DNA of 64,000 nucleotides from a virus (taxonomy: Duplodnaviria; Caudoviricetes): IMG/VR virus record IMGVR_UViG_3300032317_000216, positions 64,641-128,640 of that record; one strand, 5' to 3'. The translations under genes and the position numbers were made by a program. Numbering within the stretch: position 1 is the first letter of the stretch; every line of letters begins with the position of its first letter. This document shows positions 1 through 64,000 of the stretch, piece after piece. Under the pieces are notes generated by a model. The model was not told the origin of the DNA and searched no databases. It was given only the letters and a program-made list of their open reading frames with translations.

Positions 1-7
1 TAATTTT

Positions 8-658
8 ATGATATACGAGAGTACAAAAATTATTGAATTAGGTTCATGTGCATTTAGACAGTGGAGAGCTGATAGTCATTGCAAATTTATACATGGTTAT
101 AGATTAGTAGCTAAGTTCTGGTTTGCATGTGATAGATTGGATGATAAAAATTGGGTTGTAGATTTTGGTGGTCTTAAGAATTTAAAAGAAATACTTGAGA
201 AGCAGTTTGATCATACACTATGCATTGCAGGTGACGACCCTCTGTTGGCGTCTTTTAAGGAATTACATAGAACAGGAGCAGCTGATTTGCGCATCATGGA
301 GAAAGGCGTAGGCATTGAGCGTACAGCAGAGTATTGCTTTGATGTAGCTGATGCATATGTGAGGGGCATTACAAACAACAGATGTTGGGTTGAAAGGGTT
401 GAAGTGTGGGAGCATGATAAAAATTCTGCCATAGTGTCATTTGCAAGTGAATTAATTGCACCTGAAGCACCTGTTGCTGTGCCAAACATAGAGCAAATTA
501 CAGTTACAGGAGCAGGCATTAATATTGAAGTACCTACATCTGCAGGTGGTCAAGTTCAAGCAGTGCCCCTTAAGAGAGAGCTAAGAGCAGCTCCTGTGGG
601 TAACAAAGTTACTTCAGGTCTGAGCAATCCTTTTGCTGGTACAAGCTGGGGCAACTAG
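8..658 (+). CDS. queD: 6-carboxy-5,6,7,8-tetrahydropterin synthase QueD, with low-complexity C-terminal extension
   Basis: SHCKFIHGY metal-binding motif, WVVDFGGLK, FDH and VEVWEH motifs of the PTPS/QueD T-fold; queE lies nearby. Confidence 0.9.
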   Translation: MIYESTKIIELGSCAFRQWRADSHCKFIHGYRLVAKFWFACDRLDDKNWVVDFGGLKNLKEILEKQFDHTLCIAGDDPLLASFKELHRTGAADLRIMEKGVGIERTAEYCFDVADAYVRGITNNRCWVERVEVWEHDKNSAIVSFASELIAPEAPVAVPNIEQITVTGAGINIEVPTSAGGQVQAVPLKRELRAAPVGNKVTSGLSNPFAGTSWGN

Positions 659-861
659 TGGATGTAAATAATCCTGAAGTAAGACAGCAGCTTTATGGTG
701 GTGAAATAGCTGATTATTACCCCTCAAAAGATAAACAAGCATCACCTGAAAAAGACATGAAACAAATGGGTGATATATATCAACAAATTCTCAACAAGAA
801 CAATCCACTCAATCTGCCTGCAACCCTAAAGAACAAAATCTCAATACTCAAATCACTTTGA
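658..861 (+). CDS. hypothetical protein
   Basis: ORF abutting the queD stop codon, GTG start. Confidence 0.5.
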   Translation: MDVNNPEVRQQLYGGEIADYYPSKDKQASPEKDMKQMGDIYQQILNKNNPLNLPATLKNKISILKSL

Positions 862-1593
862 TTTCATACCTGCTATAACCTTAACAATAAACTTTAGCAG
901 CTTGCTTCTTGTAATATCTTCTTCTGTAAAATGAAAGGTATGTATGCCATTACTATTACTATCTTCTGTATCAAATGCGCTCATTATTTTTTCAAATCCT
1001 GACTTCTGAATATCAGATTGCAGAGAATCACCTATAATAAATAACTTACAATTCTTACCAAATCGTGTTAATATGGTAACCAATTCACTGTGCTCTAAAT
1101 TCTGTGCCTCATCAACTATTACTACATTGTTTGTAAATGTCGCACCTCTCAGGAAATTTACAGGTATGCTTTTGAGATAATCACTTTGAAATAACATCTC
1201 TGTAATGTGTTTACCCACAAGTTCATCGCATTTCTCTATAAGCGGAATACTCCATGGTTTGAACTTGTCATCTACTTCACCTGGTAGGCTTCCTAACTTT
1301 CTTGTTGCCGACTCAACAATACTTCTAATATAAACTATTTCATCTATCTTCTTTTCTCTAAGCATAGACAAGGCAACATATACAGCCAGATATGTTTTTG
1401 ATGAACCTGCAGGACCGTCACAGAACATGATTTGTGACTCATCATTCATAGCTTTCTCAACAAAAGCTTTGTGATGCTCATTTAAATGAAACTTCTGATC
1501 AATCTTAAAATTAAGAAATATATCATTTCTTATAATACCATTCTCATCTTTAGCCTTGGCAGCTTTTTTAAGCTGTCTGTCTTTTTTTGACAT
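853..1593 (-). CDS. phoH: PhoH-like ATPase
   Basis: GPAGSSKT Walker A, LGSLPG, FLRGATF, IVDEAQN and IIGDSLQSD motifs. Confidence 0.92.
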   Translation of the reverse strand: MSKKDRQLKKAAKAKDENGIIRNDIFLNFKIDQKFHLNEHHKAFVEKAMNDESQIMFCDGPAGSSKTYLAVYVALSMLREKKIDEIVYIRSIVESATRKLGSLPGEVDDKFKPWSIPLIEKCDELVGKHITEMLFQSDYLKSIPVNFLRGATFTNNVVIVDEAQNLEHSELVTILTRFGKNCKLFIIGDSLQSDIQKSGFEKIMSAFDTEDSNSNGIHTFHFTEEDITRSKLLKFIVKVIAGMKSK

Positions 1594-1640
1594 CTAATAA
1601 TATTTATTGATTTTTGCTATCTTTATAGCATAATAGTGCT

Positions 1641-2378
1641 ATGGAAAAGAGTATATTTCTATCAGACGACAAGGTTTTTCACACTATTGAAGGTGAAGGA
1701 GAACACATTGGTAAGCCTTCACTGTTTATGCGTGTTGCAATGTGTAATCTCACATGCAAGGGGTTTGCTAGCAAAGATTCTCCACATGGGTGTGATAGTT
1801 TTGTCAGCTGGTCAGTGAAAAACAGGTTTACCTTTGACCAGTTATTTCAATACCTAGAAGATCATAATTATATTACTCTGCTGCGCAGAGGTGATATATT
1901 TAAGATCACCGGCGGTGAGCCGCTCATACAGCAAAAAAATCTTCTGGAATTTATTGCAGCTTTTGCACTCAAGTACCGCTTCATACCAAGAATAGACTTT
2001 GAGACTAATGCAACCATTATACCCGACCCATCTTGGCAGCTTGACTACTTAGCTACATTCACAACATCACCCAAGCTTGCAAGTAATGGTGACCCTGAGA
2101 ACAAGCGATACATACCTGATGCATTAATGTGGCATGCACGCAATGGCTCAGGGTTTAAGTTCGTCATTACAAAAGAAGAAGACCTTAAGGAGATTGAAGA
2201 GCGTTACAGAGAGAAGTTTGATTTCAGGAGAAATAAAGTGTGGTTAATGCCTTGTTGTGGAAGCAGAGAGGAACATATTGTTATTGCTCCTCTTGTGGCT
2301 GAATTATGCAAGAAACATGGCTTTAACTTCAGTCCAAGATTGCAGCTTGTTATCTGGGATAAAGCCTTGAAGGTTTAG
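1641..2378 (+). CDS. queE: 7-carboxy-7-deazaguanine synthase QueE (radical SAM)
   Basis: FHTIEGEG..IGKPSLFMR, CNLTC...CDS (long-spaced CxxxC..C), ITGGEP, FETN and FSPRLQ motifs. Confidence 0.9.
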   Translation: MEKSIFLSDDKVFHTIEGEGEHIGKPSLFMRVAMCNLTCKGFASKDSPHGCDSFVSWSVKNRFTFDQLFQYLEDHNYITLLRRGDIFKITGGEPLIQQKNLLEFIAAFALKYRFIPRIDFETNATIIPDPSWQLDYLATFTTSPKLASNGDPENKRYIPDALMWHARNGSGFKFVITKEEDLKEIEERYREKFDFRRNKVWLMPCCGSREEHIVIAPLVAELCKKHGFNFSPRLQLVIWDKALKV

Positions 2379-2399
2379 TATTACTTATTAATTAATGAT

Positions 2400-3134
2400 A
2401 TGAGAATTGCCATAGTAGGATCTGCTTGTCAGGGTAAGACAACTCTTGCAAATGATTTTATCAAAAACTGGCCTGCTTACAAACGGTCCAAAGAAAGCTA
2501 TAGACAATTAATTAAAAAAGACAAAATTAAGATTAACAAAAATGTAGATAGTGATGGTCAGTGGAAAATTCTTAATAGCTTGATTGATGATCTTCAGAAC
2601 ACAGAAAAAACTGATAAGCTTATTTTCGATAGATGCCCACTTGACAATTTAATATACTCCATGTGGAGTTTTGATAAACAGAAATCTGATATAGATAAGG
2701 AATTCATCGACAAATGCATACCTCTTGTGTGTGAGAGTATGCGTCATTTGGATATTATATTTTTTATTCCTATTACTAAGGTGGCTACCGTAAAGATAGA
2801 AGAAAGAGAATTAAGAGAAGTGGACAAATCATTCATTGAGGAGATTGATAACATATTCAAAGCAGTGCAGCGTTCCTATTATACAGGAAAATCACCCTTC
2901 TTTCCCAAGGATGATTCTCCTGCAATAATTGAAGTGTTTGGTTCACCAGAAGAGAGAATTAAAATGATAGAGCTGTATCTTAATAAAGATGGAGAACTAC
3001 ATGGCGAAGAAGAGAGTGTATTAAATCCTGAGAATCTGGATTACATGGAAACATTGCTTAAAGCACAGAAGCAAGCAAAAGAACAAGAAGAAGAAGAAGT
3101 AAGATTGAGAAAAAAATACCTTTTTAATAAATAA
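2400..3134 (+). CDS. P-loop nucleotide kinase-like protein (AAA_28/NadR-like)
   Basis: GSACQGKTT Walker A and FDRCPLD motif. Confidence 0.75.
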   Translation: MRIAIVGSACQGKTTLANDFIKNWPAYKRSKESYRQLIKKDKIKINKNVDSDGQWKILNSLIDDLQNTEKTDKLIFDRCPLDNLIYSMWSFDKQKSDIDKEFIDKCIPLVCESMRHLDIIFFIPITKVATVKIEERELREVDKSFIEEIDNIFKAVQRSYYTGKSPFFPKDDSPAIIEVFGSPEERIKMIELYLNKDGELHGEEESVLNPENLDYMETLLKAQKQAKEQEEEEVRLRKKYLFNK

Positions 3135-3138
3135 TTAA

Positions 3139-3351
3139 GTGAACAAATTTAATGAGAAGTTTGAATCTCTTGCTGAGAGCTTCAAATCTATTAAACATGT
3201 AAAACGTGAGTTTTATCCTAAAAACTTTAACTTATCTGAAGACTTTGTCAATGCTTTTAGGAGAGAGTACAAGAGACTGATTGATGAAGGCATTGAGCCT
3301 AAAAAAGCATTAATAAAGCTTAATAAAGCTTTATTGTTTCATACTAGTTAA
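3139..3351 (+). CDS. small late protein
   Basis: TAAATA motif immediately upstream; N-terminus MNKFNEKFESLAE. Confidence 0.55.
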   Translation: MNKFNEKFESLAESFKSIKHVKREFYPKNFNLSEDFVNAFRREYKRLIDEGIEPKKALIKLNKALLFHTS

Positions 3352-4094
3352 TTATAAAAAAAGAGCAACCTTACTCCTACAAATGTACTTACAGTTCTTG
3401 AATTTACATCTGCAAGACGTACATTCACTAATATAAAATCATCACCATTGCCTGAACCAGGATTATAGGAAAAATTGCCCAAGGCAGGTGCAACACTTGA
3501 AGTTGCAAATCCATTCCGTGCAAAAGGTGTTAGTGTGAAGAAAGAGGCATAATTTACATTATTTCCTATCAAGCTTCCTACGCTAAGTCCATTTGAAGCA
3601 CGAGGAAATTGACCTATGTTAATAACCGAGGAATCTATTTGATCAGCTGTAATTTCTGCAATACCATTATATTCATAAACTTTTTTATAATCCTGAGAGG
3701 AATTACCAGAAAGACTGTTGTATAAATTGCGCAATTCTATATATTCTGGTGAACCTATAACATAATCAGATGATACAATAATACCATTTGTTGTTTGAAG
3801 TATGTTTTGATATGCATTACTTTTTGTAACACCTTGTTGATTATTTGAATATATCACACCAGCTCTAAGTACTCCTGTGCGCACATTACCATAAATTGCA
3901 TTATTACCTGATATATCCCCCACTACCGTTGCATTGCCAGCTACATCTGTACGCACCACATTAAAATTGTTAAACTGTATGGTTTGTGTGCCATTCTGTG
4001 TTTCAAGTATTAATAGATCTAAGTCTGAAGCTAGCTGTGCTTGTGGGAGATCCGCTATATTCAAACCATTACTATTTGTAGGTGTTGTGGCCAT
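3348..4094 (-). CDS. putative virion structural/fibre-associated protein
   Basis: N-terminal 'NIADLPQA...DLLIL...TQTI' pattern typical of phage fibre proteins; Asn/Gly/Ser-rich; TATAAATA upstream on the minus strand. Confidence 0.5.
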   Translation of the reverse strand: MATTPTNSNGLNIADLPQAQLASDLDLLILETQNGTQTIQFNNFNVVRTDVAGNATVVGDISGNNAIYGNVRTGVLRAGVIYSNNQQGVTKSNAYQNILQTTNGIIVSSDYVIGSPEYIELRNLYNSLSGNSSQDYKKVYEYNGIAEITADQIDSSVINIGQFPRASNGLSVGSLIGNNVNYASFFTLTPFARNGFATSSVAPALGNFSYNPGSGNGDDFILVNVRLADVNSRTVSTFVGVRLLFFYN

Positions 4095-4143
4095 CGATAT
4101 TATTTATACTTGAATATTGGAAATAATATGTATAAATAAAAAC

Positions 4144-4656
4144 ATGAAACATTTTTTAATAGAAGAAGAAACACCTATCATACATTGGCCTGATATTAAT
4201 ATACAGTCTAAGCGAGTGCTTGATTTAGGCTGTGGCCGCTGGACAGCAAGTACTCTTGAAGGTACAACACCATATTATTTCTTAAATCGAGGTGCTGAAT
4301 TTGTTGTAGGTATTGATGCATGTGATAAAGAGATACAATTTTATAAAGATTTGAATCTTCCTAATACTCTCTTCAAAGTATTGAAACTTGAAGACAAAAA
4401 TACATTTCTTGAATTAATTAATACTCATAATATTAATGTAATAAAAAGTGACATAGAGGGCAATGAGTCTTTATTTCTCGACCTAAAAAAAGAAGATATG
4501 GTCAATATCGAGAGCTTTTATATTGAATATCACGGAGATCACATGAGAGACCTGTTAGTAGCTAAATTACCAGAACTTGGATTTAATGTTACGAGAGTGG
4601 GTAAAATGTGGATTGATGGATTTGGTGTTGTTTTTGCAGAAAAAAATCTATCGTAA
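4144..4656 (+). CDS. SAM-dependent methyltransferase (FkbM-like)
   Basis: VLDLGCG, KSDIEGNE and IEYH motifs; start placed after TATAAATA at 4131-4138. Confidence 0.75.
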   Translation: MKHFLIEEETPIIHWPDINIQSKRVLDLGCGRWTASTLEGTTPYYFLNRGAEFVVGIDACDKEIQFYKDLNLPNTLFKVLKLEDKNTFLELINTHNINVIKSDIEGNESLFLDLKKEDMVNIESFYIEYHGDHMRDLLVAKLPELGFNVTRVGKMWIDGFGVVFAEKNLS

Positions 4657-4711
4657 CTACTTCTTTTTTAATTAATTGCTATTAATATTTCATATGCTAT
4701 AATAAGCATAT

Positions 4712-5566
4712 ATGCCTAAAATAGGAGTTGGTATAGTTACATGTGATAGGTTTAACTATCTCGAGAAATGTCTTTTATCTCTTCCAGACTTCGACGGGCC
4801 CATAGTTATTGTTAATGATGGTAAACAGAATATAGAGGCAGAAATTAAAAAACTACACTCTAGAGAAAAAATTCACTTAATACAGCATGCTGTAAATAAA
4901 GGTGTAGGTATAAGCAAAAATGATGCTCTTACATATCTCTTGAGTCAAGATGTTGAACATCTCTTTCTCCTTGAAGACGATATAATTATTCTCGACAAAA
5001 CAATTTTTCAGAAGTATATTGATGCATCAGTAGTATCAGGTATAAAGCATTTTAACTACGGTCCTGGTAGCCCTTTTAATAGAAAGCAAGATCCTAGCAC
5101 ATTTTACGATCTGCATAATAGGCATCTTTGCAATCAACACTCTGAACCTAATCCAAAAAAAATCATTGACTATGGTAATGATATCAAGATATCTCTCTTT
5201 GAACACACAGTGGCAATGTTCTCATATTTTCATCGCAAGGTATTAGAGGATGTTGGTCTCCATGATGAACAGTTTTACAATGCATGGGAACACGTTGATC
5301 TTACATATAGAATTATTAAAGCAGGGTATCATCCACCGTTTTGGTGGTTTGCAGATATATTTGATTCTCATAAATTTCTTACAGAAGCACCTGATGCTAT
5401 CAATAATAGTAGCATTGCAGATAAAAAAGAACAATGGAGTAAAAATGTTTATGGTGGTAGAGAAAAATATAAAGTAAAGCATGGTCATTACCCCAATCAA
5501 CCCCCCTTCACCTCAGAACAACAAGTCATTGATACACTTAAAAAACTTAAGAAACAATCAAAATGA
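4712..5566 (+). CDS. glycosyltransferase family 2
   Basis: IVTCDR, VNDG, GVGISKN, LLEDD, and DEQFYNAWEHVD motifs. Confidence 0.85.
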   Translation: MPKIGVGIVTCDRFNYLEKCLLSLPDFDGPIVIVNDGKQNIEAEIKKLHSREKIHLIQHAVNKGVGISKNDALTYLLSQDVEHLFLLEDDIIILDKTIFQKYIDASVVSGIKHFNYGPGSPFNRKQDPSTFYDLHNRHLCNQHSEPNPKKIIDYGNDIKISLFEHTVAMFSYFHRKVLEDVGLHDEQFYNAWEHVDLTYRIIKAGYHPPFWWFADIFDSHKFLTEAPDAINNSSIADKKEQWSKNVYGGREKYKVKHGHYPNQPPFTSEQQVIDTLKKLKKQSK

Positions 5567-6162
5567 ACACAATTTCAGTTTTTCTCACAACTATCGGCAA
5601 GCCAACACTAGCCAACATGCTCAAGAGTTTAATTAATGAACTTGAAGCTAACGACTTTCTTTATATAGCTATAGATGGTAAAGAATACTACGATCAAGCC
5701 AATAAGCAAATTACCCAGTACATTAATGACTTTAAGTGTAATATAACAGTTTTTTATATAGAAAAAAATCTTGGTTATTGGGGCCATGGTTGCAGAAATT
5801 TCTACCAAAAAAATCTTAAGGGAGATTTTATTCTGCATGGTGATGATGATGATGTATATATAAGAGGTTCTTTTAAAAAGATAAGAGAGGCTATAGATGT
5901 TTCTGATAAACAATCAATTATATTTTTCAGAATTATTGGTGATTATAGACATGATGACTTTGTATGGAAAGACCCTTCTCTTAGACACGGAAACATCGGT
6001 ACACCCTGTGGTTTAATTCCTAATATTCCCGACAAGATGGGCAATTGGGAATGCAGATATGGTGGTGATTTTTCTTTTTATACATCTTGCAAATTCAATC
6101 ATATATTCTGTGAAGAAAAAATATATGTCGTTAATCCATTAGGGACAAACTATCCACTATGA
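5563..6162 (+). CDS. glycosyltransferase, GT-A fold (GT2-like)
   Basis: TTIGKPTL, WGHGCRN, GDDDD and YGGDF motifs. Confidence 0.8.
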   Translation: MNTISVFLTTIGKPTLANMLKSLINELEANDFLYIAIDGKEYYDQANKQITQYINDFKCNITVFYIEKNLGYWGHGCRNFYQKNLKGDFILHGDDDDVYIRGSFKKIREAIDVSDKQSIIFFRIIGDYRHDDFVWKDPSLRHGNIGTPCGLIPNIPDKMGNWECRYGGDFSFYTSCKFNHIFCEEKIYVVNPLGTNYPL

Positions 6163-6794
6163 CTGTAATAATTTTATCAAATACAAAAAATCCTTCATAC
6201 TACTACATGCTTAAAGAATGTATTGATTCTATTCGTCTTTCAAAATGTATTAAAAAGATAATTGTAGTGGAAACAAATTGTAAATTGAAGAACAAGCATA
6301 TTGATTTGAATGCTGAATTTTTATTTCCTTGTATTGACTTTAATTATAACAAGTTTTTAAATGTCGCGTTTGAACATATTGATAATAAAGAGGACAAACT
6401 AGCTATCTCCAATAATGACGTTATTTATGAACCTGGATGTTTTGATGAACTTGATAGAGCACTTTTAACCTATGATTCTGTTAGCCCCACAACAAGACAG
6501 ATTATAGCAAAGGACAAGTTTACAGAAGGATATGATATAGAGAAAATAGTCATGGGCTGGTGCATAGCTATGAATAGATTTGTTCAAAAGAAAATTGGCT
6601 TATTTGATGAAAAATTTTCTTTTTGGTATCAGGATAATGACTATGCCAATACTTTAAAAAAATTAAACCTTAAACATGCAAGAGTTAACAGTGCTTACGC
6701 TCTTCATAAATACCAACAGAGCCATAAACTTTTAGAAAATAGTTACGCATATACGCATGGATTGTCTGAGTTGTTTAATGAAAAATGGGGGTAA
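6159..6794 (+). CDS. glycosyltransferase family 2
   Basis: FNYNKFLN, SNNDV and GLFDEKFSFWYQDND motifs. Confidence 0.82.
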   Translation: MTVIILSNTKNPSYYYMLKECIDSIRLSKCIKKIIVVETNCKLKNKHIDLNAEFLFPCIDFNYNKFLNVAFEHIDNKEDKLAISNNDVIYEPGCFDELDRALLTYDSVSPTTRQIIAKDKFTEGYDIEKIVMGWCIAMNRFVQKKIGLFDEKFSFWYQDNDYANTLKKLNLKHARVNSAYALHKYQQSHKLLENSYAYTHGLSELFNEKWG

Positions 6795-6802
6795 ATAATT
6801 TT

Positions 6803-7390
6803 ATGATAGATAATAATAGAGAAGTGCAAGAATGTAATATTAATAAATGGAATGGTTATTATGTGAATTTACCTGATGGTCCATCTGCATTTCTCTACGG
6901 TGACACTGTAACATATGAAAAAGCTGCCTCTTTTTTACACGATTGTAAGACAGTTGAAGACTGGGGATGTGGCGGTGGCGGGTTTTTGAGATTTAGGAAA
7001 GACGCTATAGGGGTAGATGGCAGTGATACTAAGTTTGCTATTAAAAAATTTATTGATCTTAAAACTTATAGTTCAGATTGTGATGGTATACACATGAGAC
7101 ATGTTCTTGAACATAATTATGCGTGGAAAAACATTCTTAAAAATGCATTAAATAGTGCTAAAGAAAAACTTGTTATAACATTCTTTATACCTGTTAATGA
7201 TAAAGGGGTGACTGTGGAAATCTCACATAACAAGCCATTAGGCGTAGATGTACCTGACTTATCTATATCTGAAGAAGAGTTTCTTAATGTCCTAAGAGAA
7301 CATAGACCTAAAATATCAAAAGTTGAAACATTAACACTCTCCTCTAACACACAATACGGGAAAGAACAAATATTCTATATAACAAAATAA
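6803..7390 (+). CDS. class I SAM-dependent methyltransferase
   Basis: VEDWGCGGG, GVDGS and RHVLEH motifs. Confidence 0.75.
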   Translation: MIDNNREVQECNINKWNGYYVNLPDGPSAFLYGDTVTYEKAASFLHDCKTVEDWGCGGGGFLRFRKDAIGVDGSDTKFAIKKFIDLKTYSSDCDGIHMRHVLEHNYAWKNILKNALNSAKEKLVITFFIPVNDKGVTVEISHNKPLGVDVPDLSISEEEFLNVLREHRPKISKVETLTLSSNTQYGKEQIFYITK

Positions 7391-7405
7391 CTATTTGTTT
7401 TAATT

Positions 7406-8056
7406 ATGACTCGTACAGAAAAATATAATTTTAAAATACAAAAAAATCAACACAAAGTTGATGTGCCGCTAACATGGGAAGATTCAAGTGAAAAAAATAC
7501 ACTTGATCTATTTGAAGCTTGTTGCTTAAACTTAAAAAACCGCAACTATAATCAATACTCCATGATTGAGCTTGGTTCTAACTGGTGTTACTATTCGCTT
7601 CTCTTTAAGCATATTCTCGGAAAAGAAAAAACACTTAACATCATGGTTGAACCCATAGAAGATAGTCTTCAACTCGGCAGAGATCATTTTGCGCTCAATA
7701 ATTGTGAAGGTATTTTCTATCAAAAAGGCATTACTGATACAATGGAGTATTACGGCAAACAAATAAAATTAGACTCTATATCTCTTGATAAAATTTTAAA
7801 GCAAAATACGATAACATGTACTGATATTTTGCATGCAGATATAGATAGTTGCGAGGTTACTTTAATAGAAAAAAATATAGAGTTTTTTCAAGAAGGAAAA
7901 GCAAAAAATATCTTTATTCTCACTCACGGTGATTATTATGCAAATACATGTAAAGAATATTTCAAACAATTCCCATATAATCTTGTTGCAGAATATCCCT
8001 ACGGTACACAATGTGGTGATGGGCTGTTAGTATATAAGCTGTCAACAAATAATTAA
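7406..8056 (+). CDS. FkbM-like methyltransferase
   Basis: MIELGS, MVEP, LHADID and FILTH motifs. Confidence 0.7.
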   Translation: MTRTEKYNFKIQKNQHKVDVPLTWEDSSEKNTLDLFEACCLNLKNRNYNQYSMIELGSNWCYYSLLFKHILGKEKTLNIMVEPIEDSLQLGRDHFALNNCEGIFYQKGITDTMEYYGKQIKLDSISLDKILKQNTITCTDILHADIDSCEVTLIEKNIEFFQEGKAKNIFILTHGDYYANTCKEYFKQFPYNLVAEYPYGTQCGDGLLVYKLSTNN

Positions 8057-8057
8057 A

Positions 8058-8792
8058 ATGAAAATTGCATTAATGTGCCCTACTAGAAATAGACTTAATA
8101 AGTTGCTCACACTTATTTCTAGTCTTGTTACTACTATAAAGAGCAAAGATGTTTTTCTTGTTTTGGGTGTTGATGAAGATGATCCTGCGAAGAATTACTA
8201 TTCCTACTTGAGTAACAATATTCCATTTATCAAGACAATTGTCTTTAAAAATGAAGGCAAATTTCTCGGGTTATCAACTATGTGGAATAGTATGGTTAAG
8301 CAAATAGATTCAGATATTTACGCTATGATAGGTGATGATATGATGTTTATGACGCCTGACTGGGATGAACAAATTATTAAAGAATTTAAAAATGGACCAA
8401 AAGATAAAATTATGATGCTTCATTGCAATGACGGCATGAGAGGACCAGGTAACAAATATGCCAATGTACCACCTCTTTGTGTTAATTTTTTCATTCATAA
8501 AAACTATATAAACACAGCTGGCTACTTTGTTGAGCCTTACATGGAAAATACACATCATGATACATGGCCTCAGATTATCTTTGATAAATTACAGAGAACA
8601 GTCTACCGACATGATGTCTTGATAAAACACTTACACTATAGTGAAACAACAGGTAAAATGGATAATATAAGTAATAACCTTGAAACACTAAGAACTAATA
8701 TTTGGAATAATGATAGTTGGATTCAAAAATATAAAAATGAAATGGATGAAGAATATATAAAATTAAAAACTTATATTGAAAACTTTAAATGA
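8058..8792 (+). CDS. glycosyltransferase, GT-A fold (GT2-like)
   Basis: CPTRNR, GVDEDD, IGDD and HLHY motifs. Confidence 0.8.
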   Translation: MKIALMCPTRNRLNKLLTLISSLVTTIKSKDVFLVLGVDEDDPAKNYYSYLSNNIPFIKTIVFKNEGKFLGLSTMWNSMVKQIDSDIYAMIGDDMMFMTPDWDEQIIKEFKNGPKDKIMMLHCNDGMRGPGNKYANVPPLCVNFFIHKNYINTAGYFVEPYMENTHHDTWPQIIFDKLQRTVYRHDVLIKHLHYSETTGKMDNISNNLETLRTNIWNNDSWIQKYKNEMDEEYIKLKTYIENFK

Positions 8793-9448
8793 AAATTTAT
8801 ACACATTATAGTGACAGTCACAAGAGTGTGTATGATAACTTCAAACACACTTTAAGAAATATATATTCTGTAGAACAAGCAGCAATTAGAGTATTATATC
8901 ATCCTCAGACAACAAAGAACGGGGCTTTTATGACCCAAGGATGGCTCGATTCAATGGAATATAAGCTTAATTTAATAATAGATGCAATAAATGAAAACAA
9001 AGATAGTTGGTTTGTTTTTGCAGATTGTGATATACAATTCTTTAACCCATTCCTAAATGATCTTGAGAACAATCTTCAAAATGCAGATATTGCCTGTCAA
9101 GAAGACAGAGGAAGCTTATGCGCAGGTTTTTTTGCTTGTCAGGGTAATTTAAAAGCTGCTAATCTTTTTGAAACAATAAAAAAGAATTTTAGACGCTTAG
9201 TAAACGATCAAGTAGCACTCAACGATCTCAAACATCTCGCTACCTGTAAGATGTTAGATAATAAAAAATATTATACTATTGGAAATTTTTTTAATAATAA
9301 TGATGGTACATATAATTGGGACAATAATACCAATATAATACCCCCAAAAGAAATGCTTGTTCATCATGCCAACTATGTGGTTGGTGTAGAGAATAAGCAA
9401 AAACTTCTTAAGATGATTAAGCATAACTATGAAAATTTGGTTCGATAA
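8789..9448 (+). CDS. nucleotide-diphospho-sugar transferase (GT77-like)
   Basis: FADCDI, CAGFF, NDQVALN and HHANY motifs. Confidence 0.78.
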   Translation: MKIYTHYSDSHKSVYDNFKHTLRNIYSVEQAAIRVLYHPQTTKNGAFMTQGWLDSMEYKLNLIIDAINENKDSWFVFADCDIQFFNPFLNDLENNLQNADIACQEDRGSLCAGFFACQGNLKAANLFETIKKNFRRLVNDQVALNDLKHLATCKMLDNKKYYTIGNFFNNNDGTYNWDNNTNIIPPKEMLVHHANYVVGVENKQKLLKMIKHNYENLVR

Positions 9449-10337
9449 AGATAAAACTAATTTTAAAAAATTTACTTCAGAGCAATTTTTGCTTCTACCT
9501 CTGTTTAGAGATGAAGTAATTAACAAAGATAATGATTTTAAGTATAACAATCAATGGAAAGAGTCTATTGGCAAGCTTGTAAGCCTTACATCAAAAGAAG
9601 ATTGCGATGTTTTTTTATTTCCTGAAAAATTAAATGAAAAAATAAATGAATATATAATTGAATCAAAAAAATATAATAAAAAAATAATAGCTTTTTTTAA
9701 TGATGATTATGACAAGCCCTCTTGCTTAGATAATAATGTAATTTTATATAGAACATCTCTTTTTAAATCAAAACAAAAAAACAATGAATATGCAATGCCA
9801 GCCTGGAGTCAAGATTTTACTGACGTAATACCGTTTAAACCAAGAGTAAAAAAAGATATACCCACAGTTAGTTTTTGTGGTTTTTTTTCAGACCCTATAA
9901 GAAGCAAGAGTATTGAGATTTTAAATAAAAATAAAAATATAGAAACTAATTTTATAATTAGAGAAGCTTTCTGGGGTGGTAATCCCCATAATACTTCTAT
10001 AAGAAATGAGTATATTAATAACATAATAAATTCAGATCTCGTCCTATGTACAAGAGGTGCTGGTAATTTTTCTTATAGGCTCTATGAAGCATTATCATGC
10101 GGAAGAATTCCTATTTTTATAGATACTGACTGTGCTTTGCCTTGCGAAGATAAAATAAATTGGAAAGATCTCTGTATTTTTATTGAGGATATTAACAATC
10201 TTAACACACATATTAATAACTTTTGGCAAAACATTACACCAAGCGAGTATACAGACAGACAAATACATGCAAGACAAGCATATGAAGAATTCCTGTCTCC
10301 TAATGGATTTGCCAAATATGTAAGCTATAATATCTAA
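9429..10337 (+). CDS. exostosin-family (GT47-like) glycosyltransferase
   Basis: SFCG and LVLCTRGAGNFSYRLYEALSCGRIPI motif. Confidence 0.85.
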   Translation: MKIWFDKDKTNFKKFTSEQFLLLPLFRDEVINKDNDFKYNNQWKESIGKLVSLTSKEDCDVFLFPEKLNEKINEYIIESKKYNKKIIAFFNDDYDKPSCLDNNVILYRTSLFKSKQKNNEYAMPAWSQDFTDVIPFKPRVKKDIPTVSFCGFFSDPIRSKSIEILNKNKNIETNFIIREAFWGGNPHNTSIRNEYINNIINSDLVLCTRGAGNFSYRLYEALSCGRIPIFIDTDCALPCEDKINWKDLCIFIEDINNLNTHINNFWQNITPSEYTDRQIHARQAYEEFLSPNGFAKYVSYNI

Positions 10338-11207
10338 ATGGTTGTATCGTTTTTTGAAGACATTTTTCAGTATGAAAAATTTCCTGTTGAATATGAATGC
10401 TTTAATCAATTAAAAGGTTTTAATAACTTAAACTATGTAGCGGTACCATGGACACAGATATTAAATGGACATTGGCTGGATTATCCAAATAAACAGCCAG
10501 CAGAATATTACTATAGAACATTAAGCAAATATAAAATACAACAAGAGAATAACTTCACTATATGTCAACATGATAGCTACATGATGCTTAAGCTTTATTT
10601 TAAACACCTCAAAATAACAAAAGTTTTTTCACCACTACATGACTGCAGTAATAACATGCCAGAAATAACTATTTTGCCTATACCCTTTACAAGTTCTTTT
10701 AACTTTAAGCAAGTTAATAAAGATATACACTTCTCTTTTATTGGGACACACACCTCTCACCCCATCCGGATAGATATGAAATCTCGGATTTTTGGTCCTA
10801 ATATTATTTACAGAGATAGCTACCATGTTGATTCAAATGTTATTATTGGTAATAAAAATACAAAACTCGCAGAAGAGAGGGAATACCAAGATGTTTTGCA
10901 GAGAAGTCGCTTTTCTCTTTGCCCGCGTGGAAGTTCTGTATCTTCGGTTAGATTTTGGGAAAGTATGCATGCACAAGCTATACCCATCTTAATTTCAGAT
11001 AACTGGGTGTTACCTGAATGGGATTGGGAGAATACTGTTGTGCATATAAAAGAAAGTGATTTTAATAAAATGAAATATAATGATATAGAAGCTCTTCTTA
11101 GTAGCATACCTAGTGAAAGAGAAGATAAAATGAGACAGAATTGTTTGGAAGCGCATAAAAAGTTTAACACAACTAATTTCGGTAACTACGTAAAAGCACA
11201 TCTATAA
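10338..11207 (+). CDS. exostosin-family (GT47-like) glycosyltransferase
   Basis: SRFSLCPRGSSVSSVRFWESMHAQAIPILISD motif. Confidence 0.85.
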   Translation: MVVSFFEDIFQYEKFPVEYECFNQLKGFNNLNYVAVPWTQILNGHWLDYPNKQPAEYYYRTLSKYKIQQENNFTICQHDSYMMLKLYFKHLKITKVFSPLHDCSNNMPEITILPIPFTSSFNFKQVNKDIHFSFIGTHTSHPIRIDMKSRIFGPNIIYRDSYHVDSNVIIGNKNTKLAEEREYQDVLQRSRFSLCPRGSSVSSVRFWESMHAQAIPILISDNWVLPEWDWENTVVHIKESDFNKMKYNDIEALLSSIPSEREDKMRQNCLEAHKKFNTTNFGNYVKAHL

Positions 11208-11210
11208 AAT

Positions 11211-12101
11211 ATGAATGTTTACTATGAAGATACTTTCTTAAGAGGATCAGATATAACAGAATGCTTCAAGAAAGCATATAAATTTGCATCGCCTGAAACT
11301 TGCGACTATTTTTTATGTACGTCTATAGATAACGACATTTGTAATGTAAAAGATGCGCTAAAATCATTTATTCTCAAAGCAAAAACAAATAATAAAAAAG
11401 TTATTTTTCTCGGTCAAGGTGATATCGAAGAAGGGTATATACCTGAAACAATAGGCTATAACTTCAAAAATAACTTGCTTAAAACTAAAAAATTTAAAAA
11501 TGAATTCTCTCTTACATCTTTATCAGAAGAAAGAGTACCTGACAAAAAATTTATACCATATGTTGGTGAGTGTTCTGTAGGTTTTTGTGGTGCAAGCGAC
11601 AGATTTGATAGAGAAAAATATTTAATGAATCTTAGAAATTCTCACTTAAAAACAAACTTTATTATTAAAAATGGCCCTAAGTGGGGAACCTCCTCTCATG
11701 CAGAGTGCGCAAATGAAGAAACTACAAGAAGAATTCAAGAAGAATCAATAGATATTTTTTATAAAAATATGACTGAAAATCTGTTTACTCTTTGTGTAAG
11801 AGGCTGGGGCAACTACAGCTACCGTTTTTGCCAAACTATTTGCATGGGCAGAATACCTGTTCTTATAGATACAGACTGCGTTCTTCCTTTTGAAGAAATT
11901 TTTAATTATAATGATTATATAGTTAGAGTTGCCCCTGATCAAAATATTGCACAAGCTATAGATAATTTCTATGCTATTAATAAAGAAAAACTAATTAATA
12001 TACAAGAACAACTTTACCAATTTGGCAATGAATATCTTACACCCGTAGGTTTTATGCAAAATCTTCATAAATTAATAGAGAAATATGAGTGTAGTAATTA
12101 A
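11211..12101 (+). CDS. exostosin-family (GT47-like) glycosyltransferase
   Basis: FTLCVRGWGNYSYRFCQTICMGRIPVLIDTD; paralog of 9429..10337. Confidence 0.85.
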   Translation: MNVYYEDTFLRGSDITECFKKAYKFASPETCDYFLCTSIDNDICNVKDALKSFILKAKTNNKKVIFLGQGDIEEGYIPETIGYNFKNNLLKTKKFKNEFSLTSLSEERVPDKKFIPYVGECSVGFCGASDRFDREKYLMNLRNSHLKTNFIIKNGPKWGTSSHAECANEETTRRIQEESIDIFYKNMTENLFTLCVRGWGNYSYRFCQTICMGRIPVLIDTDCVLPFEEIFNYNDYIVRVAPDQNIAQAIDNFYAINKEKLINIQEQLYQFGNEYLTPVGFMQNLHKLIEKYECSN

Positions 12102-12897
12102 AAAAAGCATGGGAAGATTTGGAAACCAATTGTTTCCTTATTTTACTGGCAGAATAATTTCTGAAAATTTAAAATTTAAACTTTATGGCCCCACTGAGTC
12201 TGATAGAGAATTTATGCTTCATGGCTTAGATTTGAATTACAATAAAAAAGAATATGCTCAATATGAAGAGCCTGTACAGCTTTTAGGGGACCATAGTAAT
12301 TCTGATCATTTCTATCACAGCGATATAAACCATTTTAATAAACTCTGCCATCCTAATTTCAATATTCTTGATATTATAAATGATAACACACCAAGAAAAA
12401 TAATACTAGATGGATATTTTCAGCGCAAAGGCTTTTTTTTACCTTTTAGAGAAAATATTATTGAATGGTTCAATCCAACAATCTATTCAGTAAATGATAC
12501 AGATACAGCTATTCACATACGTTTAGGAGATCTGCTTTTTCCTAACTTGAGAAAACACTTACTTCCACCGGATTACTATGAAGAAGCTATCAAACTTTGC
12601 CCAACAGGCAAGCTGACCATATGCACAGACTCTCCTGAAAATATATTCATACAATACCTAGTAAAAAAATATAACGCTACTGTATTTAAAGACACAGAAA
12701 AAAATACAATTTCTTTTCTAGCAGCTCATAATAATTTAATTTTAAGTCAAGGATCATTTAGCTTTTGGGCAGGATTTATGTGTAATGGTTCTAATATTAT
12801 TAATGCGCTGCCAAAGACTGGATGGAATAGTAGCGTGGATGATGTTGATGTTGATGTGCTTTTAACAGGTGAAAAATACAAATATATTAAATTATGA
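12085..12897 (+). CDS. alpha-1,2-fucosyltransferase (GT11-like)
   Basis: GRFGNQLF, GYFQ, IHIRLGD and SFSFWA motifs. Confidence 0.85.
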   Translation: MSVVIKKSMGRFGNQLFPYFTGRIISENLKFKLYGPTESDREFMLHGLDLNYNKKEYAQYEEPVQLLGDHSNSDHFYHSDINHFNKLCHPNFNILDIINDNTPRKIILDGYFQRKGFFLPFRENIIEWFNPTIYSVNDTDTAIHIRLGDLLFPNLRKHLLPPDYYEEAIKLCPTGKLTICTDSPENIFIQYLVKKYNATVFKDTEKNTISFLAAHNNLILSQGSFSFWAGFMCNGSNIINALPKTGWNSSVDDVDVDVLLTGEKYKYIKL

Positions 12898-13703
12898 ACA
12901 ATTTTCTACTTGTACATATTGGTGACTCTTTACCAAATTTTTTAAAAACATGCATTCGACAAATTCAATTAACAAACAAAAATGCTGATATTATTCTAGC
13001 AACAAATTTAAATGTACAAGCACCTGGTATTAACTGTGTTAATATAAACAAGCTACAGCTTAAAGACACAGGGAGCTATTTTCAATATAATCCAGATCCA
13101 CTATGGATTACTTCATTAAAAAGAATTTTTATAATAGACCATATAATGCAAAAATTTAATTTGAAGAATACTGTTCACATTGATAATGATGTGCTTGTAT
13201 ACAATAATATTGATGAAATAAAAGACAAATTAATTGAACCACTCTATATTACACCTCATAAAAAAACAGAGTTTACTTTTGGTTTTTCTTTTGCCAGAGA
13301 ATCTAATGCTTTCTCTCTTTTATCAGAAAATATTTATAGATTAATCATGCTTGGTGAAAACGAAGTTAAAAAGCTTACTGGAGATGAAACACATGAAATG
13401 AGATTGCTTGGCTACACAAATAATAGAAATATTACCCCTTTACCAATTCATCCTAAAATAGGGCAGCCTATTAACAACTTTATTTTTGACCCCTCTTCTT
13501 ATGGACAATATTTAGATGGTACACCTAGTGGTCATTTGCCTGGGTTTATTGATCCACTGCAGATAGCGGGTAGTATATTTAAAGATGAAAATCCAGAAAT
13601 ATTGTTTATTAATAAAAAACCAATTCTTAAACACAACAATAATATTTATAATATCTTTAATCTGCATATACACAGCAAACAACTTTCAAAATATGAAATT
13701 TGA
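12894..13703 (+). CDS. putative glycosyltransferase (GT-A)
   Basis: HIDNDV DxD-like motif, FDPSSYGQYLDG and NLHIHSK; position in the island. Confidence 0.6.
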   Translation: MNNFLLVHIGDSLPNFLKTCIRQIQLTNKNADIILATNLNVQAPGINCVNINKLQLKDTGSYFQYNPDPLWITSLKRIFIIDHIMQKFNLKNTVHIDNDVLVYNNIDEIKDKLIEPLYITPHKKTEFTFGFSFARESNAFSLLSENIYRLIMLGENEVKKLTGDETHEMRLLGYTNNRNITPLPIHPKIGQPINNFIFDPSSYGQYLDGTPSGHLPGFIDPLQIAGSIFKDENPEILFINKKPILKHNNNIYNIFNLHIHSKQLSKYEI

Positions 13704-14415
13704 TATAGTTATACCCTATCATAGTAAAGATGAATATACAATTAAAAATTGCGTTAATTCATGCTCACATATTAAAGAAAAACAAAATATTTTTATTGTA
13801 TCTAAAAAAGAACTCAATGTTCCTGGTACTATTTGGATTAATGAAAATATATTTCCATTTAATACAGAAAAAATAATAAAGCTTAATTCCAGCATTCCAG
13901 AGCATAGGGCTGGTTGGTACTTGCAGCAATTAATAAAATTATATTCTTTTATTATACCAAATATAACGGATAATTTTTTAGTATTAGATTCTGATGTAAT
14001 TTTTCAAAAAGATATAACTTTTTTTAGAGATAATATACCCTTGTATTCATTTTCAAATGAATATACTCATGAATATTTTGAATGTATGAATTTGCTTAAT
14101 TCTTTCTTTGAAAGAAGTGTTAATGTATCAGGCATATGTCATCACATGATGTTTGAGAAAGAAATTTTGTTGGAGATTTTTAAGCTTATTGAGAAGCCTA
14201 ATAAAGAAATTTGGGAATCAATTATAGAAAATATTAAAAACTGGCACCATGGTTTTTCAGAATATGAATTATATTTTCATTACATAAATAAAAAATACCC
14301 TAAAAAATATTCCATTAGAAAGCTATACTATGAAGATGTTGATGATTTTATGACACATACGCCAAGTAATAATTTAGATTATATAGCAAATCATGCATGG
14401 AGACGTCAAAAATAA
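13693..14415 (+). CDS. putative glycosyltransferase (DUF6492-like)
   Basis: GWYLQQLIKL, LDSDV and FSEYELY motifs. Confidence 0.7.
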   Translation: MKFDIVIPYHSKDEYTIKNCVNSCSHIKEKQNIFIVSKKELNVPGTIWINENIFPFNTEKIIKLNSSIPEHRAGWYLQQLIKLYSFIIPNITDNFLVLDSDVIFQKDITFFRDNIPLYSFSNEYTHEYFECMNLLNSFFERSVNVSGICHHMMFEKEILLEIFKLIEKPNKEIWESIIENIKNWHHGFSEYELYFHYINKKYPKKYSIRKLYYEDVDDFMTHTPSNNLDYIANHAWRRQK

Positions 14416-14416
14416 A

Positions 14417-15289
14417 ATGAATTTTATTACTGGAGAAAAACTTCAAGAATTTGCACATGTAACAGTGGCTCTTAATACTGAAAATAATTACAACTCAGAG
14501 TTAGTTCAGACTCAAATAAGAAATACTAAAACACGGTGCTTTGTTTTTAGTCCCTATAAAACAGATGTTGTAATACCCTCAGAGCTAAGAACAGCTAAAA
14601 TTGTTTTTACTTACCCTCATATTCTAGATTATTTTTTTAATTATGTTTTTCCTCAAATAGATGGACCTATTACTCTTATCACTCACAATAGCGATGTAGG
14701 CGTTGATTCAAGGTATATACCTTTCTTAAATTCAAATAAAATAAATAGATGGTTTTGTCAGAATAAATCCACCATACACTCAAAACTTTCTTCTCTTCCT
14801 ATAGGAATTGCAAATAGACAATGGCCTCACGGCAATATACAAAATATTGAAGAAATTATAAAATTAAATTTACCGAAAAATAATCTCGCTTTAAAAACTT
14901 TTGATTTGTCCACAAATACCCAACACAGGCAACAAATAAACATTCAAACAGAGCAAAATGGGTTTGTAATGTCGCCGCCTATGCCTCATATTGAATATCT
15001 CAAACAACTCAAGCAATCTTATTTCTGTTTTTCCCCATTTGGAGGAGGTGCTGATTGTCATAGAATATGGGAGTGTCTTTATTTAGGCTGTGTTCCTATT
15101 GTACCAAAACATGAATATGTTTTTAGAGACTTTGAAGAACTTCCAATTCTTTTTGTAGATAATTTTGCCACCATTACAAAAGATTATTTAAAATTAAGAA
15201 TACCCGAATTCTTTCCTTTTGACAATTTCAATTTAAACAAATTAGATTTAAATTACTGGAAAAAAGAGATATGTGGGCATATAATATAA
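14417..15289 (+). CDS. exostosin-like glycosyltransferase
   Basis: ITHNSD, LPIGIAN and FCFSPFGGGADCHRIWECLYLGCVPIV motifs. Confidence 0.75.
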   Translation: MNFITGEKLQEFAHVTVALNTENNYNSELVQTQIRNTKTRCFVFSPYKTDVVIPSELRTAKIVFTYPHILDYFFNYVFPQIDGPITLITHNSDVGVDSRYIPFLNSNKINRWFCQNKSTIHSKLSSLPIGIANRQWPHGNIQNIEEIIKLNLPKNNLALKTFDLSTNTQHRQQINIQTEQNGFVMSPPMPHIEYLKQLKQSYFCFSPFGGGADCHRIWECLYLGCVPIVPKHEYVFRDFEELPILFVDNFATITKDYLKLRIPEFFPFDNFNLNKLDLNYWKKEICGHII

Positions 15290-15292
15290 ATT

Positions 15293-15973
15293 ATGACTGT
15301 AGGGTTATTTCAAGGACAACTGAGAGGGTTTAAGCATGCATTTAACTACATCCAAAACAACCTCTTACAGCCACTTGAATGTAAAGAGCTAATTTTTTAT
15401 TTACCAGAAGATGATAAAGATAAAGAAATTGAAAAGTTTATTCCTAGCTCATATAATGCTCATATAGTGTATGAAAAAGAAATATATCATGATGAAGAAG
15501 GGCTTCTAAATACAGATAACTTGACTTACAATGACAAGGGAATTGAATATAATAAATACCCACTAAGAGGCAGACTTCAGCATTATCTCATTCAGCTTTA
15601 CAATAAAAAAAGAGTATTTGAGATTTATAAAAATTCTTTCCCTGACTGCAGTAATCATAGGATATTGTTTATGCGGCCTGATCTTGCTCCGCATATACCT
15701 CTTAACCCAAATGAATTAAACTTTAATTGTTTAAATGTACCCAATTGTCCTCAATGGTTTGGCGTTTACGATAGGATGTGTATTGGTAATTTTAAAAACG
15801 TTGAAACGTACTCTCTATTGTACGACAATATAAAAAACAAACCATCGTTTAGCCATAATAACCCTGAATCAAGACTTAAGTTCTGGTTAGATTATAACAA
15901 TATTTGTACTAATATTTTTCAATTAGGTGAAGTATTGCGCGTAAGCATGGATGGTACATGCAGAGACTCCTAA
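15293..15973 (+). CDS. putative glycan-modifying protein
   Basis: GQLRGF N-terminus, MRPDL and NPESRL pattern seen in viral glycosylation clusters. Confidence 0.5.
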   Translation: MTVGLFQGQLRGFKHAFNYIQNNLLQPLECKELIFYLPEDDKDKEIEKFIPSSYNAHIVYEKEIYHDEEGLLNTDNLTYNDKGIEYNKYPLRGRLQHYLIQLYNKKRVFEIYKNSFPDCSNHRILFMRPDLAPHIPLNPNELNFNCLNVPNCPQWFGVYDRMCIGNFKNVETYSLLYDNIKNKPSFSHNNPESRLKFWLDYNNICTNIFQLGEVLRVSMDGTCRDS

Positions 15974-15989
15974 ATTTATAAAAAATATT

Positions 15990-16766
15990 ATGAAAAAGGG
16001 GCTTGTAGGTTTTACTAACGAGAAATATATTGCGTTAACAGAAGTTTTTGTTGATTCTGTTTTAAAATTTTCTTCCTTGCCTGTAACTATAATTACTATG
16101 GGATTTGATCACGACTTTAAAAATAGTCGCGTAAATAACAAGCGGGTAGATCTTGAATTAAATCAAAATTCGTGGGTAGAATCAACCCTCAGTAAGTATA
16201 TAGCTTGCGCTCAAACACCATATGATGTTACTTTTTATGCAGATATCGACATGGTTATAACAAAAAAATTTGACCCATGGTTCAATAGTATTGAGCCCAC
16301 TGTTGCTTCTCTTGAAAAAATATTTAGCTGCAAACACCCTCATTTTCCTTGCAATGAAACTAATCATTCTTTATTACAATTTTTTAAAAAATTTGGTCTC
16401 GGTATAACTCCAGATTATATTTTAACTGCAGGGTTTGCTTATAACCACAAATTCATACCTCGCTTTTTAGACGCTCATAAGAGAGCAATTAGTCTCCTTA
16501 AAGACGGTGTTGAATTTCCAACAGGTGAGGAATGCTTTTTGAACGCATTTCTAATGCAAAACAACCTCATACAAGACAGCGGGTATGATTATCTGCCAAA
16601 CGCTGAGCTTTTTGAGTCATACATCAACAAATCCTTAGATGCTAAAAAGTACATACACCCTATATACCTGGAACAAGGCAGATACATAAATCCCGTTCTT
16701 TTTCATGGAAATAAAGATATTAACCGAGCTCGGTATATGATAGAAGAAATTGAAAAACACACTTGA
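15990..16766 (+). CDS. putative glycosyltransferase (GT8/GT-A-like)
   Basis: FYADID DxD motif, EECFLN and FHGNK motifs. Confidence 0.65.
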   Translation: MKKGLVGFTNEKYIALTEVFVDSVLKFSSLPVTIITMGFDHDFKNSRVNNKRVDLELNQNSWVESTLSKYIACAQTPYDVTFYADIDMVITKKFDPWFNSIEPTVASLEKIFSCKHPHFPCNETNHSLLQFFKKFGLGITPDYILTAGFAYNHKFIPRFLDAHKRAISLLKDGVEFPTGEECFLNAFLMQNNLIQDSGYDYLPNAELFESYINKSLDAKKYIHPIYLEQGRYINPVLFHGNKDINRARYMIEEIEKHT

Positions 16767-16798
16767 ATATTATTTTTTATACACTATCATAAGCCAAT

Positions 16799-17383
16799 AT
16801 GATTATCAATCAAAAAATATACGACGGTAAACTTCTCCACTCACGTTTTGCTTACACTTTTTTTCGCGATAAAACATTGCCAATTGGTAATATTATTGCT
16901 TTCCGCGCTCCAATGAAAGTTGAAGCTGAAGGCATGATTGACAGCGAGGATGTTCTTAATAATGACTACATCTATAGCGATGATGCAATAAACTTTCTCT
17001 GGGAGATACCTAACCTTGATGCTTTTGGTGCTGTTGCATATCAAAGACTTCTAAATACACAAATTGCAAACATTCTAAGCACTCAATACTTGAAGGCACC
17101 AATTGAGGTAGATGGTGATGATTTAATTGTTCATAAAGAGCACCAGCAGGGTGGCATTGCACAGACAAAAGGTAAATGCAGCGTTAGTATAACATATACA
17201 AAGAATAATGTTGCTCTTGGTCATACAGGAATTAATATCACTGCAGGTAAGAAGGCTCCTGCATTTGCGTATTCTACGAATCTCGCTGATGATCAAGTCA
17301 CACAGTTTATGAAGACAGTTATTGAACTATTTTACACAATAAACGACGATATCTTTATTGCTACTACTAAAGTTATTAGTTAA
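16799..17383 (+). CDS. DUF366-like protein (lipoate/biotin ligase-like fold)
   Basis: YDGKLLHSRFAY, MIDSED, GDDL, GKCSVSI and HTGINI motifs. Confidence 0.7.
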   Translation: MIINQKIYDGKLLHSRFAYTFFRDKTLPIGNIIAFRAPMKVEAEGMIDSEDVLNNDYIYSDDAINFLWEIPNLDAFGAVAYQRLLNTQIANILSTQYLKAPIEVDGDDLIVHKEHQQGGIAQTKGKCSVSITYTKNNVALGHTGINITAGKKAPAFAYSTNLADDQVTQFMKTVIELFYTINDDIFIATTKVIS

Positions 17384-17748
17384 TGAGTATATTCGATATT
17401 ATTGCAGATATTCTTTTTACAAAAAAGAAATCATCTTTAACTAATATTGATAACGAATCATCATTTTCACCTTTCATGCTCAATAGATGGATTAGCATGT
17501 ATTCAAATAGCCTGGCTATTAAGTGCAATTTTTTAAATAAATTTATTGCATGCAACAAGCAAACTGCTTACACATTATTCTTCAATGTTTTTGATAAAAT
17601 GCCGCAGAAGAAAATAACATATTATAAAAAAAATAAAGAGAATACTGAAAGTGATGAGAGAGAACCGATGATAGCCAAGTCACTTGAGCTGTCATATCGT
17701 GAAATTAAACTATACCAAGACGTATTGACTTCTCTAAAAAGCGCATAA
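17383..17748 (+). CDS. clamp loader small subunit (T4 gp62-like)
   Basis: FSPFMLNRWISM motif, size, and KKITYYKK. Confidence 0.65.
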   Translation: MSIFDIIADILFTKKKSSLTNIDNESSFSPFMLNRWISMYSNSLAIKCNFLNKFIACNKQTAYTLFFNVFDKMPQKKITYYKKNKENTESDEREPMIAKSLELSYREIKLYQDVLTSLKSA

Positions 17749-17757
17749 TATATTAAT

Positions 17758-18210
17758 ATGCCTGCTAATATTGATCTTCTGCCTACACAAAAAAGTTTAA
17801 TTGATTTATCTGAATTGCCAAAGAATTCATTTAATTCTATTTTCTACGGCTTTAGTCTCAAGCAATTGCTTGATGATGTCATGCTTGTAAAGTTTGTGGA
17901 TGAGACAGAGGATGGAACCAATATTATACGAAACGGTATTGTTGTACCTGTTAATGTTGATACAAAGGCTTGGCGTATTGGTGAGGTTATTTTAGCCGGA
18001 CCAAATACCAAACACGCAAAAGTAAGAGATTATGTTTGTTTTCCAAACAACCTTGGGGTTCCTGTTGCTAATATTTCTGTTGATGGTTATGGCACTTTGA
18101 AAAAAGGTATCTTTCTTAATGAACAGCGTATATTTGGTATTTGTTCTGTTATTAATGATAATAATTCAGTAGCGGCACATACAACTAAAAAACGAAAAAG
18201 CGGTGAATGA
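17758..18210 (+). CDS. GroES-like co-chaperonin
   Basis: LDDVMLVK...NGIVVP...GEVILAGP...VRDYV pattern. Confidence 0.75.
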   Translation: MPANIDLLPTQKSLIDLSELPKNSFNSIFYGFSLKQLLDDVMLVKFVDETEDGTNIIRNGIVVPVNVDTKAWRIGEVILAGPNTKHAKVRDYVCFPNNLGVPVANISVDGYGTLKKGIFLNEQRIFGICSVINDNNSVAAHTTKKRKSGE

Positions 18211-18584
18211 AAGTAACTGTATCTACTCTGCGTACTATAGTACAGAGCAATGTTGCTGAAATAAAGTTCTTTAGAAGACGCCCTAAGCCTGGATTCCCTG
18301 CTACAAGAAGAATGCTCTGTACTACTAGTTTTCCGCTACTGAACAGTACAGAGGGTAGACTTGTTTTAAACTATAGACCTACTAACAGACCACCTCGCTT
18401 TAACCCAACGCAGAAAGATCTTCTTATAGTATGGGATATTTTCATGCAAAATTACCGTTGTGTAAATACAGCTGCATGCAATCTTATAACCACCATACCT
18501 GCAAATAAAGAATTTTGGAAATATTTTACTCAAAAATTAGCACGCCTAACCTCGCAACAAAAAATGGCGTTTATGAACAAATGA
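18207..18584 (+). CDS. DUF2693/WYL-like SH3-fold protein
   Basis: VAEIKF..RRMLCT..LIVWDI pattern. Confidence 0.55.
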   Translation: MKVTVSTLRTIVQSNVAEIKFFRRRPKPGFPATRRMLCTTSFPLLNSTEGRLVLNYRPTNRPPRFNPTQKDLLIVWDIFMQNYRCVNTAACNLITTIPANKEFWKYFTQKLARLTSQQKMAFMNK

Positions 18585-18928
18585 CAACCACTGCCTACAT
18601 AACAAGCACTGTTAACAAGCATTTACAAAAACATGCTGAGTTTGTCATCGACAGCAAGACTATTAAATCGGGTAAAATTCTACTTTTTAGTATAAAAGAC
18701 TTTTTTTGCGCATTTCTCCTTTATAACGAAACAAAGAAAAAAAGATTTTTGTATGAAATCCCTTACCCATTCAGCTTTACTGAGAATAAAGATGAACTTA
18801 TTTTTGATTATACTCTTGCTACATTTACACAAAATAATCCTGCAGTAAAAGATGATTTCTTAAAATTTAGAAATAAAAAGTCATCTAAACTGTTTAATAA
18901 AAAAGTAAAACTCAAGATTTTCATTTAA
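18581..18928 (+). CDS. hypothetical protein
   Basis: ATGA overlap with the upstream gene. Confidence 0.55.
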   Translation: MTTTAYITSTVNKHLQKHAEFVIDSKTIKSGKILLFSIKDFFCAFLLYNETKKKRFLYEIPYPFSFTENKDELIFDYTLATFTQNNPAVKDDFLKFRNKKSSKLFNKKVKLKIFI

Positions 18929-18959
18929 CTTCATAAAAAGTATACTATAATATAGTACT

Positions 18960-20591
18960 GTGCTTAGTCGATATTTAAATCATTTTCCAAAAGAATATAA
19001 CCCCTCACCTCAGCAAGTAAAACTCATTAAACATGTTGAAAAGGCTTTTAACAAAGGTAAGAAGTTTGTCATAGCATGCGCACCAACTGGATCGGGAAAA
19101 AGTTTTCTTGCCAAGACACTTGCAGGGCTAAGTAACTCGCCTGATCCTGATTTTGTTGAGTTAGTCAAAACATACAAAGCATACAAACAAGACTTCACAG
19201 GTAATTATATTCATGAAGCTGAATGTCTTAATACACCAGCTGCAGGCGCATTTGCTTTAACCATAACAAAATCACTACAGGATCAATACTTAAAACTATT
19301 TGCAGATACAAATCTTCTCAAAGGAAAAACAAACTACATATGCGATGTGGATCAAAATTTTGACGTTGAGACTGCCCCTTGTCTGCTAGTAAGCAAACTA
19401 AAAGATGATTGTTGGGAAAAAAATAGATGTCCATATTATAATGCGCGTAATAGCGCCTTAATATCTCAATTCGCTGCTTTAAATTATAAGATGTTTTTAT
19501 CACTGCCTAAACACTTGAAGCGCAAAAACTTTCTTATTTGTGATGAAGCATCAGAGCTTGAAGATGAACTAGTAAAACAGTTTTCAGCTGAAGTAAACTA
19601 TGAAAGACTCAAAAATTATGGAGTAGAATATCAACCACTTACATCTGAATCATATGAAAAAGCGCGCAACTGGGTTAATATCTTATCTCTTAATATTAAT
19701 GAAAAGATTGACACTCTCATTAGTAAAGCAAGTAAAAAGCAAAACTCTCTCTCTCAGCCTGAGCGTATAAAACTTTTATATCTAAAGAATGTTTCAAATT
19801 CTTTATCTTCAATTGACTTGCTCTGGAATGACTGTGAATTTGTAGTTGATAGAGATTCAAAGAAAGCTACATTCACACCACTAAAGATTGACAAGCTGTC
19901 AAAAAATGTCTTTGATTATGGTGACAATGTTCTTCTCATGTCAGCAACAATCATTGATCATAAAAACTTTGCAAAAACTCTTGGCATAACAGATTATGAA
20001 TATGTAGAAGTGGATAGTGACTTCGAAGCCTCAAAATCACCTATACACGTTTCTTCTAAACACAAATTAAACTATAAAAACTTAAAAGTTGTTCTGCCTG
20101 ATATCATTGATCAAATAAAGCAGATTGTAGAGTTCCATAAAAACGATAAAGGCATCATACACACCCACACACAAGAGATAACAAATCTTCTTAGAGATAA
20201 ATTACAGACAAACAGAAGATATCTTTTTAGAGATGCTACATCTAAGAATGAAGATATATTAAGCGAGCATTTTAAAGCAGATTTTCCTACAATACTTGTG
20301 TCCCCTTCGCTTTCATATGGTATTGATCTAAAAGATGATTTAGCTAGATTTCAGATAATAGTTAAACTGCCTTTCCCGCCACTCTCTAGCAAAAGAATTA
20401 AACGTTTATTTGATATTGATAAGAACTGGTATGAGAACAAAATGCTTAACTCTATAGTGCAAGCATGTGGTAGAGCCACCAGAAGTAAGCACGACTATTC
20501 AACAACATACATACTTGATGGAAACATTGTAAATACATTGAAAAGAACAAAAGACAAGCTTCCCCGTTATTTTATTGACAGGGTTTGTTAA
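18960..20591 (+). CDS. DinG/XPD-family SF2 helicase with Fe-S cluster cysteines
   Basis: APTGSGKS, four Cys (ICD..APC..DDC..RCPYY), ICDEAS, LMSAT, GIDL and QACGRATR motifs. Confidence 0.88.
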   Translation: MLSRYLNHFPKEYNPSPQQVKLIKHVEKAFNKGKKFVIACAPTGSGKSFLAKTLAGLSNSPDPDFVELVKTYKAYKQDFTGNYIHEAECLNTPAAGAFALTITKSLQDQYLKLFADTNLLKGKTNYICDVDQNFDVETAPCLLVSKLKDDCWEKNRCPYYNARNSALISQFAALNYKMFLSLPKHLKRKNFLICDEASELEDELVKQFSAEVNYERLKNYGVEYQPLTSESYEKARNWVNILSLNINEKIDTLISKASKKQNSLSQPERIKLLYLKNVSNSLSSIDLLWNDCEFVVDRDSKKATFTPLKIDKLSKNVFDYGDNVLLMSATIIDHKNFAKTLGITDYEYVEVDSDFEASKSPIHVSSKHKLNYKNLKVVLPDIIDQIKQIVEFHKNDKGIIHTHTQEITNLLRDKLQTNRRYLFRDATSKNEDILSEHFKADFPTILVSPSLSYGIDLKDDLARFQIIVKLPFPPLSSKRIKRLFDIDKNWYENKMLNSIVQACGRATRSKHDYSTTYILDGNIVNTLKRTKDKLPRYFIDRVC

Positions 20592-20602
20592 TAAATAATA
20601 TA

Positions 20603-21421
20603 GTGAAGAATTACACTTATCACTTTGAGATAAAAGATCTCATCACTCAATTTGTTAATGCATTTGATAATATTGTTATTAAGCGATTTGATATGAACAG
20701 ATCAGCAAAAAGTAGTATTCAAGTGAGATATGTATATTCACCAAAACAAAGAGTGATGTATGATTTGGTTAATAGAGCTCAAAATTTAACTGTGCCTGTT
20801 GTTGCAATTAGCATTGCAAATGTATCACGTGATGAAAACCGTGTGTTTAATAAAATAGGTGGTTTTTATTATTCTCAAGGCAACACCCTGGCTACTGAAA
20901 CAGCTAAAAGCGATTTCTATAAAAGCCCCGTTCCAGTTAATATTACTATTAACATGTCAATACTGACAAAGTTTCAAACTGATATGGATCAAATTATGTC
21001 AAATTTCATCCCCTACAATAACCCCTATATTATAATATCATGGAAAGTACCTGAAGCTATGGTTGAAGACGGGTTTTCAGTGCCACAGGAAATACGCAGC
21101 GAGGTATTGTGGAACGGATCAATAGCGCTCTCGTACCCCACAGATATAGCTGCTTCTGAAAAGTATAGAATTGTAGGTGATACATCCTTCACCATCAAGG
21201 GATGGTTGTTTGGTGATCCTATATTCCCTGCAAATAATATATTTTATATTGACAGTAATTTTTATAATGTATCAAGCTTGCTTGATACAACATACGATCA
21301 GCTCACTTCTACTTCTTTTACCTACCCTGCTTCTGCAAATCTTACTAACGACCTAGAGACAGTATCGATATCTGCATTCCCTCAAACAACTAATTTTGAT
21401 TATACATTTCAAAACATATGA
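20603..21421 (+). CDS. tail terminator/sheath stabilizer (T4 gp15-like)
   Basis: FDNIVIKR, YSPKQR, PVPVNI, DMDQI and FTIKGWLF motifs. Confidence 0.8.
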   Translation: MKNYTYHFEIKDLITQFVNAFDNIVIKRFDMNRSAKSSIQVRYVYSPKQRVMYDLVNRAQNLTVPVVAISIANVSRDENRVFNKIGGFYYSQGNTLATETAKSDFYKSPVPVNITINMSILTKFQTDMDQIMSNFIPYNNPYIIISWKVPEAMVEDGFSVPQEIRSEVLWNGSIALSYPTDIAASEKYRIVGDTSFTIKGWLFGDPIFPANNIFYIDSNFYNVSSLLDTTYDQLTSTSFTYPASANLTNDLETVSISAFPQTTNFDYTFQNI

Positions 21422-21753
21422 ACTATGTAACATTTACTTCACCTAGCACTGCATACCTTTCTTTTGGTGGTTACTTTTACGACAGACTCGCATTTGTCCT
21501 TTTAAGCTCTACAAACAATACAATGTTTCCTTATATTTGTTCTATAGCATATTTCACTGACAATAAAACTCTTTCCGCTTCTATACCGCCCATATCTGGG
21601 TATCCCTATAATAACTACTTTATACAGGGGGAGAATAAGCTTGTTATATATTTATCCAACCTGCCCGGACCTGGTGTATACGATGTTATTGTAGGTAATG
21701 CTGCAGGTTACTCTAAATTATCCACTAAAAACTATCTTATATCAACATATTAG
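21418..21753 (+). CDS. hypothetical virion-associated protein (Ig-like C-terminus)
   Basis: GVYDVIVGNAAGYS; lies within the structural module. Confidence 0.5.
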   Translation: MNYVTFTSPSTAYLSFGGYFYDRLAFVLLSSTNNTMFPYICSIAYFTDNKTLSASIPPISGYPYNNYFIQGENKLVIYLSNLPGPGVYDVIVGNAAGYSKLSTKNYLISTY

Positions 21754-21779
21754 ATAGATATTTAAAAGATTTAGTATAT

Positions 21780-21787
21780 CATAAATA
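21780..21787 (+). promoter_or_regulatory. T4-like late promoter (representative of many (T/A/C)ATAAATA / CATAAGTA sites)
   Basis: CATAAATA 7 nt before the portal ATG; similar motifs precede gp15, gp13, gp21, 28570, 41333, 51088, 52167, 53248, 55888 and 59759. Confidence 0.75.
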
Positions 21788-21794
21788 ATACTAT

Positions 21795-23573
21795 ATGGCG
21801 GACTCTAATCGCGAATCTACGTTCGGCAGAGACTTAATGAAGTTTGTCTCTTCAAAACTTCCATATCAACAAGTTGATGTTAACGATAAAATAAACACTC
21901 TCAACCCCAAGTACGAGGTTTTTTATGATCAAGGTACAAAAAGAGCTGATGCCCTGGCTAGACAGTCAATATCTAATACAACCTTTTATACTGATGATCT
22001 GTTTGGTAATGTCTTACGTGATAAGAACTATCACGAATTCATGTATGCAAACGTACAGCCTGATAAAATACGCCGACTCATGGATTACAGAGTCATGGCT
22101 GCTTTTGCAGAAGTTGCAGATGCACTAGATGAAATTTGCGATGAGTTTATTAATAAAGATGAGAATGGTGATATCGTCAAACTTATCTTTAAAGATTCAG
22201 ATTTATCTGAGACACAAAAAACAAAATTAAGAAAAGAATTTCAAAAGTATGTAGGTTTTTTTGATCTTGAGACCAGAGGGTGGGAATATGTTCGTAACAT
22301 GCTTGTAGATGCAGAAATTTATTTTGAGCATATTATTCATAAAAAATATCCTAAAGAAGGCATTCTCGGTGTACTTACCATTCCTTCTGATACTATTGAT
22401 CCTGTTTATGCAAATGTTCAAAATATGAACATCAAAGGATATCTTCTCCGCAAACCAGTTTATGATTTAAAGAACCCTTCTAAAGTTGCCAAGACTGAAT
22501 TAGTACCAATGGATGTAAATCAAGTAACATATATTAATTCAGGAATTTGGAATGAAAACAAAACAGTAAGACTGCCATTCATCGAGAATGCGCGCCGTGC
22601 TTATAGACAGCTATCACTTATAGAAGATGCTATTGTAATTTATCGTTTAGTTAGAGCACCAGAGCGCTTAGTATTCAATGTTGATGTAGGTAACATGGCT
22701 CCACCTAAAGCTGAAGCATATTTGCGCAAGCTTATGACCAATTACTGGTCCAAGAGAACCTTTGATGCAGATCAAGGCGCATCTGTACAAAAGTTTAACC
22801 CACAATCAATGTTAGATAGTTTTTGGTTTGCTAAGAGAGCCGGAAGTGAAGGTACGACTGTACAGTCTTTGCCTGCAGGTCAAAATTTAGGTGAACTTGC
22901 TGATCTACTTTATTTTGTTAAGAAATTATATAAAGCTCTTAAAGTACCTACAAGCAGAGTTAATCCTGATGATGTATTTAATGATGGCGCAAACATACTG
23001 AGAGAAGAGCTTAAGTTTGCAAGATTTGTTATTAGATTGCAGCAAAGATTTGCTGCAGGCTTGAAGAGCGGGTTTATTACACAACTAAAACTCAAAGGCA
23101 TTTGGGATGAGATGTCTCTTAGGGATGATTATCTTATCCTTGATTTTAATGTGCCAACTAATTTTTATGAATTGCGCGAAAATCAGAAATTTGAATTAAA
23201 AGCTAATAGCTTTAATACTATCACGCAAAGCGATCTTGTATCCAAGACATATGCACAAAAGAAGTATTTAGGATGGAGCGATTCTGATATCATGGCCAAT
23301 AGAGAGTTCCTTAGAAAAGATAAGGAATTAATGTGGGAATTAGCACAGATAGAAAACGCAGGACCAAATTGGCGCAATGAAGGGGCTACAGTAGCAGCAC
23401 CAGGAGAAATGGGTGGGGGTGCAGGTGCTAGTGCTGCACCTGCAGGTACACCACCAGCTTTTGGACCCACACCAGAAACACCTGGTGAAGCAGAGACTGC
23501 AGCTGGAGGAACTGCTCCAGAAACAGCACCAGAAACAGCTCCTGAAGCTGGCGGATCTGCGCTGCCTACTTAA
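21795..23573 (+). CDS. portal protein (T4 gp20-like)
   Basis: QLSLIEDAIVIYRLVRAPERLVFNVDVGNMAPPKAEAYL, GQNLGE and REELKFARF motifs. Confidence 0.96.
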   Translation: MADSNRESTFGRDLMKFVSSKLPYQQVDVNDKINTLNPKYEVFYDQGTKRADALARQSISNTTFYTDDLFGNVLRDKNYHEFMYANVQPDKIRRLMDYRVMAAFAEVADALDEICDEFINKDENGDIVKLIFKDSDLSETQKTKLRKEFQKYVGFFDLETRGWEYVRNMLVDAEIYFEHIIHKKYPKEGILGVLTIPSDTIDPVYANVQNMNIKGYLLRKPVYDLKNPSKVAKTELVPMDVNQVTYINSGIWNENKTVRLPFIENARRAYRQLSLIEDAIVIYRLVRAPERLVFNVDVGNMAPPKAEAYLRKLMTNYWSKRTFDADQGASVQKFNPQSMLDSFWFAKRAGSEGTTVQSLPAGQNLGELADLLYFVKKLYKALKVPTSRVNPDDVFNDGANILREELKFARFVIRLQQRFAAGLKSGFITQLKLKGIWDEMSLRDDYLILDFNVPTNFYELRENQKFELKANSFNTITQSDLVSKTYAQKKYLGWSDSDIMANREFLRKDKELMWELAQIENAGPNWRNEGATVAAPGEMGGGAGASAAPAGTPPAFGPTPETPGEAETAAGGTAPETAPETAPEAGGSALPT

Positions 23574-23584
23574 TAAATAATTAA

Positions 23585-24673
23585 ATGCCTTGTACAGACA
23601 TCACCCCAATTACAGCTTTTCAAAGCACAAATCTAAACAGTAAGATTTGCTCTTTTAACAGGCTAGGCGAGAGAATTATGAGAGCTCTAGGAGCTCCATT
23701 GATAACAGTTGAAATACATCACGATCAATTGTATGAAAACATAAGTTTAGCGTGTGAGATGTTTTCTAAATTTGCAGGCTATACAGAAGAATATCTTGTA
23801 TTTGATTCTGATCTCTATAAAGATAATAAAGGTCTAAAACTTGACGAGCTCTTTAGTATCACACCGTCCTTTAACAAAGTCATAGATCCTGCAGTACCCA
23901 CTGTCTATGTTGCAAGAGTCTCTATACCTGGAACTACGTTTTCAGCTTCATCGTCTCTTTCTGCAACATATGAAAGTGGTATTTTTAAAAACCAAATATT
24001 TCAATCCACAGCTTATGCCTCAATAACAAGCTTCAGCTCTGCCTTGAGCTCATCATTTGATGCATCAGGTTCAAGAGATTGCAATACTGAAAAATTTGTG
24101 AATAGTTTTGACTATGATACAATGGATTATAGAAAAGTTCTTGAGATTGTAGATTTTGAAGAAGGTTCTTCCAGTGGTGTAAATACTCTGTTTACTATTG
24201 AACAAACTTTGGCCCAGCAAACATATTTCAGCTACGCAATGGGTAATTATGGTTTCGATCTAATCAGCTGGTATGTTCTCAAAAACTGGCTAAAAGATCG
24301 CGAAAAACTACTAGCACAGAAAAGATATTTCACATTTGATCAGAGAACACAATATCTTACATTTTACCCACCACCTCGCACACCTGGCTCAGGGTCACGC
24401 TTCTATGGCATTATTTCCTGTTATGTGGAACGTCCCTTGAGAGACATAATTAAAGAACAATGGGTATATCAATATGCACTGGCATTATCCAAGATAACAG
24501 TTGGCACCATAAGAGGTAAATATCAGGGAACAAATCTATTCGGCGGTGGCACAATAAATGCAGCCATAGCAGAAGATGGCAAAGCTGAAAAAGCACAACT
24601 TGAAGCTACTCTCATGCAACAAGGAGCTGCAGGATTTGGTGATGCTGCACCGCCCATGTTCTTTGTTGGTTAA
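23585..24673 (+). CDS. neck protein (T4 gp13-like)
   Basis: RALGAPLITVEI, WVYQYALAL..G..RGKY...GGGTIN and PPMFFVG C-terminus. Confidence 0.88.
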   Translation: MPCTDITPITAFQSTNLNSKICSFNRLGERIMRALGAPLITVEIHHDQLYENISLACEMFSKFAGYTEEYLVFDSDLYKDNKGLKLDELFSITPSFNKVIDPAVPTVYVARVSIPGTTFSASSSLSATYESGIFKNQIFQSTAYASITSFSSALSSSFDASGSRDCNTEKFVNSFDYDTMDYRKVLEIVDFEEGSSSGVNTLFTIEQTLAQQTYFSYAMGNYGFDLISWYVLKNWLKDREKLLAQKRYFTFDQRTQYLTFYPPPRTPGSGSRFYGIISCYVERPLRDIIKEQWVYQYALALSKITVGTIRGKYQGTNLFGGGTINAAIAEDGKAEKAQLEATLMQQGAAGFGDAAPPMFFVG

Positions 24674-24675
24674 TT

Positions 24676-25134
24676 ATGTTACCTCTTAAAAGAGATGAAA
24701 AGTATCGCCAAGGTATTTTCACACCTGTAAATAAATCTAAATACATTGGCAAAGATTTACCTGTGTTTCGATCTGGTTGGGAATTAAAGTTTTTTAGATG
24801 GTGCGATAACAATCCAAATGTGCTTGAATGGGCAAGCGAATCAGTTATTATACCCTACGTGAGCAAGGCGGATGGTAAGGTGCACAGATACTATACAGAT
24901 GGTATTGTTGCAATAAGAGAGGGAAATAATGTAGCAAAGTATATTATTGAAATAAAACCATCATCGCAACTCAGTGTTCCCACTAGTGGTAACAAGAGAA
25001 AAAGCACAATAAACTATGAAAATTATAGGTATTTACAGAATATCTCCAAGTGGGAAGCGGCAAAAAAATGGTGTGATAAGAGAAACATGAAATTCTTAAT
25101 ATTAACAGAAAAAGAGCTAGGTCTTAGAAAATAA
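24676..25134 (+). CDS. head completion nuclease (T4 gp4-like)
   Basis: RSGWELKFFRWCD, WASE..IPY, HRYYTD, IEIKP and KWEAA motifs. Confidence 0.9.
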   Translation: MLPLKRDEKYRQGIFTPVNKSKYIGKDLPVFRSGWELKFFRWCDNNPNVLEWASESVIIPYVSKADGKVHRYYTDGIVAIREGNNVAKYIIEIKPSSQLSVPTSGNKRKSTINYENYRYLQNISKWEAAKKWCDKRNMKFLILTEKELGLRK

Positions 25135-25158
25135 TGCATTCTTTTAATAAATAATCAT

Positions 25159-25818
25159 ATGGCGCTTCGTCTTATAGTGGAGACACCACAAGATAACACA
25201 GACTTCGAATATATCTACGAAGAGAAGAATAATAAAGACCAGCCAAAACTTTTTATTTCTGGCCCTTACATGATGTGTGAAACAGTGAACAAAAATAAAC
25301 GCATGTATTCAAAAGAAGACATGTTTAAAGAAGTTGCAAGATATACAAAAGAGATGGTTGAATCAAAAAGGGCCATGGGGGAGTTGAATCACCCAGAATC
25401 TGCTGATGTGAACCTCGCTAACGCTTGCCATCTTGTTACAAACCTTAAAATGGAAGGCAATTTTGTATATGGAAAATCACAAGTACTATCAACACCGTCA
25501 GGCAAGATAGTTGAATGTCTCATTAAAGACGGTGTGAGTGTTGGCATGTCTTCTAGAGCGCTTGGTGAATTATCAGAGGACAATGGTGTTAATAAAGTAA
25601 CAAACATGAGGCTTATTGCTGTAGATTGTGTTGCCGATCCAAGCTGTCCAAAAGCTTTTGTTAATGGAATTTTAGAGAGTAGACAATATGTATTAAAGAC
25701 AAACGGTGAATTAGAAGAGATGTATGATAGCTTTGCAAAAAGCATTGCAACTCTTCCTAAGCACGATGTTAATACATTTTTAAAGGAACAACTACTCAAA
25801 TTTATAAAAGGATTATAA
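25159..25818 (+). CDS. prohead protease (T4 gp21-like)
   Basis: NKNKRMY, GELNHP, GMSSRALG and DCVADPS motifs. Confidence 0.93.
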   Translation: MALRLIVETPQDNTDFEYIYEEKNNKDQPKLFISGPYMMCETVNKNKRMYSKEDMFKEVARYTKEMVESKRAMGELNHPESADVNLANACHLVTNLKMEGNFVYGKSQVLSTPSGKIVECLIKDGVSVGMSSRALGELSEDNGVNKVTNMRLIAVDCVADPSCPKAFVNGILESRQYVLKTNGELEEMYDSFAKSIATLPKHDVNTFLKEQLLKFIKGL

Positions 25819-25821
25819 TAT

Positions 25822-25998
25822 ATGAATCAAGAAGACAATAGCATTCAACCATCATCTCAAGAAAAGGCTTCCCTTTCTAACTTTATTAGCAATATTTCTC
25901 AAGAAAAGTATGCTGCAGCTAATAAATATTTACAGGAACTACTTGATGCCAAGCTAAAAGCTAGAATTCAAGCAGCTTCTAAAAAAGAAATTTTTTAA
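25822..25998 (+). CDS. small prohead core protein (gp67/gp68-like); absent from the ORF track
   Basis: 58-aa ORF MNQEDNSIQ...KYAAANKYLQELLDAKLKARIQAASKKEIF exactly filling the gp21-gp22 gap. Confidence 0.65.
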   Translation: MNQEDNSIQPSSQEKASLSNFISNISQEKYAAANKYLQELLDAKLKARIQAASKKEIF

Positions 25999-25999
25999 T

Positions 26000-26875
26000 A
26001 TGGAAAAAACAGTAACAGATACTCTTAAAGAAGCAACAAAAGATATCCTAACAGAGGATGTTCTAAAAGAAATCGAAACAGCTTTTAATGCTTCAGTAGA
26101 TCAAAAAGTTAAAATTCACGTAGAAAAAGCTCTTATGGAGCAAGATGAAGATTATAGCAAGAAGCTCGAAAAACTTGTTGAAGCTATTGACACTGATCAT
26201 ACAGCTAAGCTCGACAAAGTTGTAGAAGCTCTTGATGCTGATAGAGCTGAAAAATTAAAACAGGTTGTTAAGAAATACGAAACAGCTCTTCATACTGAAG
26301 CTACTTCTTTTAAGGAAACACTTGTTAATACAATTTCTAGATATCTTGAAAAGTATTTAGATGAAAAACTTCCTCTTGCTGATATTGAGCAAGCTGTTAA
26401 GAACAAAAAAGCTCTTAATATGCTCACTAACTTGAGAGAAGCTCTTGCCGTAGATATGGCTCTCTCTAATGATAGCATTAAAGAAGCTGTAGTGGATGGT
26501 AAGAATAAAATCGATGAAGCTGTACAACAGCTTGAAGCCTCAAATAAGAAGGTAAATGAGCTAACAAATGAGCTCAATAAAATGAGAGCAGATCTCGCTC
26601 TGGAGAAGGTCGTTCAAGATCTTGATTCAGACAAGAAAGTATACATGAAAAAAATGCTTAAAGGTAAATCTGCTGATTTTATTACAGAAAACTTCAAATA
26701 TACATTGGGGCTTTACGAGAAAACCGAAGAAGAGAGACTAACAGGTCTTAAAGAAGAAGCAGTTAAACAAACTGTTTCTGAAAAAGTAGACAGACCTGTT
26801 ATCGCCGAGTCAGTAGAAGAGAATACAGATGAACCTGGATTTAAGAACTACATGACAGAGCTTAGCAAGTACTAA
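26000..26875 (+). CDS. prohead scaffold (T4 gp22-like)
   Basis: Acidic coiled-coil protein between the protease and major capsid genes. Confidence 0.85.
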   Translation: MEKTVTDTLKEATKDILTEDVLKEIETAFNASVDQKVKIHVEKALMEQDEDYSKKLEKLVEAIDTDHTAKLDKVVEALDADRAEKLKQVVKKYETALHTEATSFKETLVNTISRYLEKYLDEKLPLADIEQAVKNKKALNMLTNLREALAVDMALSNDSIKEAVVDGKNKIDEAVQQLEASNKKVNELTNELNKMRADLALEKVVQDLDSDKKVYMKKMLKGKSADFITENFKYTLGLYEKTEEERLTGLKEEAVKQTVSEKVDRPVIAESVEENTDEPGFKNYMTELSKY

Positions 26876-26951
26876 TTTCCTTTTCTTGAGGGTAATCCTG
26901 AACAGAAAAAAATAAAGGTCGACATTATCTCTTTGGAGATTTATAATAATT

Positions 26952-28442
26952 ATGGCAAACATACGTCCTTCACAGTCTTACATCAGTGAAGATCGCGCCA
27001 AACTATTGATTGAGAAGTGGGGTCCAGTATTGGATTACACCTCAAACAATGTTAGAGCGATTGAAGATGATCACACTCGTTTGAACACCGCCATCCTCTT
27101 GGAAAACCAAGAGAAGTGGTGTTTCGAAGCTAGCAACGTCGCTGGTGGAACCCCCGGAGTATTCAGCAACAACACAATTGATGCTGGTGGCCGCGGTAAT
27201 CAGTTCCCTTCCCAGAATGACAGCGCTTATGCTCCTAACGATTCGCGTCTTCCTAAGATCCTCATTCCGATGATTAGACGTACCTTCCCTGAGTTGATTA
27301 CTAACGAAATCGTTGGTGTACAGCCCATGAGTGGCCCAGTTGGTCTAGCCTTCGCCCTCCGCTACAAGTATGAGAGCGATGCACTAGGTTTCAACACAAC
27401 AGGCAACCTCGACGGCTCAGCAACAACAAATCTTAATAATCCTCAGCTACAGTCAGACAGTGACGAGTTGGGATATCAGTATCTAGATACTAGATTCACT
27501 GGTACCTCTTCTGGTTCGCTCTCTGGTAATGCTACTTACTTCCCAATGGTTGATCAGGATCAGGGTGTTGCTCAGTTGCTCGCTAACTTCGAGCTAACAA
27601 GCAAGATTCCTCAGATCGTTGTCAGCTTTGAGAAGACAGCAGTAGAAGCCGGTACACGTAGATTAGCTGCTCGTTGGTCTGTTGAACTCGAGCAGGACTT
27701 GAAGAACATGAACGGTATTGATATCGACACTGAGCTCACAAACGCAATGTCTTATGAGCTACAGGCCGAAATCGATCGTGAAATGATCATCAGAATGATC
27801 CAGACAGCTCTAAACGGTGGCTTCGGCCGCGGTTTCTCTGTTTGGTCTCCTGCTTCCGCAGACGGCCGCTGGCTAGTTGAACGTAACCGTGACTTCTATC
27901 AGAGACTCATCGTTGAGGCTAATCGTATTGCAGTACGCAATCGCCGTGGTTCCGCTAACTTTATCGTTGCGACACCTCGCGTTTGCGCTATCTTGGAAAT
28001 GCTCCCTGAATTTCAGTGGGTACCAGTCCAGGGTAACGTCAATACACAGCCCGTCGGTGTAGCAAAGGTTGGTTCACTTGGTGGTAGGTTCAATGTTTAT
28101 CGTGACACACGTACAGAAGCTCAGTTTGAGCTTGGACAAGGTGGCAATTACAGTGGATCCGGCACATACGGATCCTCTCAGTATCGCACACAGCGTCTAG
28201 AATACGCTCTCTTGGGTTACAAGGGACCAGAGTTCTACGACACTGGTATCATCTACTGTCCGTACATTCCCGTCATGGTACAGAGAACAATTGGACCCAA
28301 TGATTTCGCTCCCCGTGTTGGTCTATTGACCCGCTACGGAGTAGTCGATAACATCTTTGGTGCTAACCTCTACTATCACGTCATCATCCTACAGGGTCTT
28401 GGTGTTGCGTTCCAGCCTGGAACACAATCAGTCTACTTCTAA
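26952..28442 (+). CDS. major capsid protein (T4 gp23-like)
   Basis: LLENQ, GVQPMSGPVGLAFALR, RRLAARWSVELEQDLK, YCPYIP and LTRYG motifs. Confidence 0.97.
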   Translation: MANIRPSQSYISEDRAKLLIEKWGPVLDYTSNNVRAIEDDHTRLNTAILLENQEKWCFEASNVAGGTPGVFSNNTIDAGGRGNQFPSQNDSAYAPNDSRLPKILIPMIRRTFPELITNEIVGVQPMSGPVGLAFALRYKYESDALGFNTTGNLDGSATTNLNNPQLQSDSDELGYQYLDTRFTGTSSGSLSGNATYFPMVDQDQGVAQLLANFELTSKIPQIVVSFEKTAVEAGTRRLAARWSVELEQDLKNMNGIDIDTELTNAMSYELQAEIDREMIIRMIQTALNGGFGRGFSVWSPASADGRWLVERNRDFYQRLIVEANRIAVRNRRGSANFIVATPRVCAILEMLPEFQWVPVQGNVNTQPVGVAKVGSLGGRFNVYRDTRTEAQFELGQGGNYSGSGTYGSSQYRTQRLEYALLGYKGPEFYDTGIIYCPYIPVMVQRTIGPNDFAPRVGLLTRYGVVDNIFGANLYYHVIILQGLGVAFQPGTQSVYF

Positions 28443-28501
28443 AAAAAGTAGTCGGGATTCAACAAAGAAAACACTTTCACCTGGTAAGTCCCAGGAAATT
28501 T

Positions 28502-28535
28502 AAAAAAGGGCCTCTTGCGGGGCCCTTTTTTTTTT
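28502..28535. terminator. Rho-independent (probably bidirectional) terminator after the major capsid gene
   Basis: AAAAAAGGGCCTC-TTGC-GGGGCCCTTTTTTTTTT. Confidence 0.9.
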
Positions 28536-28569
28536 GCAAAAAAACCTCATGTATTGAATAAATATTTGT

Positions 28570-28962
28570 ATGCCTCAAATACGTTTTACTAATACTCTAG
28601 CAAATCCAGCTTCAACAACACCTGAAACATTGAATGTTTCTCTCACTTCAAAAGGTGTAGTTCTTGAAGAACTTGGTGCCAATGTGAAGTTTCTCGTTTT
28701 TCAAGACACCCCTCTTGCATTAACTACAAATTTTCAAACACTTTCAACACCTGAAGGTACAAAGTTTAGAGCTGATACAGCGTACAGTGGTGCTCAGTTT
28801 GGTGTTATATTTAAAGACAATTCTTCCACAATCTTCACATTACTGACAGGTGGAACAAATGGAGCCAACAGAGTTACATATATACTACAGACTGTTGCTT
28901 CTAATGGATATAATTCACAGAGTCTTGCTGATTTCCAGAGACTCTGGAACCTTAACGGTTAA
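28570..28962 (+). CDS. hypothetical late protein (possible capsid decoration)
   Basis: TAAATA upstream; directly follows gp23. Confidence 0.55.
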   Translation: MPQIRFTNTLANPASTTPETLNVSLTSKGVVLEELGANVKFLVFQDTPLALTTNFQTLSTPEGTKFRADTAYSGAQFGVIFKDNSSTIFTLLTGGTNGANRVTYILQTVASNGYNSQSLADFQRLWNLNG

Positions 28963-29883
28963 TTACTGTCTAACAGTCTTAGTAAAGTATTTCCACTTGT
29001 CCCACATGGCACCATTCTGCTTCAAGAGCTCCTGACTGCTGGCCCTAATGGGATTGATATCAATACCACCACGTCTCACATACAAGCAAGACACCATTAA
29101 TTCCTCTGGCTTAACCAAATCATACAAGCGCTTGTAAATGGTCTCACAAATCTCTTCATGAAAATGACATTCATCTCTGAATGAGACAATGTATTGCAAC
29201 AAAGAAGTCTGATTGAGTTGATAAGGACCTTTGTAATGAATATAAACATCCCCCCAGTCCGGTTGAGATGTGACCCTGCAATTACTCTTTAATAACGCTG
29301 AATGAAAGCGCTGCACTTTACTAGAATCACCATCAGTCCAGCCAATCAAAGAAGGATCTTCTTTATACCCTCTTACTTTGATGGAGGTGACATCAATGCT
29401 GTTTTCTAATGTGGGGTAGTTAGCAGTAGAGAATAAAGGTGGATAATAAATTGCATCATCAATAGCTTTTGTGAGCCTGACGCAAACTTTAACTTCTGTT
29501 TCTAGTAATTTGGATAAATCTGCTTCCATTACAGCTTCCAATTGTTGTAATACATTAATAATATTGCCTTGATATGTCTCCATATTGAACGAATTCATGT
29601 AGAGCTTAATAGACTTTGATTCTACAATATATTTGTTAGTAGCAGGGTAAACTACTTTAGCAATAGCGGCAATGGGCATGCCTTCATTAGTCAAGCAAGA
29701 TACTTCATAAGCATTCCAAATATCATAGCCACAGAAAGGGGGACTATCATCAGAAATATCTAAATGCTTTCTGTTATTCTGTCTTGGCTCGCGAACTAAG
29801 AGTGAGGGATCATAGGTACACTTGTACCCAGTTATTTTACCCAGATGTTTTGATATGTTACTGTTATCTAATTCCGTATTCAT
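28963..29883 (-). CDS. queF: NADPH-dependent preQ0 reductase QueF (bimodular type)
   Basis: DIWNAYEVS, IVESKSIKLYMNSF, LKSNCRVTSQPDWG, FHEEICE and RRGGIDINP motifs. Confidence 0.95.
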   Translation of the reverse strand: MNTELDNSNISKHLGKITGYKCTYDPSLLVREPRQNNRKHLDISDDSPPFCGYDIWNAYEVSCLTNEGMPIAAIAKVVYPATNKYIVESKSIKLYMNSFNMETYQGNIINVLQQLEAVMEADLSKLLETEVKVCVRLTKAIDDAIYYPPLFSTANYPTLENSIDVTSIKVRGYKEDPSLIGWTDGDSSKVQRFHSALLKSNCRVTSQPDWGDVYIHYKGPYQLNQTSLLQYIVSFRDECHFHEEICETIYKRLYDLVKPEELMVSCLYVRRGGIDINPIRASSQELLKQNGAMWDKWKYFTKTVRQ

Positions 29884-30451
29884 TAAGTTTTATTTTAATT
29901 GCATGCATGCGTTCTTCCACTGTTCCTTTTAAAATAGTTACCTTGCCCTTCAACCTCTCATCCTTAAGCCAACAATTTTCATACGAATCAATAATTGCAT
30001 CTCTAAATTCTTTATTTGTACTTCTCTCACCATCATCCACAAGCGACACATCATGCGGACTTGGATAAAAAATATGATCATATTTCTTAATATAATTTGT
30101 ATAATACATTAGACCTAAGCTATTGGACACAGGAAAATCTTTTAACCTATTATAGGCAAAATAACTTGTGAACACCATGCCATCCATTATGCAACGATCA
30201 TGCAATATGCCTTGAAATCCAAATCCTTTGTAATTATAAAACAAATTCTCAAATTCTTTGTTAAGAATCAAAGTCTGAGTCACATCATTTGCACCAGTTT
30301 CATTAATGTCTACCCCATACTCGCGTTTAATCAGTCTTGTAACTTCATCAATATAACACAATTTCGAACCATAATGCTCTTTACATTTCTTTAACAGAGT
30401 AGTCTTACCTGAACATTGCGGACCAGTAAAAGTAAATATCATTTGCCCCAC
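29864..30451 (-). CDS. P-loop (d)NMP kinase-like protein (AAA_28)
   Basis: GPQCSGKTT, HDRCIMD and DDGERS motifs. Confidence 0.78.
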   Translation of the reverse strand: MGQMIFTFTGPQCSGKTTLLKKCKEHYGSKLCYIDEVTRLIKREYGVDINETGANDVTQTLILNKEFENLFYNYKGFGFQGILHDRCIMDGMVFTSYFAYNRLKDFPVSNSLGLMYYTNYIKKYDHIFYPSPHDVSLVDDGERSTNKEFRDAIIDSYENCWLKDERLKGKVTILKGTVEERMHAIKIKLNEYGIR

Positions 30452-30786
30452 TTACCATTATATACTATCTCTGCAATAATGCCATACACTGCTGAATCTC
30501 TAAATGCGTCCATAACTGGTTCATTTGCAGAGTTCATAGCTTTTTTCTTCAGCACCAAATTAATCAAACGCTGAATTTTATCATTGAGCCGCACTACTAT
30601 GGCAGATATAGCAGCAAATCTATCTTCTTGCTTTACTAAATCAGAACCAAGAGAAATATTGCCTGGACCATAATCAAACTGTTTCTTGCAAAACGTTTCA
30701 TATAGTTCCGTTTGTATTTTTTGAAACTCCTTGCATGTTTCGGGGAAGTTCTTTTCTACATATTTTACAACATCATCTTTATTCAT
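30439..30786 (-). CDS. DUF1599 / nucleotide-modification-associated domain protein
   Basis: KKQFDYG..NI, RLNDKIQRL and D.F.D..VYGII motifs. Confidence 0.78.
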   Translation of the reverse strand: MNKDDVVKYVEKNFPETCKEFQKIQTELYETFCKKQFDYGPGNISLGSDLVKQEDRFAAISAIVVRLNDKIQRLINLVLKKKAMNSANEPVMDAFRDSAVYGIIAEIVYNGKWGK

Positions 30787-31742
30787 AATCTTACTCCGTA
30801 ATTCACTTTATTTAAATTCAACGAACCAAGATTGCAACCACCTGCATAACTAATTGCGCTTTGCAGATCTTGTTTTATTTCTTGAAGTTTTTCTTGATAC
30901 GTAAAGGTGTCGGTATCCATGAGCTTCATTGTACCTTCAATATTTTTCTTTTCAATTTTATTGTGCATACTAGCAGATCCAAAGTATTGCTTGAACCGTC
31001 TTCCGCTTGCATCCTTAACAAGAGGTGCAGGGCTATCAGAACATGCAGCAAATATGGACCCACACATTACCATACTGGCTCCTGCGACAAGTGCTTTGGC
31101 GATATCACCATTACTGCGCACACCCCCATCTGCAATAATAGGAATATTTTTATCTTTTGCACACTCCATCACACAACTAAACATGGGATAAGTAAACCCT
31201 GTTTTGTCTTTTGTGGTGCAAGCATACCCACCACCAATACCAACCTTTATAGCATCAGCTCCAGCATCATGCAAATATTCTACACCTTGAAACGATGCAA
31301 CATTACCAGCAATAATTTTAGCAGACGGCAGTACATGTTTAATATGCTTAATCTGTTCTGCTACTTTTAGATGATGACCATGCGCAACATCTATTGTAAT
31401 AAAATCGATTTTCATCATACTTTGCCCAATAGCTGTTAATATATCTCTATCTTTTTGCTGTATACCAATGCTTATAGATACAACATTAAATTTACGCGAA
31501 TTTGCATACCGCACAAAACTTTGTATGTCATTATCAAAGCGGTGCATAACATAAAAATAACCGTGTTTATCCAAAAGCTCGCATGTGTTCTCATCAATAC
31601 AACACTTCATATTAGCAGGTAGAACTGGCAGCTTAAAATCATGTCCACAGAATAATACGTTTGTATCAATCTCTGCTCTTGACTTTATTGTGTTAAAATT
31701 AGGCTTGAGAAATACATTCTCATAATGTAGAGATATATACAT
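30783..31742 (-). CDS. guaC: GMP reductase
   Basis: PANMKC, MHRF, IDVAHGH, KVGIGGGYACTT, IIADGG and LQSAISYAGG motifs. Confidence 0.92.
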   Translation of the reverse strand: MYISLHYENVFLKPNFNTIKSRAEIDTNVLFCGHDFKLPVLPANMKCCIDENTCELLDKHGYFYVMHRFDNDIQSFVRYANSRKFNVVSISIGIQQKDRDILTAIGQSMMKIDFITIDVAHGHHLKVAEQIKHIKHVLPSAKIIAGNVASFQGVEYLHDAGADAIKVGIGGGYACTTKDKTGFTYPMFSCVMECAKDKNIPIIADGGVRSNGDIAKALVAGASMVMCGSIFAACSDSPAPLVKDASGRRFKQYFGSASMHNKIEKKNIEGTMKLMDTDTFTYQEKLQEIKQDLQSAISYAGGCNLGSLNLNKVNYGVRL

Positions 31743-31743
31743 T

Positions 31744-32316
31744 TTAACGTTCTAAAATTTTAAATGCTGTGAAGAAGCTTTTCCAGAGATCTAAGGCAGT
31801 ATCGCGTAGTGCACCATATACACCATCCAGAGTCATGCCCTCAATGCTTACTCCTTGACTCATCAATATCTCTCCCTCATCTACACCCGGTGTAACTCTG
31901 TGTATGACACAGCCTGCGAGCTTATAGCCTTCTGTAAAAGCTCTCTCTTGAGGGTTATATCCTTTGAGCGAAGGAAATTTATCTATGAGCCCAGGATGCA
32001 GGTTATATATTTCATATTGTTCACAAATTTCTTTTGGAATTATTCTTAGATACCCATGCAGTGTAACTATAGGATTATCATACTTGGATAAAACATTTTC
32101 ATAATCCTCTAATCTGGGCTTAGGTGGAATATGACACCAGCAATGCGTCATATTAAGCTTTGTTGCTCTAAATGTTGTCAGTTCAATTAGCTTTTTGTTT
32201 ACTCCATCTGTATTATGTTTATTAAGAATTACACAATCAGGATATACTCCTAGCGCATTACTAAGATCATATATCTCAGTACCAGTTTGTGAAAAGAATG
32301 CTACCCAGGGTCTCAT
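31744..32316 (-). CDS. PurN-like formyltransferase (probable DpdN, preQ1 formylation)
   Basis: FFSQTG, LHGYLRI, NLHPG and HRVTPGVDEG motifs; lies between a TGT-like gene and queF. Confidence 0.82.
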   Translation of the reverse strand: MRPWVAFFSQTGTEIYDLSNALGVYPDCVILNKHNTDGVNKKLIELTTFRATKLNMTHCWCHIPPKPRLEDYENVLSKYDNPIVTLHGYLRIIPKEICEQYEIYNLHPGLIDKFPSLKGYNPQERAFTEGYKLAGCVIHRVTPGVDEGEILMSQGVSIEGMTLDGVYGALRDTALDLWKSFFTAFKILER

Positions 32317-33143
32317 CTACGAATAATTTTTTTAAACATTTTAGTATTATACTCTACCAGATCAAGCTGCTCAGGCGTAAAGTTATGCTCAATAAGATCA
32401 GCTAGCTTGGTTGATGGTTTGGTCTGCAAACCGTAATCAGCATCATACTTCAATCCATGAATAGCAGCAACAATGGGGTTGCTAGTATCACAACTAACGA
32501 TATTCCAAATATTTCTATCCACATAATATCTAAATTCCTTTGCTAAAGAGCATCCAAGCAAATGATGAGGTTTGCTCCAATTCCATACACCAGTATTTAT
32601 GAGATCATTAATAAAGCGCTGACGACCAGAGCACCATTTCTCAAGATGTGTTGTGCCTTCACCTGTGATCTGATAATAGCTGAAATCAAAACTAATTGCA
32701 ATCATATCGGCATTATCTGACATAAACTTGTAACATTCCTTGAGTTCATGCCAATTCTTCCCCTGCACAGCTCCTATAGCCTTTGTAGCACATGCATCTT
32801 TGACTGCATCTATTTTATCATCTTGCCATACCCTAAAGCTCGCTACTGTAGCCAGACTATCCTCCAGTACATCTGGTACAATGAACATGTTTGGCTGCAG
32901 ATCAATAGCTGCTTCTAGAAATTTATCTGAATCAAATGCTTTGCCTAATTCAAAGATGGAGTTATCTAAAAGCACTTCTCTATTATAGACATGCCTTGAA
33001 TTTTTATAAAATTTATAATATTCAGGATATTTATCAAACAAATGCACTAGTGCATAGTCAAAGTCATTATAGTTAAAGTCTTTAAATCTCAGTGTATCAC
33101 CAAGAAGCGATATAGGCGTTTCATGTGATACTTTCATTAGCAT
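32313..33143 (-). CDS. TGT-fold 7-deazaguanine transglycosylase (DpdA3-like)
   Basis: LLDNSIFE, VPDV, GAVQG, HHLLG and SCDTS motifs of the TGT barrel; clustered with queF. Confidence 0.75.
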   Translation of the reverse strand: MLMKVSHETPISLLGDTLRFKDFNYNDFDYALVHLFDKYPEYYKFYKNSRHVYNREVLLDNSIFELGKAFDSDKFLEAAIDLQPNMFIVPDVLEDSLATVASFRVWQDDKIDAVKDACATKAIGAVQGKNWHELKECYKFMSDNADMIAISFDFSYYQITGEGTTHLEKWCSGRQRFINDLINTGVWNWSKPHHLLGCSLAKEFRYYVDRNIWNIVSCDTSNPIVAAIHGLKYDADYGLQTKPSTKLADLIEHNFTPEQLDLVEYNTKMFKKIIRR

Positions 33144-33178
33144 ATATAAATTATACTATTAAATAATATTAATTCAAC

Positions 33179-36100
33179 ATGAAAGAATCCAGTTATTATG
33201 GAAACTACTTGGGCATTGTTATACAAAACAATGATCCTTTAAAAAGAGGCCGGGTAAAAGTTTTTGTACCGCATGTTTCACCTTCCATATATTCTGGTTG
33301 GAATGAAATAAAAAGAGACAAGAGATTTAAGTTTGTAGGCAAAAACCTTAACTCTGATCTAACAGATATTTTGGATGATTTAAAGAAGATAATGCCTTGG
33401 GCAGAATGTGCCAGTCCTCTTGTGGGTGAGAACACAAGCGGTCGATTCAATGCATCTATAGCAGCAGGCAGCATTAGCGACACTTCAAAAAAATCTAAAT
33501 TTTTGTCTAACACAGCTAATACCAATATAAACCAATCAACACTTACAAAATATTCTCAGAATTATGATGACATCGGTGAGAAGTCTGGTAATGTGTTTGA
33601 TATAAACTATTTTAAATTAAAAGACGCATTTAATAACCCTGATGAAACAAATGTAAATAATGTAAACAAATTTAGCTATAATTATACACCTGATATTTAC
33701 AGTAATAGTGCCAAAGGATCATTCTCAATACCTTGTGTGGGCGCACATCTGTGGGTATTTTTTGTTGCAGGTGATCCACTTAGACCAGTTTATTTTGCAT
33801 CTTCTTTTGGTGAATCAGATTGGAGCAGCATATACAGTGCAGGGTCTGCAGTAAACGCAGATGGCAGCGCAACACGCTCTGATTTAGGGGTAGACTACCC
33901 TGGCGACTTTGAAAATAAACGCTCCACTGAGCCAACCCCACCATTAGATGCAGAGACATATAGGAACAAATATATTATAAATCAAAAAGGTGGCACATTG
34001 GCTTTTATTAATACTGACAATAAAGAAGCAGTCAAATTGTCTCATTATTCAGGATCCTTTAAAGAACTCAACAATTTCACAAATATTGAACTTGCAACTA
34101 AGAGTGATCAAAAACTAGTATTGGAAGATTTGTTTCTCACAGTGCAGGGAGATAGAAATGAATACACAGGTCGCGACTATGACTTGAACACTGTAGGTAA
34201 TTTTTATAAAAAAATAGGCAAAATAGATAGCACTCTTGCCTCACAGTGGAAGGGAATAGTAAGAGAATTAGCTGATATTAAGCAATTATTTGAAACCAAA
34301 AGAGCAGATAGATTTAAAAATAATTTGCTTAAATTCTCATCCACAAAACAAAATAAAGTAGGCACTCCAGTAGCATGCCCTGTTTGCAGAGGAAGCGCAG
34401 ATACATATTTTATATATAATATCTCTTATAATGACTCATTTAATAATATTATTAAAACGTCTTTCAGTGATGCAGGTGGTGACTATGCATATGGTCAAAC
34501 AAATCTTTTTGATAAGTCATTAAAATATGTAGGTGTCGCAGGTACACCTGTTAATACACAACCAGTTACTCAACTAGGCGGAGCTGTAGATGGTAGTAAT
34601 TTCAACTCAACCCCAGGCAGTTTTATGGGGCGAACGCCTTGCCCGGCATGTGGTGGCAGAGGAACTTCACCATCGTCACAAGACGGCAACTGGAGTAAAG
34701 AGACAAAAGAAGAGCTTATAAATCAATTTTTCAACAGTAATATTGCACAACTATCCGAAATAGAAAAACAATTAGGATTAGGGGGCAACGAAATTATAGA
34801 AATATCAAAACATAAGTTTGAAACCATTGGTACTATAATGAATGATTTTGGTTCCATACGCATAGATGATAAAGGCAAAATGGAACCTTCAGAAGTTGTT
34901 ATTGCTGAGTACGGTACATTTTTGAACAGAAAACCTACACCTGTGCACGAATATGTGCATGTAACAGATCTTCCCGGAGGCAATTATACACTCAATGTAA
35001 GTAACCGATATAATTTACTTGTAGGTGCTGGTGGTGTTAATATAAAAAGCTTTGGCCCAGTTAATGTCTCTGGCACAATTACCAACATAGCAGGTGAGCA
35101 AGTAAATGTAGGCTCAGAGAATGAAATTAATATAGATGGAGGTAAACGTGTTTCTATCACAGGAGATGTTGTATCAATACGCCAAAGAGACAAGCGTCAA
35201 GTATTGATTGATAGCTCTCTGGGTGTATCAAAAAACTCAATTGTCTTAGGGGGTGGTTACTTTGAAGGTGAATTGCACGTGCAGCATGTCACTGCTCCAA
35301 TGGAAATACAAAACACTAACAAGACGCTTTGTTATGGTGCTGCTACAACTGATCCAACTAATAGCAACGGCAAGGTAATTGGGTATGGTATTCCACTTTC
35401 AAACTTCCCCATTAAAAACCCACTAGGGTCTGGCTGGATGCCTAATCCAGTTCCTGGTGTTATTGGCCCTCCTTATATAGGTTATACTGATGCTTTGATG
35501 CCATGTGGAAGATTGCCGCTAGGACTACCTATTGGATTTATTCCTGGAAATATACCCATAGGCTATATTGCCCCGGGAGCATGTGTTGTTGTTGGACCAA
35601 TGGGCACATCTACTAACCCTGGACCCATACCAGTACTAGCATCTCAACTTGGTGCACCAGCTCCTGGACCAGGAGCAGGAGATGTAAAGGTATTTGCATC
35701 TAGTACTGGGAATACGCTTGGTTTTGATACAACAGTTTTTGGATCTGGCTTTGGTTCTTTTCTAGCAACAGGTCCTGTGGGCGGCACAGGAATACCTGGT
35801 GTAGGTTGTGTTAAGGGATCTGATGCAGGGCTTGTTCCTGGCTTAGGTGGTGTTGCAGCAGTTGCAATGCCACTTGCAATATATGGCTCAGGCAGAGATG
35901 ATGATAGTATCATGATACCAGAGCATAGTCATATGTTTGCAAATTTACCGCTTACTCTCAAGCAAACTAACAAACAAGTAAGAGAACAAGCTATTAGTAC
36001 ACTGCAAAGCTACAGAGACAGCAATGGGGACAATAATGGCGTGGGTGGCGAGCCGGCATTTGCAAGCCCAGTGGTCAATTCATCAAAGCAATCAATTTAA
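33179..36100 (+). CDS. baseplate hub/central spike (gp5/VgrG-like OB fold), 973 aa
   Basis: GIVIQNNDPLKRGRVKV, PWA, IPCVGAHLWVFFVAGDPLRPVY and HYSGSF motifs; C-terminal HSH. Confidence 0.82.
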   Translation: MKESSYYGNYLGIVIQNNDPLKRGRVKVFVPHVSPSIYSGWNEIKRDKRFKFVGKNLNSDLTDILDDLKKIMPWAECASPLVGENTSGRFNASIAAGSISDTSKKSKFLSNTANTNINQSTLTKYSQNYDDIGEKSGNVFDINYFKLKDAFNNPDETNVNNVNKFSYNYTPDIYSNSAKGSFSIPCVGAHLWVFFVAGDPLRPVYFASSFGESDWSSIYSAGSAVNADGSATRSDLGVDYPGDFENKRSTEPTPPLDAETYRNKYIINQKGGTLAFINTDNKEAVKLSHYSGSFKELNNFTNIELATKSDQKLVLEDLFLTVQGDRNEYTGRDYDLNTVGNFYKKIGKIDSTLASQWKGIVRELADIKQLFETKRADRFKNNLLKFSSTKQNKVGTPVACPVCRGSADTYFIYNISYNDSFNNIIKTSFSDAGGDYAYGQTNLFDKSLKYVGVAGTPVNTQPVTQLGGAVDGSNFNSTPGSFMGRTPCPACGGRGTSPSSQDGNWSKETKEELINQFFNSNIAQLSEIEKQLGLGGNEIIEISKHKFETIGTIMNDFGSIRIDDKGKMEPSEVVIAEYGTFLNRKPTPVHEYVHVTDLPGGNYTLNVSNRYNLLVGAGGVNIKSFGPVNVSGTITNIAGEQVNVGSENEINIDGGKRVSITGDVVSIRQRDKRQVLIDSSLGVSKNSIVLGGGYFEGELHVQHVTAPMEIQNTNKTLCYGAATTDPTNSNGKVIGYGIPLSNFPIKNPLGSGWMPNPVPGVIGPPYIGYTDALMPCGRLPLGLPIGFIPGNIPIGYIAPGACVVVGPMGTSTNPGPIPVLASQLGAPAPGPGAGDVKVFASSTGNTLGFDTTVFGSGFGSFLATGPVGGTGIPGVGCVKGSDAGLVPGLGGVAAVAMPLAIYGSGRDDDSIMIPEHSHMFANLPLTLKQTNKQVREQAISTLQSYRDSNGDNNGVGGEPAFASPVVNSSKQSI

Positions 36101-36283
36101 TTTACTAATCCATTTGGGCCGATGATTCATGACCCAATCAATTAAAGCTTTTTCAAACCCTATATCTTTACCAGCTTTCTCGCTCAAAAACCATTTGTTC
36201 TTTAAGATATGCTCTCTCTCTTCTGTGAAACGTTTATACAAATTTGAAGAGGTGACCCCACTCAAAGTGGCAGTTCGTGACAT
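36092..36283 (-). CDS. DUF4032-like small protein
   Basis: EREHILKNKWFLSEKAGKDIGFEKALIDW; TATAAATA upstream. Confidence 0.72.
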   Translation of the reverse strand: MSRTATLSGVTSSNLYKRFTEEREHILKNKWFLSEKAGKDIGFEKALIDWVMNHRPKWISKLN

Positions 36284-36393
36284 ACAAATATTTATAAAAA
36301 ACCAAAACATTTCTTTACACTAGTAACCTTCAAAAAGGTTCCCACCAACCCACCCCTAGTGTAGCTATGTACAACTGCTCCTTCAGAATTTAT

Positions 36394-36624
36394 TTATAGC
36401 TCTTCAGTAACCTTTTTTAAAAGATTTTCTAAGGACGGTAAATGCTCTTCAAAAATTTGTTTTTTTAAATTGTTTAAAATTTTAACAAGAGGCTCTTTGC
36501 GTAAAAGTTTTACACATGGAAAAGAAGGTTCATAGCCACATGGTTGAAATGTTTGCCATACAATGGCATATAAAATGTCTTTTTCTACTTCAGAACAATT
36601 ATCCAAAAACCAACTGGGTATCAT
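36394..36624 (-). CDS. hypothetical protein
   Basis: ATGA overlap with the nrdB stop codon. Confidence 0.55.
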   Translation of the reverse strand: MIPSWFLDNCSEVEKDILYAIVWQTFQPCGYEPSFPCVKLLRKEPLVKILNNLKKQIFEEHLPSLENLLKKVTEEL

Positions 36625-37685
36625 AATTCTATATCATTGAAATCTTTATCAGAAATAGATGTATCACGTGCACCGATCTTATAAGCACTAATCTCTGTCT
36701 CTTGTGGAGCCACCTGCACCTTGCTGCTATCAAGATAACTATCTAGCCAACCTGAAATAGGATTTTCTTTTTGATTAAAAATCTTCTTATAGCCAAGAGA
36801 TCGCAACCTTGTGTCACAGAGCCATTTGGAATAACCTCCAAGCACATCCGCATTAAGACCTAATAAGCTGCCTTTGCTAAACAGATACTGTGCCCACTCC
36901 ATTTCACTCTTGGCAGCATTTTCATACACTTCATAAATTCTGTCTTCACTCTTTTTTACTACAGATGTGAACCCTTCTTTGTCTTCTTCTTTTAATATCT
37001 TTATAAGATTTTGTGTTGTTGCAAAATGTAGTGCTTCATCTCTTTGAATAAATTTTATAATCTTGGCATTGCCTTCCATTTTGCCTCTGTACCCAAAATA
37101 AAACGAGCAAGCAAAACTAACATAAAAAACAAGACCTTCCATACAATTAACTGCCAGAATGCAATTGAAAATACTTTCCTTTGAGCTTCTATCTTTGCTA
37201 GAGTTAAGAATTTTATCAAAATTCTCACGTATGAGCGATGCGCGCTTTACAATTTCTTTATCTTCCATGATGCTGTCGAAAAAAGCTGATGCATCAGGAT
37301 GAACATTGTTGAGAAGATAAGAATAGCTGTAGCTATGAATGCCTTCAAATCTCTGCCAAGTGTTCATGCATATCTCAAGTTCAGGATTCGACACGTGATC
37401 TTTTAAGGAATGTATGGACCTTGAAAGCATGCTGTCGCCAAGAGTTTGAAATTTTAAATTTGTATCAAACACAAACCGCTCTTCATTTGTTAGTTCCTTA
37501 TAATCACCGCGGTCCTTTTGCAAACTTATTTCATGAGGCCACCAGAAAAACTCTTCTTGCTTTTTGAAGAGCTCAAAGAAGACAGGGTACTTAAACTTGT
37601 CGTAACGCTGTAGATTAAGATCTTCACCAAAAAACAACGGTTGTTTGGCAGAATCTATATTTTTTAAATTTAAAACAGATTTCAT
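36621..37685 (-). CDS. nrdB: ribonucleotide reductase class Ia beta subunit
   Basis: FFWWPHEI, EGIHSYSY, EGLVFYVSFACS, RDEALH and VQVAPQETE motifs. Confidence 0.96.
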   Translation of the reverse strand: MKSVLNLKNIDSAKQPLFFGEDLNLQRYDKFKYPVFFELFKKQEEFFWWPHEISLQKDRGDYKELTNEERFVFDTNLKFQTLGDSMLSRSIHSLKDHVSNPELEICMNTWQRFEGIHSYSYSYLLNNVHPDASAFFDSIMEDKEIVKRASLIRENFDKILNSSKDRSSKESIFNCILAVNCMEGLVFYVSFACSFYFGYRGKMEGNAKIIKFIQRDEALHFATTQNLIKILKEEDKEGFTSVVKKSEDRIYEVYENAAKSEMEWAQYLFSKGSLLGLNADVLGGYSKWLCDTRLRSLGYKKIFNQKENPISGWLDSYLDSSKVQVAPQETEISAYKIGARDTSISDKDFNDIEL

Positions 37686-38296
37686 TTTGTTTTTAAATGG
37701 GTCTTTTTATTAAGCAAGGTTAAACCATGCCTGAACGGAAGACTTTCATTATGTCTTTCTAATTTAGTATGGACATGAAATGGTGACCATCCACTGTCAA
37801 TGAGTTTATTTACAAGATTACGTTCTGCTAGCTGATGTATGCAACCTTGCTCAGTTGTAATGCCACTAGAAATACCAGGTGGGTGCAGGTTGGTATCGTG
37901 TATAGCTATCACAGTATCATTATTTATTTTATCTGCCAATTGCATTTTGTCAAAAAAAGCTATTTGAGCTGATTCATCATGGCTATCAAAAAAGAGTAAA
38001 TCTATGCTCCATGGAATTTCTGTCACCTCCACGTCCCTAATATTTTTCTGTATAAAGGTAAAATTTGAATAATTTTCACCAAAAGGCTGAGGATCAACAC
38101 TTATAACATGACCACCATCTCCTACAGCTTTGATGAAGTTTTTAGTTGAATACCCAGATTGTGTACCAACTTCAACTACATTTTTTATAATCATGCTCCT
38201 GCACAGAGCAAACAATAAAAGAGCTTCATCATCTTGAATTGGGCCAAGCACCCATTGTTGTGGTCCTTGAGTTAAATGAGACAAGTCGTATTCCAT
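37682..38296 (-). CDS. class I SAM methyltransferase (Methyltransf_24-like)
   Basis: VVEVGTQSGYST, FFDSHD and IHDT motifs. Confidence 0.8.
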   Translation of the reverse strand: MEYDLSHLTQGPQQWVLGPIQDDEALLLFALCRSMIIKNVVEVGTQSGYSTKNFIKAVGDGGHVISVDPQPFGENYSNFTFIQKNIRDVEVTEIPWSIDLLFFDSHDESAQIAFFDKMQLADKINNDTVIAIHDTNLHPPGISSGITTEQGCIHQLAERNLVNKLIDSGWSPFHVHTKLERHNESLPFRHGLTLLNKKTHLKTK

Positions 38297-38304
38297 AGCT
38301 ATAA

Positions 38305-40569
38305 TTACAGTTTACATGCACCGCTTGAGCAATCCAGTTCTTTATTCATGGATTGCTCTTTGTCACCATCATCTGTATTATTGTAATACAACGAAATTAG
38401 TCCCATGCTATAAGCATACATTATCTCTTTCATGACCTTGCTGTCAGGCAATACATTGTTAGGATAATGAATGTAGTTATAATACATGTTGGTAGAAATA
38501 GCCATGTCTAAGTACTTTTGAATAACAGCATTTATATTAATGATATCTGTGTTATTCTCAAAGGAGAAAGCAAGTTGATAGTTGGATTCATATTTACCTA
38601 TGCCTGGCACTAAAACAGGGAGCTTCCCCATTTTAGAGGTTTTATATGTTATTAATGATCTAACTGGTTCAATACCATTAGTAGAGCATTGAATGACAGA
38701 ACTAGATTCACAAGGCATAACACATGACAGTGTTGAGTGTCTCAATCCATGCTCTTTAATTTCTTTTCTTAATGCTTCCCAATCAAGAGAAAACTTTCTC
38801 TTGACGATATCGTCAACTTTTTTCTTGTATGTATCCACAGGCAATATGCCTTTGGCATATTTAGTTTTATCAAACTTATCACAACGGCCTCTCTCTTTAG
38901 AAAGAGCTAAGCTTGATTTGAGCAGATAATATTGAAAATGTTCCATCCATTCATCAACAAGAGCCAGAGCTGATTTATCAGAATACTTCTTTTCATTTCT
39001 GGCTAGAAATGCAGCAAAATTAGTTACGCCTATCCCTAAACTTCTACGCTTCTTAGCAAAGTTAGCTGCGGCTTTATTAAAATATGTTTGAATATCAATA
39101 ATTTCTTCTAAAAATCGAACAACAAGATCGCATGTTTTCTCAAGATCTTTCCAGTCTTTTATTTCAAGCATATTAATAGCGGACAGAATGCACATGCCTA
39201 TTTCTGCTTCTGGGTCATTATAATCATTAAGAGGTATGGTGGGGTGAATTACTTCTGTGCACAAGTTGCTCATGGTAACTTTATCTAGCCATGCACCATG
39301 TTCATTGGCTGTATCAACATTGAGAATATAGATTCTGCCTGTCTCAACACGTTCTTTGACTATTAAACCAAACAATTTTCGTGCTGATATTTTTTTCTTT
39401 TGTTTTATTTTCCTGCTCTCTTCATGTTCTTTATAGATTTTATCAAACTTAGGTGTGCCCCAAGCTTCCCATAATTCAGGCACTTCATGTGGAGAGAAAA
39501 GTGTGATCTGTTCGTCTTTCAACACCCTATCATAGAATAGCTTGGACATGCCCACCGTATAATCAAGTTTTCTCACTCTATTATCATCGGTCCCTGCGTT
39601 GTTCTTGAGAACCACAATATCCTCTATCTCATAATGCCACCACTGGATATTGGTGGTTGCTGAACCACCCCTTAATCCATTTTGCTGCCATGCTTTGACT
39701 GAAGCTTCAAAAATCTTTAAGAACGGAATAACACCTGTGTGTACCACTTCGCCATTGTTGACAGGTGCTCCAATTGCTCTAATTTTGGAAATATCAATAC
39801 CAATGCCACACCTACTGGCAGTGGCAATAGACACAGCTGTGCCTGATGCTGTGATTGATTCTTTATTATCTTCTACTCCTATCAAGCAGCAACTTGCATA
39901 ACTCTTAGAATTGGTACGCACACCTGCCATGATAGGTGTTGGCAGATTAATCTTATGTCTTGATATTGCATTATAAAATCTATGAACATATTCTAGTCTT
40001 GTTTCTTTGGGGTAATTAATAAAAGCATATGCAGCAATAAGAATATAAGCAAACTGAGGTGTCTCGTAAATTACATCTGTGACTCTATTTTTAACCAAGT
40101 ACTTGTCGCACAGTTGTTTAATACCAGCATATGTGAAAAGAAAATCGCGATCATGGTCAATAAATTCACCAATCTTGTTTATTTCATCTTCTGTATATTT
40201 CTCTAAAATTGCTTTATCGTAAATCTCTTTTCTCAACCCAGTGAAGATCACATCAATCAATCTGGGTGCATGCTTACCACCCCACACATCCTTGCGCAAT
40301 TGATAATTGAGAAGACGCCCAGCGACAAATTGATAATTTGGTTTTTCCAAAGAAATTAAGTTTGCAGCTGATTCAATTAACACCTGGTGTATCTCTTTTG
40401 TAGATATATTATCTGCCATGTTCAATTTAGCGTTTATTTCTATCTCTGATAAACTAACTCCAGAAATGCCTTCTGTTGCCCAGCTAATAACTTTATTAAT
40501 TTTTTCTATATTAAATTTTTCTGACTTACCATCACGTTTTTTAACAGAAATCTGCGAACTCATAGCCAT
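38305..40569 (-). CDS. nrdA: ribonucleotide reductase class Ia alpha subunit
   Basis: ATP cone (VKKRDG), PTPIMAG, ASCC, SNLCTE, NGIEP and C-terminal CSSGACKL; uninterrupted. Confidence 0.97.
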   Translation of the reverse strand: MAMSSQISVKKRDGKSEKFNIEKINKVISWATEGISGVSLSEIEINAKLNMADNISTKEIHQVLIESAANLISLEKPNYQFVAGRLLNYQLRKDVWGGKHAPRLIDVIFTGLRKEIYDKAILEKYTEDEINKIGEFIDHDRDFLFTYAGIKQLCDKYLVKNRVTDVIYETPQFAYILIAAYAFINYPKETRLEYVHRFYNAISRHKINLPTPIMAGVRTNSKSYASCCLIGVEDNKESITASGTAVSIATASRCGIGIDISKIRAIGAPVNNGEVVHTGVIPFLKIFEASVKAWQQNGLRGGSATTNIQWWHYEIEDIVVLKNNAGTDDNRVRKLDYTVGMSKLFYDRVLKDEQITLFSPHEVPELWEAWGTPKFDKIYKEHEESRKIKQKKKISARKLFGLIVKERVETGRIYILNVDTANEHGAWLDKVTMSNLCTEVIHPTIPLNDYNDPEAEIGMCILSAINMLEIKDWKDLEKTCDLVVRFLEEIIDIQTYFNKAAANFAKKRRSLGIGVTNFAAFLARNEKKYSDKSALALVDEWMEHFQYYLLKSSLALSKERGRCDKFDKTKYAKGILPVDTYKKKVDDIVKRKFSLDWEALRKEIKEHGLRHSTLSCVMPCESSSVIQCSTNGIEPVRSLITYKTSKMGKLPVLVPGIGKYESNYQLAFSFENNTDIININAVIQKYLDMAISTNMYYNYIHYPNNVLPDSKVMKEIMYAYSMGLISLYYNNTDDGDKEQSMNKELDCSSGACKL

Positions 40570-40655
40570 GAAATAATTTATTCTCCTGAAGGAAGAAAAC
40601 AGGAACTATTTACCAAATTTATCACAAACTGATATTATAGTAGCTCTTTTGTAAA

Positions 40656-41051
40656 TCAATGCAGTCTTTTTAGTATTTCTGACGCAACAACAACAGCTAT
40701 GGATGTGAATGATGCAAGAATTCCTGTAAAAATTGCTGTCTTGTGGCTCCATTTTTTATCAAGCACAGTTTTCTCTTTGCTAAACTCACTATTTATTTGA
40801 TCACTCAAGTTGCTAAATTTTTCTGTAACAACATCTGTAACGTTCTTAAATTTCAATCCCATTTCACTATCTAATGCTAGAAACTTTGCTTCAACTTTTT
40901 CTTCCAATGATTCAACTTGTTCGTTTAATTTGGCTATTTGTGTTACAATGGAAGGTGATCCATTTCCTTGATAAACCGCTTTATATAGTGCATCAACATT
41001 TTTGCGTAAAGTGGCAACAGTGTCACTATTGGATGGTTTGCGCATTTTCAT
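40656..41051 (-). CDS. coiled-coil protein with C-terminal hydrophobic helix
   Basis: VYQGNGSPSIVTQIAKL and C-terminal AIFTGILASFTSIAVVVA. Confidence 0.55.
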   Translation of the reverse strand: MKMRKPSNSDTVATLRKNVDALYKAVYQGNGSPSIVTQIAKLNEQVESLEEKVEAKFLALDSEMGLKFKNVTDVVTEKFSNLSDQINSEFSKEKTVLDKKWSHKTAIFTGILASFTSIAVVVASEILKRLH

Positions 41052-41052
41052 A

Positions 41053-41289
41053 CTATTTTACATTAAAACTATAACGGAGTATGCCTTTATTTATGTTATA
41101 TACTTTACCCTTTTTTTCACCTCTGTTATTAACAGTGACAAAACTCAATGCATCTCCTGTAACCACAGGCCCATTGAATATCTTCTCCCCTGCAAGGTGA
41201 ATGGAATACTCTTTAACCCCAGAACTGACATTAAAAACCTTGATTGTGTCTTTGTCTGCTACTGCGGAAAACCCAGAATTAGCTGCCAT
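41053..41289 (-). CDS. hypothetical late protein
   Basis: TATAAATA upstream on the minus strand. Confidence 0.55.
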   Translation of the reverse strand: MAANSGFSAVADKDTIKVFNVSSGVKEYSIHLAGEKIFNGPVVTGDALSFVTVNNRGEKKGKVYNINKGILRYSFNVK

Positions 41290-41332
41290 ATTGTTATTTA
41301 TATTTATGTGGTTTTAATAAATAATTTAAAGT

Positions 41333-43465
41333 ATGGCCAATCAAATCACAAAAATAATCATAAGAAACGGTACAGATCTACAAAGAAGAACAGCCAACAT
41401 CACAGGTATCACATTTAATCTATCTGAGCCTGCTTATTGCACTGATACTCAGCGGCTGTACATTGGCAATGGTGCTGTGGGTGGAATCCCTGTTAGTACA
41501 AGAAATCTGGGACGAGTAGATACTCTGTTTGGTAGTTATCTGCAGACTGGTTTTAGTGAACAAGCGTACATTGCTTTCACGTCACAAGGTGCAGAAGTAG
41601 GTGATATTATTTTTGATGCTTCTACAAGAACATTGTATAGTTTGAGCTCCAGAAGCAACTTTGCAACCAGTGAAATACCTGCAGTATCTGATTTAGTTAA
41701 ATATGATGCTTCTACTCTTATAAATGCCATACAATTTTATTATGATTCAGATCTAAAATTGAACCTTGAAACTCAAGGTGTAGCAGTTACAAATTTAAAT
41801 AGTAACGTTATTGATGGAATCACTCTCACAAAACCAACACCTGCAACACCAATTAGTATTGCACTAGGGTCAGTAAGCAATGGTGTGGGTATTGAACACT
41901 TGAAGCACATACAAGACAATTCTCTATATATTAACTCTAAGAACGACATTGATGCACCAATGATTCAGCATGTTGGTCCAGGTCAAGTTGTAGGCAGGAC
42001 ATTCTCTTCAACTCTTACATCTATCAGCATTAATCAAATTCTCAACACAGCTTCATATACTGCTGGGCCAGGTTTAATCATAACATCTACTCCAGAGAGT
42101 GTATTGTTTGATCTTGACCCATTATATATTTCTTGCGGTAATCAATTTTATATAAACAGAAACACCAGTCTGAATGGTAATTTGAGCTGCATAAACAGCA
42201 TAGCCACAGGCAATGCTGGTGTTAGTGGCAGCTTTACTGTGGGTGGCAGCGCTAACATAATAGGTCCTTTGAGATGCACAAGCAGTGTAACAACAGGCAA
42301 TGCTGGTGTGAGTGGCAACTTTACAACAAATGGCAATGCATTCATAGATGGCAACACCACCCTAGGTAATGCCAACACAGATACAACCATCATAAGGGGC
42401 ATAACCAAGATTGCTGACAGTTCTGCTACTAATGGCATACTATTTGGTTCAGGTGATGCAAATTATGATACCAATCTGTACAGAAGTGCTGCAGTTACAT
42501 TGAAGACGGATGATAACTTTATTGTTGATTTGAATTTAAATGTTAACGGCAGTACCACTCTAGGTAATACAGATGCAGATGCAACTATCATAAGAGGCAT
42601 AACCAAGATTGCTGACAGTTCTGCTACTAATGGCATATTGTTTGGCGCAAACAATACAAGCTATGATACCAACCTGTATCGATCTGATTATGATGAATTA
42701 AAAACAGATGATAGTTTAATTGTTAATTTAGATCTGAGTGTAAATGGCAATACTACACTTGGCAATACAAATGCAGATACAACCATCATAAGAGGCATAA
42801 CCAAAATTGCTGACAGCTCTCAAACAAATGGTATCTTGTTTGGATCTGGTGATGCAAATTATGACACAAACTTGTACAGAAGCGCTGCAGTTACATTAAA
42901 GACAGATGATAACTTCATTGTTGATTTGAATCTAACTGTTAACGGCAATGCATCCGTAGGTGGCAATACTACTCTTGGCAATGCAAATGCAGATGCAACT
43001 ATCATAAGAGGCACAACTAAAATTGCTGATAGCTCCTCTGCTAGAGGCATACTATTTGGTTCAGGTGATACAGATTATGACACCAATCTGTACAGAAGTG
43101 CTGCAAATACTCTAAGGACTGATGACAACTTCATTGTTGCAGGCAATCTCAATGTTAGCGGAAGCACAAACATAACTGGAAACTTGGATGTCACAGGTCT
43201 CATAACATCCCCCACTTTTGGAGCACTAAAAAACATGGCATCATTTGCTTCCCCGAGAATTAATGCTGGTACTATTCCACTTTTTAGAGCCACATACGAC
43301 ATACAAATTATCACAACACCTAGTGTTAACGCAACAGGTGGAACACCTACCTTCAGTCCTGCAATAACCAATGGTACAACTATTGCCGCAGGTACTCTGG
43401 TAAGTCTAGTGGCTGGCACAAGTCTCACAAATGTGAGCATTTCGTTTGGATATAAATACACCTAA
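41333..43465 (+). CDS. tail fibre protein with Mtd_N-like N-terminus and internal repeats
   Basis: KIIIRNGT...EPAYCTDTQRLYIGNG N-terminus; four ~66-aa repeats. Confidence 0.8.
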   Translation: MANQITKIIIRNGTDLQRRTANITGITFNLSEPAYCTDTQRLYIGNGAVGGIPVSTRNLGRVDTLFGSYLQTGFSEQAYIAFTSQGAEVGDIIFDASTRTLYSLSSRSNFATSEIPAVSDLVKYDASTLINAIQFYYDSDLKLNLETQGVAVTNLNSNVIDGITLTKPTPATPISIALGSVSNGVGIEHLKHIQDNSLYINSKNDIDAPMIQHVGPGQVVGRTFSSTLTSISINQILNTASYTAGPGLIITSTPESVLFDLDPLYISCGNQFYINRNTSLNGNLSCINSIATGNAGVSGSFTVGGSANIIGPLRCTSSVTTGNAGVSGNFTTNGNAFIDGNTTLGNANTDTTIIRGITKIADSSATNGILFGSGDANYDTNLYRSAAVTLKTDDNFIVDLNLNVNGSTTLGNTDADATIIRGITKIADSSATNGILFGANNTSYDTNLYRSDYDELKTDDSLIVNLDLSVNGNTTLGNTNADTTIIRGITKIADSSQTNGILFGSGDANYDTNLYRSAAVTLKTDDNFIVDLNLTVNGNASVGGNTTLGNANADATIIRGTTKIADSSSARGILFGSGDTDYDTNLYRSAANTLRTDDNFIVAGNLNVSGSTNITGNLDVTGLITSPTFGALKNMASFASPRINAGTIPLFRATYDIQIITTPSVNATGGTPTFSPAITNGTTIAAGTLVSLVAGTSLTNVSISFGYKYT
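42349..43160 (+). repeat. four tandem ~198-bp (66-aa) intragenic repeats in the tail fibre
   Basis: GNTTLGN..DTTIIRGITKIADSS..NGILFG....YDTNLYRS....LKTDD repeated 4 times. Confidence 0.92.
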
Positions 43466-43479
43466 GCATAAATTAATAT

Positions 43480-44202
43480 ATGCTAGGTGGACTCATAGGT
43501 GATGGTGAATTTCAGATAACATTCGGCACTCCTGGTGCGTTCTTATTAGCACAAAATCTAGCTAACATAATGGATGCAAATTATCCTGGTGTTCGAGCTT
43601 CAGGCCCAGTGCGTGTGGTGTTTACCATGCGAGGCAATCTTGGATGCAATACTAATAATAGTGGCGTGGCATTGTATACAGGATCATGGATACCAGGTTC
43701 TGAAATTGTATTAAATGTGCCTGCAAACACAGGGCTTCAAAATTCACCAGAAGGATTAATCTTAGGCAATGGTGGATCAGCAGCCAGAGGCGCAGAGCCA
43801 GGTTCTGCAATTTCATTGGGATATAATTTAACCATAGTCAATAATGGTATCATTGGTGCAGGTGGAGGCTGCGGTGCAGATCGCGGAGGTCCCGATGGCA
43901 ATGGTGGTGGCGGTGCAGGGCAGCCTGGTGGGTTTTCTGTAGAAGGCAGTGGAGCTGGTGCTAGATTTTCTGGTGGTGGAGGGTCAGGTGGATCAGGTTG
44001 GGGAGCAGGATTAGGCATGATAGGTGGATGTGCATCCTACTGTCCAAGTCAAGGTGCAGGAGTTTTACCATTAATAAAAAATGGTTGGACATTGACATTT
44101 GACCCAGCTAGCACGCACCCATGGTTTGCAGGCAACAGAGGCATACGTTCAAATGTTTGTGATCCTATCAATAACCCTGCGCACAGAACTGCACCTTATT
44201 AA
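43480..44202 (+). CDS. receptor-recognising adhesin (T-even gp38-like, glycine-rich)
   Basis: ILGNGG, LTIVNNGIIGAGGG and GGGGAG glycine motifs; directly after the fibre gene. Confidence 0.75.
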   Translation: MLGGLIGDGEFQITFGTPGAFLLAQNLANIMDANYPGVRASGPVRVVFTMRGNLGCNTNNSGVALYTGSWIPGSEIVLNVPANTGLQNSPEGLILGNGGSAARGAEPGSAISLGYNLTIVNNGIIGAGGGCGADRGGPDGNGGGGAGQPGGFSVEGSGAGARFSGGGGSGGSGWGAGLGMIGGCASYCPSQGAGVLPLIKNGWTLTFDPASTHPWFAGNRGIRSNVCDPINNPAHRTAPY

Positions 44203-44831
44203 TTTAAACTGAGCGCTGTTGTTGGTTTATTGTTAATAATTCCCTTGAGATAGGTATTAAAAGCCAGTGATATTCTCGTACTTGATGAAGTATTAATTCC
44301 AACCCCATGTAAAAGATAAGATGGGAAAAGAACTAAATCATATTCATTTGGAATTACTTTCCACAAATTGGAATTAAATGCAGTATATTCCTGTTTTCTA
44401 TATTCAAGTGGTGTGTATTTTGGGTCTGCAAATGTAAGATGACCAGCATTCATATCTGTTTTATAATAGAATGTACCACTTAAGAAAGAATTGGGGTGAG
44501 TATGTACTTGATGATAGTCACCTGGAGCACTTTTATTTATCCAAGATTGTGTAATATAAATTTCAATATCCTTCTCTGCTCTTAATAATTCGTAAAAGTA
44601 AATATCAACATGCTTTTTAATAGCTTTGTGAATTGTTGTGCTTGAATTTGTATTTAAAATATTTTGATCACTTGTAAATTTGTTTCCTATATTCTCAATC
44701 ATTAATTCTCGCTTATCTAAATTAACATTGTTAAAAACTGCATCTACTTCTTGTACATTCAATTCAGCTTTAATGTTCGTATGATAGAGCGGGCTGCTGA
44801 ATAAAGGTGTTATGGTGGTACTCATTTTCAT
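44199..44831 (-). CDS. 2OG-Fe(II) oxygenase (TIGR02466-like)
   Basis: SWIN, HTHPNSFLSGTFY, LFPSYLLHGV and RISLAFN motifs. Confidence 0.88.
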   Translation of the reverse strand: MKMSTTITPLFSSPLYHTNIKAELNVQEVDAVFNNVNLDKRELMIENIGNKFTSDQNILNTNSSTTIHKAIKKHVDIYFYELLRAEKDIEIYITQSWINKSAPGDYHQVHTHPNSFLSGTFYYKTDMNAGHLTFADPKYTPLEYRKQEYTAFNSNLWKVIPNEYDLVLFPSYLLHGVGINTSSSTRISLAFNTYLKGIINNKPTTALSLN

Positions 44832-44905
44832 AATTGTATAAACGTAATGTTGAAAAACAACAAATATAATTGATTAACGTTCAATTACTTTATAAGTAAA
44901 CAAAT

Positions 44906-45682
44906 ATGATATACTGGAGCTTGCCAAATAATAATTCTTATGTTAGTGTGGAAAGAAACGGGTTCAATACAGCTATAGGAGAGACAATTCTTGAATCTTT
45001 TTATCCAGAATTATATAGAAAGATGAAAGCTCCTATTGAAGAAAGACAGGTCTTCAAGGATGCAATGAAAGACACAAATGGAGATTTAGTACGCATAGTA
45101 GTACCTTGTGAAGCTGTACCAACTCCTGTTCCAGGTTTAGCTTATTACTACAGCAAAACTACTGACAACCACTATGCATTTGTAGAAAGAAAACCACCAC
45201 ACACTTTCATTCCACAAGCTACAGAAAGTACACGCGGTGTACCACATGCATTAATACGTCATCCAGTAGACAGATTCAAAAGTTTTATCAATCGTTGGAC
45301 CCCACAACTTCATATGAGCAATTATGAGTTTGATATGTACACGTGCATACATAATGCTGTTATGAGTTTGAATCAATTAGCTCCCAACGAACCTTTTCAA
45401 TACAGCAGCGGACAACTGACTCCACAAGTTGCTCTTTTAGATAACACATTTTCAGGTATTCGTTTTTATAGATACTCAGAGCATATTGACAATCTCACAG
45501 AGGACTTGCAACTGCTAGTAAAACCAACAAAAGAACCCTCAACAATTGTAACGCCTGTTACACTAACCCCAGCTCATGAAGCAATAATTAGTAATCATTT
45601 CAAAGCTGACTTAGACCTATATAGTAGCATTACAAAACCAGGAATTGTGTTATCACCACAAGGTATAGTAGTAAAAGCATAA
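44906..45682 (+). CDS. sulfotransferase family 2-like protein
   Basis: RHPVDRFKS (3'-PB-like motif) and LTPQ; the 5'-PSB motif is degenerate. Confidence 0.5.
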   Translation: MIYWSLPNNNSYVSVERNGFNTAIGETILESFYPELYRKMKAPIEERQVFKDAMKDTNGDLVRIVVPCEAVPTPVPGLAYYYSKTTDNHYAFVERKPPHTFIPQATESTRGVPHALIRHPVDRFKSFINRWTPQLHMSNYEFDMYTCIHNAVMSLNQLAPNEPFQYSSGQLTPQVALLDNTFSGIRFYRYSEHIDNLTEDLQLLVKPTKEPSTIVTPVTLTPAHEAIISNHFKADLDLYSSITKPGIVLSPQGIVVKA

Positions 45683-45685
45683 ACT

Positions 45686-46288
45686 ATGGCTTATCATTTT
45701 AATGAAAATGAATATGCACATGTTCCAGGGCTTGTTCCTTTGGAAATTTGTGAACTTGCAACAACCTATGCTTTGATGAAAAAGCGTTTAGAGTATACCC
45801 CAGAAACTGTACCTGAGCGGGATGGTACACATGCAGCTTATGCTGATACATTAATGGAATCAATTTTATTGCTATTAAAACCTAAAATAGAAATTATAAC
45901 TCAACTTGAACTCTTTCCTACATACACATACTACCGTATCTATAAACCAGGTGATACACTGCCTATTCACAAAGACAGAGCAGCATGTGAGATCAGTGTA
46001 ACTGCATGCTTGGGTCATCATTATGTTACTGATGCCAAGGAATATAGTTGGGATATGCACTTGCAAAACAATGAGGGTGCAACTGTGACACCAAAGTGCA
46101 CAGTAGGTGATGCTGTAGTATATAAAGGATGCAAGGTGCCTCACTGGAGAGATGCATTTGATGCAAAGACTGAATCATATCAAGTGCAGGCATTTTTTCA
46201 CTATGTCGACAAACATGGTAGTAGCGCTGACTATAAGTATGACTGCAGACCCAATATTGGTGATCCCATTACATCTAAACAATATTGA
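45686..46288 (+). CDS. 2OG-Fe(II) oxygenase
   Basis: PTYTYYRIY, HKDRAACEIS, GDAVVYKG..HWR and QAFFHY motifs. Confidence 0.85.
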   Translation: MAYHFNENEYAHVPGLVPLEICELATTYALMKKRLEYTPETVPERDGTHAAYADTLMESILLLLKPKIEIITQLELFPTYTYYRIYKPGDTLPIHKDRAACEISVTACLGHHYVTDAKEYSWDMHLQNNEGATVTPKCTVGDAVVYKGCKVPHWRDAFDAKTESYQVQAFFHYVDKHGSSADYKYDCRPNIGDPITSKQY

Positions 46289-46305
46289 TTGTAATAAATA
46301 TACAT

Positions 46306-46506
46306 ATGACATTCAAAGAATACTTCAAAGAAGCTTTTGTGTCGCCATTTGTTAGTAGAAATATGCCTCAAGCTTCTAACAACATGGGACCTGATCAAGG
46401 AATGACGTCAGGAGACTTAATGAATACCTTTCCTAGCTCTTTGAAGAGTGTTAATGTGAATATGCCAACAAAGAAAAAGAAAATTAAGAAGAAAAGAAAA
46501 GCTTAG
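46306..46506 (+). CDS. small basic late protein with T4 capsid-targeting-like N-terminus
   Basis: MTFKEYFKE start after TAAATA; Lys-rich C-terminus. Confidence 0.55.
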   Translation: MTFKEYFKEAFVSPFVSRNMPQASNNMGPDQGMTSGDLMNTFPSSLKSVNVNMPTKKKKIKKKRKA

Positions 46507-47056
46507 CCAAATTATTAGCCCTGCCTTTTACCTGTGCAGCCCACTTACTATTAAGAATCTCTTCACCAGCCTTTTTGTAATTACCTGCATCAATGTGTTG
46601 TTTTGTATTTATGAATTTGCTTAACCGAGTGTAACCAAGATTAAAAGACATATCTAATACAGCAAGCTTAACATTTCTAGGAAGCCCATCAAACTGTGGA
46701 AGAAATTTCTTTGCATCATTGTAAGCTGTCTTGATGTTTATTTGAAATAATGTTTTGATTTGATCATCAGTTAAATCTTGCTGTCCGTTGAGGACTTTAT
46801 TATAATCAGCACCAATGCTTTTGAGTATAGCAGGTGCATCAGGTCGAGTTAAATTGAACCCTATGCCAATAGTTTTTTTGCCTACAGAATCGAGATACAC
46901 ATGATTCTTGTGTCCTTCATGCTTTTTAATTAAAGACAACACATCATCAAAAGTAATGCGAGTATCAGCTACATTCTGCACAATAGCGGAAGATGGTGGT
47001 GGAGGTGCATCAGCAACAGCCTCTAATAGCTCTTGTATTCTCCTGTAAAATTGCAC
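46484..47056 (-). CDS. lysozyme (GH24/T4-like)
   Basis: HEG...YLDSVGKKTIGIGFNL, DMSFNLG and SKWAAQVKGRA motifs. Confidence 0.9.
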   Translation of the reverse strand: MQFYRRIQELLEAVADAPPPPSSAIVQNVADTRITFDDVLSLIKKHEGHKNHVYLDSVGKKTIGIGFNLTRPDAPAILKSIGADYNKVLNGQQDLTDDQIKTLFQINIKTAYNDAKKFLPQFDGLPRNVKLAVLDMSFNLGYTRLSKFINTKQHIDAGNYKKAGEEILNSKWAAQVKGRANNLAKLFFSS

Positions 47057-47064
47057 CTAATTAT

Positions 47065-47628
47065 TTAATTAAGCACAGCAACTTTAACTATCTTAGGATG
47101 TGAATCAGCAAAATCTAAGGCATCTCTTTTATTGACAAAGAACACATCAATTACAGGCAATTTACCACCAGAAGCAACTTTATTCTTTACAGCAGTTCCT
47201 GTATCAACAGCTTTTACAAGACCCACATTGGGTATAATAACCTCTTTATCATAAGGAATAATTCTAGGATCCACAGCAATGGACTCACCTTCTTTGAGAG
47301 TATAGCCTGTGGAGCTTCTCATCCTGCGGCTATCAGAATCAGTGCCTGCGCCTCTGGCCCAATACACTGTCAGTCTCACTGTAAGTACTTTGACTTCACG
47401 GTTTTCTACAGGTATAGAAATGCCTTTAAATCTAATATTCCCTTTACTGACTACAATGGACTTAGCCAGCTTAGTTTCTTCACTGTGCACAGCTTGCTTC
47501 AATTCCTTCTTTAGCTCTTTTACATTAGTTGGACCACTAGCCATGGATGTAAAGCTAAAAGGTAAAGTTGTTACCATTAGCCCTACCAGTGTAGCGAGTA
47601 TTGTGTGTGTTTTGTTGTTTGTTTTCAT
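47065..47628 (-). CDS. 3D-domain (MltA-like) cell-wall protein with N-terminal membrane anchor
   Basis: LTVY, IAVDPRIIP, AVDTG and VIDVF (three Asp motifs); hydrophobic N-terminus. Confidence 0.82.
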   Translation of the reverse strand: MKTNNKTHTILATLVGLMVTTLPFSFTSMASGPTNVKELKKELKQAVHSEETKLAKSIVVSKGNIRFKGISIPVENREVKVLTVRLTVYWARGAGTDSDSRRMRSSTGYTLKEGESIAVDPRIIPYDKEVIIPNVGLVKAVDTGTAVKNKVASGGKLPVIDVFFVNKRDALDFADSHPKIVKVAVLN

Positions 47629-47756
47629 AAAATAAAAAATAACTGCTTGAGCAGCAGGCACTAAAAGGCCAAATAACTATAATGTTGTTGTATCATTATT
47701 TATTCAAATAATACAGGAAACCTAGGGTGATTCAAGCTTAAAAAACTGCCAAATTC

Positions 47757-48191
47757 TTATTCCCAGGGAAAAACAACCCAAGTACTGTTGTCAACATTTT
47801 CTCCGACAATATCCGGCACAAACTTAGTCCTTTGTTTCATATATAAAGAAACAGTTACAAGTTGTTTATGACTGTATAATTTCTTGGCTATTGTGAAGCT
47901 ATCACCTGTATCAGAAATATCATCAATTAACAAGATTTTATTGTTGTATGTTAAATTGGGCAATTGATATATTTCAGCACCATCTTTTTCTTGATCTTTA
48001 TATGTCTTCAATCCAAAAGAATGTACTTTGCGTATGCCTAGAAGATTGCTAATAATTACTGCAGGCATCAGACCACCTCTGCTAATACCAACCACTTCGT
48101 ACTCCAATATATCTGTATATTTCTCTTTGAGGTCTTTTACTATTTTCTCACAGCACGGGTGCACATCATGCCAGGTATAAAGCGTCTTCAT
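47757..48191 (-). CDS. purine phosphoribosyltransferase (xanthine-guanine PRT-like)
   Basis: GISRGGL, LLIDDISDTGDS and WVVFPWE motifs. Confidence 0.88.
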   Translation of the reverse strand: MKTLYTWHDVHPCCEKIVKDLKEKYTDILEYEVVGISRGGLMPAVIISNLLGIRKVHSFGLKTYKDQEKDGAEIYQLPNLTYNNKILLIDDISDTGDSFTIAKKLYSHKQLVTVSLYMKQRTKFVPDIVGENVDNSTWVVFPWE

Positions 48192-48224
48192 GCTTTATTA
48201 TCTGTTGTAAAAATTAAAAATCAA

Positions 48225-48698
48225 CTACGAGTTAAAGTTATATCTCTTTAACATGCCAGGCATTTTGCCAGCGCGTCTTAACTTTTCTATGTCTCTTTCT
48301 ATTTCTATAAGAGCACGAACTGCATGCATTAAGAATCCATGCTTTTCTTTTATCCTTTTATATACAAAATTAGGTTCATTATTTTTAATTCTTTTGGCAA
48401 GATCTTCAAATTTTTTAGTTATATTGTCCTTTAGACCACCCAAGGTAACAACACCAAATCCAGACACATTAACTTTTGATTTGTCTAAATCAACCTTGTC
48501 TATTTCTTCTATCCAGCCAGCCCTTACTCTCTCAGGCTGCATGGGGGTGGTTTCTTCTGCTTCATTGTCTCTATAATCTACTGGTGCTATGGCATTATCT
48601 GGTATGTTTTGTGTTTGAACCTCAGTATGGTTAGCATTAGCATTTGGTTTGAGCTTATTAAGATACACTTGCTCTATCAAAAAGACATCTCTGTTCAC
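48225..48698 (-). CDS. hypothetical late protein
   Basis: TATAAATA upstream on the minus strand. Confidence 0.55.
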   Translation of the reverse strand: MNRDVFLIEQVYLNKLKPNANANHTEVQTQNIPDNAIAPVDYRDNEAEETTPMQPERVRAGWIEEIDKVDLDKSKVNVSGFGVVTLGGLKDNITKKFEDLAKRIKNNEPNFVYKRIKEKHGFLMHAVRALIEIERDIEKLRRAGKMPGMLKRYNFNS

Positions 48699-48710
48699 TT
48701 AAGTATTTAT

Positions 48711-48956
48711 ATGGAGAAGTCCAAATTGGACAAATTAAAATCCATGACCCGTAAAGAGGTCTGTGATTTTGTAGCAGAGAACTGGGATTTATTTAAATCA
48801 TGTGATAGCTGTGAATCCATCTTATCGCAAAGAACAAACATATGTCCAGTGTGTTCATGTTACAGATTTAATGCACAAGAAAAACTAATCAAAAAACTAG
48901 CTAAAAAATTTAAAAACAAACCAAGAACAAGCTTACTTGATTCCGATTTTTTGTAG
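48711..48956 (+). CDS. small zinc-ribbon protein
   Basis: CDSC...CPVC. Confidence 0.6.
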   Translation: MEKSKLDKLKSMTRKEVCDFVAENWDLFKSCDSCESILSQRTNICPVCSCYRFNAQEKLIKKLAKKFKNKPRTSLLDSDFL

Positions 48957-49157
48957 ATCAAGCCGGTCATTAAGATGTTGAGATAAAAAAATTACTTTTT
49001 TCATTATCTCTTCTTTCTTAACACCTTTACTTTTTTTTGCCTCTAAATAGAGGTCCAAGACTAAATCTGCGGTAATTTTTTTCCGCTCACTCATAATAAT
49101 ATTTAATATTTTCTTTAATAATAGTTGATTTTAATTATATATTCTATAATTAGTCAT

Positions 49158-49355
49158 ATGGAAAATAACTTCATTACACAAATTGTTGAACTAGCAAACA
49201 CATTGACAGCAGACTATGAAAAGTTTTTTGTCAAACAACAGAACGCAGCTTCTTCTCGCCTTCGCAAGGGGCTAAAAGCAATTGCTGATGTCTGCAAAGC
49301 TGAGCGCAAAAATATTACAGAAGTAAGAAATGGCCGCAAAGCCAAGTCTGCTTAA
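49158..49355 (+). CDS. histone H1-like protein Hc1 family
   Basis: ADYEKF..KQQNAASSRLRK.L..I...KAERK matches the Hc1 N-terminal domain. Confidence 0.75.
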   Translation: MENNFITQIVELANTLTADYEKFFVKQQNAASSRLRKGLKAIADVCKAERKNITEVRNGRKAKSA

Positions 49356-49639
49356 AGCTTAAAGTATATCTTAAAAAGATAGCTTGCAACTAAATGGGTT
49401 AACAGCCCTGCAAAAGCTGTTGCAATAATAAAATTAAACTCTCCCCTCAGGGGGTTATAAAACAAAGAAGTAGCAACACCTATCCAAAAACTGCTGCATT
49501 CTGGGCACAATAATGGCTTGCTAATAAGCGGTATTTTTGCTATCATGTTCCTAATAGGAATAAAGATTTTTGCAAAACTCCACATTTGAGACACTGAAAC
49601 AGATAGTAATAAAAAAACTATTATACCACTCAACATCAT
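49352..49639 (-). CDS. DUF1360-like membrane protein
   Basis: IFIPIR..LLCPECSSFWIG motif with hydrophobic helices. Confidence 0.7.
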   Translation of the reverse strand: MMLSGIIVFLLLSVSVSQMWSFAKIFIPIRNMIAKIPLISKPLLCPECSSFWIGVATSLFYNPLRGEFNFIIATAFAGLLTHLVASYLFKIYFKL

Positions 49640-50064
49640 AAAAAGAATATCCTGAGTTTATCACCTTTACTAGTAACACTAAAACTTCGAAAGTTGAATC
49701 TGTCTTGTATTAAGCGAGTATAAAAATCAGCATATGCTTCATCAGTATCATCTATCTCAAAAATTTTTCCTGCAACATCATAAAAGCTGTTATTTTCAAT
49801 TATTGAGTTAATAGTTTGCTGTAAAGAAGCATTCTTATCAAAGAAATTCTTTAAACAGTCGAATACACTCTCATAATGCTTTTCAATGAACAATTGAACT
49901 TTTCTTGCACAACTGCATTGTGGATTATTTTTAAAAGATGCTATATCTGCTGATATTTCAGAAAATGCACTTTGCAATTCTTCTGCAAAAACAGGCAGAT
50001 TAACAATCAAAGGCATTATTGAGCCAGCTATGGCAGGTGTGGGTTCATTGAGATATAATTTCAT
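49636..50064 (-). CDS. hypothetical protein (CSC motif), paralog of 59233..59652
   Basis: DIASF...CSC, GKI..I, F.SFSV...L.IFF shared with the paralog. Confidence 0.6.
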   Translation of the reverse strand: MKLYLNEPTPAIAGSIMPLIVNLPVFAEELQSAFSEISADIASFKNNPQCSCARKVQLFIEKHYESVFDCLKNFFDKNASLQQTINSIIENNSFYDVAGKIFEIDDTDEAYADFYTRLIQDRFNFRSFSVTSKGDKLRIFFL

Positions 50065-50103
50065 ATTGTTATTATATTTTGTCCAAGAAAAAATTCAACA
50101 GTG

Positions 50104-50748
50104 TTATTCGTAATTATACCCTGGTATTCTGAAGTTTTTCTTTACATTAGGATCTGTAATAATATGACCTGACACCACCCCTGGATATTTCATCACATCA
50201 ACTATGAACTCCGAAAACGGGGATTTAACATTGCCATCAGGTAAAACAATGCCATTTGGTATGCCACCAACTTCTTTATCAAAAGGCCCACTAGCATACA
50301 CAGTTCTAGTACCTGTGGGTGTGTTTTGTTCACTGACTTTGCGGTAAACTGATCCATCTGATGCACGATATCCTGCATTTTTAGGCAGAGGTTTTGCTGC
50401 TGGCTCTTCAACACCTGCACCAGTATTAAGATCAATAATTCTTGCTTCAGGGTCATAATTTGCATAAGAGCGTTCTGACTGTTGCCGCACCTTTTTCTGT
50501 TGATCAGCAATTACAGCAGATTGAATAAGACTGCCAACCAGACCAATAATAGGCCCTATGGGTATGCCGCCTCCACCAGCACTATTCATAGGAGCTCCTC
50601 TGCTTTGCATTGGATATCCAGATTGCATGGGCACTGGTGCTGTGGCATACGACTGTCTTGGTTGTTGTGGAGCAAGACCGTAGGAGAATGTTGACTGTGA
50701 TTGTGCAGAACAACAAATGCTTAGCAACAATATGATTCCTCTTTTCAT
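50104..50748 (-). CDS. secreted/membrane hypothetical protein
   Basis: Signal-peptide-like N-terminus; C-terminal VKSPF...DP...KNFRIP. Confidence 0.55.
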   Translation of the reverse strand: MKRGIILLLSICCSAQSQSTFSYGLAPQQPRQSYATAPVPMQSGYPMQSRGAPMNSAGGGGIPIGPIIGLVGSLIQSAVIADQQKKVRQQSERSYANYDPEARIIDLNTGAGVEEPAAKPLPKNAGYRASDGSVYRKVSEQNTPTGTRTVYASGPFDKEVGGIPNGIVLPDGNVKSPFSEFIVDVMKYPGVVSGHIITDPNVKKNFRIPGYNYE

Positions 50749-50847
50749 GCAATCATATTAAAGGAATCAGAGTTTAAAGCAAGCAAATTCCCTACATAGT
50801 TATAATAACTCAGTGGACTATGTAGCGCATGCGTTTAAGTAACTTTA

Positions 50848-51045
50848 ATGAACATAAACATTAGCACAGATTTAAAGGTAAATAAAAAGGTTGTTGACAC
50901 ACTTAGCGTTGTATTGGACTCAGAGGAGTTAACCAATCTAGTGAAGACCAAGGGGCTGGCTGCTGGCAATCAGGCCATTGACAAATTTGTAGCCAGATAC
51001 ACAGCGGATCTGAAGAAGAAGCTAGCTGCAGCAATCAATCATTAA
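50848..51045 (+). CDS. hypothetical protein
   Basis: ORF following a TAAGTA late-type motif. Confidence 0.5.
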   Translation: MNINISTDLKVNKKVVDTLSVVLDSEELTNLVKTKGLAAGNQAIDKFVARYTADLKKKLAAAINH

Positions 51046-51087
51046 TTTTAACAAAATTGCTGGTTAGTTTACATAAGTAATAATAAC

Positions 51088-52116
51088 ATGGCCACACCTC
51101 CTAATTTTCAAGATCTAGCCAGACAACAGAGAACAGCAACATTCAACAGACTTTCATTTAACAATGTGGTCAATAGCGGCAACCCCACAAGCAATGATGT
51201 GGCTATAGTTGCACCATCCAATGAAGCTGCTCCTATTCAACCTGGGTATACCACCACAATCAGATCAACATATCCCAAAGCTGTATTAGCAGAAGATTTT
51301 GGTAACCGTTGTGCAACGTTCATACAAAGCCTTTGTGGATATGCACCTAGCAGTGTGTTAACAGCTGCATCCATATGCTCTGATGATAAAAACGCCCCCA
51401 TATTTGCAAATAATGATTTTGGTCAATATCCTGTGTCTTTGCAGCAATTTCTTGGACCATTCTTTGCTGGTGGTATTGGTGGCTTCCCTTTCCCTGGCAT
51501 TGTGGGTCTGTTTGCCTACATGAGCCATTATACAAATGCTAATAATGGTGCTCTCTTTATTTACGTACAGCCTCACATTGGCATCACAGCAGATGGTCAA
51601 GTGGGGTTCATGCGCAGAAGAGATCAAGAAGCCTCTCTGGCGCTCTCACAAACTTGTGGTGCTGTAAATGCAGCTCAAGCAAGAGTCGTGGGGCCTTTGA
51701 GTGCTGTAGCACCAACCTTTGGTGCAGGTCAAGAGTTCAGTCAGAATGATTTTCAACAGTATACACTGGTCAACACTCTGTGGAGCAATACATCTGTAAG
51801 AGCAGCACTAACTGGCGCATCCAATGCACAGGGTGGCACATATGCACAGAGAATGGTCATAGCTACTAATGCTATTCTTTCAGCTGCCAACAGCACCATT
51901 GAGCAAATATTACCAGCTGCTTACACTGCACTAAGTGGTGCACTAGGAGCTTCATATAATTTCAAGCCTGATGTGTTTGTGAGCGCTGGCACATTCATCA
52001 ATGTGGATGATGGGTACAAAGCATATGTGGATGTGCAAAGCTTCAAACTGTACAGCGCCAATGGTTCATATACCACCTACACATCTCAATTCACTGCTGG
52101 CTTGCTGCCTTCCTAA
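51088..52116 (+). CDS. LCIB/LCIC-family (theta-type) carbonic anhydrase fused to a conserved N-terminal leader
   Basis: SICSDD, F.GG.GGFPF.G..G..A..SH, PHIGI...G..G...R and TCGA motifs (Cys-His-Cys Zn triad). Confidence 0.82.
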   Translation: MATPPNFQDLARQQRTATFNRLSFNNVVNSGNPTSNDVAIVAPSNEAAPIQPGYTTTIRSTYPKAVLAEDFGNRCATFIQSLCGYAPSSVLTAASICSDDKNAPIFANNDFGQYPVSLQQFLGPFFAGGIGGFPFPGIVGLFAYMSHYTNANNGALFIYVQPHIGITADGQVGFMRRRDQEASLALSQTCGAVNAAQARVVGPLSAVAPTFGAGQEFSQNDFQQYTLVNTLWSNTSVRAALTGASNAQGGTYAQRMVIATNAILSAANSTIEQILPAAYTALSGALGASYNFKPDVFVSAGTFINVDDGYKAYVDVQSFKLYSANGSYTTYTSQFTAGLLPS

Positions 52117-52166
52117 TTTTTTTTTAAAGTCTCTTAAGTAATGGTAAATATAAATAATATTTATAC

Positions 52167-53237
52167 ATGGCTGTTGTACCAAATTTCAGGGATCTGGAGA
52201 GAGTAAGAAGACTGGCCGCTAACAACAGACTGTCTTTTAAACATGTAGTTAATAACGGATCTCCTGTAAGTCAGGGTGCCGCTGTACCTGTCTCGCCACC
52301 TGCACCAGCACCTGTGCCAGAACCAGTATATAATTATGTTATTAGTAATAATGCAGTTATACCTATTGTTAATTTGGAAGTACCAAACTACTTTATTGTT
52401 ACAACAACTGTGGACACATTTAGTGCTGTTTTTGATAATGAAACCTTGGGAATGTTAAATAATTTTGATGTAACTGACTTTGCAAGTTGCAATTTATCTT
52501 TAAACTATGGTACAAGTCTATCAGCTAACAATGAGGTAATTTTTGTAACTCAAAGTGTAACATTATCCAGTATTTCTAATAATTTATATACAATTTATTA
52601 CACCAACACAGGATCACTTATTGTAGGGTTTGCAGCTAGTAATGTTTATATACCACCTATTACAAGTTATCCGCCTGCGCCCACAGCCACACCAACTCCC
52701 ACAGCCACACCCACTATAACTCCCACACCCACTATAACTCCCACACCTACTATAACTCCCACACCCACTATAACTCCTACACCTGTACCTCCCACAGCTA
52801 CTCCAACCCCTACACCCACACGCACACCTGTACCTCCCACAGCCACACCAACTCCCACTACAACCAGAACACCCACACCCACGCCTACACCTACTTTTAC
52901 ACCCACAATCACTCCAACACCTACTATAACTAATACACCCACGCCCACACCTACTATAACTAACACACCTACACCCACAGCAACCAGAACACCCACACCC
53001 ACACCTACAATAACACTGACTCCAACACCTACCATCACACCCACGCCCACACCTACAATAACACTGACTCCAACACCTACCATCACACCCACGCCCACTG
53101 CAACTGGTCAACCCACATTTACACCCACGCCCACACCTACCATCACCAGAACACCCACACCTACACCTACTATAACCCCTGCTCCTACTATTACACCTAC
53201 TCCTCTTATAGGTTCCATTTTTAATTTAATATCATAA
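52167..53237 (+). CDS. conserved-leader protein with long Thr-Pro (mucin-like) tail
   Basis: Shared leader; ~170 aa of PT/TPT repeats; TATAAATA upstream. Confidence 0.75.
52672..53204 (+). repeat. degenerate Thr-Pro coding repeat (e.g. ACTCCCACACCCACTATA units)
   Basis: Direct reading of DNA and translation. Confidence 0.9.
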
Positions 53238-53247
53238 ATATTTTAAC

Positions 53248-55206
53248 ATGAAAAAAATATACATCATAACATGTGACAGTGAGGAAAAAATTGATGCGAT
53301 TATAAATCAATTGATTACTCCTGGAGTTGCTCCTGCAGGTACAGAAAACACTGAGCTGCTTGATTTTACAGACATACATGATTACATGCCATATTCAAAT
53401 TTTTCAATTCAGGTGGAAATGACATCTGAAGCAGCAGATGCACTAAGGCAACATCCATTAGTTTTTAGTGTAGAAGAAAAATCTGATGCATTGGCAAAAT
53501 TGCATTACATGGGTCAAAACAGAACCCTCAACCCAGTATACAGCTCCTCGGATAATTTCAGTCACGATAATTGGGGACTGGCACGGTGTTCTAGTTTATC
53601 GGGATCTCTTCCCTTTAATTGCAACTTTACATATACAAAAACAGGTTCTGGTGTGGATGTGGTAATTATTGATTCTGGCATAAAATTCGATCATCCAGAA
53701 TGGAGAGATAGCAATGGCAATTCCAGATTGCAACAAATTAACTGGACCTTGTATAACCCTGTGACAGCTAGCACAACACAAACAGTCACAGTACCTGCAG
53801 GAACAGGAGGAGGGTATTATATCAATGGTGTGGCAAGAGACACAGTTTATGTTATCACTGACAAAGTGCAGCCCACCACACAAAGAAGAACCACGGTATA
53901 TAATTTTGTGCTGGATGGCTCCACTGCATCTCACCCGTTTTTTATTGGATCAGCAGTGAACGTTCCTTTCAATGCTAACAGAGTATCCAACAATGGTGGC
54001 ACAACTGGTACTGTTTCATTAACTGTGTTTCCCCTCAACAATGCATTGTCCACTGGTCAGAATACCATGTATTATTGGTGTGGTTCACATGCTGGCATGG
54101 GAGGTGTGATCACCAGAACCAGCTACAATACACAAGCTGATAATCAATATTTTTACAGTGATGCAAATGGACATGGAACTCACTGCACTGGGACTGTGGC
54201 AGGCTCTTCATTTGGTTGGGCCACAGATGCAAACATATACAGCATGCATTTAAATTTTGATGATGCATATGGGTTTGGCACTGGCACATCTGGTCTCATA
54301 GAAGCATATGGGTTGTTACTAAACTGGCACAACACAAAACTACAATCTGTTGCATTATCCAGCAGGCCCACAGTTACAAACAACAGCTATGGATGGGATC
54401 CAGGTGTATTGCATGACTCTGTGAATCAACAAGTCAAAGCTTTAACTGATGCAAAAATACATTTTGTGCATTCAGCAGGCAATGATGGCGTGCTCATTAC
54501 TGTGCCCTCTGATCCTCTGTACGACACCATAAGAAATGGATATTACTGCAGAGAGCCTTCACCATGTTACCCTTCCACTCAATGGACTGTGCAAGCCAAC
54601 AACCCTGTCATATGTGTGGGTGCCACCGGGTCCTATTCTGTCAATGGAAGCTTAACAGGAGCTCCATACAATTATGCAGTACTCAACAATGAAACTTTGA
54701 AAGCAGAGTATTCCAATTATGGCAAGGGGGTCAGCATCTATGCACCAGGCACATACATAAACAGTGCACTACCTACTACATCGCAAGCAACATACTTGAA
54801 TGGAGCATTGGGTGCATATGGGTGTGGCAAATACAGCGGCACTTCCATGGCTGGTCCTCAAGTGGCAGGCATTCTGGCCACCATGCTGCAAGACATGCCA
54901 CACATAACACCATTGAGCGCCAAACAGCGGCTCCTGGACTTCAGCTATCTAGGGTCCATAAGTGCAACCAACAGTTTTGTGGCATACCGAGGCACCAATG
55001 CATATGCACTGAGTGGTGGTGCAAATGCTGTGGTGTCTCAGTACCCTCCCAAGAAGATCATAGTACCTCAAACAGCTTTTAATTTTTTAACATTCAATGG
55101 ATTGAATTATAGCAACAGCACTGCAACTGTAAGGTTGAGCAACATCATATTGGACTCCACAGTGACTGCTGTCAATTCATCTGGCAACATGACATACACA
55201 AATTAA
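53248..55206 (+). CDS. subtilisin-like S8 serine protease with inserted cupredoxin-like domain
   Basis: Catalytic IIDSG, HGTHCTG, SAGN and SGTSMAGP; insert contains SHPFFI and YYWCGSHAGMGG. Confidence 0.88.
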   Translation: MKKIYIITCDSEEKIDAIINQLITPGVAPAGTENTELLDFTDIHDYMPYSNFSIQVEMTSEAADALRQHPLVFSVEEKSDALAKLHYMGQNRTLNPVYSSSDNFSHDNWGLARCSSLSGSLPFNCNFTYTKTGSGVDVVIIDSGIKFDHPEWRDSNGNSRLQQINWTLYNPVTASTTQTVTVPAGTGGGYYINGVARDTVYVITDKVQPTTQRRTTVYNFVLDGSTASHPFFIGSAVNVPFNANRVSNNGGTTGTVSLTVFPLNNALSTGQNTMYYWCGSHAGMGGVITRTSYNTQADNQYFYSDANGHGTHCTGTVAGSSFGWATDANIYSMHLNFDDAYGFGTGTSGLIEAYGLLLNWHNTKLQSVALSSRPTVTNNSYGWDPGVLHDSVNQQVKALTDAKIHFVHSAGNDGVLITVPSDPLYDTIRNGYYCREPSPCYPSTQWTVQANNPVICVGATGSYSVNGSLTGAPYNYAVLNNETLKAEYSNYGKGVSIYAPGTYINSALPTTSQATYLNGALGAYGCGKYSGTSMAGPQVAGILATMLQDMPHITPLSAKQRLLDFSYLGSISATNSFVAYRGTNAYALSGGANAVVSQYPPKKIIVPQTAFNFLTFNGLNYSNSTATVRLSNIILDSTVTAVNSSGNMTYTN

Positions 55207-55208
55207 CT

Positions 55209-55778
55209 GTGCAACAGGTGACACACATGACCGACAAATTGACTGTGGTGGTGTCCAGATACAATGAAGATACACAATGGCTGAACAACATTCAAGGCCA
55301 CAAAATCATCTTCAACAAAGGCAATAAGATAGCAGACAATTGCATTGCATTGCCAAACATTGGCAGAGAAACACACACTTTATGTCACTACTTGTACAAT
55401 TTTTATGATGAACTGAATGATTACACTTTGTTTCTGCAAGGCAACCCATTTGAACACATGCATTGTGTGAATGATTTGTATGCATTCATTGAACACTTTG
55501 AAACAGCAGATGAAGTCATGGGATTGGGCATTTACATGTCTGATGCATATCATCTCAATTCCATAAAGAAAATAGAAGATTATTTGAACATTGACAAGAA
55601 AACCAACATGTTTTATACCAATTCACAATATTTGATACCCAGAAAAAATATTGTGAAGAGAAACAGGGAATTTTATAAAAAATTACTGGAGCTGCATTAC
55701 GCTGATGTTGCTGATGTGGTCATACCAGATGTTCCTTGGGTTCTGGAAAGAATGTGGTGGAACATGTTCAAAAATTAA
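55209..55778 (+). CDS. DUF3431-like protein
   Basis: VVSRYNED..WL, LPNIGRETHT, FLQGNPFEH and LERMW motifs. Confidence 0.75.
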   Translation: MQQVTHMTDKLTVVVSRYNEDTQWLNNIQGHKIIFNKGNKIADNCIALPNIGRETHTLCHYLYNFYDELNDYTLFLQGNPFEHMHCVNDLYAFIEHFETADEVMGLGIYMSDAYHLNSIKKIEDYLNIDKKTNMFYTNSQYLIPRKNIVKRNREFYKKLLELHYADVADVVIPDVPWVLERMWWNMFKN

Positions 55779-55807
55779 TGCATTGAATTTTTTTTCGGCC
55801 TTCCAGG

Positions 55808-55995
55808 GTTCCCCTTACTCCACAGCAGCGTAGCCGCCCCTGGCACCGCCCAGATATATGGTTCTCAGAACATAAGTAATAAGAGACATGGCTACACCTC
55901 CTAATTTTTCAGACTTAGCAAGGAAACAGAGATTAGCTGTTAACAATAGGCTATCTTTTAATAGGGTGGTTAACAACGGATCCCCTGCAAGCCAA
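55808..55995 (+). repeat. copy 1 of duplicated GC-rich upstream element + promoter + leader cassette
   Basis: Near-identical to 59680-59761 over ~80 bp (gccgcccctggcaccgcccagat ... cagaacataagtaataagag.catggc), continuing into the leader codons. Confidence 0.9.
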
Positions 55996-56355
55996 GGCGA
56001 TAGTATACCTGCAACACCACCAGCATCAGTTCCAGGGCCAGTAGTTGATAATGCTCCCTATGTTGCTCAGTACATACCAAATGTACAACAAGGACAAACA
56101 GTTAATATTGGCAATGAATCAACAGTGGTTTCTACACAATTGGGTGTGAACAATCACACTATTATAAAAGACGGTGTGAACATAAATATTAAAAAAATAT
56201 ACGATGCAAACGCAAATTATCTTGAAGTTACCATGAGCGATACAGGATTAACATATCGGGTAAATTTTAATGAAACAACATTTCTACCAATCAATGGTGT
56301 TGAAACAAAGATGGTGTTCACAGATTTATTAGCGGAAGGTAGCATATGGGAATAG
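55888..56355 (+). CDS. conserved-leader hypothetical protein
   Basis: MATPPNFSDLARKQRLAVNNRLSFNRVVNNGSP leader. Confidence 0.75.
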   Translation: MATPPNFSDLARKQRLAVNNRLSFNRVVNNGSPASQGDSIPATPPASVPGPVVDNAPYVAQYIPNVQQGQTVNIGNESTVVSTQLGVNNHTIIKDGVNINIKKIYDANANYLEVTMSDTGLTYRVNFNETTFLPINGVETKMVFTDLLAEGSIWE

Positions 56356-56591
56356 CATCATGGTGGGGTGGGGATGAAGACGGCGATTTAAACCCCCCTA
56401 CTCCTGGCTGTGACTACTGGGCAGGTAGAACAAGGTATGATAAATTATGTGGTAAAAATGAGTACAAATGTCCAGGTGAACAAAACAAAAAAGATAATCC
56501 TGCAAATGAAGATTGTCCAGAATGTACTAAGAAAAAGGCAAAGCCTATATATGAAGGAAATATATGTTGCATGTGTTACACTTGTGAGTGA
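56346..56591 (+). CDS. small Cys-rich protein
   Basis: Nine Cys in 81 aa; overlaps the upstream stop codon. Confidence 0.45.
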   Translation: MGIASWWGGDEDGDLNPPTPGCDYWAGRTRYDKLCGKNEYKCPGEQNKKDNPANEDCPECTKKKAKPIYEGNICCMCYTCE

Positions 56592-56611
56592 AAATAAAGA
56601 GGTTATAGAAT

Positions 56612-58822
56612 ATGCCAAGTTATTATTTTAAAATTCCAGCTCTTATAAAAACGAATTACGGTGTAATTAATTACAATCGCTTAAATCTTACTGTCGCTTC
56701 AACACTAACTTCTTCAACTGGATTGACAGCCAGTACTTGGTACGACACTGATAGAATTCAATATCAGCTTAATCCCACTCTATCTGCAGGTCAAGTTGCT
56801 AAGGTGCTGCCTGCTGCATTTCCGTTTGTCACATCAGCTTATAACATTTCACTTGGTTTACCAGGTCTTAAAGTAAGCGCTAAAAGAAACAAGATACCCA
56901 TAACTTTTTATAATAGCAGTACCAGAACATATACTTACAGTGGATCACCCGATTTCAATTATTTTTACCCTTCATTAAGAACTCGCGTATTTTATAAAAA
57001 TATACCCAAAGATGTTACCATTACATCAATCAATTCAAGTGCAAAAACATTTCGTACATCTACTGATGCATGGAAGTATAATATAGCTAGCAATAATTTC
57101 TTTAATAATGATTTTTATGCTCTTGACCAAACAGTAGAAGCTACAGATGACACTGCAGGTACCTGGAAACTATTTCCATACTATAGAGTTGATGCGCTAG
57201 AAAAAAACACTCTCAATAAGTTCTATAAAAGAATATTGCAATCCCCTGTTATAGGTGTCAAGCGGGACACTACTTACAATCAAACTGCTTCATTTACTGT
57301 GCCTTTTGCATTATATTATAAGATAGATTATTATGTTGATAGATTTTTTATACCAACCACAGAAGAACAACGACGATCCAATCAAAGCAATCCTGCTGGC
57401 AGATTGATTTACGATAAAAGTGTTTCATTTATTGATTATAAACTCATAACTGTGCCATTGTCAACAGCAAATGTTTCTCTATCATCTTATAAAACAGTAT
57501 TATTACAATCTCAAACACCACCATTAGTGAACAGTGACATAAGAATTAACAGTAATTACATATTTAGCAACAATCAAGCATCAAGCTCTTCTATTGAATC
57601 AATTAATTGCTCTAGATATAATGATTTATCTGGCTCAAGCATTGATCATAAATTTATTACTCAGAAGATATACCCACTATCTGCAACTAATACAGGTATT
57701 AAGCACATATCTGCAGGCCCAGCTTTAAGCGCTTGGGGTGGATTTGATGCATCAGATGATCATGTAATTGTTTCAGATACCTTTAAGAATGAATTGCATA
57801 TCTATAGAATAGATAATACAACTAATGAGCCATTTTATGCTAATATTGTACCTCACACAATAGTAAAACCAGCATCATCTGTAAGAGGAATGCTCCAGAC
57901 ATCAATTTCAGGGTACGGCAGAAATTTGATCATTGATTCAAGATACAAGCGCAAAAATACACTTGACGTGGTGGCTAATAGTTATGTTGCAACTGTGAGT
58001 GGTAAGCGAACCAATGCAATTGAAGTTGCCACTCTATCTATTGCCAACAGTGCATATCAAAGAGAATTTCATATATTTGACTTTGAATATCCTCATTTAA
58101 GCTCCAATGCTGTGAGCGCAAATGAAATATCAAACATGTGCTTAATGTTAGACAATGAATCAATCACTGTATATACATCTTTAGTAGTAATAAGGCCCGG
58201 TGTTATATATAATGGTAATAAAGGCATAGTTGAAGTGTATGGTTGCAGTGCCAACACACCCATTAAATTATACAAAATAATAACTATTGCTGATACAAGC
58301 TTGAGTGCTGTGTCTGCAGCTGTTATAACAAACATTTGCACTGGTGAATTAGGAACATTTTGTTTTACAGTTTCATCCCCTTCAAATGCATGTGTTGAAG
58401 TTTATGATATTGATGCGCGTTCAACAGCCACATCAGCTGCATCCTTGACTGCTTTAAGTGGGGCGAAAACAACATTTGCATTTGAGTTATCAGCAGATAG
58501 AAAAGCATCTGTTTACAATTATGAAAATACAGATAATAGTTTTGGAAAAGCTATTTATTTTGATAATGCATTGGGATATGATCCATTCTTTGAAAACCAA
58601 ATTCTCAACACAAACCGTCTGTATGTACAGAATAATAATAAGACATTTATTTTTGAAGAGTTTCAAAATAAATTCATACCTCTTAACACAGTATCAGGCA
58701 ATTTTAATTCAATACGTGCGTACTTTAATGTGTTTTGCTCTCTTTCCACAGTAGCTACTAACTCACAGATATCTAAACATACAAATGTAAATTTATTATC
58801 TTCTTTTGAGTTGAAACAATAA
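56612..58822 (+). CDS. large hypothetical (probably virion) protein
   Basis: 736-aa Ser/Thr/Asn-rich ORF with LSA motifs like other structural proteins in this window. Confidence 0.6.
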   Translation: MPSYYFKIPALIKTNYGVINYNRLNLTVASTLTSSTGLTASTWYDTDRIQYQLNPTLSAGQVAKVLPAAFPFVTSAYNISLGLPGLKVSAKRNKIPITFYNSSTRTYTYSGSPDFNYFYPSLRTRVFYKNIPKDVTITSINSSAKTFRTSTDAWKYNIASNNFFNNDFYALDQTVEATDDTAGTWKLFPYYRVDALEKNTLNKFYKRILQSPVIGVKRDTTYNQTASFTVPFALYYKIDYYVDRFFIPTTEEQRRSNQSNPAGRLIYDKSVSFIDYKLITVPLSTANVSLSSYKTVLLQSQTPPLVNSDIRINSNYIFSNNQASSSSIESINCSRYNDLSGSSIDHKFITQKIYPLSATNTGIKHISAGPALSAWGGFDASDDHVIVSDTFKNELHIYRIDNTTNEPFYANIVPHTIVKPASSVRGMLQTSISGYGRNLIIDSRYKRKNTLDVVANSYVATVSGKRTNAIEVATLSIANSAYQREFHIFDFEYPHLSSNAVSANEISNMCLMLDNESITVYTSLVVIRPGVIYNGNKGIVEVYGCSANTPIKLYKIITIADTSLSAVSAAVITNICTGELGTFCFTVSSPSNACVEVYDIDARSTATSAASLTALSGAKTTFAFELSADRKASVYNYENTDNSFGKAIYFDNALGYDPFFENQILNTNRLYVQNNNKTFIFEEFQNKFIPLNTVSGNFNSIRAYFNVFCSLSTVATNSQISKHTNVNLLSSFELKQ

Positions 58823-59133
58823 TTACAGTTCTTTCTGATTACGATGGGGCAGTATACCCTTAGTTGATTTATATCACTTCTAGTTCTTACGCAACTTGTT
58901 CATCTGAACGTGTTTACGCATGATAGTCATTTGTAGCTACTGTCACCAGTAGGATCGGACTATATCTTCACCTGTTAAGGTGCCGGGGGCTCTGGCTGGT
59001 TATTAAGGCTTCCTGTGCCTCCAGTAGTCTCTACACCTTCATGAAAAGCGTTTCATGCTTGGCTCGGTATTTTCTCTTTTGAGGTTTCCACCGAATTCAC
59101 CCAGTCTCGTAATTAGAAAGAACTGTAATTATT
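58818..59133 (-). ncRNA. group I intron ribozyme, apparently circularly permuted (opened in L2)
   Basis: Minus strand contains P3 CUGGGUG/CCCCCGG, P4 UUCGGU/ACCGAG, P5, P6/P6a, P7 GAGACUA/UAGUCC, P7.1, P8 CACCU/AGGUG, J8/7 AAGAUA and P9 with GUGA loop; P1 and the 5' strand of P2 lie downstream of P9; 27-bp terminal stem. Confidence 0.85.
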
Positions 59134-59232
59134 TATTGCCATTATGCATTTAATCTGAATAATGCATTGATTTTTTTGAGCAGCTGCATGATTTACATAT
59201 GGAACCAGGTTATTCATTGGATAATTAATGTT

Positions 59233-59652
59233 ATGAACGCCTTAAATTCAAACAACATCATTGGTGTAACAACCAAATTAATCATTGATTCAGATGCATT
59301 TGCACTTGAGCTCAAGAACCAACATGTTGAAATTTATCTGGACATAGAATCTTATCAAAAAGACATACACTGCAGCTGCAAAAAAAGAATAGAAAAGTAC
59401 ATCTCCAGAAATAAAAAAGCAATCAAACAGTTTGTCACTAGCTTCTACAACAGCAACATCAAATTGCAAGCCACTATAAACCGCGTCATCAAGCAAAATA
59501 CCTATGTTTCGCTCAGAGGCAAGGTGGCCACAATCCACAACTCTGATAAAGCTTGGGAGAAGTTCTATCGCAAAATGGTCGCCGACAATTGTTATTTCAG
59601 AGGATATTCAGTGGTTGCAGCTGGCAATGAGCTAAAAATATACTTTGTATGA
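59233..59652 (+). CDS. hypothetical protein (CSC motif), paralog of 49636..50064
   Basis: DIESY...HCSC, GKVATI and FRGYSV...LKIYFV. Confidence 0.6.
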   Translation: MNALNSNNIIGVTTKLIIDSDAFALELKNQHVEIYLDIESYQKDIHCSCKKRIEKYISRNKKAIKQFVTSFYNSNIKLQATINRVIKQNTYVSLRGKVATIHNSDKAWEKFYRKMVADNCYFRGYSVVAAGNELKIYFV

Positions 59653-59679
59653 ACAGTTAACAGTTCTTGCATTATTTGA

Positions 59680-59866
59680 GTTCCCCTATGCCACAGCGGC
59701 GCAGCCGCCCCTGGCACCGCCCAGATGTATGGGTTCCAGAACATAAGTAATAAGAGCCATGGCCAACCCACCCAATTTCATTGACCTGGCAAGAAAACAA
59801 CGATTGGCTACAAACAACAGACTGTCTTTCAAAAACGTGGTCAATGGTGGTTCCCCTGCATCTGAC
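59680..59866 (+). repeat. copy 2 of duplicated GC-rich upstream element + promoter + leader cassette
   Basis: See copy at 55808. Confidence 0.9.
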
Positions 59867-60586
59867 AATGTGCCCATGTCCAATGCACCTGGTGATGCAT
59901 CTGAAAACAATGAAATGATTGATACTGACAATGCAGTGGTACCGTTGTCTGCATTGCCTGCAGCAGATCCCATGTATGTAACAGTGCAATCTGCAGTAAC
60001 AGCAATAACTCTGGCTTTTGATGCCAATCAATACATGTCTTTTGTGAGCATATATGATGAAAATGCACCTGATGTGATATGGGCATTGTCTGCTGTGAAC
60101 ACACAAAATGTCACCAGTGACTATGATGTGATCAATGTGGGCAGTTACATCAGCTTGACAGCCAATGATACTGGTGACCAGGTCACTGTGTATTACGAAA
60201 GCACTGGTTCTGCCAGACTGGCTGTGGGCCGATCCACTGTGCCTTTTTATGGACAGTACAATGGCAACAATGCATGCACAAGCAACATATATGTGGGTGC
60301 CAGAACGTTCACCAGGCAACCTGGGTTGAGACGTGGGCGTCCATGGTATGCTTATGCTACCAATGATTCCAAGGTGGAATGGTCTGGTATACCTGTAATG
60401 GGTGCCACCAGGTATGTGAATGGCAAGTACTATGTAAATGACTTGCCAAATTGGCAATTGTACTCATGGTATGCAGCTCAATGGAATTTGGTTGGCAGAG
60501 TATACAATGTGGCATTTTATCCATGGCAAGCTGGTACATTTGCTGGTCTGAATGGTGCACCTCTGGGCAACTTTACCAGGTGTTAA
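59759..60586 (+). CDS. conserved-leader hypothetical protein
   Basis: MANPPNFIDLARKQRLATNNRLSFKNVVNGGSP leader; aromatic-rich C-terminal domain. Confidence 0.75.
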   Translation: MANPPNFIDLARKQRLATNNRLSFKNVVNGGSPASDNVPMSNAPGDASENNEMIDTDNAVVPLSALPAADPMYVTVQSAVTAITLAFDANQYMSFVSIYDENAPDVIWALSAVNTQNVTSDYDVINVGSYISLTANDTGDQVTVYYESTGSARLAVGRSTVPFYGQYNGNNACTSNIYVGARTFTRQPGLRRGRPWYAYATNDSKVEWSGIPVMGATRYVNGKYYVNDLPNWQLYSWYAAQWNLVGRVYNVAFYPWQAGTFAGLNGAPLGNFTRC

Positions 60587-60961
60587 TAGTAAAGTAAAAA
60601 GCCTATATGGAATTCTACGCGGATTTTGCAAAAAAAATTTGGGCATGCGTCTATATACCCACTTAAACTTTTGTTCTATATATAGGAATTCGCGTACCCT
60701 ATGGCGCTATTAACACCAGCATCTCGCGCGCTATCACCATGTGGCGAAACAACCCCGTTATTTTAAAACAGGTTGTTCTTCTTTGCAGTACCAAGGCACA
60801 GGAGCAGTATTGTAAGTTACTTCTGTACGAGCATGCACATCACCATACCACTTATGTTCACCCTCCACATATCTATCTATACACTTGCGTCTTTGTTCCA
60901 TATACTCTTTGATAGTAATCAATGCCATATTGTTCTCCTTATTGTATTGGAATATTGTTAA

Positions 60962-61034
60962 TGGGCCCACTAGGATTTGAACCTAGGACCAAGGCATTAT
61001 GAGTGCCCTGCTCTGACCGCTGAGCTATAGGCCC
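60962..61034 (-). tRNA. tRNA-Ile2 (CAU anticodon, lysidine type); CCA not encoded
   Basis: GGGCCTATAGCTCAGCGGTCAGAGCAGGGCACT-CAT-AATGCCTTGGTCCTAGGTTCAAATCCTAGTGGGCCCA; cloverleaf resembles ileX-type tRNAs. Confidence 0.88.
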
Positions 61035-61182
61035 CACATGAGTTAGTCTAACTTACCGATACGCTTGATGAGCCATCCAAACAATGCTTGCTTCACATCT
61101 TGCTTCCAACATTTGTTCACCATCACAAAGGCTGTCCACCATCCCAAACACCAGCTCAGTCCTAATACTATTACAATGCACA

Positions 61183-61479
61183 TCAGCTATTCAACCCTTC
61201 ATACCGCTTGGTAGCTTCCTCCAAGCTGCAGCATGTCCATCCAGTGATGCCCCATAAGCTACTTCCTGGATAGGTCTCTGCTGGCTCAATTGCCACACCA
61301 CCCATTGTGTATCCATTGTGCTTGCCAATCTTCACCACCTCATAATTGTGGATGTTGCTGCCTGGACGGGTCTGTTCAAAGATGGCCTTCTTACCCTCTC
61401 TCTTCAATTGAGTATAAGTGAAGCCCTTCTTCTTGAATGACGTTGGTATTGTTTTGTATTCCATTTGTGTATTCATCAT
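61183..61479 (-). CDS. conserved phage hypothetical early protein
   Basis: YEV...EPAETYPGSSLWG..GWT; sigma70 promoter upstream. Confidence 0.65.
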   Translation of the reverse strand: MMNTQMEYKTIPTSFKKKGFTYTQLKREGKKAIFEQTRPGSNIHNYEVVKIGKHNGYTMGGVAIEPAETYPGSSLWGITGWTCCSLEEATKRYEGLNS

Positions 61480-61486
61480 ACTGTGT

Positions 61487-61515
61487 ATTGTATGGGCTTA
61501 GTAACGGGCAGTCAA
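61487..61515 (-). promoter_or_regulatory. sigma70-type early promoter (leaderless)
   Basis: TTGACT-17 nt-TACAAT, 7 nt before the ATG at 61479. Confidence 0.75.
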
Positions 61516-61564
61516 TAACAAACTCAATGCAGCCACTGTCATGCCCATGATGATGTATTCCATG

Positions 61565-62245
61565 TTAGGCCATCTCCTCAAGTTCTTTGATGCGTTCAGT
61601 ACCATGCATAACTGCACCTTCACTGATGTAGCTCTGCAGCAAATGCTCCACAAGCTCACGCAATGTGCCTGACTCATACTGATGTTCTGCCTCTGAAGCT
61701 AGAGTACCATCAATGGCAATGAATCGTTTGCCATTCTTCTTCACAATGGATACACGCTCTTCAGTCACACGGTACACATGGAACGGATTCTTATCATTCT
61801 TGCAATACTTGCTCTTGTACTTCTTCACCATGTTGGCTGCCTTCTCATCTAGAGACGTACGAGCATACCCTTTGTTCTTCACCTTGTCCACCTTGAGACC
61901 AAATGACTCAGCCTTGCTCTTGAAATGCTTGTTATGGTACTGATTGGCATTACAGTCCACCACATTGGCTACATTGTTGGCATAATGCACCATCTCATGA
62001 ATGATGGTCTCACAAATCTCTTCCACTGAACGCTTCAAGGTATCAGCAGTAATATTAATCTCAGGCAAGGTCTTGCGACCATCCTTCCATCGTCCCTGCC
62101 AATACCATCCATAGTAGCTCTGACGTCCACGGTTGGGTATCAGAGTGAACACGGGGTTATCCAGTTGGGTATCTAGCTCTGCATTGAAGAACTCAAATGC
62201 TTCTACTAGTTTGTCTGTTACTGCGCCTGTGATGTTGTTACTCAT
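61565..62245 (-). CDS. SprT-like zinc metalloprotease
   Basis: EINI, TIIHEMVH and YHNKHFK motifs. Confidence 0.82.
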   Translation of the reverse strand: MSNNITGAVTDKLVEAFEFFNAELDTQLDNPVFTLIPNRGRQSYYGWYWQGRWKDGRKTLPEINITADTLKRSVEEICETIIHEMVHYANNVANVVDCNANQYHNKHFKSKAESFGLKVDKVKNKGYARTSLDEKAANMVKKYKSKYCKNDKNPFHVYRVTEERVSIVKKNGKRFIAIDGTLASEAEHQYESGTLRELVEHLLQSYISEGAVMHGTERIKELEEMA

Positions 62246-62441
62246 TGATTAGTGTCTCCTTGTGGTTTGTATTATGGCTGACTTCATCTCTAACGTCAAG
62301 CATGGCATCAGCATATCGGTATGCTTGTGTGGCTACCCACTTGGGTGTGGCAGCGTCTTGGTTCATTAAGCTCTGCATGGCCAGTGCTGCAAAGATGTCT
62401 CTGATGTCTCCGTTCTGATCAAAGTGATTACGATGCTTCAT
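62238..62441 (-). CDS. conserved phage small protein
   Basis: RDIFAALAMQ...AYRYADAML motif. Confidence 0.7.
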   Translation of the reverse strand: MKHRNHFDQNGDIRDIFAALAMQSLMNQDAATPKWVATQAYRYADAMLDVRDEVSHNTNHKETLINE

Positions 62442-62685
62442 TTACTTGTTCTCCTTCATAACATTTCTCTTTCTTAAAAGGTACGAAAGGTTCCACGTAC
62501 AGATGATTGAAGTCTTTGACTTGTTCATCAGTGGGATACTCAGGTACGGTCTCCAAATACTCCTCAAGGGTTTGCTTCTCATAGTCCCAGTCAGGACTGT
62601 TTGCCACCATCCATGCAATCTTCTTGCAATGCAGGTCTGCGTTGTAGGGTGTTTCATAGTCTGTGGTCTGTTCTGTTGTACTCAT
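62428..62685 (-). CDS. hypothetical early protein
   Basis: Part of a tightly packed minus-strand run. Confidence 0.55.
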   Translation of the reverse strand: MSTTEQTTDYETPYNADLHCKKIAWMVANSPDWDYEKQTLEEYLETVPEYPTDEQVKDFNHLYVEPFVPFKKEKCYEGEQVNEAS

Positions 62686-62688
62686 AAT

Positions 62689-62871
62689 TTATTTTGTAGC
62701 TTTCTGCAAGAGGATTGCTTCTACTGCACCCACCACTCTAAGCAAGTCGTTGGTGTGCTTCTTGGTGAGTTTGTGCTCTTGTTTAGTACCCTGACGCAGG
62801 ATGCTAATGAGGTGGATCAATCCACCGTTAATACTAATAATGTCTTCGTCAATTGCTTGATTCATTGTCAT
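62689..62871 (-). CDS. hypothetical early protein
   Basis: AAAGGAGA Shine-Dalgarno upstream. Confidence 0.55.
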   Translation of the reverse strand: MTMNQAIDEDIISINGGLIHLISILRQGTKQEHKLTKKHTNDLLRVVGAVEAILLQKATK

Positions 62872-62884
62872 GGTTGTATCTCCT

Positions 62885-63121
62885 TTAGATTTTGTAAGGG
62901 TATGTGATGGTATTGAGCTTGTTGATCACAGTCTCAACTTCATTCAACACCTCATCTTTGGAGAACATGGGCATCATCCCACGCATACCTTCTGGGTTAC
63001 TACTGTGATCGGTCATGTTAAGATCGATCATGCGTTTCAGACCAAGCAGCTTGCCAATGGCACTGCCAACGGTATATGCTGTGGTCTCCTCACCTGCTGC
63101 TGCTACATCATGTAATGTCAT
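62885..63121 (-). CDS. hypothetical early protein
   Basis: TATACT -10 box just upstream of the ATG at 63121. Confidence 0.55.
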   Translation of the reverse strand: MTLHDVAAAGEETTAYTVGSAIGKLLGLKRMIDLNMTDHSSNPEGMRGMMPMFSKDEVLNEVETVINKLNTITYPYKI

Positions 63122-63405
63122 ATTCGTTAGTATAATGGAATTGTGGTTAACAGCAACTACCAAATGCTCTTCCAGATGAGATAAGTCACTGCACCATACA
63201 ATGCCAGTGCTATCAGGTTAGCTAACACGTTCAATAAGAACTGCATAAACTTATCAGGCCCCTCGTTCATCTTCATACTCCTTCCAGAATTCAGCTAATA
63301 GCTTCTCTTGTGTCAATGTCTGTTCCTTTTGTTGCAAGTACTCTTGTATAACTTGTTCTTGATCATACCAATCGCTACCACACAACTTACGTGCAGCCCA
63401 GCCCA

Positions 63406-63648
63406 TTATAGTACTCCACATCCTTCAAACTTGAGTAAAGCGTTGTAGAACAAGCGCTGTATATCCTTAATAGTCATACATCTATCAATGGCTACAATGA
63501 GCTTGCGCTTATCAAGAGTGGGTATATCACTGTCTTGTATAGAACAAACAAGCGATCCCTTGAGCTCCCTAGGTTCTCGCACTGTTAATACGGTGTCTTC
63601 GAATGCTCTTAACTTGCTAGTCATAGTTAGTCTCCTATGTGGTAGCAC
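63406..63648 (-). CDS. hypothetical early protein
   Basis: ORF with AGGAGA before MTSKL (true start probably ~63624). Confidence 0.55.
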   Translation of the reverse strand: MLPHRRLTMTSKLRAFEDTVLTVREPRELKGSLVCSIQDSDIPTLDKRKLIVAIDRCMTIKDIQRLFYNALLKFEGCGVL

Positions 63649-63947
63649 ATCTCTACCTTAATATGTTCATCATCAAGCTTTTCAACTGCACTCACTGTCG
63701 AATAGCCACCGAACTTGTTGAAGCGAGCAGGATATAACCTGTTGAGCGCTCTATGGATACGACCCTGATCGTAAGGCCCATAGAAGGGCACCTTGTAGAA
63801 GGAGTGATCGTAGTAAGCGGACTGCTTCTCACCACCCAACGATTCACGCTTCTGCCACTTGATACCACCTACAGCGGGCTCTGTTACCTGGCGCCATTCA
63901 CCTGTGTTATCATCATACATCTCGTAAGTAATTTCTTTATTCATCAT
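63627..63947 (-). CDS. hypothetical early protein
   Basis: ORF directly downstream of a consensus promoter. Confidence 0.6.
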   Translation of the reverse strand: MMNKEITYEMYDDNTGEWRQVTEPAVGGIKWQKRESLGGEKQSAYYDHSFYKVPFYGPYDQGRIHRALNRLYPARFNKFGGYSTVSAVEKLDDEHIKVEMCYHIGD

Positions 63948-63953
63948 ACCAGT

Positions 63954-63982
63954 AGTATATGTGATTGTTGGGTAAACGTCAA
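63954..63982 (-). promoter_or_regulatory. sigma70-type early promoter (leaderless)
   Basis: TTGACG-17 nt-TATACT, 6 nt before the ATG at 63947. Confidence 0.8.
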
Positions 63983-64000
63983 CTTAATAATGATATCGAG

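Follow-up and report, generated by a model that had tools for sequence, protein, structure and literature searches.

Why should proteins with altogether different bodies begin with the same peptide? The window analyzed here, a 64,000-nt stretch of an IMG/VR viral contig, carries four co-oriented open reading frames on the plus strand, starting at positions 51088, 52167, 55888, and 59759, whose products have a common basic N-terminal leader of ~40 amino acids and then diverge completely. An earlier note on this DNA had proposed that the leader is a modular tag that docks diverse cargo onto or into the virion, i.e., a natural phage-display system. Our analysis puts the chances slightly in favor of the leader being an N-terminal docking peptide for virion-borne fibers or spikes.

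The Leader Is a Basic Peptide under Purifying Selection

All four genes lie on the plus strand where the earlier note placed them, and the N-termini it quoted were confirmed. When the window was scanned in six frames with up to 8 substitutions allowed, the leader consensus matched at exactly these four places, and the whole 128.6-kb contig holds the same four copies only. In their alignment, 21 of the 40 columns are invariant. The core is as the note described it, but conservation does not stop at its ~35 residues and reaches residue ~39–40 (G-S-P-x-S-Q-x-x-A). Pairwise comparison of the four window copies across the leader gave pS values of 0.65–0.89 versus pN values of 0.16–0.28. Because the synonymous sites are saturated while the amino acids are kept, selection acts on the peptide, which rules out both a recent duplication, the outcome that the earlier note had held against its own proposal, and conservation of the 5′ coding region at the RNA level.

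What kind of peptide is it? The leader has a net charge of about +3. AF2 models of two different proteins place a helix at residues 7–19 with low confidence, followed by disorder until the payload, with which the leader makes no contact; taken alone, the leader should by prediction lack structure. It falls within no Pfam, PHROG, or NCBIfam family, and no usable feature match came from the ESM Atlas. The leader is also, as had been claimed, not a Sec/Tat signal: its profile is polar throughout, with no hydrophobic run and no Cys, and R-R occurs in some copies only, with no h-region behind it. A Sec, Tat, or lipoprotein signal peptide was rejected in the absence of an h-region, a twin-Arg motif with h-region, or a lipobox Cys.

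In its second half, the leader is similar to the first β-hairpin of PKD or BACON/MSP Ig-like repeats, which we take as a lead toward a strand-addition mode of docking, not as evidence for it. Three giant proteins that match the leader profile (P0016, P0025, and P0036) were not counted as family members, as their scores add up from weak matches to the opening strands in such repeats.

The Payloads Are Unrelated, and the First Is a Predicted Carbonic Anhydrase

The first gene (51088..52116, + strand; 342 aa) joins the leader (aa 1–40) through a short Pro/Ala linker to an LCIB-type β-carbonic-anhydrase domain (PF18599, 84.6 bits versus the Pfam cut-off of 25), which bears out the carbonic anhydrase named in the earlier note and places it in the LCIB family. 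In alignment with the solved LCIB structures 6kfs and PtLCIB4 5b5y, residues C97, D99, H163, and C190 fall on the Zn site, so the LCIB_C_CA domain, the Cys-His-Cys zinc ligands, and the Asp near the first Cys that define the family are all present. Judged by sequence, the product is a predicted β-carbonic anhydrase of the LCIB type whose Zn site is intact. The gene stands first in the locus and is the best conserved of the leader genes there, its orthologues in L006, L014, L018, and L023 being 93–94% identical.

The second gene (52167..53237, + strand; 356 aa) encodes the leader, a Pro-rich linker, a ~100-aa β-sandwich proximal domain (AF2 pLDDT of 86–90 over aa 54–157), and, at the C-terminal end, a ~190-aa Thr/Pro mucin-like repeat, the stalk that the earlier note had recognized (25 copies with an 18-nt period). 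Its first 160 residues are 68–81% identical in L014, L021, L005, and L018, where the distal parts are unlike one another (RCC1 in L005). The retention of the leader and proximal domain together with varied distal parts suggests a receptor-binding-protein architecture and argues for docking. The third gene (55888..56355, + strand; 155 aa) consists of the leader, a Pro-rich linker, and a 102-aa β domain. Its residues 54–155 are 98% identical to aa 650–751 of a 751-aa S8 protein in L023 and 94% identical in L020; in sister phages, this domain is the C-terminal module of a subtilase. The fourth gene (59759..60586, + strand; 275 aa) carries an acidic/Pro linker behind the leader and a 230-aa payload with no family match in Pfam, PHROG, or NCBIfam; a metagenomic protein (P0003) is identical to its product.

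Are the four payloads completely different, as first described? BLASTP and hhalign show no kinship, with the exception of one weak collinear BLASTP match between the 52167 and 59759 payloads (23% identity, E 0.003) that hhalign did not confirm; with hhalign probabilities below 2%, homology among the window payloads was rejected. Foldseek returned nothing at E ≤ 0.001 for the two modeled payload domains, and the best VIA Z scores, 7.1 and 5.2, are at background level. None of the four payloads matches a receptor-binding family, which counts against the docking reading.

A Late-Type Promoter Box and a GC-Rich Element Precede the Leader

A late-type promoter box, ATAAGTAATA, lies at 51073..51082 (+ strand), 5 nt before the ATG of 51088, and equivalent boxes precede the other three leader genes on the same strand (52150–52159, 55872–55881, and 59743–59752). 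The late-promoter motifs claimed for all four genes are real: the ATAA(A/G)TAATA box stands 5–7 nt upstream (8 nt for 52167), the window contains 9 such boxes where 1.2 would be expected, and the same box is found 4 nt 5′ of the portal ATG (21781–21790). In 24 related loci, no leader gene lacks such a box ahead of it, which speaks for docking.

A GC-rich conserved non-coding element (55812..55870, + strand) abuts the late box and forms the upstream edge of the promoter–leader cassette, and a second copy (59683–59741, + strand) lies directly upstream of the box at 59743–59752. The copies belong to a repeat with 77% identity over 178 nt; the element matches no Rfam family and is also present ahead of leader genes in L006, L008, L011, L013, L016, L017, L020, and L022. 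In work attributed to Arbiol et al. in 2010, promoter-stem-loop (PeSL) cassettes reportedly move genes around within the hyperplastic regions that T4-type genomes contain. The arrangement seen here is similar, in that a conserved regulatory block at gene starts, composed of the GC-rich hairpin element, the late box, and the leader, is seen repeatedly at the boundaries of modules that have been exchanged. However, the block here runs into the coding sequence, where it is kept at the protein level, and its promoters are late, whereas those of PeSL are early.

The Leader Genes Form a Variable Island between Conserved Flanks

A 65-aa gene (50848..51045, + strand) is the conserved left border of the leader island in all sister loci. 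In 24 lake contigs, the island is variable with conserved flanks on either side, which also argues for docking. Within it stands a subtilase gene that lacks the leader (S8; 53248..55206, + strand; PF00082, 107.5 bits). The subtilase is kept in most, not all, sister loci, with variable C-terminal modules: it measures 751 aa in L023 and 1073 aa in L014 and is absent from L006. A DUF3431 gene (55209..55778, + strand) stands between the subtilase and 55888 and, together with the GC-rich element, the late box, and the leader, parts the subtilase from its former C-terminal module. Similarly, the 2796-aa P0038 ends in a module that serves as the payload of P0017 (95.6% identity). These two cases show that modules move between leader-tagged and untagged proteins, a further point in favor of docking.

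Upstream of the island by 8 kb, a conventional tail-fiber-type gene without the leader (41333..43465, + strand) lies behind a late box and has an Mtd_N N-terminal domain (PF18454, 27.8 bits versus a cut-off of 26.3). The window also holds a glycosyltransferase island (4712..16766, + strand; GT2, GT47/exostosin-like, and methyltransferase genes), a possible modifier of the Thr/Pro stalks that we regard as context only.

Could the leader then be a handle for a modifying or assembly factor, such as the glycosyltransferases, the subtilase, or a 65-aa chaperone, and not an anchor, with the proteins perhaps reaching the virion otherwise? With at least seven glycosyltransferase genes in the window, a Thr/Pro mucin-like linker right behind the leader in many members, a subtilase inside the island in most loci, and a leader end, S-P-x-S-Q-x-x-A, conserved like a processing site, the idea has some appeal, and FlmG offers a precedent for a substrate-recognition domain in cytoplasmic O-glycosylation (PMC7591256). 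On the other hand, a Thr/Pro repeat is missing from several members, the LCIB and 59759 proteins included, and no glycosyltransferase is linked to the leader by any evidence. Obligatory processing by the subtilase is ruled out because L006 has three leader genes and no subtilase. We consider a modification handle unlikely.

One Leader, About 22 Payload Classes, One Clade of Lake Phages

The profile search and list of fused domains that the earlier note had suggested yielded a family of 59 distinct leaders (24 loci and 33 cluster representatives), each starting at residue 1, in proteins of 49–1072 aa whose payloads fall into about 22 clusters. M1, R12, and R15 are invariant in the 59 leaders, and P5, D9, L10, A17, L22, S23, G31, and P33 nearly so. 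Behind the leader, residues 41–70 consist of 19% Pro and 14% Thr. Family payloads above the Pfam cut-offs include GP38 adhesin (28.5 bits), Beta_helix (40.9 bits), RCC1 (60 bits), the lectin-like Laminin_G_3, LRR_4, and, in P0038, an endosialidase N-terminal extension (End_N_terminal, 36.3 bits). Receptor-binding and depolymerase cargo is thus found in the family, not among the window's own payloads, and the adhesin, β-helix depolymerase, lectin, propeller, and LRR domains carried by the relatives, which are virion-borne wherever studied, strengthen the case for a modular tag. Against docking, one relative has a DUF5672 domain behind the leader, several members are just 49–91 aa long, and the best-conserved cargo, the putative LCIB-type carbonic anhydrase, has no obvious virion role.

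All members of the family were found on metagenome contigs from freshwater lakes, and these contigs belong to a single syntenic clade of T4-like phages. The phage studied here is deep-branching, with a capsid protein at most ~33% identical to that of any cultured phage. No leader was found in cultured phages (tblastn of INPHARED yielded nothing better than noise on gp8 genes, at E = 8), in IMG/VR contigs apart from the window's own, or in GTDB, where the search covered the genomes of about 185,000 bacterial and archaeal species. Within the databases searched, the leader appears to be restricted to this clade, just as known docking peptides are confined to their phage group (PMC6872550), which also speaks for docking.

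This distribution bears on whether the leader is a non-classical export or envelope signal, its cargo being free at the infected-cell surface or after lysis and not part of the virion. A basic, N-terminal leader would suit such a role, and carbonic anhydrase and DUF5672 cargo look more like auxiliary enzymes than fibers. However, a signal recognized by the host would be expected to have matches among the bacterial and archaeal genomes, the leader has none of the signal-peptide features considered above, and payloads of the gp38-adhesin and tailspike types belong to the virion in every case studied. Export is therefore quite unlikely.

Leader subtypes, among them an LCIB type and a "PPNF.DLAR" type, are position-specific within the locus. 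Together with the constant first position and high conservation of the LCIB-type gene and the amphipathic look of the predicted helix, they could point to an oligomerization element through which like or unlike chains bundle into mixed fiber bouquets, the LCIB-like protein possibly serving as a hub. But the helix, of about 13 residues, shows no heptad or coiled-coil pattern, no contact is supported by any evidence, and a separate virion anchor would still be needed. Of the alternatives, we hold this one the least probable.

A Probable Docking Peptide for External Virion Proteins

The strict start at residue 1, the about 22 payload classes, the selection on the peptide, the late boxes, and the predicted lack of structure make docking the best-supported reading of the leader. 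We infer that leader proteins are present in virions. The leader, having no fold of its own, would probably fold on binding one conserved virion site or a virion adaptor protein, whether on the tail, baseplate, neck, or capsid. Once bound, it would tether whatever follows, the flexible and possibly O-glycosylated Pro/Thr-rich stalk serving as the link. Most of the cargo consists of modules that bind or degrade the host surface, plus one conserved carbonic-anhydrase-like enzyme. As the late box, leader, and linker constitute one 5′ block that can be placed ahead of any domain, the clade swaps, splits, and fuses its cargo while the attachment chemistry would stay constant.

If the leader is such a docking plug, it offers a compact, sequence-defined handle for mounting arbitrary proteins on a T4-like particle and would explain the fast change of host-recognition modules in abundant, uncultured lake phages. 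The family is a ready catalogue of natural fusions, with about 22 payload classes and clear splits and fusions at the plug, and the carbonic-anhydrase cargo, if virion-borne, would add a novel type to the enzymes of virions.

Comparison with Known Systems

How does the leader compare with established tags? The T4 internal proteins have only their targeting sequence in common, and that sequence (IPI–III and Alt) can be used as a protein-delivery tag (PMC3012670). Like it, the leader is a conserved tag at the N-terminus of payloads that vary, encoded in a plastic locus. The logic would fit a scheme in which the prohead takes up cargo that is later injected along with the DNA, given also that the leader genes have their own promoters and that the phage is T4-like. 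However, as the earlier note had said, the likeness does not extend to the peptide itself. The leader, at 40 aa versus about 10, is four times longer and has no terminal prohead-protease site: 44 of the 59 leaders have no Glu, and any Glu falls at position 11 of the profile, far from the leader end, which leaves no (L/I)-x-E site, whereas the N-terminal piece of this phage's capsid protein appears to have LLE/CFE-type sites. Moreover, payloads of up to 1072 aa with β-helix, LRR, and mucin-like stalks are of the external type and unlike internal proteins. Both features of a T4-type capsid-targeting signal, a ~10-aa tag ending in L/I-x-E and small internal-protein cargo, thus fail. We judge this alternative very unlikely, and the packaging of cargo into the virion, one half of the original proposal, finds no support.

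Docking onto the virion has an architectural analogue in the cellulosome, in which the dockerin, a small docking module, is joined by a Pro/Thr-rich linker to many catalytic and binding domains that compete for a common cohesin receptor. The leader would be alike in architecture; dockerins, however, are ~70-aa Ca-binding folds, usually C-terminal, with no sequence or fold relation to it, and a cohesin-like partner is purely hypothetical. By this analogy, a repeated site on the capsid or tail might accept any protein with the 40-residue plug, so that, on glycosylated, mucin-like tethers, each virion would show a mixture of adhesins and depolymerases together with a protease module and a functional carbonic anhydrase. 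The GC-rich element, late box, and leader, as one mobile block, would be able to split any multidomain gene, whose distal domain would then be displayed separately. If true, such a coat would be a natural, evolvable phage display whose enzymatic cargo conditions the host surface or microenvironment, but we regard it as doubtful. The phage display that the earlier note envisaged, if placed on the capsid, is one possibility only, and the best precedent for a docking peptide is attachment to a tail or baseplate adaptor.

[quoted passage not shown] 2019, PMC6872550). Peptide-to-branching-domain docking was validated experimentally in Klebsiella phages (PMC13352976). The leader differs from these peptides in ways that count against docking: it is 35–40 aa long, whereas known docking peptides are mostly shorter, at 7–11 aa in K1-5 and SP6, and what comes after it is a long, flexible Thr/Pro linker, not a rigid trimeric spike. 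The phage, too, is a deep-branching T4-like one with carbonic anhydrase and very small proteins among its cargo, and the T4gp10-like branching protein of the known systems (PF07880; gp9/gp10) was not found in this contig, which is 61% complete and lacks the tail/baseplate module. On the other hand, the leader is, like the docking peptides, a short N-terminal sequence common to at least two otherwise unrelated proteins of one phage (four in the window) and conserved within a phage group (59 leaders). Its genes likewise occupy a variable stretch flanked by syntenic ones and exchange their cargo horizontally, and its positive charge recalls the surface of G7C gp63.1. The design is therefore not new in kind, since short N-terminal docking peptides on secondary RBPs have been described and experimentally validated (PMC6872550, PMC13352976). 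Coliphages and Klebsiella phages have already revealed the general principle, so the advance offered by the lake-phage leader lies in breadth and detail.

Four Late Genes Share an N-Terminal Leader

Four co-oriented ORFs on the plus strand of the window (51088–52116, 52167–53237, 55888–56355 and 59759–60586) carry the same leader peptide at their N-termini. All four have the peptide described in the earlier note, but the conserved stretch is slightly longer than the ~35 residues given there, running from Met1 to about residue 39–40 and ending in G-S-P-x-S-Q-x-x-A. A six-frame scan of the window, allowing up to 8 substitutions, matched the consensus in exactly these four ORFs, and a profile run over the entire contig recovered the same four leaders and no others.

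Could the likeness of the leaders simply reflect recent duplication? Over the first 35 codons, the four copies are 59–70% identical in DNA and 60–83% identical in protein, with a proportion of synonymous differences of 0.65–0.89 (saturated) against 0.16–0.28 for non-synonymous differences. The saturation of the synonymous sites rules out recent duplication and excludes an RNA-level explanation and, together with the low non-synonymous proportion, indicates that the amino-acid sequence of the leader is maintained. Selection beyond recent duplication, which the earlier note had made a test of its proposal, is thus borne out.

As that note had also claimed, each of the four genes lies behind a late-type promoter motif: the box ATAA(A/G)TAATA is found a few bases upstream of each and occurs 9 times in the window, versus 1.2 expected by chance. 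The portal gene is preceded by the same box, and near-identical boxes precede the head gene at 25159 and the fibre-like gene at 41333. These motifs are evidence that the leader genes would be expressed late. Some of the leader genes also have a GC-rich element of ~55 nt, which contains a GCGGC-GCA-GCCGC hairpin and has a T-run on one side and the late box on the other (55812–55870 and 59683–59741 in the window); it is also present upstream of leader genes in the related metagenome loci L006, L008, L011, L013, L016, L017, L020 and L022. Its DNA is more conserved between loci than the leader synonymous sites, and it matched no Rfam family; it may be a terminator, a regulatory site or a recombination border.

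The Leader Is a New Sequence Family in an Uncultured Phage Clade

The window covers the latter half of an IMG/VR virus contig of 128,640 bp with a completeness rating of 61%. Proteins encoded in the window include a T4-type portal, a scaffold-like head protein and the major head protein. No cultured phage has a capsid protein more than ~33% identical to this one, so the phage is deep-branching, uncultured and T4-like. PF07880 (gp9/gp10) was not found on the contig, which lacks the tail/baseplate module. The late gene at 41333–43465 (+) encodes 710 aa and bears the N-terminal domain of the major tropism determinant (Mtd_N); because its product is 417–446 aa in some sister loci, it is another variable fibre gene, of the conventional kind.

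Among 1.84 billion cluster representatives, a profile built from the four leaders found 33 leader proteins of 71–808 aa, with the leader at residues 1–40 in all but two (P0018, 33–72; P0034, 19–53). Three giant repeat proteins that matched the profile are not members, the matches being sums of weak similarities to Ig-like repeats. Leader residues 22–38 resemble the first beta-hairpin of BACON_2/MSP-type Ig-like repeats and share 10 of 17 residues with the repeat motif of the metagenomic protein P0025, with per-repeat scores that are not significant. A metagenome scan yielded 24 loci, all on freshwater-lake contigs, in which a leader HMM identified 1–3 leader genes each (49–1072 aa), always with the leader at the start. 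Just upstream of the island in two loci (L023:2226–2396 and L024:8512–8682), a 56-aa ORF has a degenerate leader-like start (15 bits) and is possibly a decayed leader gene.

Altogether, 59 distinct leaders were collected. M1, R12 and R15 are invariant and P5, D9, L10, A17, L22, S23, G31 and P33 nearly so; the mean net charge is +3, 44 of the 59 have no Glu, and Pro (19%) and Thr (14%) are enriched over the 30 residues that follow. Searches of cultured phages, of other IMG/VR contigs and of species genomes of bacteria and archaea (~185,000) did not find the leader, which is a new sequence family. Two rival identities already doubted in the earlier note can be set aside: the profile of the 59 leaders has no hydrophobic core, which rejects a Sec/Tat signal, and a T4-type capsid targeting sequence (PMC3012670) fails on length, the absent protease site and the type of cargo.

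AlphaFold2 models of two different leader proteins, made from shallow alignments, both show the leader as a low-confidence helix (residues 7–19) and everything between that helix and the payload as disordered, with no contact between the leader and the well-predicted payload domain. The models are weakly consistent with a leader that would fold on a partner. When the payload domains were used in fold searches, no match rose above background level.

Diverse Payloads at a Hypervariable Locus

The four window payloads are, as the earlier note had stated, mutually unrelated by BLASTP and hhalign, save for one weak, unconfirmed match. Only the LCIB carbonic-anhydrase domain of the 51088 ORF is recognizable among them; its zinc ligands and neighbouring Asp (C97, D99, H163, C190) align with solved LCIB structures. 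Across the family, payloads form ~22 sequence clusters, and those above Pfam cut-offs are, besides the LCIB domain, a GP38 tail-fibre adhesin domain (L012), a right-handed beta-helix (P0017), RCC1 propellers (L021, L015 and L005; in L015 with a lectin-like Laminin_G_3 domain), LRR (L009) and DUF5672 (P0022). In the giant relative P0038 (2796 aa; on a 33.5-kb ENA contig), the leader is diverged, its Thr/Pro linker spans ~130 aa, and Pfam detects at least three pectate-lyase/beta-helix-like regions, joined by further Thr/Pro linkers; the start motif TPEQFGA-GDGVHDD occurs twice, and one region opens with an endosialidase N-terminal extension. Very short leader proteins (71–107 aa: P0023, P0026, P0032, P0018 and L007:3803–4018) and the 227-aa P0020 have a common C-terminal motif of the type (I/L)AGD.L.TI..(4-6)..T(T/S)I, which may act as a minimal cap or as an additional interaction motif.

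The 24 loci are syntenic: a conserved gene run leads to a 65-aa gene (50848 in the window), then to the variable leader genes and a second conserved run. The LCIB gene always comes first (93–94% identity between loci). The second leader gene keeps the leader and a ~100-aa beta-sandwich proximal domain (68–81% identity), while its distal part varies from a Thr/Pro repeat (window) to RCC1 (L005) or a 1072-aa protein (L018); this is the classic layout of a receptor-binding protein. Most of the island lies between two diverged, mutually inverted paralogues, at 49636–50064 (−) and 59167–59652 (+), whose ~150-aa products have a C-x-C motif; one or both are kept in sister loci. An Rfam group I intron match at 58936–59167 (−; 55.5 bits, gathering score 50, full model length) lies in the spacer between a 736-aa and a 161-aa gene, on the strand opposite to both, and a tRNA-Met (CAT) gene (60962–61034, −) lies directly 3′ of the last leader gene.

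In the 55888 protein, residues 54–155 match the C-terminal 102 residues of the 751-aa L023 subtilase at 98% identity (94% in L020). The window subtilase stops at the junction with this module, and what separates the two is an insertion of a DUF3431 gene, the GC-rich element, a late box and the leader-linker; the former last module of the subtilase has become a separate leader-tagged gene. This leaderless S8 subtilase (window 53248–55206; L023:4806–7061, L020:427–2679, L014:6673–9894) keeps an I9-like N-terminal region, whereas its C-terminal modules differ in sister phages, giving proteins of 652, 750, 751 and 1073 aa. Similarly, P0017 (470 aa) carries as its payload a sequence with 95.6% identity to the last module of P0038, and P0028 joins the leader to a C-terminal segment of the subtilase family. 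These cases indicate that recombination borders are marked by the late box, leader and linker as one block, an unusually clear record of module shuffling.

A Docking Peptide for Fibres or Spikes?

The leader is best read as a peptide that docks fibres or spikes carried by the virion, because of its strict N-terminal position, protein-level selection and late-type boxes, its confinement to a single phage clade, cargo of kinds that have been virion-borne in every studied case, and the conserved-proximal/variable-distal architecture at a hypervariable syntenic locus. Counting against docking are the conserved carbonic-anhydrase cargo, the very short family members and the long flexible linkers. 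Less probably, the leader would be a handle that glycosyltransferases, the subtilase or a chaperone recognize. In favour of this, the window has a glycosyltransferase island, with seven or more such genes in the window as a whole, and mucin-like linkers are frequent; against it, several cargoes have no Thr/Pro repeats, and L006 has no subtilase.

The modular virion-anchoring tag proposed in the earlier note is thus partly supported, probably as a docking peptide, but the design is already known, and the leader is a variant of it whose enzymatic cargo is unexplained. Secondary receptor-binding proteins dock by a 'conserved peptide' on a T4gp10-like branching domain or adaptor, as described in K1E/K1-5/SP6, G7C and several Klebsiella phage groups; this peptide differs between phage groups and varies in length (PMC6872550). 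Such docking has recently been validated experimentally (PMC13352976). This 'conserved peptide' is the closest known system to the leader.

What the first reader, a model, noticed from the sequence alone, without database searches (positions are those of the whole stretch)
58818..59133. Free-standing, naturally circularly permuted group I intron predicted to make a small RNA circle
Seen in sequence (minus strand, 5'->3'): a late-promoter motif AATAAATA (~59137-59130), then a 27-nt arm (59133-59107), then a complete group I catalytic core. The core comprises P3 CUGGGUG/CCCCCGG, P4 UUCGGU/ACCGAG, P5 CUC-AAAA-GAG, P6a CAUGAAA/UUUCAUG, P7 GAGACUA/UAGUCC, P7.1, P8 CACCU-UAAC-AGGUG, J8/7 AAGAUA and P9 CUACUG-GUGA-CAGUAG. 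A candidate omega-G follows at 58928, then 57 nt of 'exon'. After that come a P1 helix (AGU(G)AUAU 58878-58871 pairing with GUAUACU 58857-58851, U58871.G58857 wobble at the 5' splice site), GCCCC, and a second arm (58844-58818) that pairs with the first arm at 26 of 27 positions. Established: in ordinary group I introns P1 and the 5' strand of P2 come before the core. Here they come after the 3' splice site, which is the topology of engineered permuted intron-exon (PIE) circularisation constructs. No interrupted host gene is visible. Inference: the phage transcribes this late and self-splices it to release a covalently closed ~57-nt circle (58927-58871). I know of natural permuted group II introns, but I cannot recall a characterised natural group I equivalent. 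P10 is weak (about 2 bp), so the exact 3' splice site is less certain.
Basis: partly seen in the sequence, partly recalled or inferred. Interest (0 to 1): 0.95.

Follow-up and report, generated by a model that had tools for sequence, protein, structure and literature searches.

The report
Natural permuted group I ribozyme, RNA circle
A freshwater T4-like phage carries a stand-alone self-splicing (group I) RNA enzyme whose splice sites lie in swapped order, and environmental RNA data contain the exact head-to-tail joint expected if it cuts out a 72-base RNA and closes it into a ring, a design I found in print only for engineered RNAs, group II introns and one coral mitochondrial intron.

Summary
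The group I core is real: Rfam RF00028 scores 55.5 bits on the minus strand at 58936-59167. The 27-nt inverted arms are real too. The element interrupts no gene; it fills the gap between two plus-strand ORFs and has its own TAAATA-type late box. Comparison with 15 related phage elements shows that the conserved P1 is GGGU|A (58859-58855) paired with UGCCC (58851-47). Its U.G wobble is invariant and the neighbouring pairs covary. With omega-G at 58928 this predicts a 72-nt circle (58927 to 58856). I wrote that prediction down before laying any reads. Assembled contigs from two freshwater metatranscriptome runs then showed exactly this joint (...CUAAGGGU|ACUAUCAUG...). One contig is 102 nt long, which equals 72+30, the form a circle takes in a k=31 assembly. 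The joint is absent from every DNA source I could search. The arms covary with a second lineage (five double changes). No function is known for the circle. The scan has flagged this family on other genomes before. I found no published natural stand-alone example. Raw-read and bench confirmation are still needed.

The parts
59130..59137 (-). Late-promoter-like box AATAAATA (TAAATA core 59135-59130); predicted RNA start near 59124
   Evidence: Sequence. TAAATA-N5-ATG occurs 10 times in the window against 2.5 expected, with 0 of 100 shuffles reaching 10. TATAAATA sits at the same place in L010, L014 and L021. RNA contigs give no cover at 59138-59219 in any of the 4 runs (weak hint).
59107..59133 (-). 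Arm 1, the 3' strand of P2 (DNA repeat 27 nt; RNA part about 59124-59107)
   Evidence: Inverted repeat, 96% complementary. Paired in the MFE fold. Five double compensatory changes against L010, and L087 keeps only the 16-18 bp proximal part.
58936..59105 (-). Group I catalytic core P3-P9: P3 59105-59098/58989-58982; P4 59095-90/59068-63; P6 59057-51/59046-40; P7 59031-25/58962-57 with the P7.1 insert; P8 58982-58969; P9 58952-58937
   Evidence: RF00028 at 55.5 bits. P3, P4 and P6 covary in relatives.
58928..58928 (-). Omega-G, the 3' splice site (cut between G58928 and A58927)
   Evidence: The motif ...CAAAUG| matches the 3' end AACAYAAAUG| of conventional relatives. The RNA joint starts at A58927.
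58856..58927 (-). 72-nt excised segment ('exon'), the predicted RNA circle; folds into two hairpins
   Evidence: X17 contig of 102 nt (72+30) reads 58927 to 58855 and then 58926 to 58898. X15 has a 59-nt joint contig at depth 19.2 and a 73-nt unit contig at depth 41.2. Circular fold -8.4 kcal/mol against a shuffle mean of -3.2.
58847..58859 (-). P1 hairpin GGGU|A-UAC-UGCCC: 5' splice site after U58856, wobble U58856.G58850, guide strand 58851-58847
   Evidence: Invariant GGGUAUACUGCCCC in window, L040 and L087. U.G is kept in all 16 tabulated members while flanking pairs covary. The hairpin appears in the MFE fold. The joint ends at U58856.
58818..58844 (-). Arm 2, the 5' strand of P2; it overlaps the stop codon of the plus-strand ORF 56612-58822; a U-rich stretch follows on the minus strand
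   Evidence: A U-run directly follows arm 2 in L010 and L106. The X16 RNA contig ends at 58828 (weak hint).

Best explanation
This is a stand-alone gene for a naturally circularly permuted group I ribozyme of a T4-like freshwater phage. Transcription starts at its own late promoter near 59124 on the minus strand. The RNA begins with the 3' strand of P2 and runs through the full catalytic core P3-P9 to omega-G (G58928). A 72-nt segment follows, then a minimal P1 hairpin (GGGU|A-UAC-UGCCC), and the RNA ends with the 5' strand of P2. The 16-18-bp P2 clamps the two ends together and restores the normal three-dimensional arrangement. The chemistry is ordinary group I chemistry. Free guanosine attacks after U58856, the U of the U.G wobble. 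The new 3'-OH of U58856 then attacks after omega-G. Because the 3' splice site lies upstream of the 5' splice site, the 'ligated exons' form a 72-nt covalently closed circle (58927 to 58856). What remains is a two-piece ribozyme held together by P2.

Shown here: the core, the arms, the conserved P1 with covariation, enrichment of the element in RNA libraries, and the exact head-to-tail joint in RNA contigs. Inferred: guanosine dependence, covalent circularity (as opposed to a linear concatemer), the transcription start and end, and any biological role. My leading guess for the role is a nuclease-resistant small RNA made late in infection. P2 followed by a U-rich tract probably also serves as the terminator.
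For:: RF00028 at 55.5 bits; no interrupted gene; the flanking long ORFs are on the other strand; 27-nt arms; the MFE fold of 59126 to 58824 forms the arm helix and the GGGUA-UAC-UGCCC hairpin unprompted (z = -5.3); 16 elements from at least 8 lineages all have a 3'-splice-site-like A-rich linker ending in G directly after P9, then a short segment, then GGRU paired to a GGYCC guide. U.G is invariant. The other pairs change together: GGAU/GUCC, GGGUG/CGCCC, GGGUA/UGCCC, and GAGUA/UGCUC in L106; in 12 relatives P1 is 98.3% paired, G.U is 12/12, and 2 of 5 pairs have double changes; across all five counted helices (P1, P3, P4, P6, P7) 0 of 500 shuffles reach the observed covariation score. P2 shows 5 double compensatory changes between the window and L010; the L106 arms are unrelated in sequence but sit at the same place. 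The 72-nt prediction was written down. One search then showed contigs from two metatranscriptome runs with the joint U58856-A58927: a 102-nt cyclic-type contig and a 59-nt joint contig whose lengths equal what a 72-nt circle gives at k=31. A linear precursor contig (58828-59100) is also present; the joint 20-mer is absent from IMG/VR, from all 157 fetched loci including the DNA assemblies L040 and L087, and from the phage's own record.
Against: The RNA evidence is assembled contigs, not raw reads. The joint pieces have 30 and 29 letters on a side, just under the tool's own 31-letter rule for 'bridging', and the tool did not list them as a joint in its table 5. RNA libraries can contain DNA, and I could not lay DNA runs of the same samples, so a strain with a 72-bp tandem duplication is not formally excluded. 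The contigs carry L040-type variants, so they come from a near relative, not this exact genome. A head-to-tail joint cannot tell a circle from a trans-spliced concatemer. P1 is very short (5 bp with a 3-nt loop) and P10 is weak (4 of 5 pairs, with a C-C mismatch). No activity assay exists. The circle sequence is only loosely conserved between lineages, so the circle may be a by-product.
Confidence: 0.82

Rival explanations
1. The head-to-tail joint is a DNA feature or an assembly or reverse-transcription artefact: a strain variant with a 72-bp tandem duplication, or template switching. On this reading the ribozyme does not back-splice.
For: One search used contigs only. RNA libraries may hold DNA. 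The sides of the joint are 30 and 29 letters, below the tool's bridging rule.
Against: The joint falls to the nucleotide on the two splice sites predicted beforehand from group I rules (then). It appears in two runs. Three DNA assemblies (window, L040, L087) have no duplication, and the joint 20-mer is absent from IMG/VR and from all loci. Only 1 nt of microhomology is available for template switching. Cover vanishes in the adjacent promoter gap, so bulk DNA is not what was sequenced.
Confidence: 0.06
2. The ribozyme is active but its selected job is not the circle. It may trim or terminate its own transcript, or act in trans as a two-piece ribozyme. In the guide-first relatives it would cut the downstream mRNA free beside the start codon. 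On this reading the circle is a by-product.
For: The circle sequences differ strongly between lineages, from 18 to 74 nt, and often are just one hairpin. In L005, L018, L022 and L029 the cut site GGGU|CAA lies directly before the ATG of the next gene. Roth et al. argued the same for the circles of permuted group II introns (PMC8637638).
Against: In this window nothing lies downstream on the minus strand to be processed; it is only antisense to a gene's 3' end. The 72-nt segment is longer here than in most relatives and is kept in three related phages. The unit and joint contigs have the highest depths in X15 (41 and 19), although contig depth is a poor measure.
Confidence: 0.3
3. It is a decaying conventional intron whose true P1 lies upstream (the hairpin 59163-59141 that Rfam aligned), and the downstream P1 and arms are chance.
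For: Rfam aligned model positions 1-27 to 59167-59141 with high posterior probability.
Against: That alignment puts a U-C mismatch exactly at the U.G position. There is no exon ORF on the minus strand. RNA contigs do not cover 59138-59219. The hairpin overlaps a sigma-70-like promoter for the plus-strand gene. The downstream P1 and the arms covary across lineages.
Confidence: 0.02
4. A protein closes the circle: an endonuclease cuts and a phage RNA ligase seals, independent of the ribozyme.
For: T4-like phages often encode RNA ligases. I did not test this here.
Against: Both ends of the circle coincide with group I splice-site signatures, namely after the U of a conserved U.G and after the G that ends the 3' motif. 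No ligase-type recognition structure is evident.
Confidence: 0.03

Closest known systems
Engineered permuted intron-exon (PIE) group I constructs (T4 td, Anabaena pre-tRNA), as used for circRNA production (e.g. PMC6035260, PMC4344496)
   Same: The 3' half with omega-G precedes the insert, and the 5' splice site with P1 follows it. Complementary end arms hold the halves together. The product is a circular 'exon'. The parent intron type is a phage IA-type with a P7.1 insert.
   Different: This one is natural, not designed. The break is in the P2 loop rather than P6. The insert is a 72-nt non-coding RNA. It has its own phage late promoter.
ND5-717 giant group I intron of corallimorpharian mitochondria, removed by back-splicing (Chi et al. 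2019, PMC6545197)
   Same: Natural group I splicing from a precursor in permuted intron-exon order, with a circular exon-containing RNA.
   Different: ND5-717 is a true intron of a protein gene. Its permuted order arises at the transcript level on a circular mitochondrial genome, and the circle is an intermediate towards mRNA. Here the permutation is fixed in the gene itself, no host gene is involved, and the circle is tiny.
Natural circularly permuted group II ribozymes (Roth et al. 2021, PMC8637638)
   Same: A stand-alone non-coding gene. The splice sites are reversed and separated by under 100 nt. Small circles form (15-86 nt there; 18-74 nt predicted in this family). The biological role is unknown.
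   Different: A different ribozyme class and chemistry: branching adenosine there, exogenous guanosine here. Those are bacterial chromosomes and plasmids; these are phages.
Engineered 'cis-splicing' and end-to-end self-targeting constructs with the ribozyme core at one end (PMC11417360; PMC10415121)
   Same: They resemble the guide-first relatives of this element (L012, L018, immuto and others): guide strand at the 5' end, target site downstream, and a helix that brings the splice sites together.
   Different: They are engineered. The window's element instead keeps an intact P1 hairpin and opens P2.
Conventional phage group I introns of the td/nrdB/nrdD type, including relatives found here (L031, L033-L035, S-SRM01 psbA introns)
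   Same: The same core sequence family: about 80% identity over P5-P3', the same J8/7-P7, and the same 3'-terminal AAAUG motif.
   Different: Those have P1-P2 before P3, sit inside ORFs or tRNA genes, and ligate linear exons.

Membership tests
Group I intron ribozyme (Rfam RF00028) | Conserved catalytic core P3-P9 with J8/7 and P7 guanosine-binding helix | tested here: met
   55.5 bits against a gathering score of 50, model positions 1-253. Relatives score 62-83 bits. P3, P4 and P6 covary.
Group I intron ribozyme (Rfam RF00028) | P1 helix with a U.G wobble at the 5' splice site | tested here: met
   GGGU|A/UGCCC. U.G is invariant in the 16 tabulated members while neighbouring pairs covary. The joint ends at that U.
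Group I intron ribozyme (Rfam RF00028) | Terminal guanosine (omega-G) at the 3' splice site | tested here: met
   G58928 ends the motif shared with conventional relatives. The joint begins at A58927.
Group I intron ribozyme (Rfam RF00028) | Guanosine- and Mg-dependent self-splicing activity | not testable with these tools
   Needs an in vitro assay.
Intron in the strict sense (conventional group I intron) | Interrupts a host gene whose exons are joined to a functional RNA | tested here: not met
   No minus-strand ORF or RNA gene is interrupted; the element lies between two plus-strand ORFs.
Intron in the strict sense (conventional group I intron) | Order 5' exon-P1-P2-P3...P9-omega-G-3' exon | tested here: not met
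   P1 and the 5' strand of P2 lie 3' of omega-G. The upstream 'P1' of the Rfam alignment has U-C at the wobble position.
Permuted intron-exon (PIE) topology / back-splicing ribozyme | 3' splice site upstream of 5' splice site on one transcript, halves held by a helix | tested here: met
   Omega-G at 58928, 5' splice site at 58856, P2 arms 59124-59107/58844-58827. A linear precursor contig covers 58828-59100.
Permuted intron-exon (PIE) topology / back-splicing ribozyme | Product with the 5'-splice-site nucleotide joined to the first nucleotide after omega-G | tested here: met
   Joint ...GGGU|ACUAUC... in contigs of runs X15 and X17, with contig lengths that fit a 72-nt cycle. Caveat: contigs, not raw reads.
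Permuted intron-exon (PIE) topology / back-splicing ribozyme | Covalently closed circular product (exonuclease-resistant) | not testable with these tools
   Needs RNase R treatment, 2D gels, or rolling-circle RT reads.

The most novel reading that the evidence does not exclude
Phages have evolved, and kept in several lineages and in two different break-point designs (P1-loop-open 'guide-first' and P2-loop-open as here), a class of stand-alone permuted group I ribozyme genes. These are expressed late in infection and make very small circular RNAs in nature. The 72-nt circle of this phage would be a functional, nuclease-resistant small RNA, for example a decoy or regulator acting on host or phage factors. 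That would make it, as far as the papers I could search show, the first natural viral or bacterial counterpart of the laboratory PIE system with in-situ RNA evidence.
Probability: 0.35. Interest if true: 0.93.

Novelty: new variant of a known kind. Interest (0 to 1): 0.87.

Why it matters
Group I introns have been studied for 40 years as gene-interrupting, exon-joining elements. Their permuted form is the workhorse of synthetic circular-RNA production and was regarded as a laboratory invention. A natural, promoter-driven, gene-free permuted group I ribozyme in phages, with its circle joint visible in lake metatranscriptomes, would have four consequences. First, it shows that nature uses the same trick. 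Second, it gives group I a direct parallel to the permuted group II ribozymes. Third, it reveals a possible class of small circular RNAs in phage infection whose role is open. Fourth, it offers compact natural scaffolds (about 300 nt, with a break in P2 or P1) for circRNA engineering. A member of the family sits in a cultured phage-host pair (Flavobacterium phage immuto), where it is mis-annotated as a hypothetical protein, so the question can be tested directly.

Tried and rejected
L087 and L010 do not conserve the pairing, and the RNA joint contradicts it.
(2) The conventional upstream P1 from the Rfam alignment is rejected because of the U-C at the wobble position and the lack of exons.
(3) An inversion or assembly artefact at the arms is rejected. 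Inverting the segment between the arms would not restore the conventional order. Three independent assemblies and a collinear RNA contig agree.
(4) Searching IMG/VR for relatives through the flanking 736-aa protein found none. Pfam and PHROGs gave nothing for the flanking ORFs.
(5) The metagenome scan with the 17-mer ACTGGGTGAATTCGGTG returned mostly chance matches in GC-rich coding DNA. Only L040, L087, L106, L083, L126 and a few tRNA introns were real.
(6) A coding role for the circle is not supported. All three frames of the 72-nt circle contain stops. The 16-codon ORF starting at the AUG that contains omega-G is kept only in close relatives; L010 has a 5-codon version.
(7) An antisense target within the phage was not found: the 72-mer matches only itself in the 128-kb record.
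The step was left out.
(10) Parts of the stretch without RNA cover (59138-59219) and the contig ends near 59100-59112 and 58828 are only weak hints for the RNA's ends.
(11) Literature searches found no natural stand-alone permuted group I ribozyme. The library lacks most subscription journals.
Full report
**What is there.** The window comes from an IMG/VR virus record of 128.6 kb that is about 61% complete. Earlier notes on the same genome describe T4-like replication genes (not checked here). On the minus strand Rfam finds a group I intron at 58936-59167: RF00028, 55.5 bits against a gathering score of 50, E 2e-11. The 27-nt inverted arms 58818-58844 and 59107-59133 are 96% complementary.

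The element fills the 344-nt gap between two plus-strand ORFs, 56612-58822 (736 aa) and 59167-59652. Neither matches any Pfam or PHROG family. The minus strand has no long ORF on either side, so no gene is interrupted. Only one RF00028 match exists in the whole record.

**Is there a conventional P1?** Rfam aligned its P1 to a weak A/U hairpin at 59163-59141. The alignment has U-C exactly where the 5'-splice-site U.G should be. That stretch coincides with a sigma-70-like promoter (TTGCCA-16-AATAAT) for the plus-strand gene. No RNA contig covers it. I reject it.

**Relatives.** A 20-mer from P7 retrieved 25 IMG/VR loci. A 17-mer from P3-P4 retrieved metagenome loci, most of them chance hits but some real.

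- Some relatives are conventional introns in ORFs or tRNA genes, for example L031, L033-35 and the psbA introns of phage S-SRM01. They end with ...GAACAYAAAUG| before the 3' exon.
- A larger group is free-standing and shares one plan. The A-rich, G-terminated 3'-end motif sits directly after P9. A short, usually hairpin-forming segment of 18-74 nt follows. Then comes GGRU, which pairs with a GGYCC guide.
- In most members the guide lies immediately 5' of P3 ('guide-first', P1 loop open). These are L012/15/17/28, L014, L021, L005/18/22/29 and Flavobacterium phage immuto L002/L027.
- In the window, in its close relatives L040 and L087, and in the separate lineage L010/L026, the guide follows the substrate as a hairpin (GGGUA-UAC-UGCCC here). 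After it comes arm 2, which pairs with arm 1 just before P3. This is the P2-loop-open form.
- L106 has the same plan with unrelated 23-nt arms and P1 GAGUA/UGCUC.

**Covariation.** The U.G wobble is invariant in the 16 tabulated members, while other P1 pairs change on both sides: GGAU/GUCC in immuto, GGGUG/CGCCC in L005 and GGGUA/UGCCC here. Counted on an alignment of 12 guide-first members, P1 is 98.3% paired, G.U is 12/12, and two of five pairs carry double changes. For the five helices together (P1, P3, P4, P6, P7), none of 500 shuffles and none of the slid controls approach the observed values.

P2 shows five double compensatory changes in 18 bp between the window and L010. L087 repairs the window's single A-C mismatch and keeps only the 16-18 bp nearest P3. 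That matches a transcription start near 59124, which I infer from the genome's TAAATA-N5-start pattern: 10 occurrences against 2.5 expected. An unconstrained fold of 59126 to 58824 forms both the arm helix and the P1 hairpin (z = -5.3).

**Prediction and test.** From P1 and omega-G I predicted a 72-nt excised segment, A58927 to U58856, and recorded it in the notebook. Six metatranscriptome runs hold part of the stretch. I laid four of them.

- Run X17 has a 102-nt contig that reads 58927 to 58855 and then 58926 to 58898.
- Run X15 has a 73-nt unit contig (depth 41.2) and a 59-nt contig that reads 58884 to 58855 and then 58926 to 58898 (depth 19.2).
- X15 also has a core contig 58898-59112 (depth 34) and a linear continuation 58511-58884 (depth 7.5).
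- A58855 and A58927 are the same letter, so the joint is ...GGGU(58856)|A(58927)CUAUC..., exactly as predicted.
- The lengths fit. In a k=31 graph a 72-nt cycle prints as 72+30 = 102 nt, and the 31-mers unique to the joint (those holding U-A-C) number 29, which gives a 59-nt contig.
- X16 holds a collinear precursor contig (58828-59100).
- All four runs lack cover at 59138-59219.
- The contigs carry L040-type variants.

The joint 20-mer is absent from IMG/VR, from all 157 fetched loci and from the phage record.

**Caveats.**
- These are contigs, not reads.
- The sides of the joint (30 and 29 letters) fall just short of the tool's 31-letter bridging rule, and the tool did not list a joint in its own table.
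- A joint alone does not separate a circle from a concatemer.

**Mechanism.** The most likely course is ordinary group I chemistry in permuted order. Guanosine attacks after U58856. The freed 3'-OH then attacks after G58928. This releases a 72-nt circle and leaves a two-piece ribozyme clamped by P2.

A possible P10 pairs the first exon nucleotides ACUAU with AUACU of the P1 loop (4 of 5 pairs). L010 has ACC/GGU at the same place, including one double change. I read this from the sequences, so it is inference.

U-rich tracts follow arm 2 in L010, L106 and, less clearly, here. P2 may therefore double as the terminator stem (inference). In L010 the element lies between two same-strand ORFs, has TATAAATA in front, and is followed by the next gene's own TAAATA box, so it is an independent transcription unit.

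**Function.** The function is unknown. The circle has stops in all frames, no match elsewhere in the phage, and only patchy similarity to the L010 circle. It folds into two hairpins. It may be a stable small RNA, or it may be a by-product of a ribozyme selected for something else.

**Comparison with what is known.** Full-text searches found the following:
- engineered PIE and cis-splicing systems (PMC6035260, PMC11417360, PMC10415121);
- natural permuted group II ribozymes that make 15-86-nt circles (PMC8637638);

None is a stand-alone, gene-level permuted group I ribozyme. The library is incomplete, so a paper in a subscription journal cannot be excluded.

This scan's own earlier notes report the same family on other genomes. 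They are unchecked AI notes, and those shown to me cite no RNA joint. I used them only as context, after I had formed my reading.

**Verdict.** This is a new variant of a known kind, with unusually direct in-situ support.

Noticed in passing
L002:1437-1700 (GenBank MW353175.1 about 145,030-145,290; also L024, L027): The cultured Flavobacterium phage vB_FspM_immuto_2-6A carries a guide-first member of the family (GGUCC guide, GGAU|C site, predicted 18-nt circle), directly followed by an intrinsic terminator. It is annotated as a 44-aa hypothetical protein (immuto26A_226) and falls below Rfam's gathering score.
   Followed up: partly
L012, L014, L017, L018, L021, L022, L027, L029 (regions in alignment A2): Guide-first members have a covarying 5-7-bp helix between the segment spanning the 3' splice site and the tail 2-5 nt after the 5' splice site, for example AUGCGUU/AACGCAU and AAUGCU/AGCAUU. 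It would hold the two splice sites together, like the designed arms of engineered cis-splicing constructs.
   Followed up: partly
L005, L018, L022, L029: Here the ribozyme sits between the stop codon of one gene and the ATG of the next. The cut site GGGU|CAA overlaps a Shine-Dalgarno-like GAGGG 3-4 nt before the ATG, so cleavage would leave a nearly leaderless mRNA carrying an added G.
   Followed up: no
L106:about 1100-1700 (minus strand of the locus): A P2-open element with unrelated 23-nt arms and a U-run after arm 2. Its roughly 330-nt segment between the splice sites holds a second partial core (P8'-J8/7-P7'-P9) and a 24-nt direct repeat that duplicates the putative 5' splice site.
   Followed up: no
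L004:1198-1319: A RAGATH-7-assoc RNA (RF03105, 133 bits) lies 38 nt upstream of a conventional group I intron (96.7 bits) in crAss-like phage cr6_1.
   Followed up: no
L036:about 12830-13220: Two group I cores in tandem, about 150 nt apart, in a GC-rich viral contig. The first ends ...GCAAAUG|ACCGC, like the window's 3' motif.
   Followed up: no
window 59136-59163 (+): A sigma-70-like promoter TTGCCA-16-AATAAT (10 of 12) faces the plus-strand ORF 59167-59652, back to back with the ribozyme's late box. This gives a divergent promoter pair about 30 nt apart.
   Followed up: no
window, whole: TAAATA followed by exactly 5 nt and ATG occurs 10 times against 2.5 expected (0 of 100 shuffles reach 10). 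This fits the near-leaderless late genes that another first-stage note reported.
   Followed up: partly
window 58880-58930 (-): A 16-codon ORF (MTIMRKHVQMNKLRKN) starts at the AUG whose G is omega-G. It is kept in L040 and in L087 (two substitutions), but L010 has only 5 codons starting M-T-I. The shared AUGACYAUYAU is more likely an RNA constraint (omega-G plus P10).
   Followed up: partly
window 60962-61034 (-): A tRNA gene (71.4 bits) lies on the same strand 1.8 kb upstream of the ribozyme and is conserved next to it in L040 and L087.
   Followed up: no

Follow-up and report, generated by a model that had tools for sequence, protein, structure and literature searches.

Group I introns of the T4 td type, which belong to subgroup IA, carry a P7.1-type insert, follow a 5' exon ending in GGGU with a U.G wobble, and end in AAUG. 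Permuted intron-exon (PIE) group I constructs were reportedly engineered by Puttaraju and Been in 1992 and, with T4 td, by Ford and Ares in 1994. In these constructs the 3' splice site comes first and the 5' splice site second, new ends are created by opening one of the peripheral helices, and the exon ends are joined by two normal transesterifications; the phage element described here has the same layout and would use the same two steps. Published natural cases of circular RNA from permuted group I introns are represented by a coral mitochondrial intron, with permuted group II ribozymes as a parallel. In corallimorpharian mitochondria, back-splicing of the group I intron ND5-717 starts from a permuted precursor and proceeds via a circular exon-containing RNA (Chi et al. 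2019, PMC6545197); there the permutation arises from transcribing the circular genome around a giant intron and the ND5 mRNA is rebuilt (PMC6545197). Permuted group II ribozymes are free-standing bacterial genes with reversed splice sites, which produce small circles of poorly conserved sequence, and from this poor conservation the circles were argued to be by-products (Roth et al. 2021, PMC8637638).

In a literature search, no phage was found to have a natural permuted group I ribozyme. The element described here lies in the window, which is the whole 64,000-nt stretch of DNA that was analysed (positions 64,641 to 128,640 of the Caudoviricetes record IMGVR_UViG_3300032317_000216 in IMG/VR). 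Unlike the engineered PIE constructs, it occurs naturally, in a phage genome, and has its opening at P2 (its guide-first relatives are opened at the P1 loop); its exon is short and apparently non-coding, and its arms form a long helix of 16-27 bp. The P7.1-type insert, the GGGU with U.G and the AAUG end are common to it and the td-type IA introns (RF00028), whereas it interrupts no gene, is not accompanied by a homing endonuclease and has its splice sites reversed. Compared with ND5-717 it is a compact dedicated gene with a 72-nt non-coding product, and the likeness lies in natural group I back-splicing. The permuted group II ribozymes resemble it in layout, while they belong to another ribozyme class with branching chemistry and are not phage-borne.

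Layout of the element and its relatives

Positions 58871-58927 (minus strand), which the initial annotation had predicted to be a 57-nt circle, are with a probability of about 0.78 the first 57 nt of a 72-nt exon in a free-standing, circularly permuted group I ribozyme that is opened at the P2 loop. The parts of the element are listed along the minus strand.

59126..59136, minus strand: conserved A/T-rich motif ATAAATAATTA, just upstream of the 5' arm and overlapping it
59107..59133, minus strand: 3' strand of the split P2 helix, the transcript's 5' arm (27-nt inverted repeat)
58936..59106, minus strand: group I catalytic core with P3, P4, P5, P6/P6a, P7, a P7.1-type insert, P8 and P9 (RF00028)
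58928..58935, minus strand: ribozyme tail CUACAAAUG with the terminal guanosine G58928; 3' splice site 58928/58927
58856..58927, minus strand: exon, the 72-nt back-spliced (ring) RNA, ACUAUC...CUAAGGGU (RNA contigs and exon lengths in relatives)
58847..58859, minus strand: P1 hairpin, GGGU followed by AUACU-GCCC; 5' splice site 58856/58855 after GGGU, with guide G58850 pairing U58856
58818..58844, minus strand: 5' strand of the split P2 helix, the transcript's 3' arm (inverted repeat and covariation)

A single group I core was revealed by Rfam in the whole 128.6-kb viral record (RF00028, 55.5 bits against a gathering score of 50, full model covered, minus strand 58936-59167), and all core helices from P3 to P9 are paired, several of them with compensatory changes. 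Besides this intron, no known RNA family was found by Rfam at E<=1 in 58600-59400. The core and the flagged segment are enclosed by a 27-nt inverted repeat (58818-58844 and 59107-59133, 96% complementary), which places the two strands of an opened helix at both transcript ends, as in a permuted intron-exon arrangement. On the side of the P2 3' strand, the stretch present in the RNA and kept as a helix is likely only about 59107-59124.

The P2 5' strand adjoins the stop codon of the plus-strand 736-aa gene (56612-58822). Both neighbouring long ORFs, 56612-58822 and 59167-59652, gave no family match and lie on the plus strand, with the element between and antisense to them. Thus no gene is interrupted by the element, and neither a homing endonuclease nor an interrupted gene was identified at this position. 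The usual intron order, with the 5' site upstream of the 3' site and a host gene rebuilt by splicing, was not found, since the order of the splice sites is reversed.

Relatives with the same layout were gathered by a core word and one metagenome scan. Two of them (L242 and L245) share the locus of the window's element and are near-identical to the window, and L243, also at this locus, is about 5% diverged. A second lineage is made of L009, L025 and L246, which are copies of one sequence, and a third of L244. In the alignment of the element 90.3% of cells are paired under the proposed group I structure, and pairs changed on both sides numbered 14, whereas shuffles gave 6.1 +/- 1.7 and slid controls 1-3. 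Pairing was maintained by compensatory changes in P2, P6a, P8 and P9, with the split P2 helix contributing 5 of the 14 doubly changed pairs (window against L009). L244 was misaligned at the split helix and has a 9-bp pairing of its own, ACUAUUGUG/CACAAUAGU, at the same junctions. Since its pairs covary and L244 has its own version, the split helix is a real P2 opened at its loop.

Other searches were carried out for copies and neighbours. The sequence pattern GGGTATAN{1,3}TGCCCCAT gave 103 matches in viral contigs, among which only the window locus and L009/L025 were real. No relatives were returned by a related-locus search with the 736-aa protein, and a search of the phage record for a second copy or antisense target of the exon matched only its own locus. 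In L243 (3826-3875) part of the P2 5' arm was lost and about 45 nt were gained just beyond it compared with the window; 12 perfect base pairs remain next to P1.

Splice sites and the joint in RNA

The 3' splice site had been placed after G58928, and this position holds: the exon contig in RNA starts at 58927, the junction contig resumes at 58926/58927, and G58928 is the terminal G of AAAUG. In every relative (A)AAUG or AGAUG stands directly 5' of the exon. The 5' splice site had been placed after U58871, while the real one follows GGGU at U58856, 15 nt beyond, because both the conserved P1 and the RNA contigs place it there. GGGU, 5-8 nt and GCCCC-AU directly before the P2 5' strand are kept in the window, L009 and L244. 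P1 is a small hairpin, GGGU/GCCC, with a U.G wobble (U58856/G58850) as its top pair, which is the hallmark of a group I P1.

In guide-first relatives the two strands of this helix are a guide that immediately precedes P3 and a site located 3' of P9. Its variants, GGGUC/GGCCC, GGGUG/CGCCC (L004) and GGAUC/GGUCC (Flavobacterium phage immuto and L026), are compensatory changes in which U.G is always kept. A P10-type pairing of the exon start with the P1 loop measures 5 bp in L244 (GCUUU/AAAGU), 3 bp in L009 (ACC/GGU) and 1 bp in the window; this short P10, together with a P1 of only 4 bp, is a weak point of the reading as a 72-nt ring. A lariat-capping (GIR1-type) ribozyme was also considered, since the pairing partner of the guide lies 3' of the core. 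Such a ribozyme carries out one-step branching that leaves a 3-nt lariat, and it has neither exon ligation nor P1, so it was ruled out by the conserved P1 with its U.G wobble and by the exon-exon junction in RNA. A 20-nt direct repeat (58887-58906 and 58914-58933, minus strand, 70% identity) gives the loop of the exon hairpin a second CAGAUG/A at 58901-58906, which resembles the CAAAUG/A of the 3' splice site; it is lost in L243, and no RNA contig uses it.

The locus was found in freshwater metatranscriptomes, and three RNA runs and one DNA run were compared over 58600-59400. Four contigs of RNA run X9 bear on the splice sites.

Record 5: 73 nt, depth 41, positions 58855-58927
Record 6: 59 nt, depth 19, letters 1-30 on 58884 to 58855 and letters 31-59 on 58926 to 58898
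Record 7: 215 nt, depth 34, positions 58898-59112 (core, 3' site uncut)
Record 4: 374 nt (285 within 58600-59400), depth 7.5, from 58884 down past 58600

Read in the RNA sense, record 6 joins GGGU (58856) to A(58927)CUAUC with a one-base A ambiguity, so that a joint of the exon's 3' end to its own 5' end is present in RNA, in one run and at the level of contigs instead of reads. Since record 5 spans 58855-58927 and record 6 joins 58856 to 58927, the product is 72 nt. The automated list of joints was empty, as record 6 has 30 and 29 letters on its two sides, which is below the 31-letter rule. The strain in X9 resembles L242, its differences from the window being at 58865 and 58870. Logan assemblies use k=31, and the 30-letter overlaps among the X9 records are what would be expected when a k=31 graph includes both a ring and its precursor; a monomer ring and linear head-to-tail products of trans-splicing would give the same contigs. 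The other two RNA runs, X15 and X20, yielded precursor-type contigs only and no joint, and no contig joining 58871 to 58927 was present in the compared runs.

The element RNA was expressed above its surroundings. No RNA was found at 59113-59274 though the DNA contig spans 58717-59367, thus DNA carry-over does not explain the RNA signal. The junction contig had a depth of 19 against 7.5 for the contig crossing the uncut 5' site, a rough comparison with one depth figure per contig.

RNA contigs from three studies end at 59100-59112, while the DNA contig continues to 59367, giving a weak hint that the RNA 5' end lies inside the P2 arm. The motif ATAAATAATTA is invariant in the window, L009 and L244, even where it lies outside P2, and it may be a promoter at 59126..59136, for which this conservation gives weak support. 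No sigma-70-type promoter for the element RNA was found on the minus strand. In the window 17 motifs like ATAAATAATTA were counted against 8.2 expected, and most of them stand 1-13 nt before start codons (for example 23585, 25159, 41333 and 8058, with 47056 and 48698 on the minus strand). Because the motif mostly directly precedes start codons across the window, its role as a specific promoter is in doubt.

From standard group I behaviour a two-step chemistry may be proposed. The transcript would run from the P2 3' strand through the core (P3-P9), G58928, the exon with its terminal GGGU and the P1 loop with the guide GCCC to the P2 5' strand. Free guanosine would cut after U58856, which forms the U.G wobble with G58850, then the freed 3'-OH of this U would attack after G58928 and join the exon end to its own start. 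The products would be a 72-nt ring, a ribozyme fragment of about 200 nt and a 3' tail.

The exon, its fold and the mini-ORF

The features of the exon are as follows.

58871..58927, minus strand: first 57 nt of the 72-nt exon, the segment of the initial annotation
58888..58920, minus strand: two-tier hairpin, UGCGUAA/UUGCGUA (with G.U pairs), an internal loop and GUUC-AGAU-GAAC (MFE and centroid folds)
58880..58921, minus strand: 13-codon mini-ORF MRKHVQMNKLRKN*
58857..58870, minus strand: exon linker, formerly placed in the intron (variation within the clade)

The 57-nt string from 58927 to 58871 is exactly as quoted earlier. The idea of a circle proved partly right, since a back-spliced RNA exists and the segment is part of its exon, while the size is 72 nt and the junction is U58856/A58927 instead of U58871/A58927. 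Exon lengths in the window and its relatives are 72, 72, 71, 72 and 66 nt, and the exons of the three lineages are not alignable with each other; alignment of the exon across homologues, which had been proposed as a check, thus found the length kept (66-72 nt) and the sequence not kept. Within the window's clade the linker is the most variable part of the exon: L242, L245 and the RNA strain carry A58870G and A58865U, and in L243 these changes are accompanied by the loss of 1 nt at about 58871-58872. An exon block GAUAUAAAUCA in common with L244 was dropped as a candidate, because most strains of the window's own clade carry GAUAUGAAUCU. A tRNA-like or permuted-tRNA exon was also dropped, ARAGORN giving no match on the doubled 72-nt or the doubled 57-nt sequence.

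The GUUC-AGAU-GAAC hairpin is present as described. The two UGCGUAA copies said to flank it exist at 58914-58920 and 58887-58893 and are conserved in the near-identical clade only; in the MFE fold they pair with each other via G.U wobbles, which lengthens the central hairpin to a stem of two tiers. A 7-mer repeated within 57 nt is not rare by a rough estimate, and UGCGUAA as a repeated binding site was rejected, with 5 copies in the window against 4.97 expected. In L243 only the tetraloop of the hairpin was changed (AGAU to GACA), that is all four loop bases and no stem base. L009 has a two-tier hairpin of unrelated sequence (UUCAG/CUGAA and UAGCUU/AAGCUA) at exon positions 8-39, in the same place, and in family members with exons of 18-26 nt the hairpin is the entire exon. 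Judged from the sequences compared, the central two-tier hairpin near the 5' end is the sole exon feature with comparative backing, and it probably holds both splice sites close together. The exon is predicted to fold no more stably than chance: z was -1.29 for the 57-mer (20 of 200 shuffles folded as well), -1.65 for the 72-mer and -1.21 for the same ring re-opened at another point, the re-opened sequences being folded as linear.

The complementarity of GUGAUA and UAUCAU could be confirmed (58877-58872 with 58925-58920, 6 bp with one G.U), while the pair lies away from the real ends of the exon. It had been taken as independent support for the splice sites, which failed, since L243 has its indel in the GUGAUA (3') arm and loses one base there, L009 and L244 are without the pairing, and the predicted fold ignores it. 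The ligation junction was likewise not found in a hairpin loop as proposed: UAUCAU/GUGAUA would enclose an 18-nt loop that holds the joint, and the predicted folds do not use this pairing.

The 13-codon ORF MRKHVQMNKLRKN* is present at 58921-58880, while its frame is not conserved outside the near-identical clade. It remains uninterrupted in L242 and L243, whose exons match that of the window almost throughout, and the L243 version MRKHVRQNKLRKN differs from that of the window in two codons; both changes are non-synonymous (QM to RQ) and fall within the RNA tetraloop alone, a pattern that would reflect constraint on the RNA and not on coding. The L009 exon has no AUG, L244 has an unrelated 22-codon frame crossing the joint, and no stop-free frame runs around the 72-nt ring in any of the three frames. 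The purine-rich AGAAGUGA had been expected upstream of the ORF after circularisation, and with the real junction it falls at least 30 nt upstream of the AUG. The real joint places UAAGG about 8 nt upstream of the AUG; UAAGG is itself a piece of the conserved P1 site, and the genes of this phage begin after A/T-rich, SD-less sequence. By a rough hand estimate such an ORF is not rare in A-rich sequence. The ORF is probably incidental, a product of chance, and the ring would most likely be a small non-coding RNA that resists exonucleases and whose sequence is specific to each lineage.

Genomic context and the possible role of the ring

The portal protein of L025 is 99% identical to that of the window. 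In L025 a permuted ribozyme of the L009 type with a 66-nt exon (2640-3019) lies directly upstream of the portal gene, while none is present at the counterpart in the window (21754-21794). The 736-aa protein (window 56612-58822, plus strand) and a 776-aa protein of L025 (312-2642) are 44% identical over the full length and belong to no known family, and in both genomes the element adjoins the 3' end of this gene, sharing its strand in L025 but not in the window. The opposite orientation would possibly fit an inversion between the 27-bp arms, and the arrangement in L025 and the window suggests that the element and its exon move as a module. Next to these homologous genes, and with portal proteins 99% identical, the W-type (window) and L009-type exons are yet not alignable.

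The wider family takes several forms. Sister ribozymes in L007, L010, L012 and L022 are ordinary introns in a ribonucleotide-reductase-like gene, where an upstream ORF (YGKEDLIVL.RKYNKYNALRLELGEF) runs into the core and an AAUGCNC/GNGCAUU-AAUG pairing, which covaries (GCGC, GCAC/GUGC, GCCC/GGGC), seems to replace the P9 hairpin. The ribozymes of L017, L004, L021 and L028 are guide-first, and their cut site GGGUSAA(A)UG adjoins the start of a conserved ORF (..RVSNP.SLIDTDFEYSLQ..); GGAGG lies about 250 nt upstream, before the ribozyme, so the cut would leave a nearly leaderless mRNA. In L011, L014 and L027 a near-consensus promoter-like site (TTGACA-17-CATACT) directly follows the cut site, thus these elements end one transcription unit. 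In a cultured phage, Flavobacterium phage immuto (L002:1437-1700; MW353175.1, about 145030-145290), the stop codon of a gene is immediately followed by a guide-first relative, with P1 GGAUC/GGUCC, an exon of about 18 nt and then an intrinsic-terminator-like hairpin, and GenBank has a 44-aa 'hypothetical protein' annotated over its ribozyme core.

Different readings of the locus can be weighed against these data. It is very improbable that 58871-58927 makes a 57-nt circle, with its junction in a 3-nt loop of a GUGAUA/UAUCAU stem and a splicing-gated 13-codon message. Its complementary hexamers and its ORF do exist, the latter open in L242 and L243, but the RNA junction is 58856/58927 with no contig joint of 58871 to 58927, the conserved U.G of P1 sits 15 nt further on, and the stem is hit by the L243 indel in its GUGAUA arm and is missing from the predicted fold. 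Against the message stand also the L009 exon without AUG, the unrelated frame in L244, the non-synonymous changes of L243 within the tetraloop, the lack of a stop-free frame round the 72-nt ring, and the SD-less, A/T-rich gene starts of the phage. Decay is likewise unlikely, if less so, that is, a selfish or decaying td-type intron remnant with no role in the phage, of which the junction RNA would be residual ribozyme activity. Such a remnant would agree with the lack of an interrupted gene and of a homing endonuclease and with the different loci of the element in phages whose portal proteins are 99% identical, whereas compensatory changes keep P2, P6a, P8 and P9 paired, the locus is the same in L242, L243 and L245, RNA is expressed above the surroundings, and a free-standing element could not be preserved through the rescue of a host gene.

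For the permuted ribozyme with a 72-nt exon, the use of the ring is a separate question. It is a serious possibility, though short of even odds, that the ring is a by-product and that the useful part is the cut itself, the ribozyme that stays on a transcript end, or the 3' tail, which extends in antisense into the 736-aa gene. Some family exons of only 18-26 nt are too small to carry much, many members lie directly after the stop of a structural gene or cut a few nt before the next start codon, and the exon shows no sequence conservation from one lineage to the next; Roth et al. argued likewise for the permuted group II ribozymes (PMC8637638), and the point tells also against a sequence-specific role of the ring. 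On the other hand, the element of the window clade is opposite to both neighbours with an apparent RNA 5' end of its own, and a sense gene that it could process is absent downstream; all three lineages keep their exons at 66-72 nt, although these are not alignable with each other, and the junction depth is 19 against 7.5 at the uncut 5' site, by the rough comparison above. A somewhat more doubtful idea, held tentatively, is that the ring might be the purpose of the gene, a promoter-driven ribozyme whose exon would be exchangeable cargo; acting on a partner from the host or the phage, the ring would be a decoy, a sponge or an antisense RNA, directed for example at a host defence. In the window clade this would fit the antisense position with a seemingly own RNA 5' end, the conserved exon length, the ribozyme kept intact by compensatory changes, and its free-standing state, with no host gene to hold it in place.

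RNA engineering relies heavily on permuted group I introns for making circular RNA; here a phage carries a compact natural version. The joint found in environmental RNA fixes the true splice sites and the product size, and it separates the real constraints, which are the hairpin, the GGGU site and the length, from the end pairing and the ORF, which are not constraints. The role of small RNA rings in phages can now be tested, in vitro or in a cultivable relative, Flavobacterium phage immuto.
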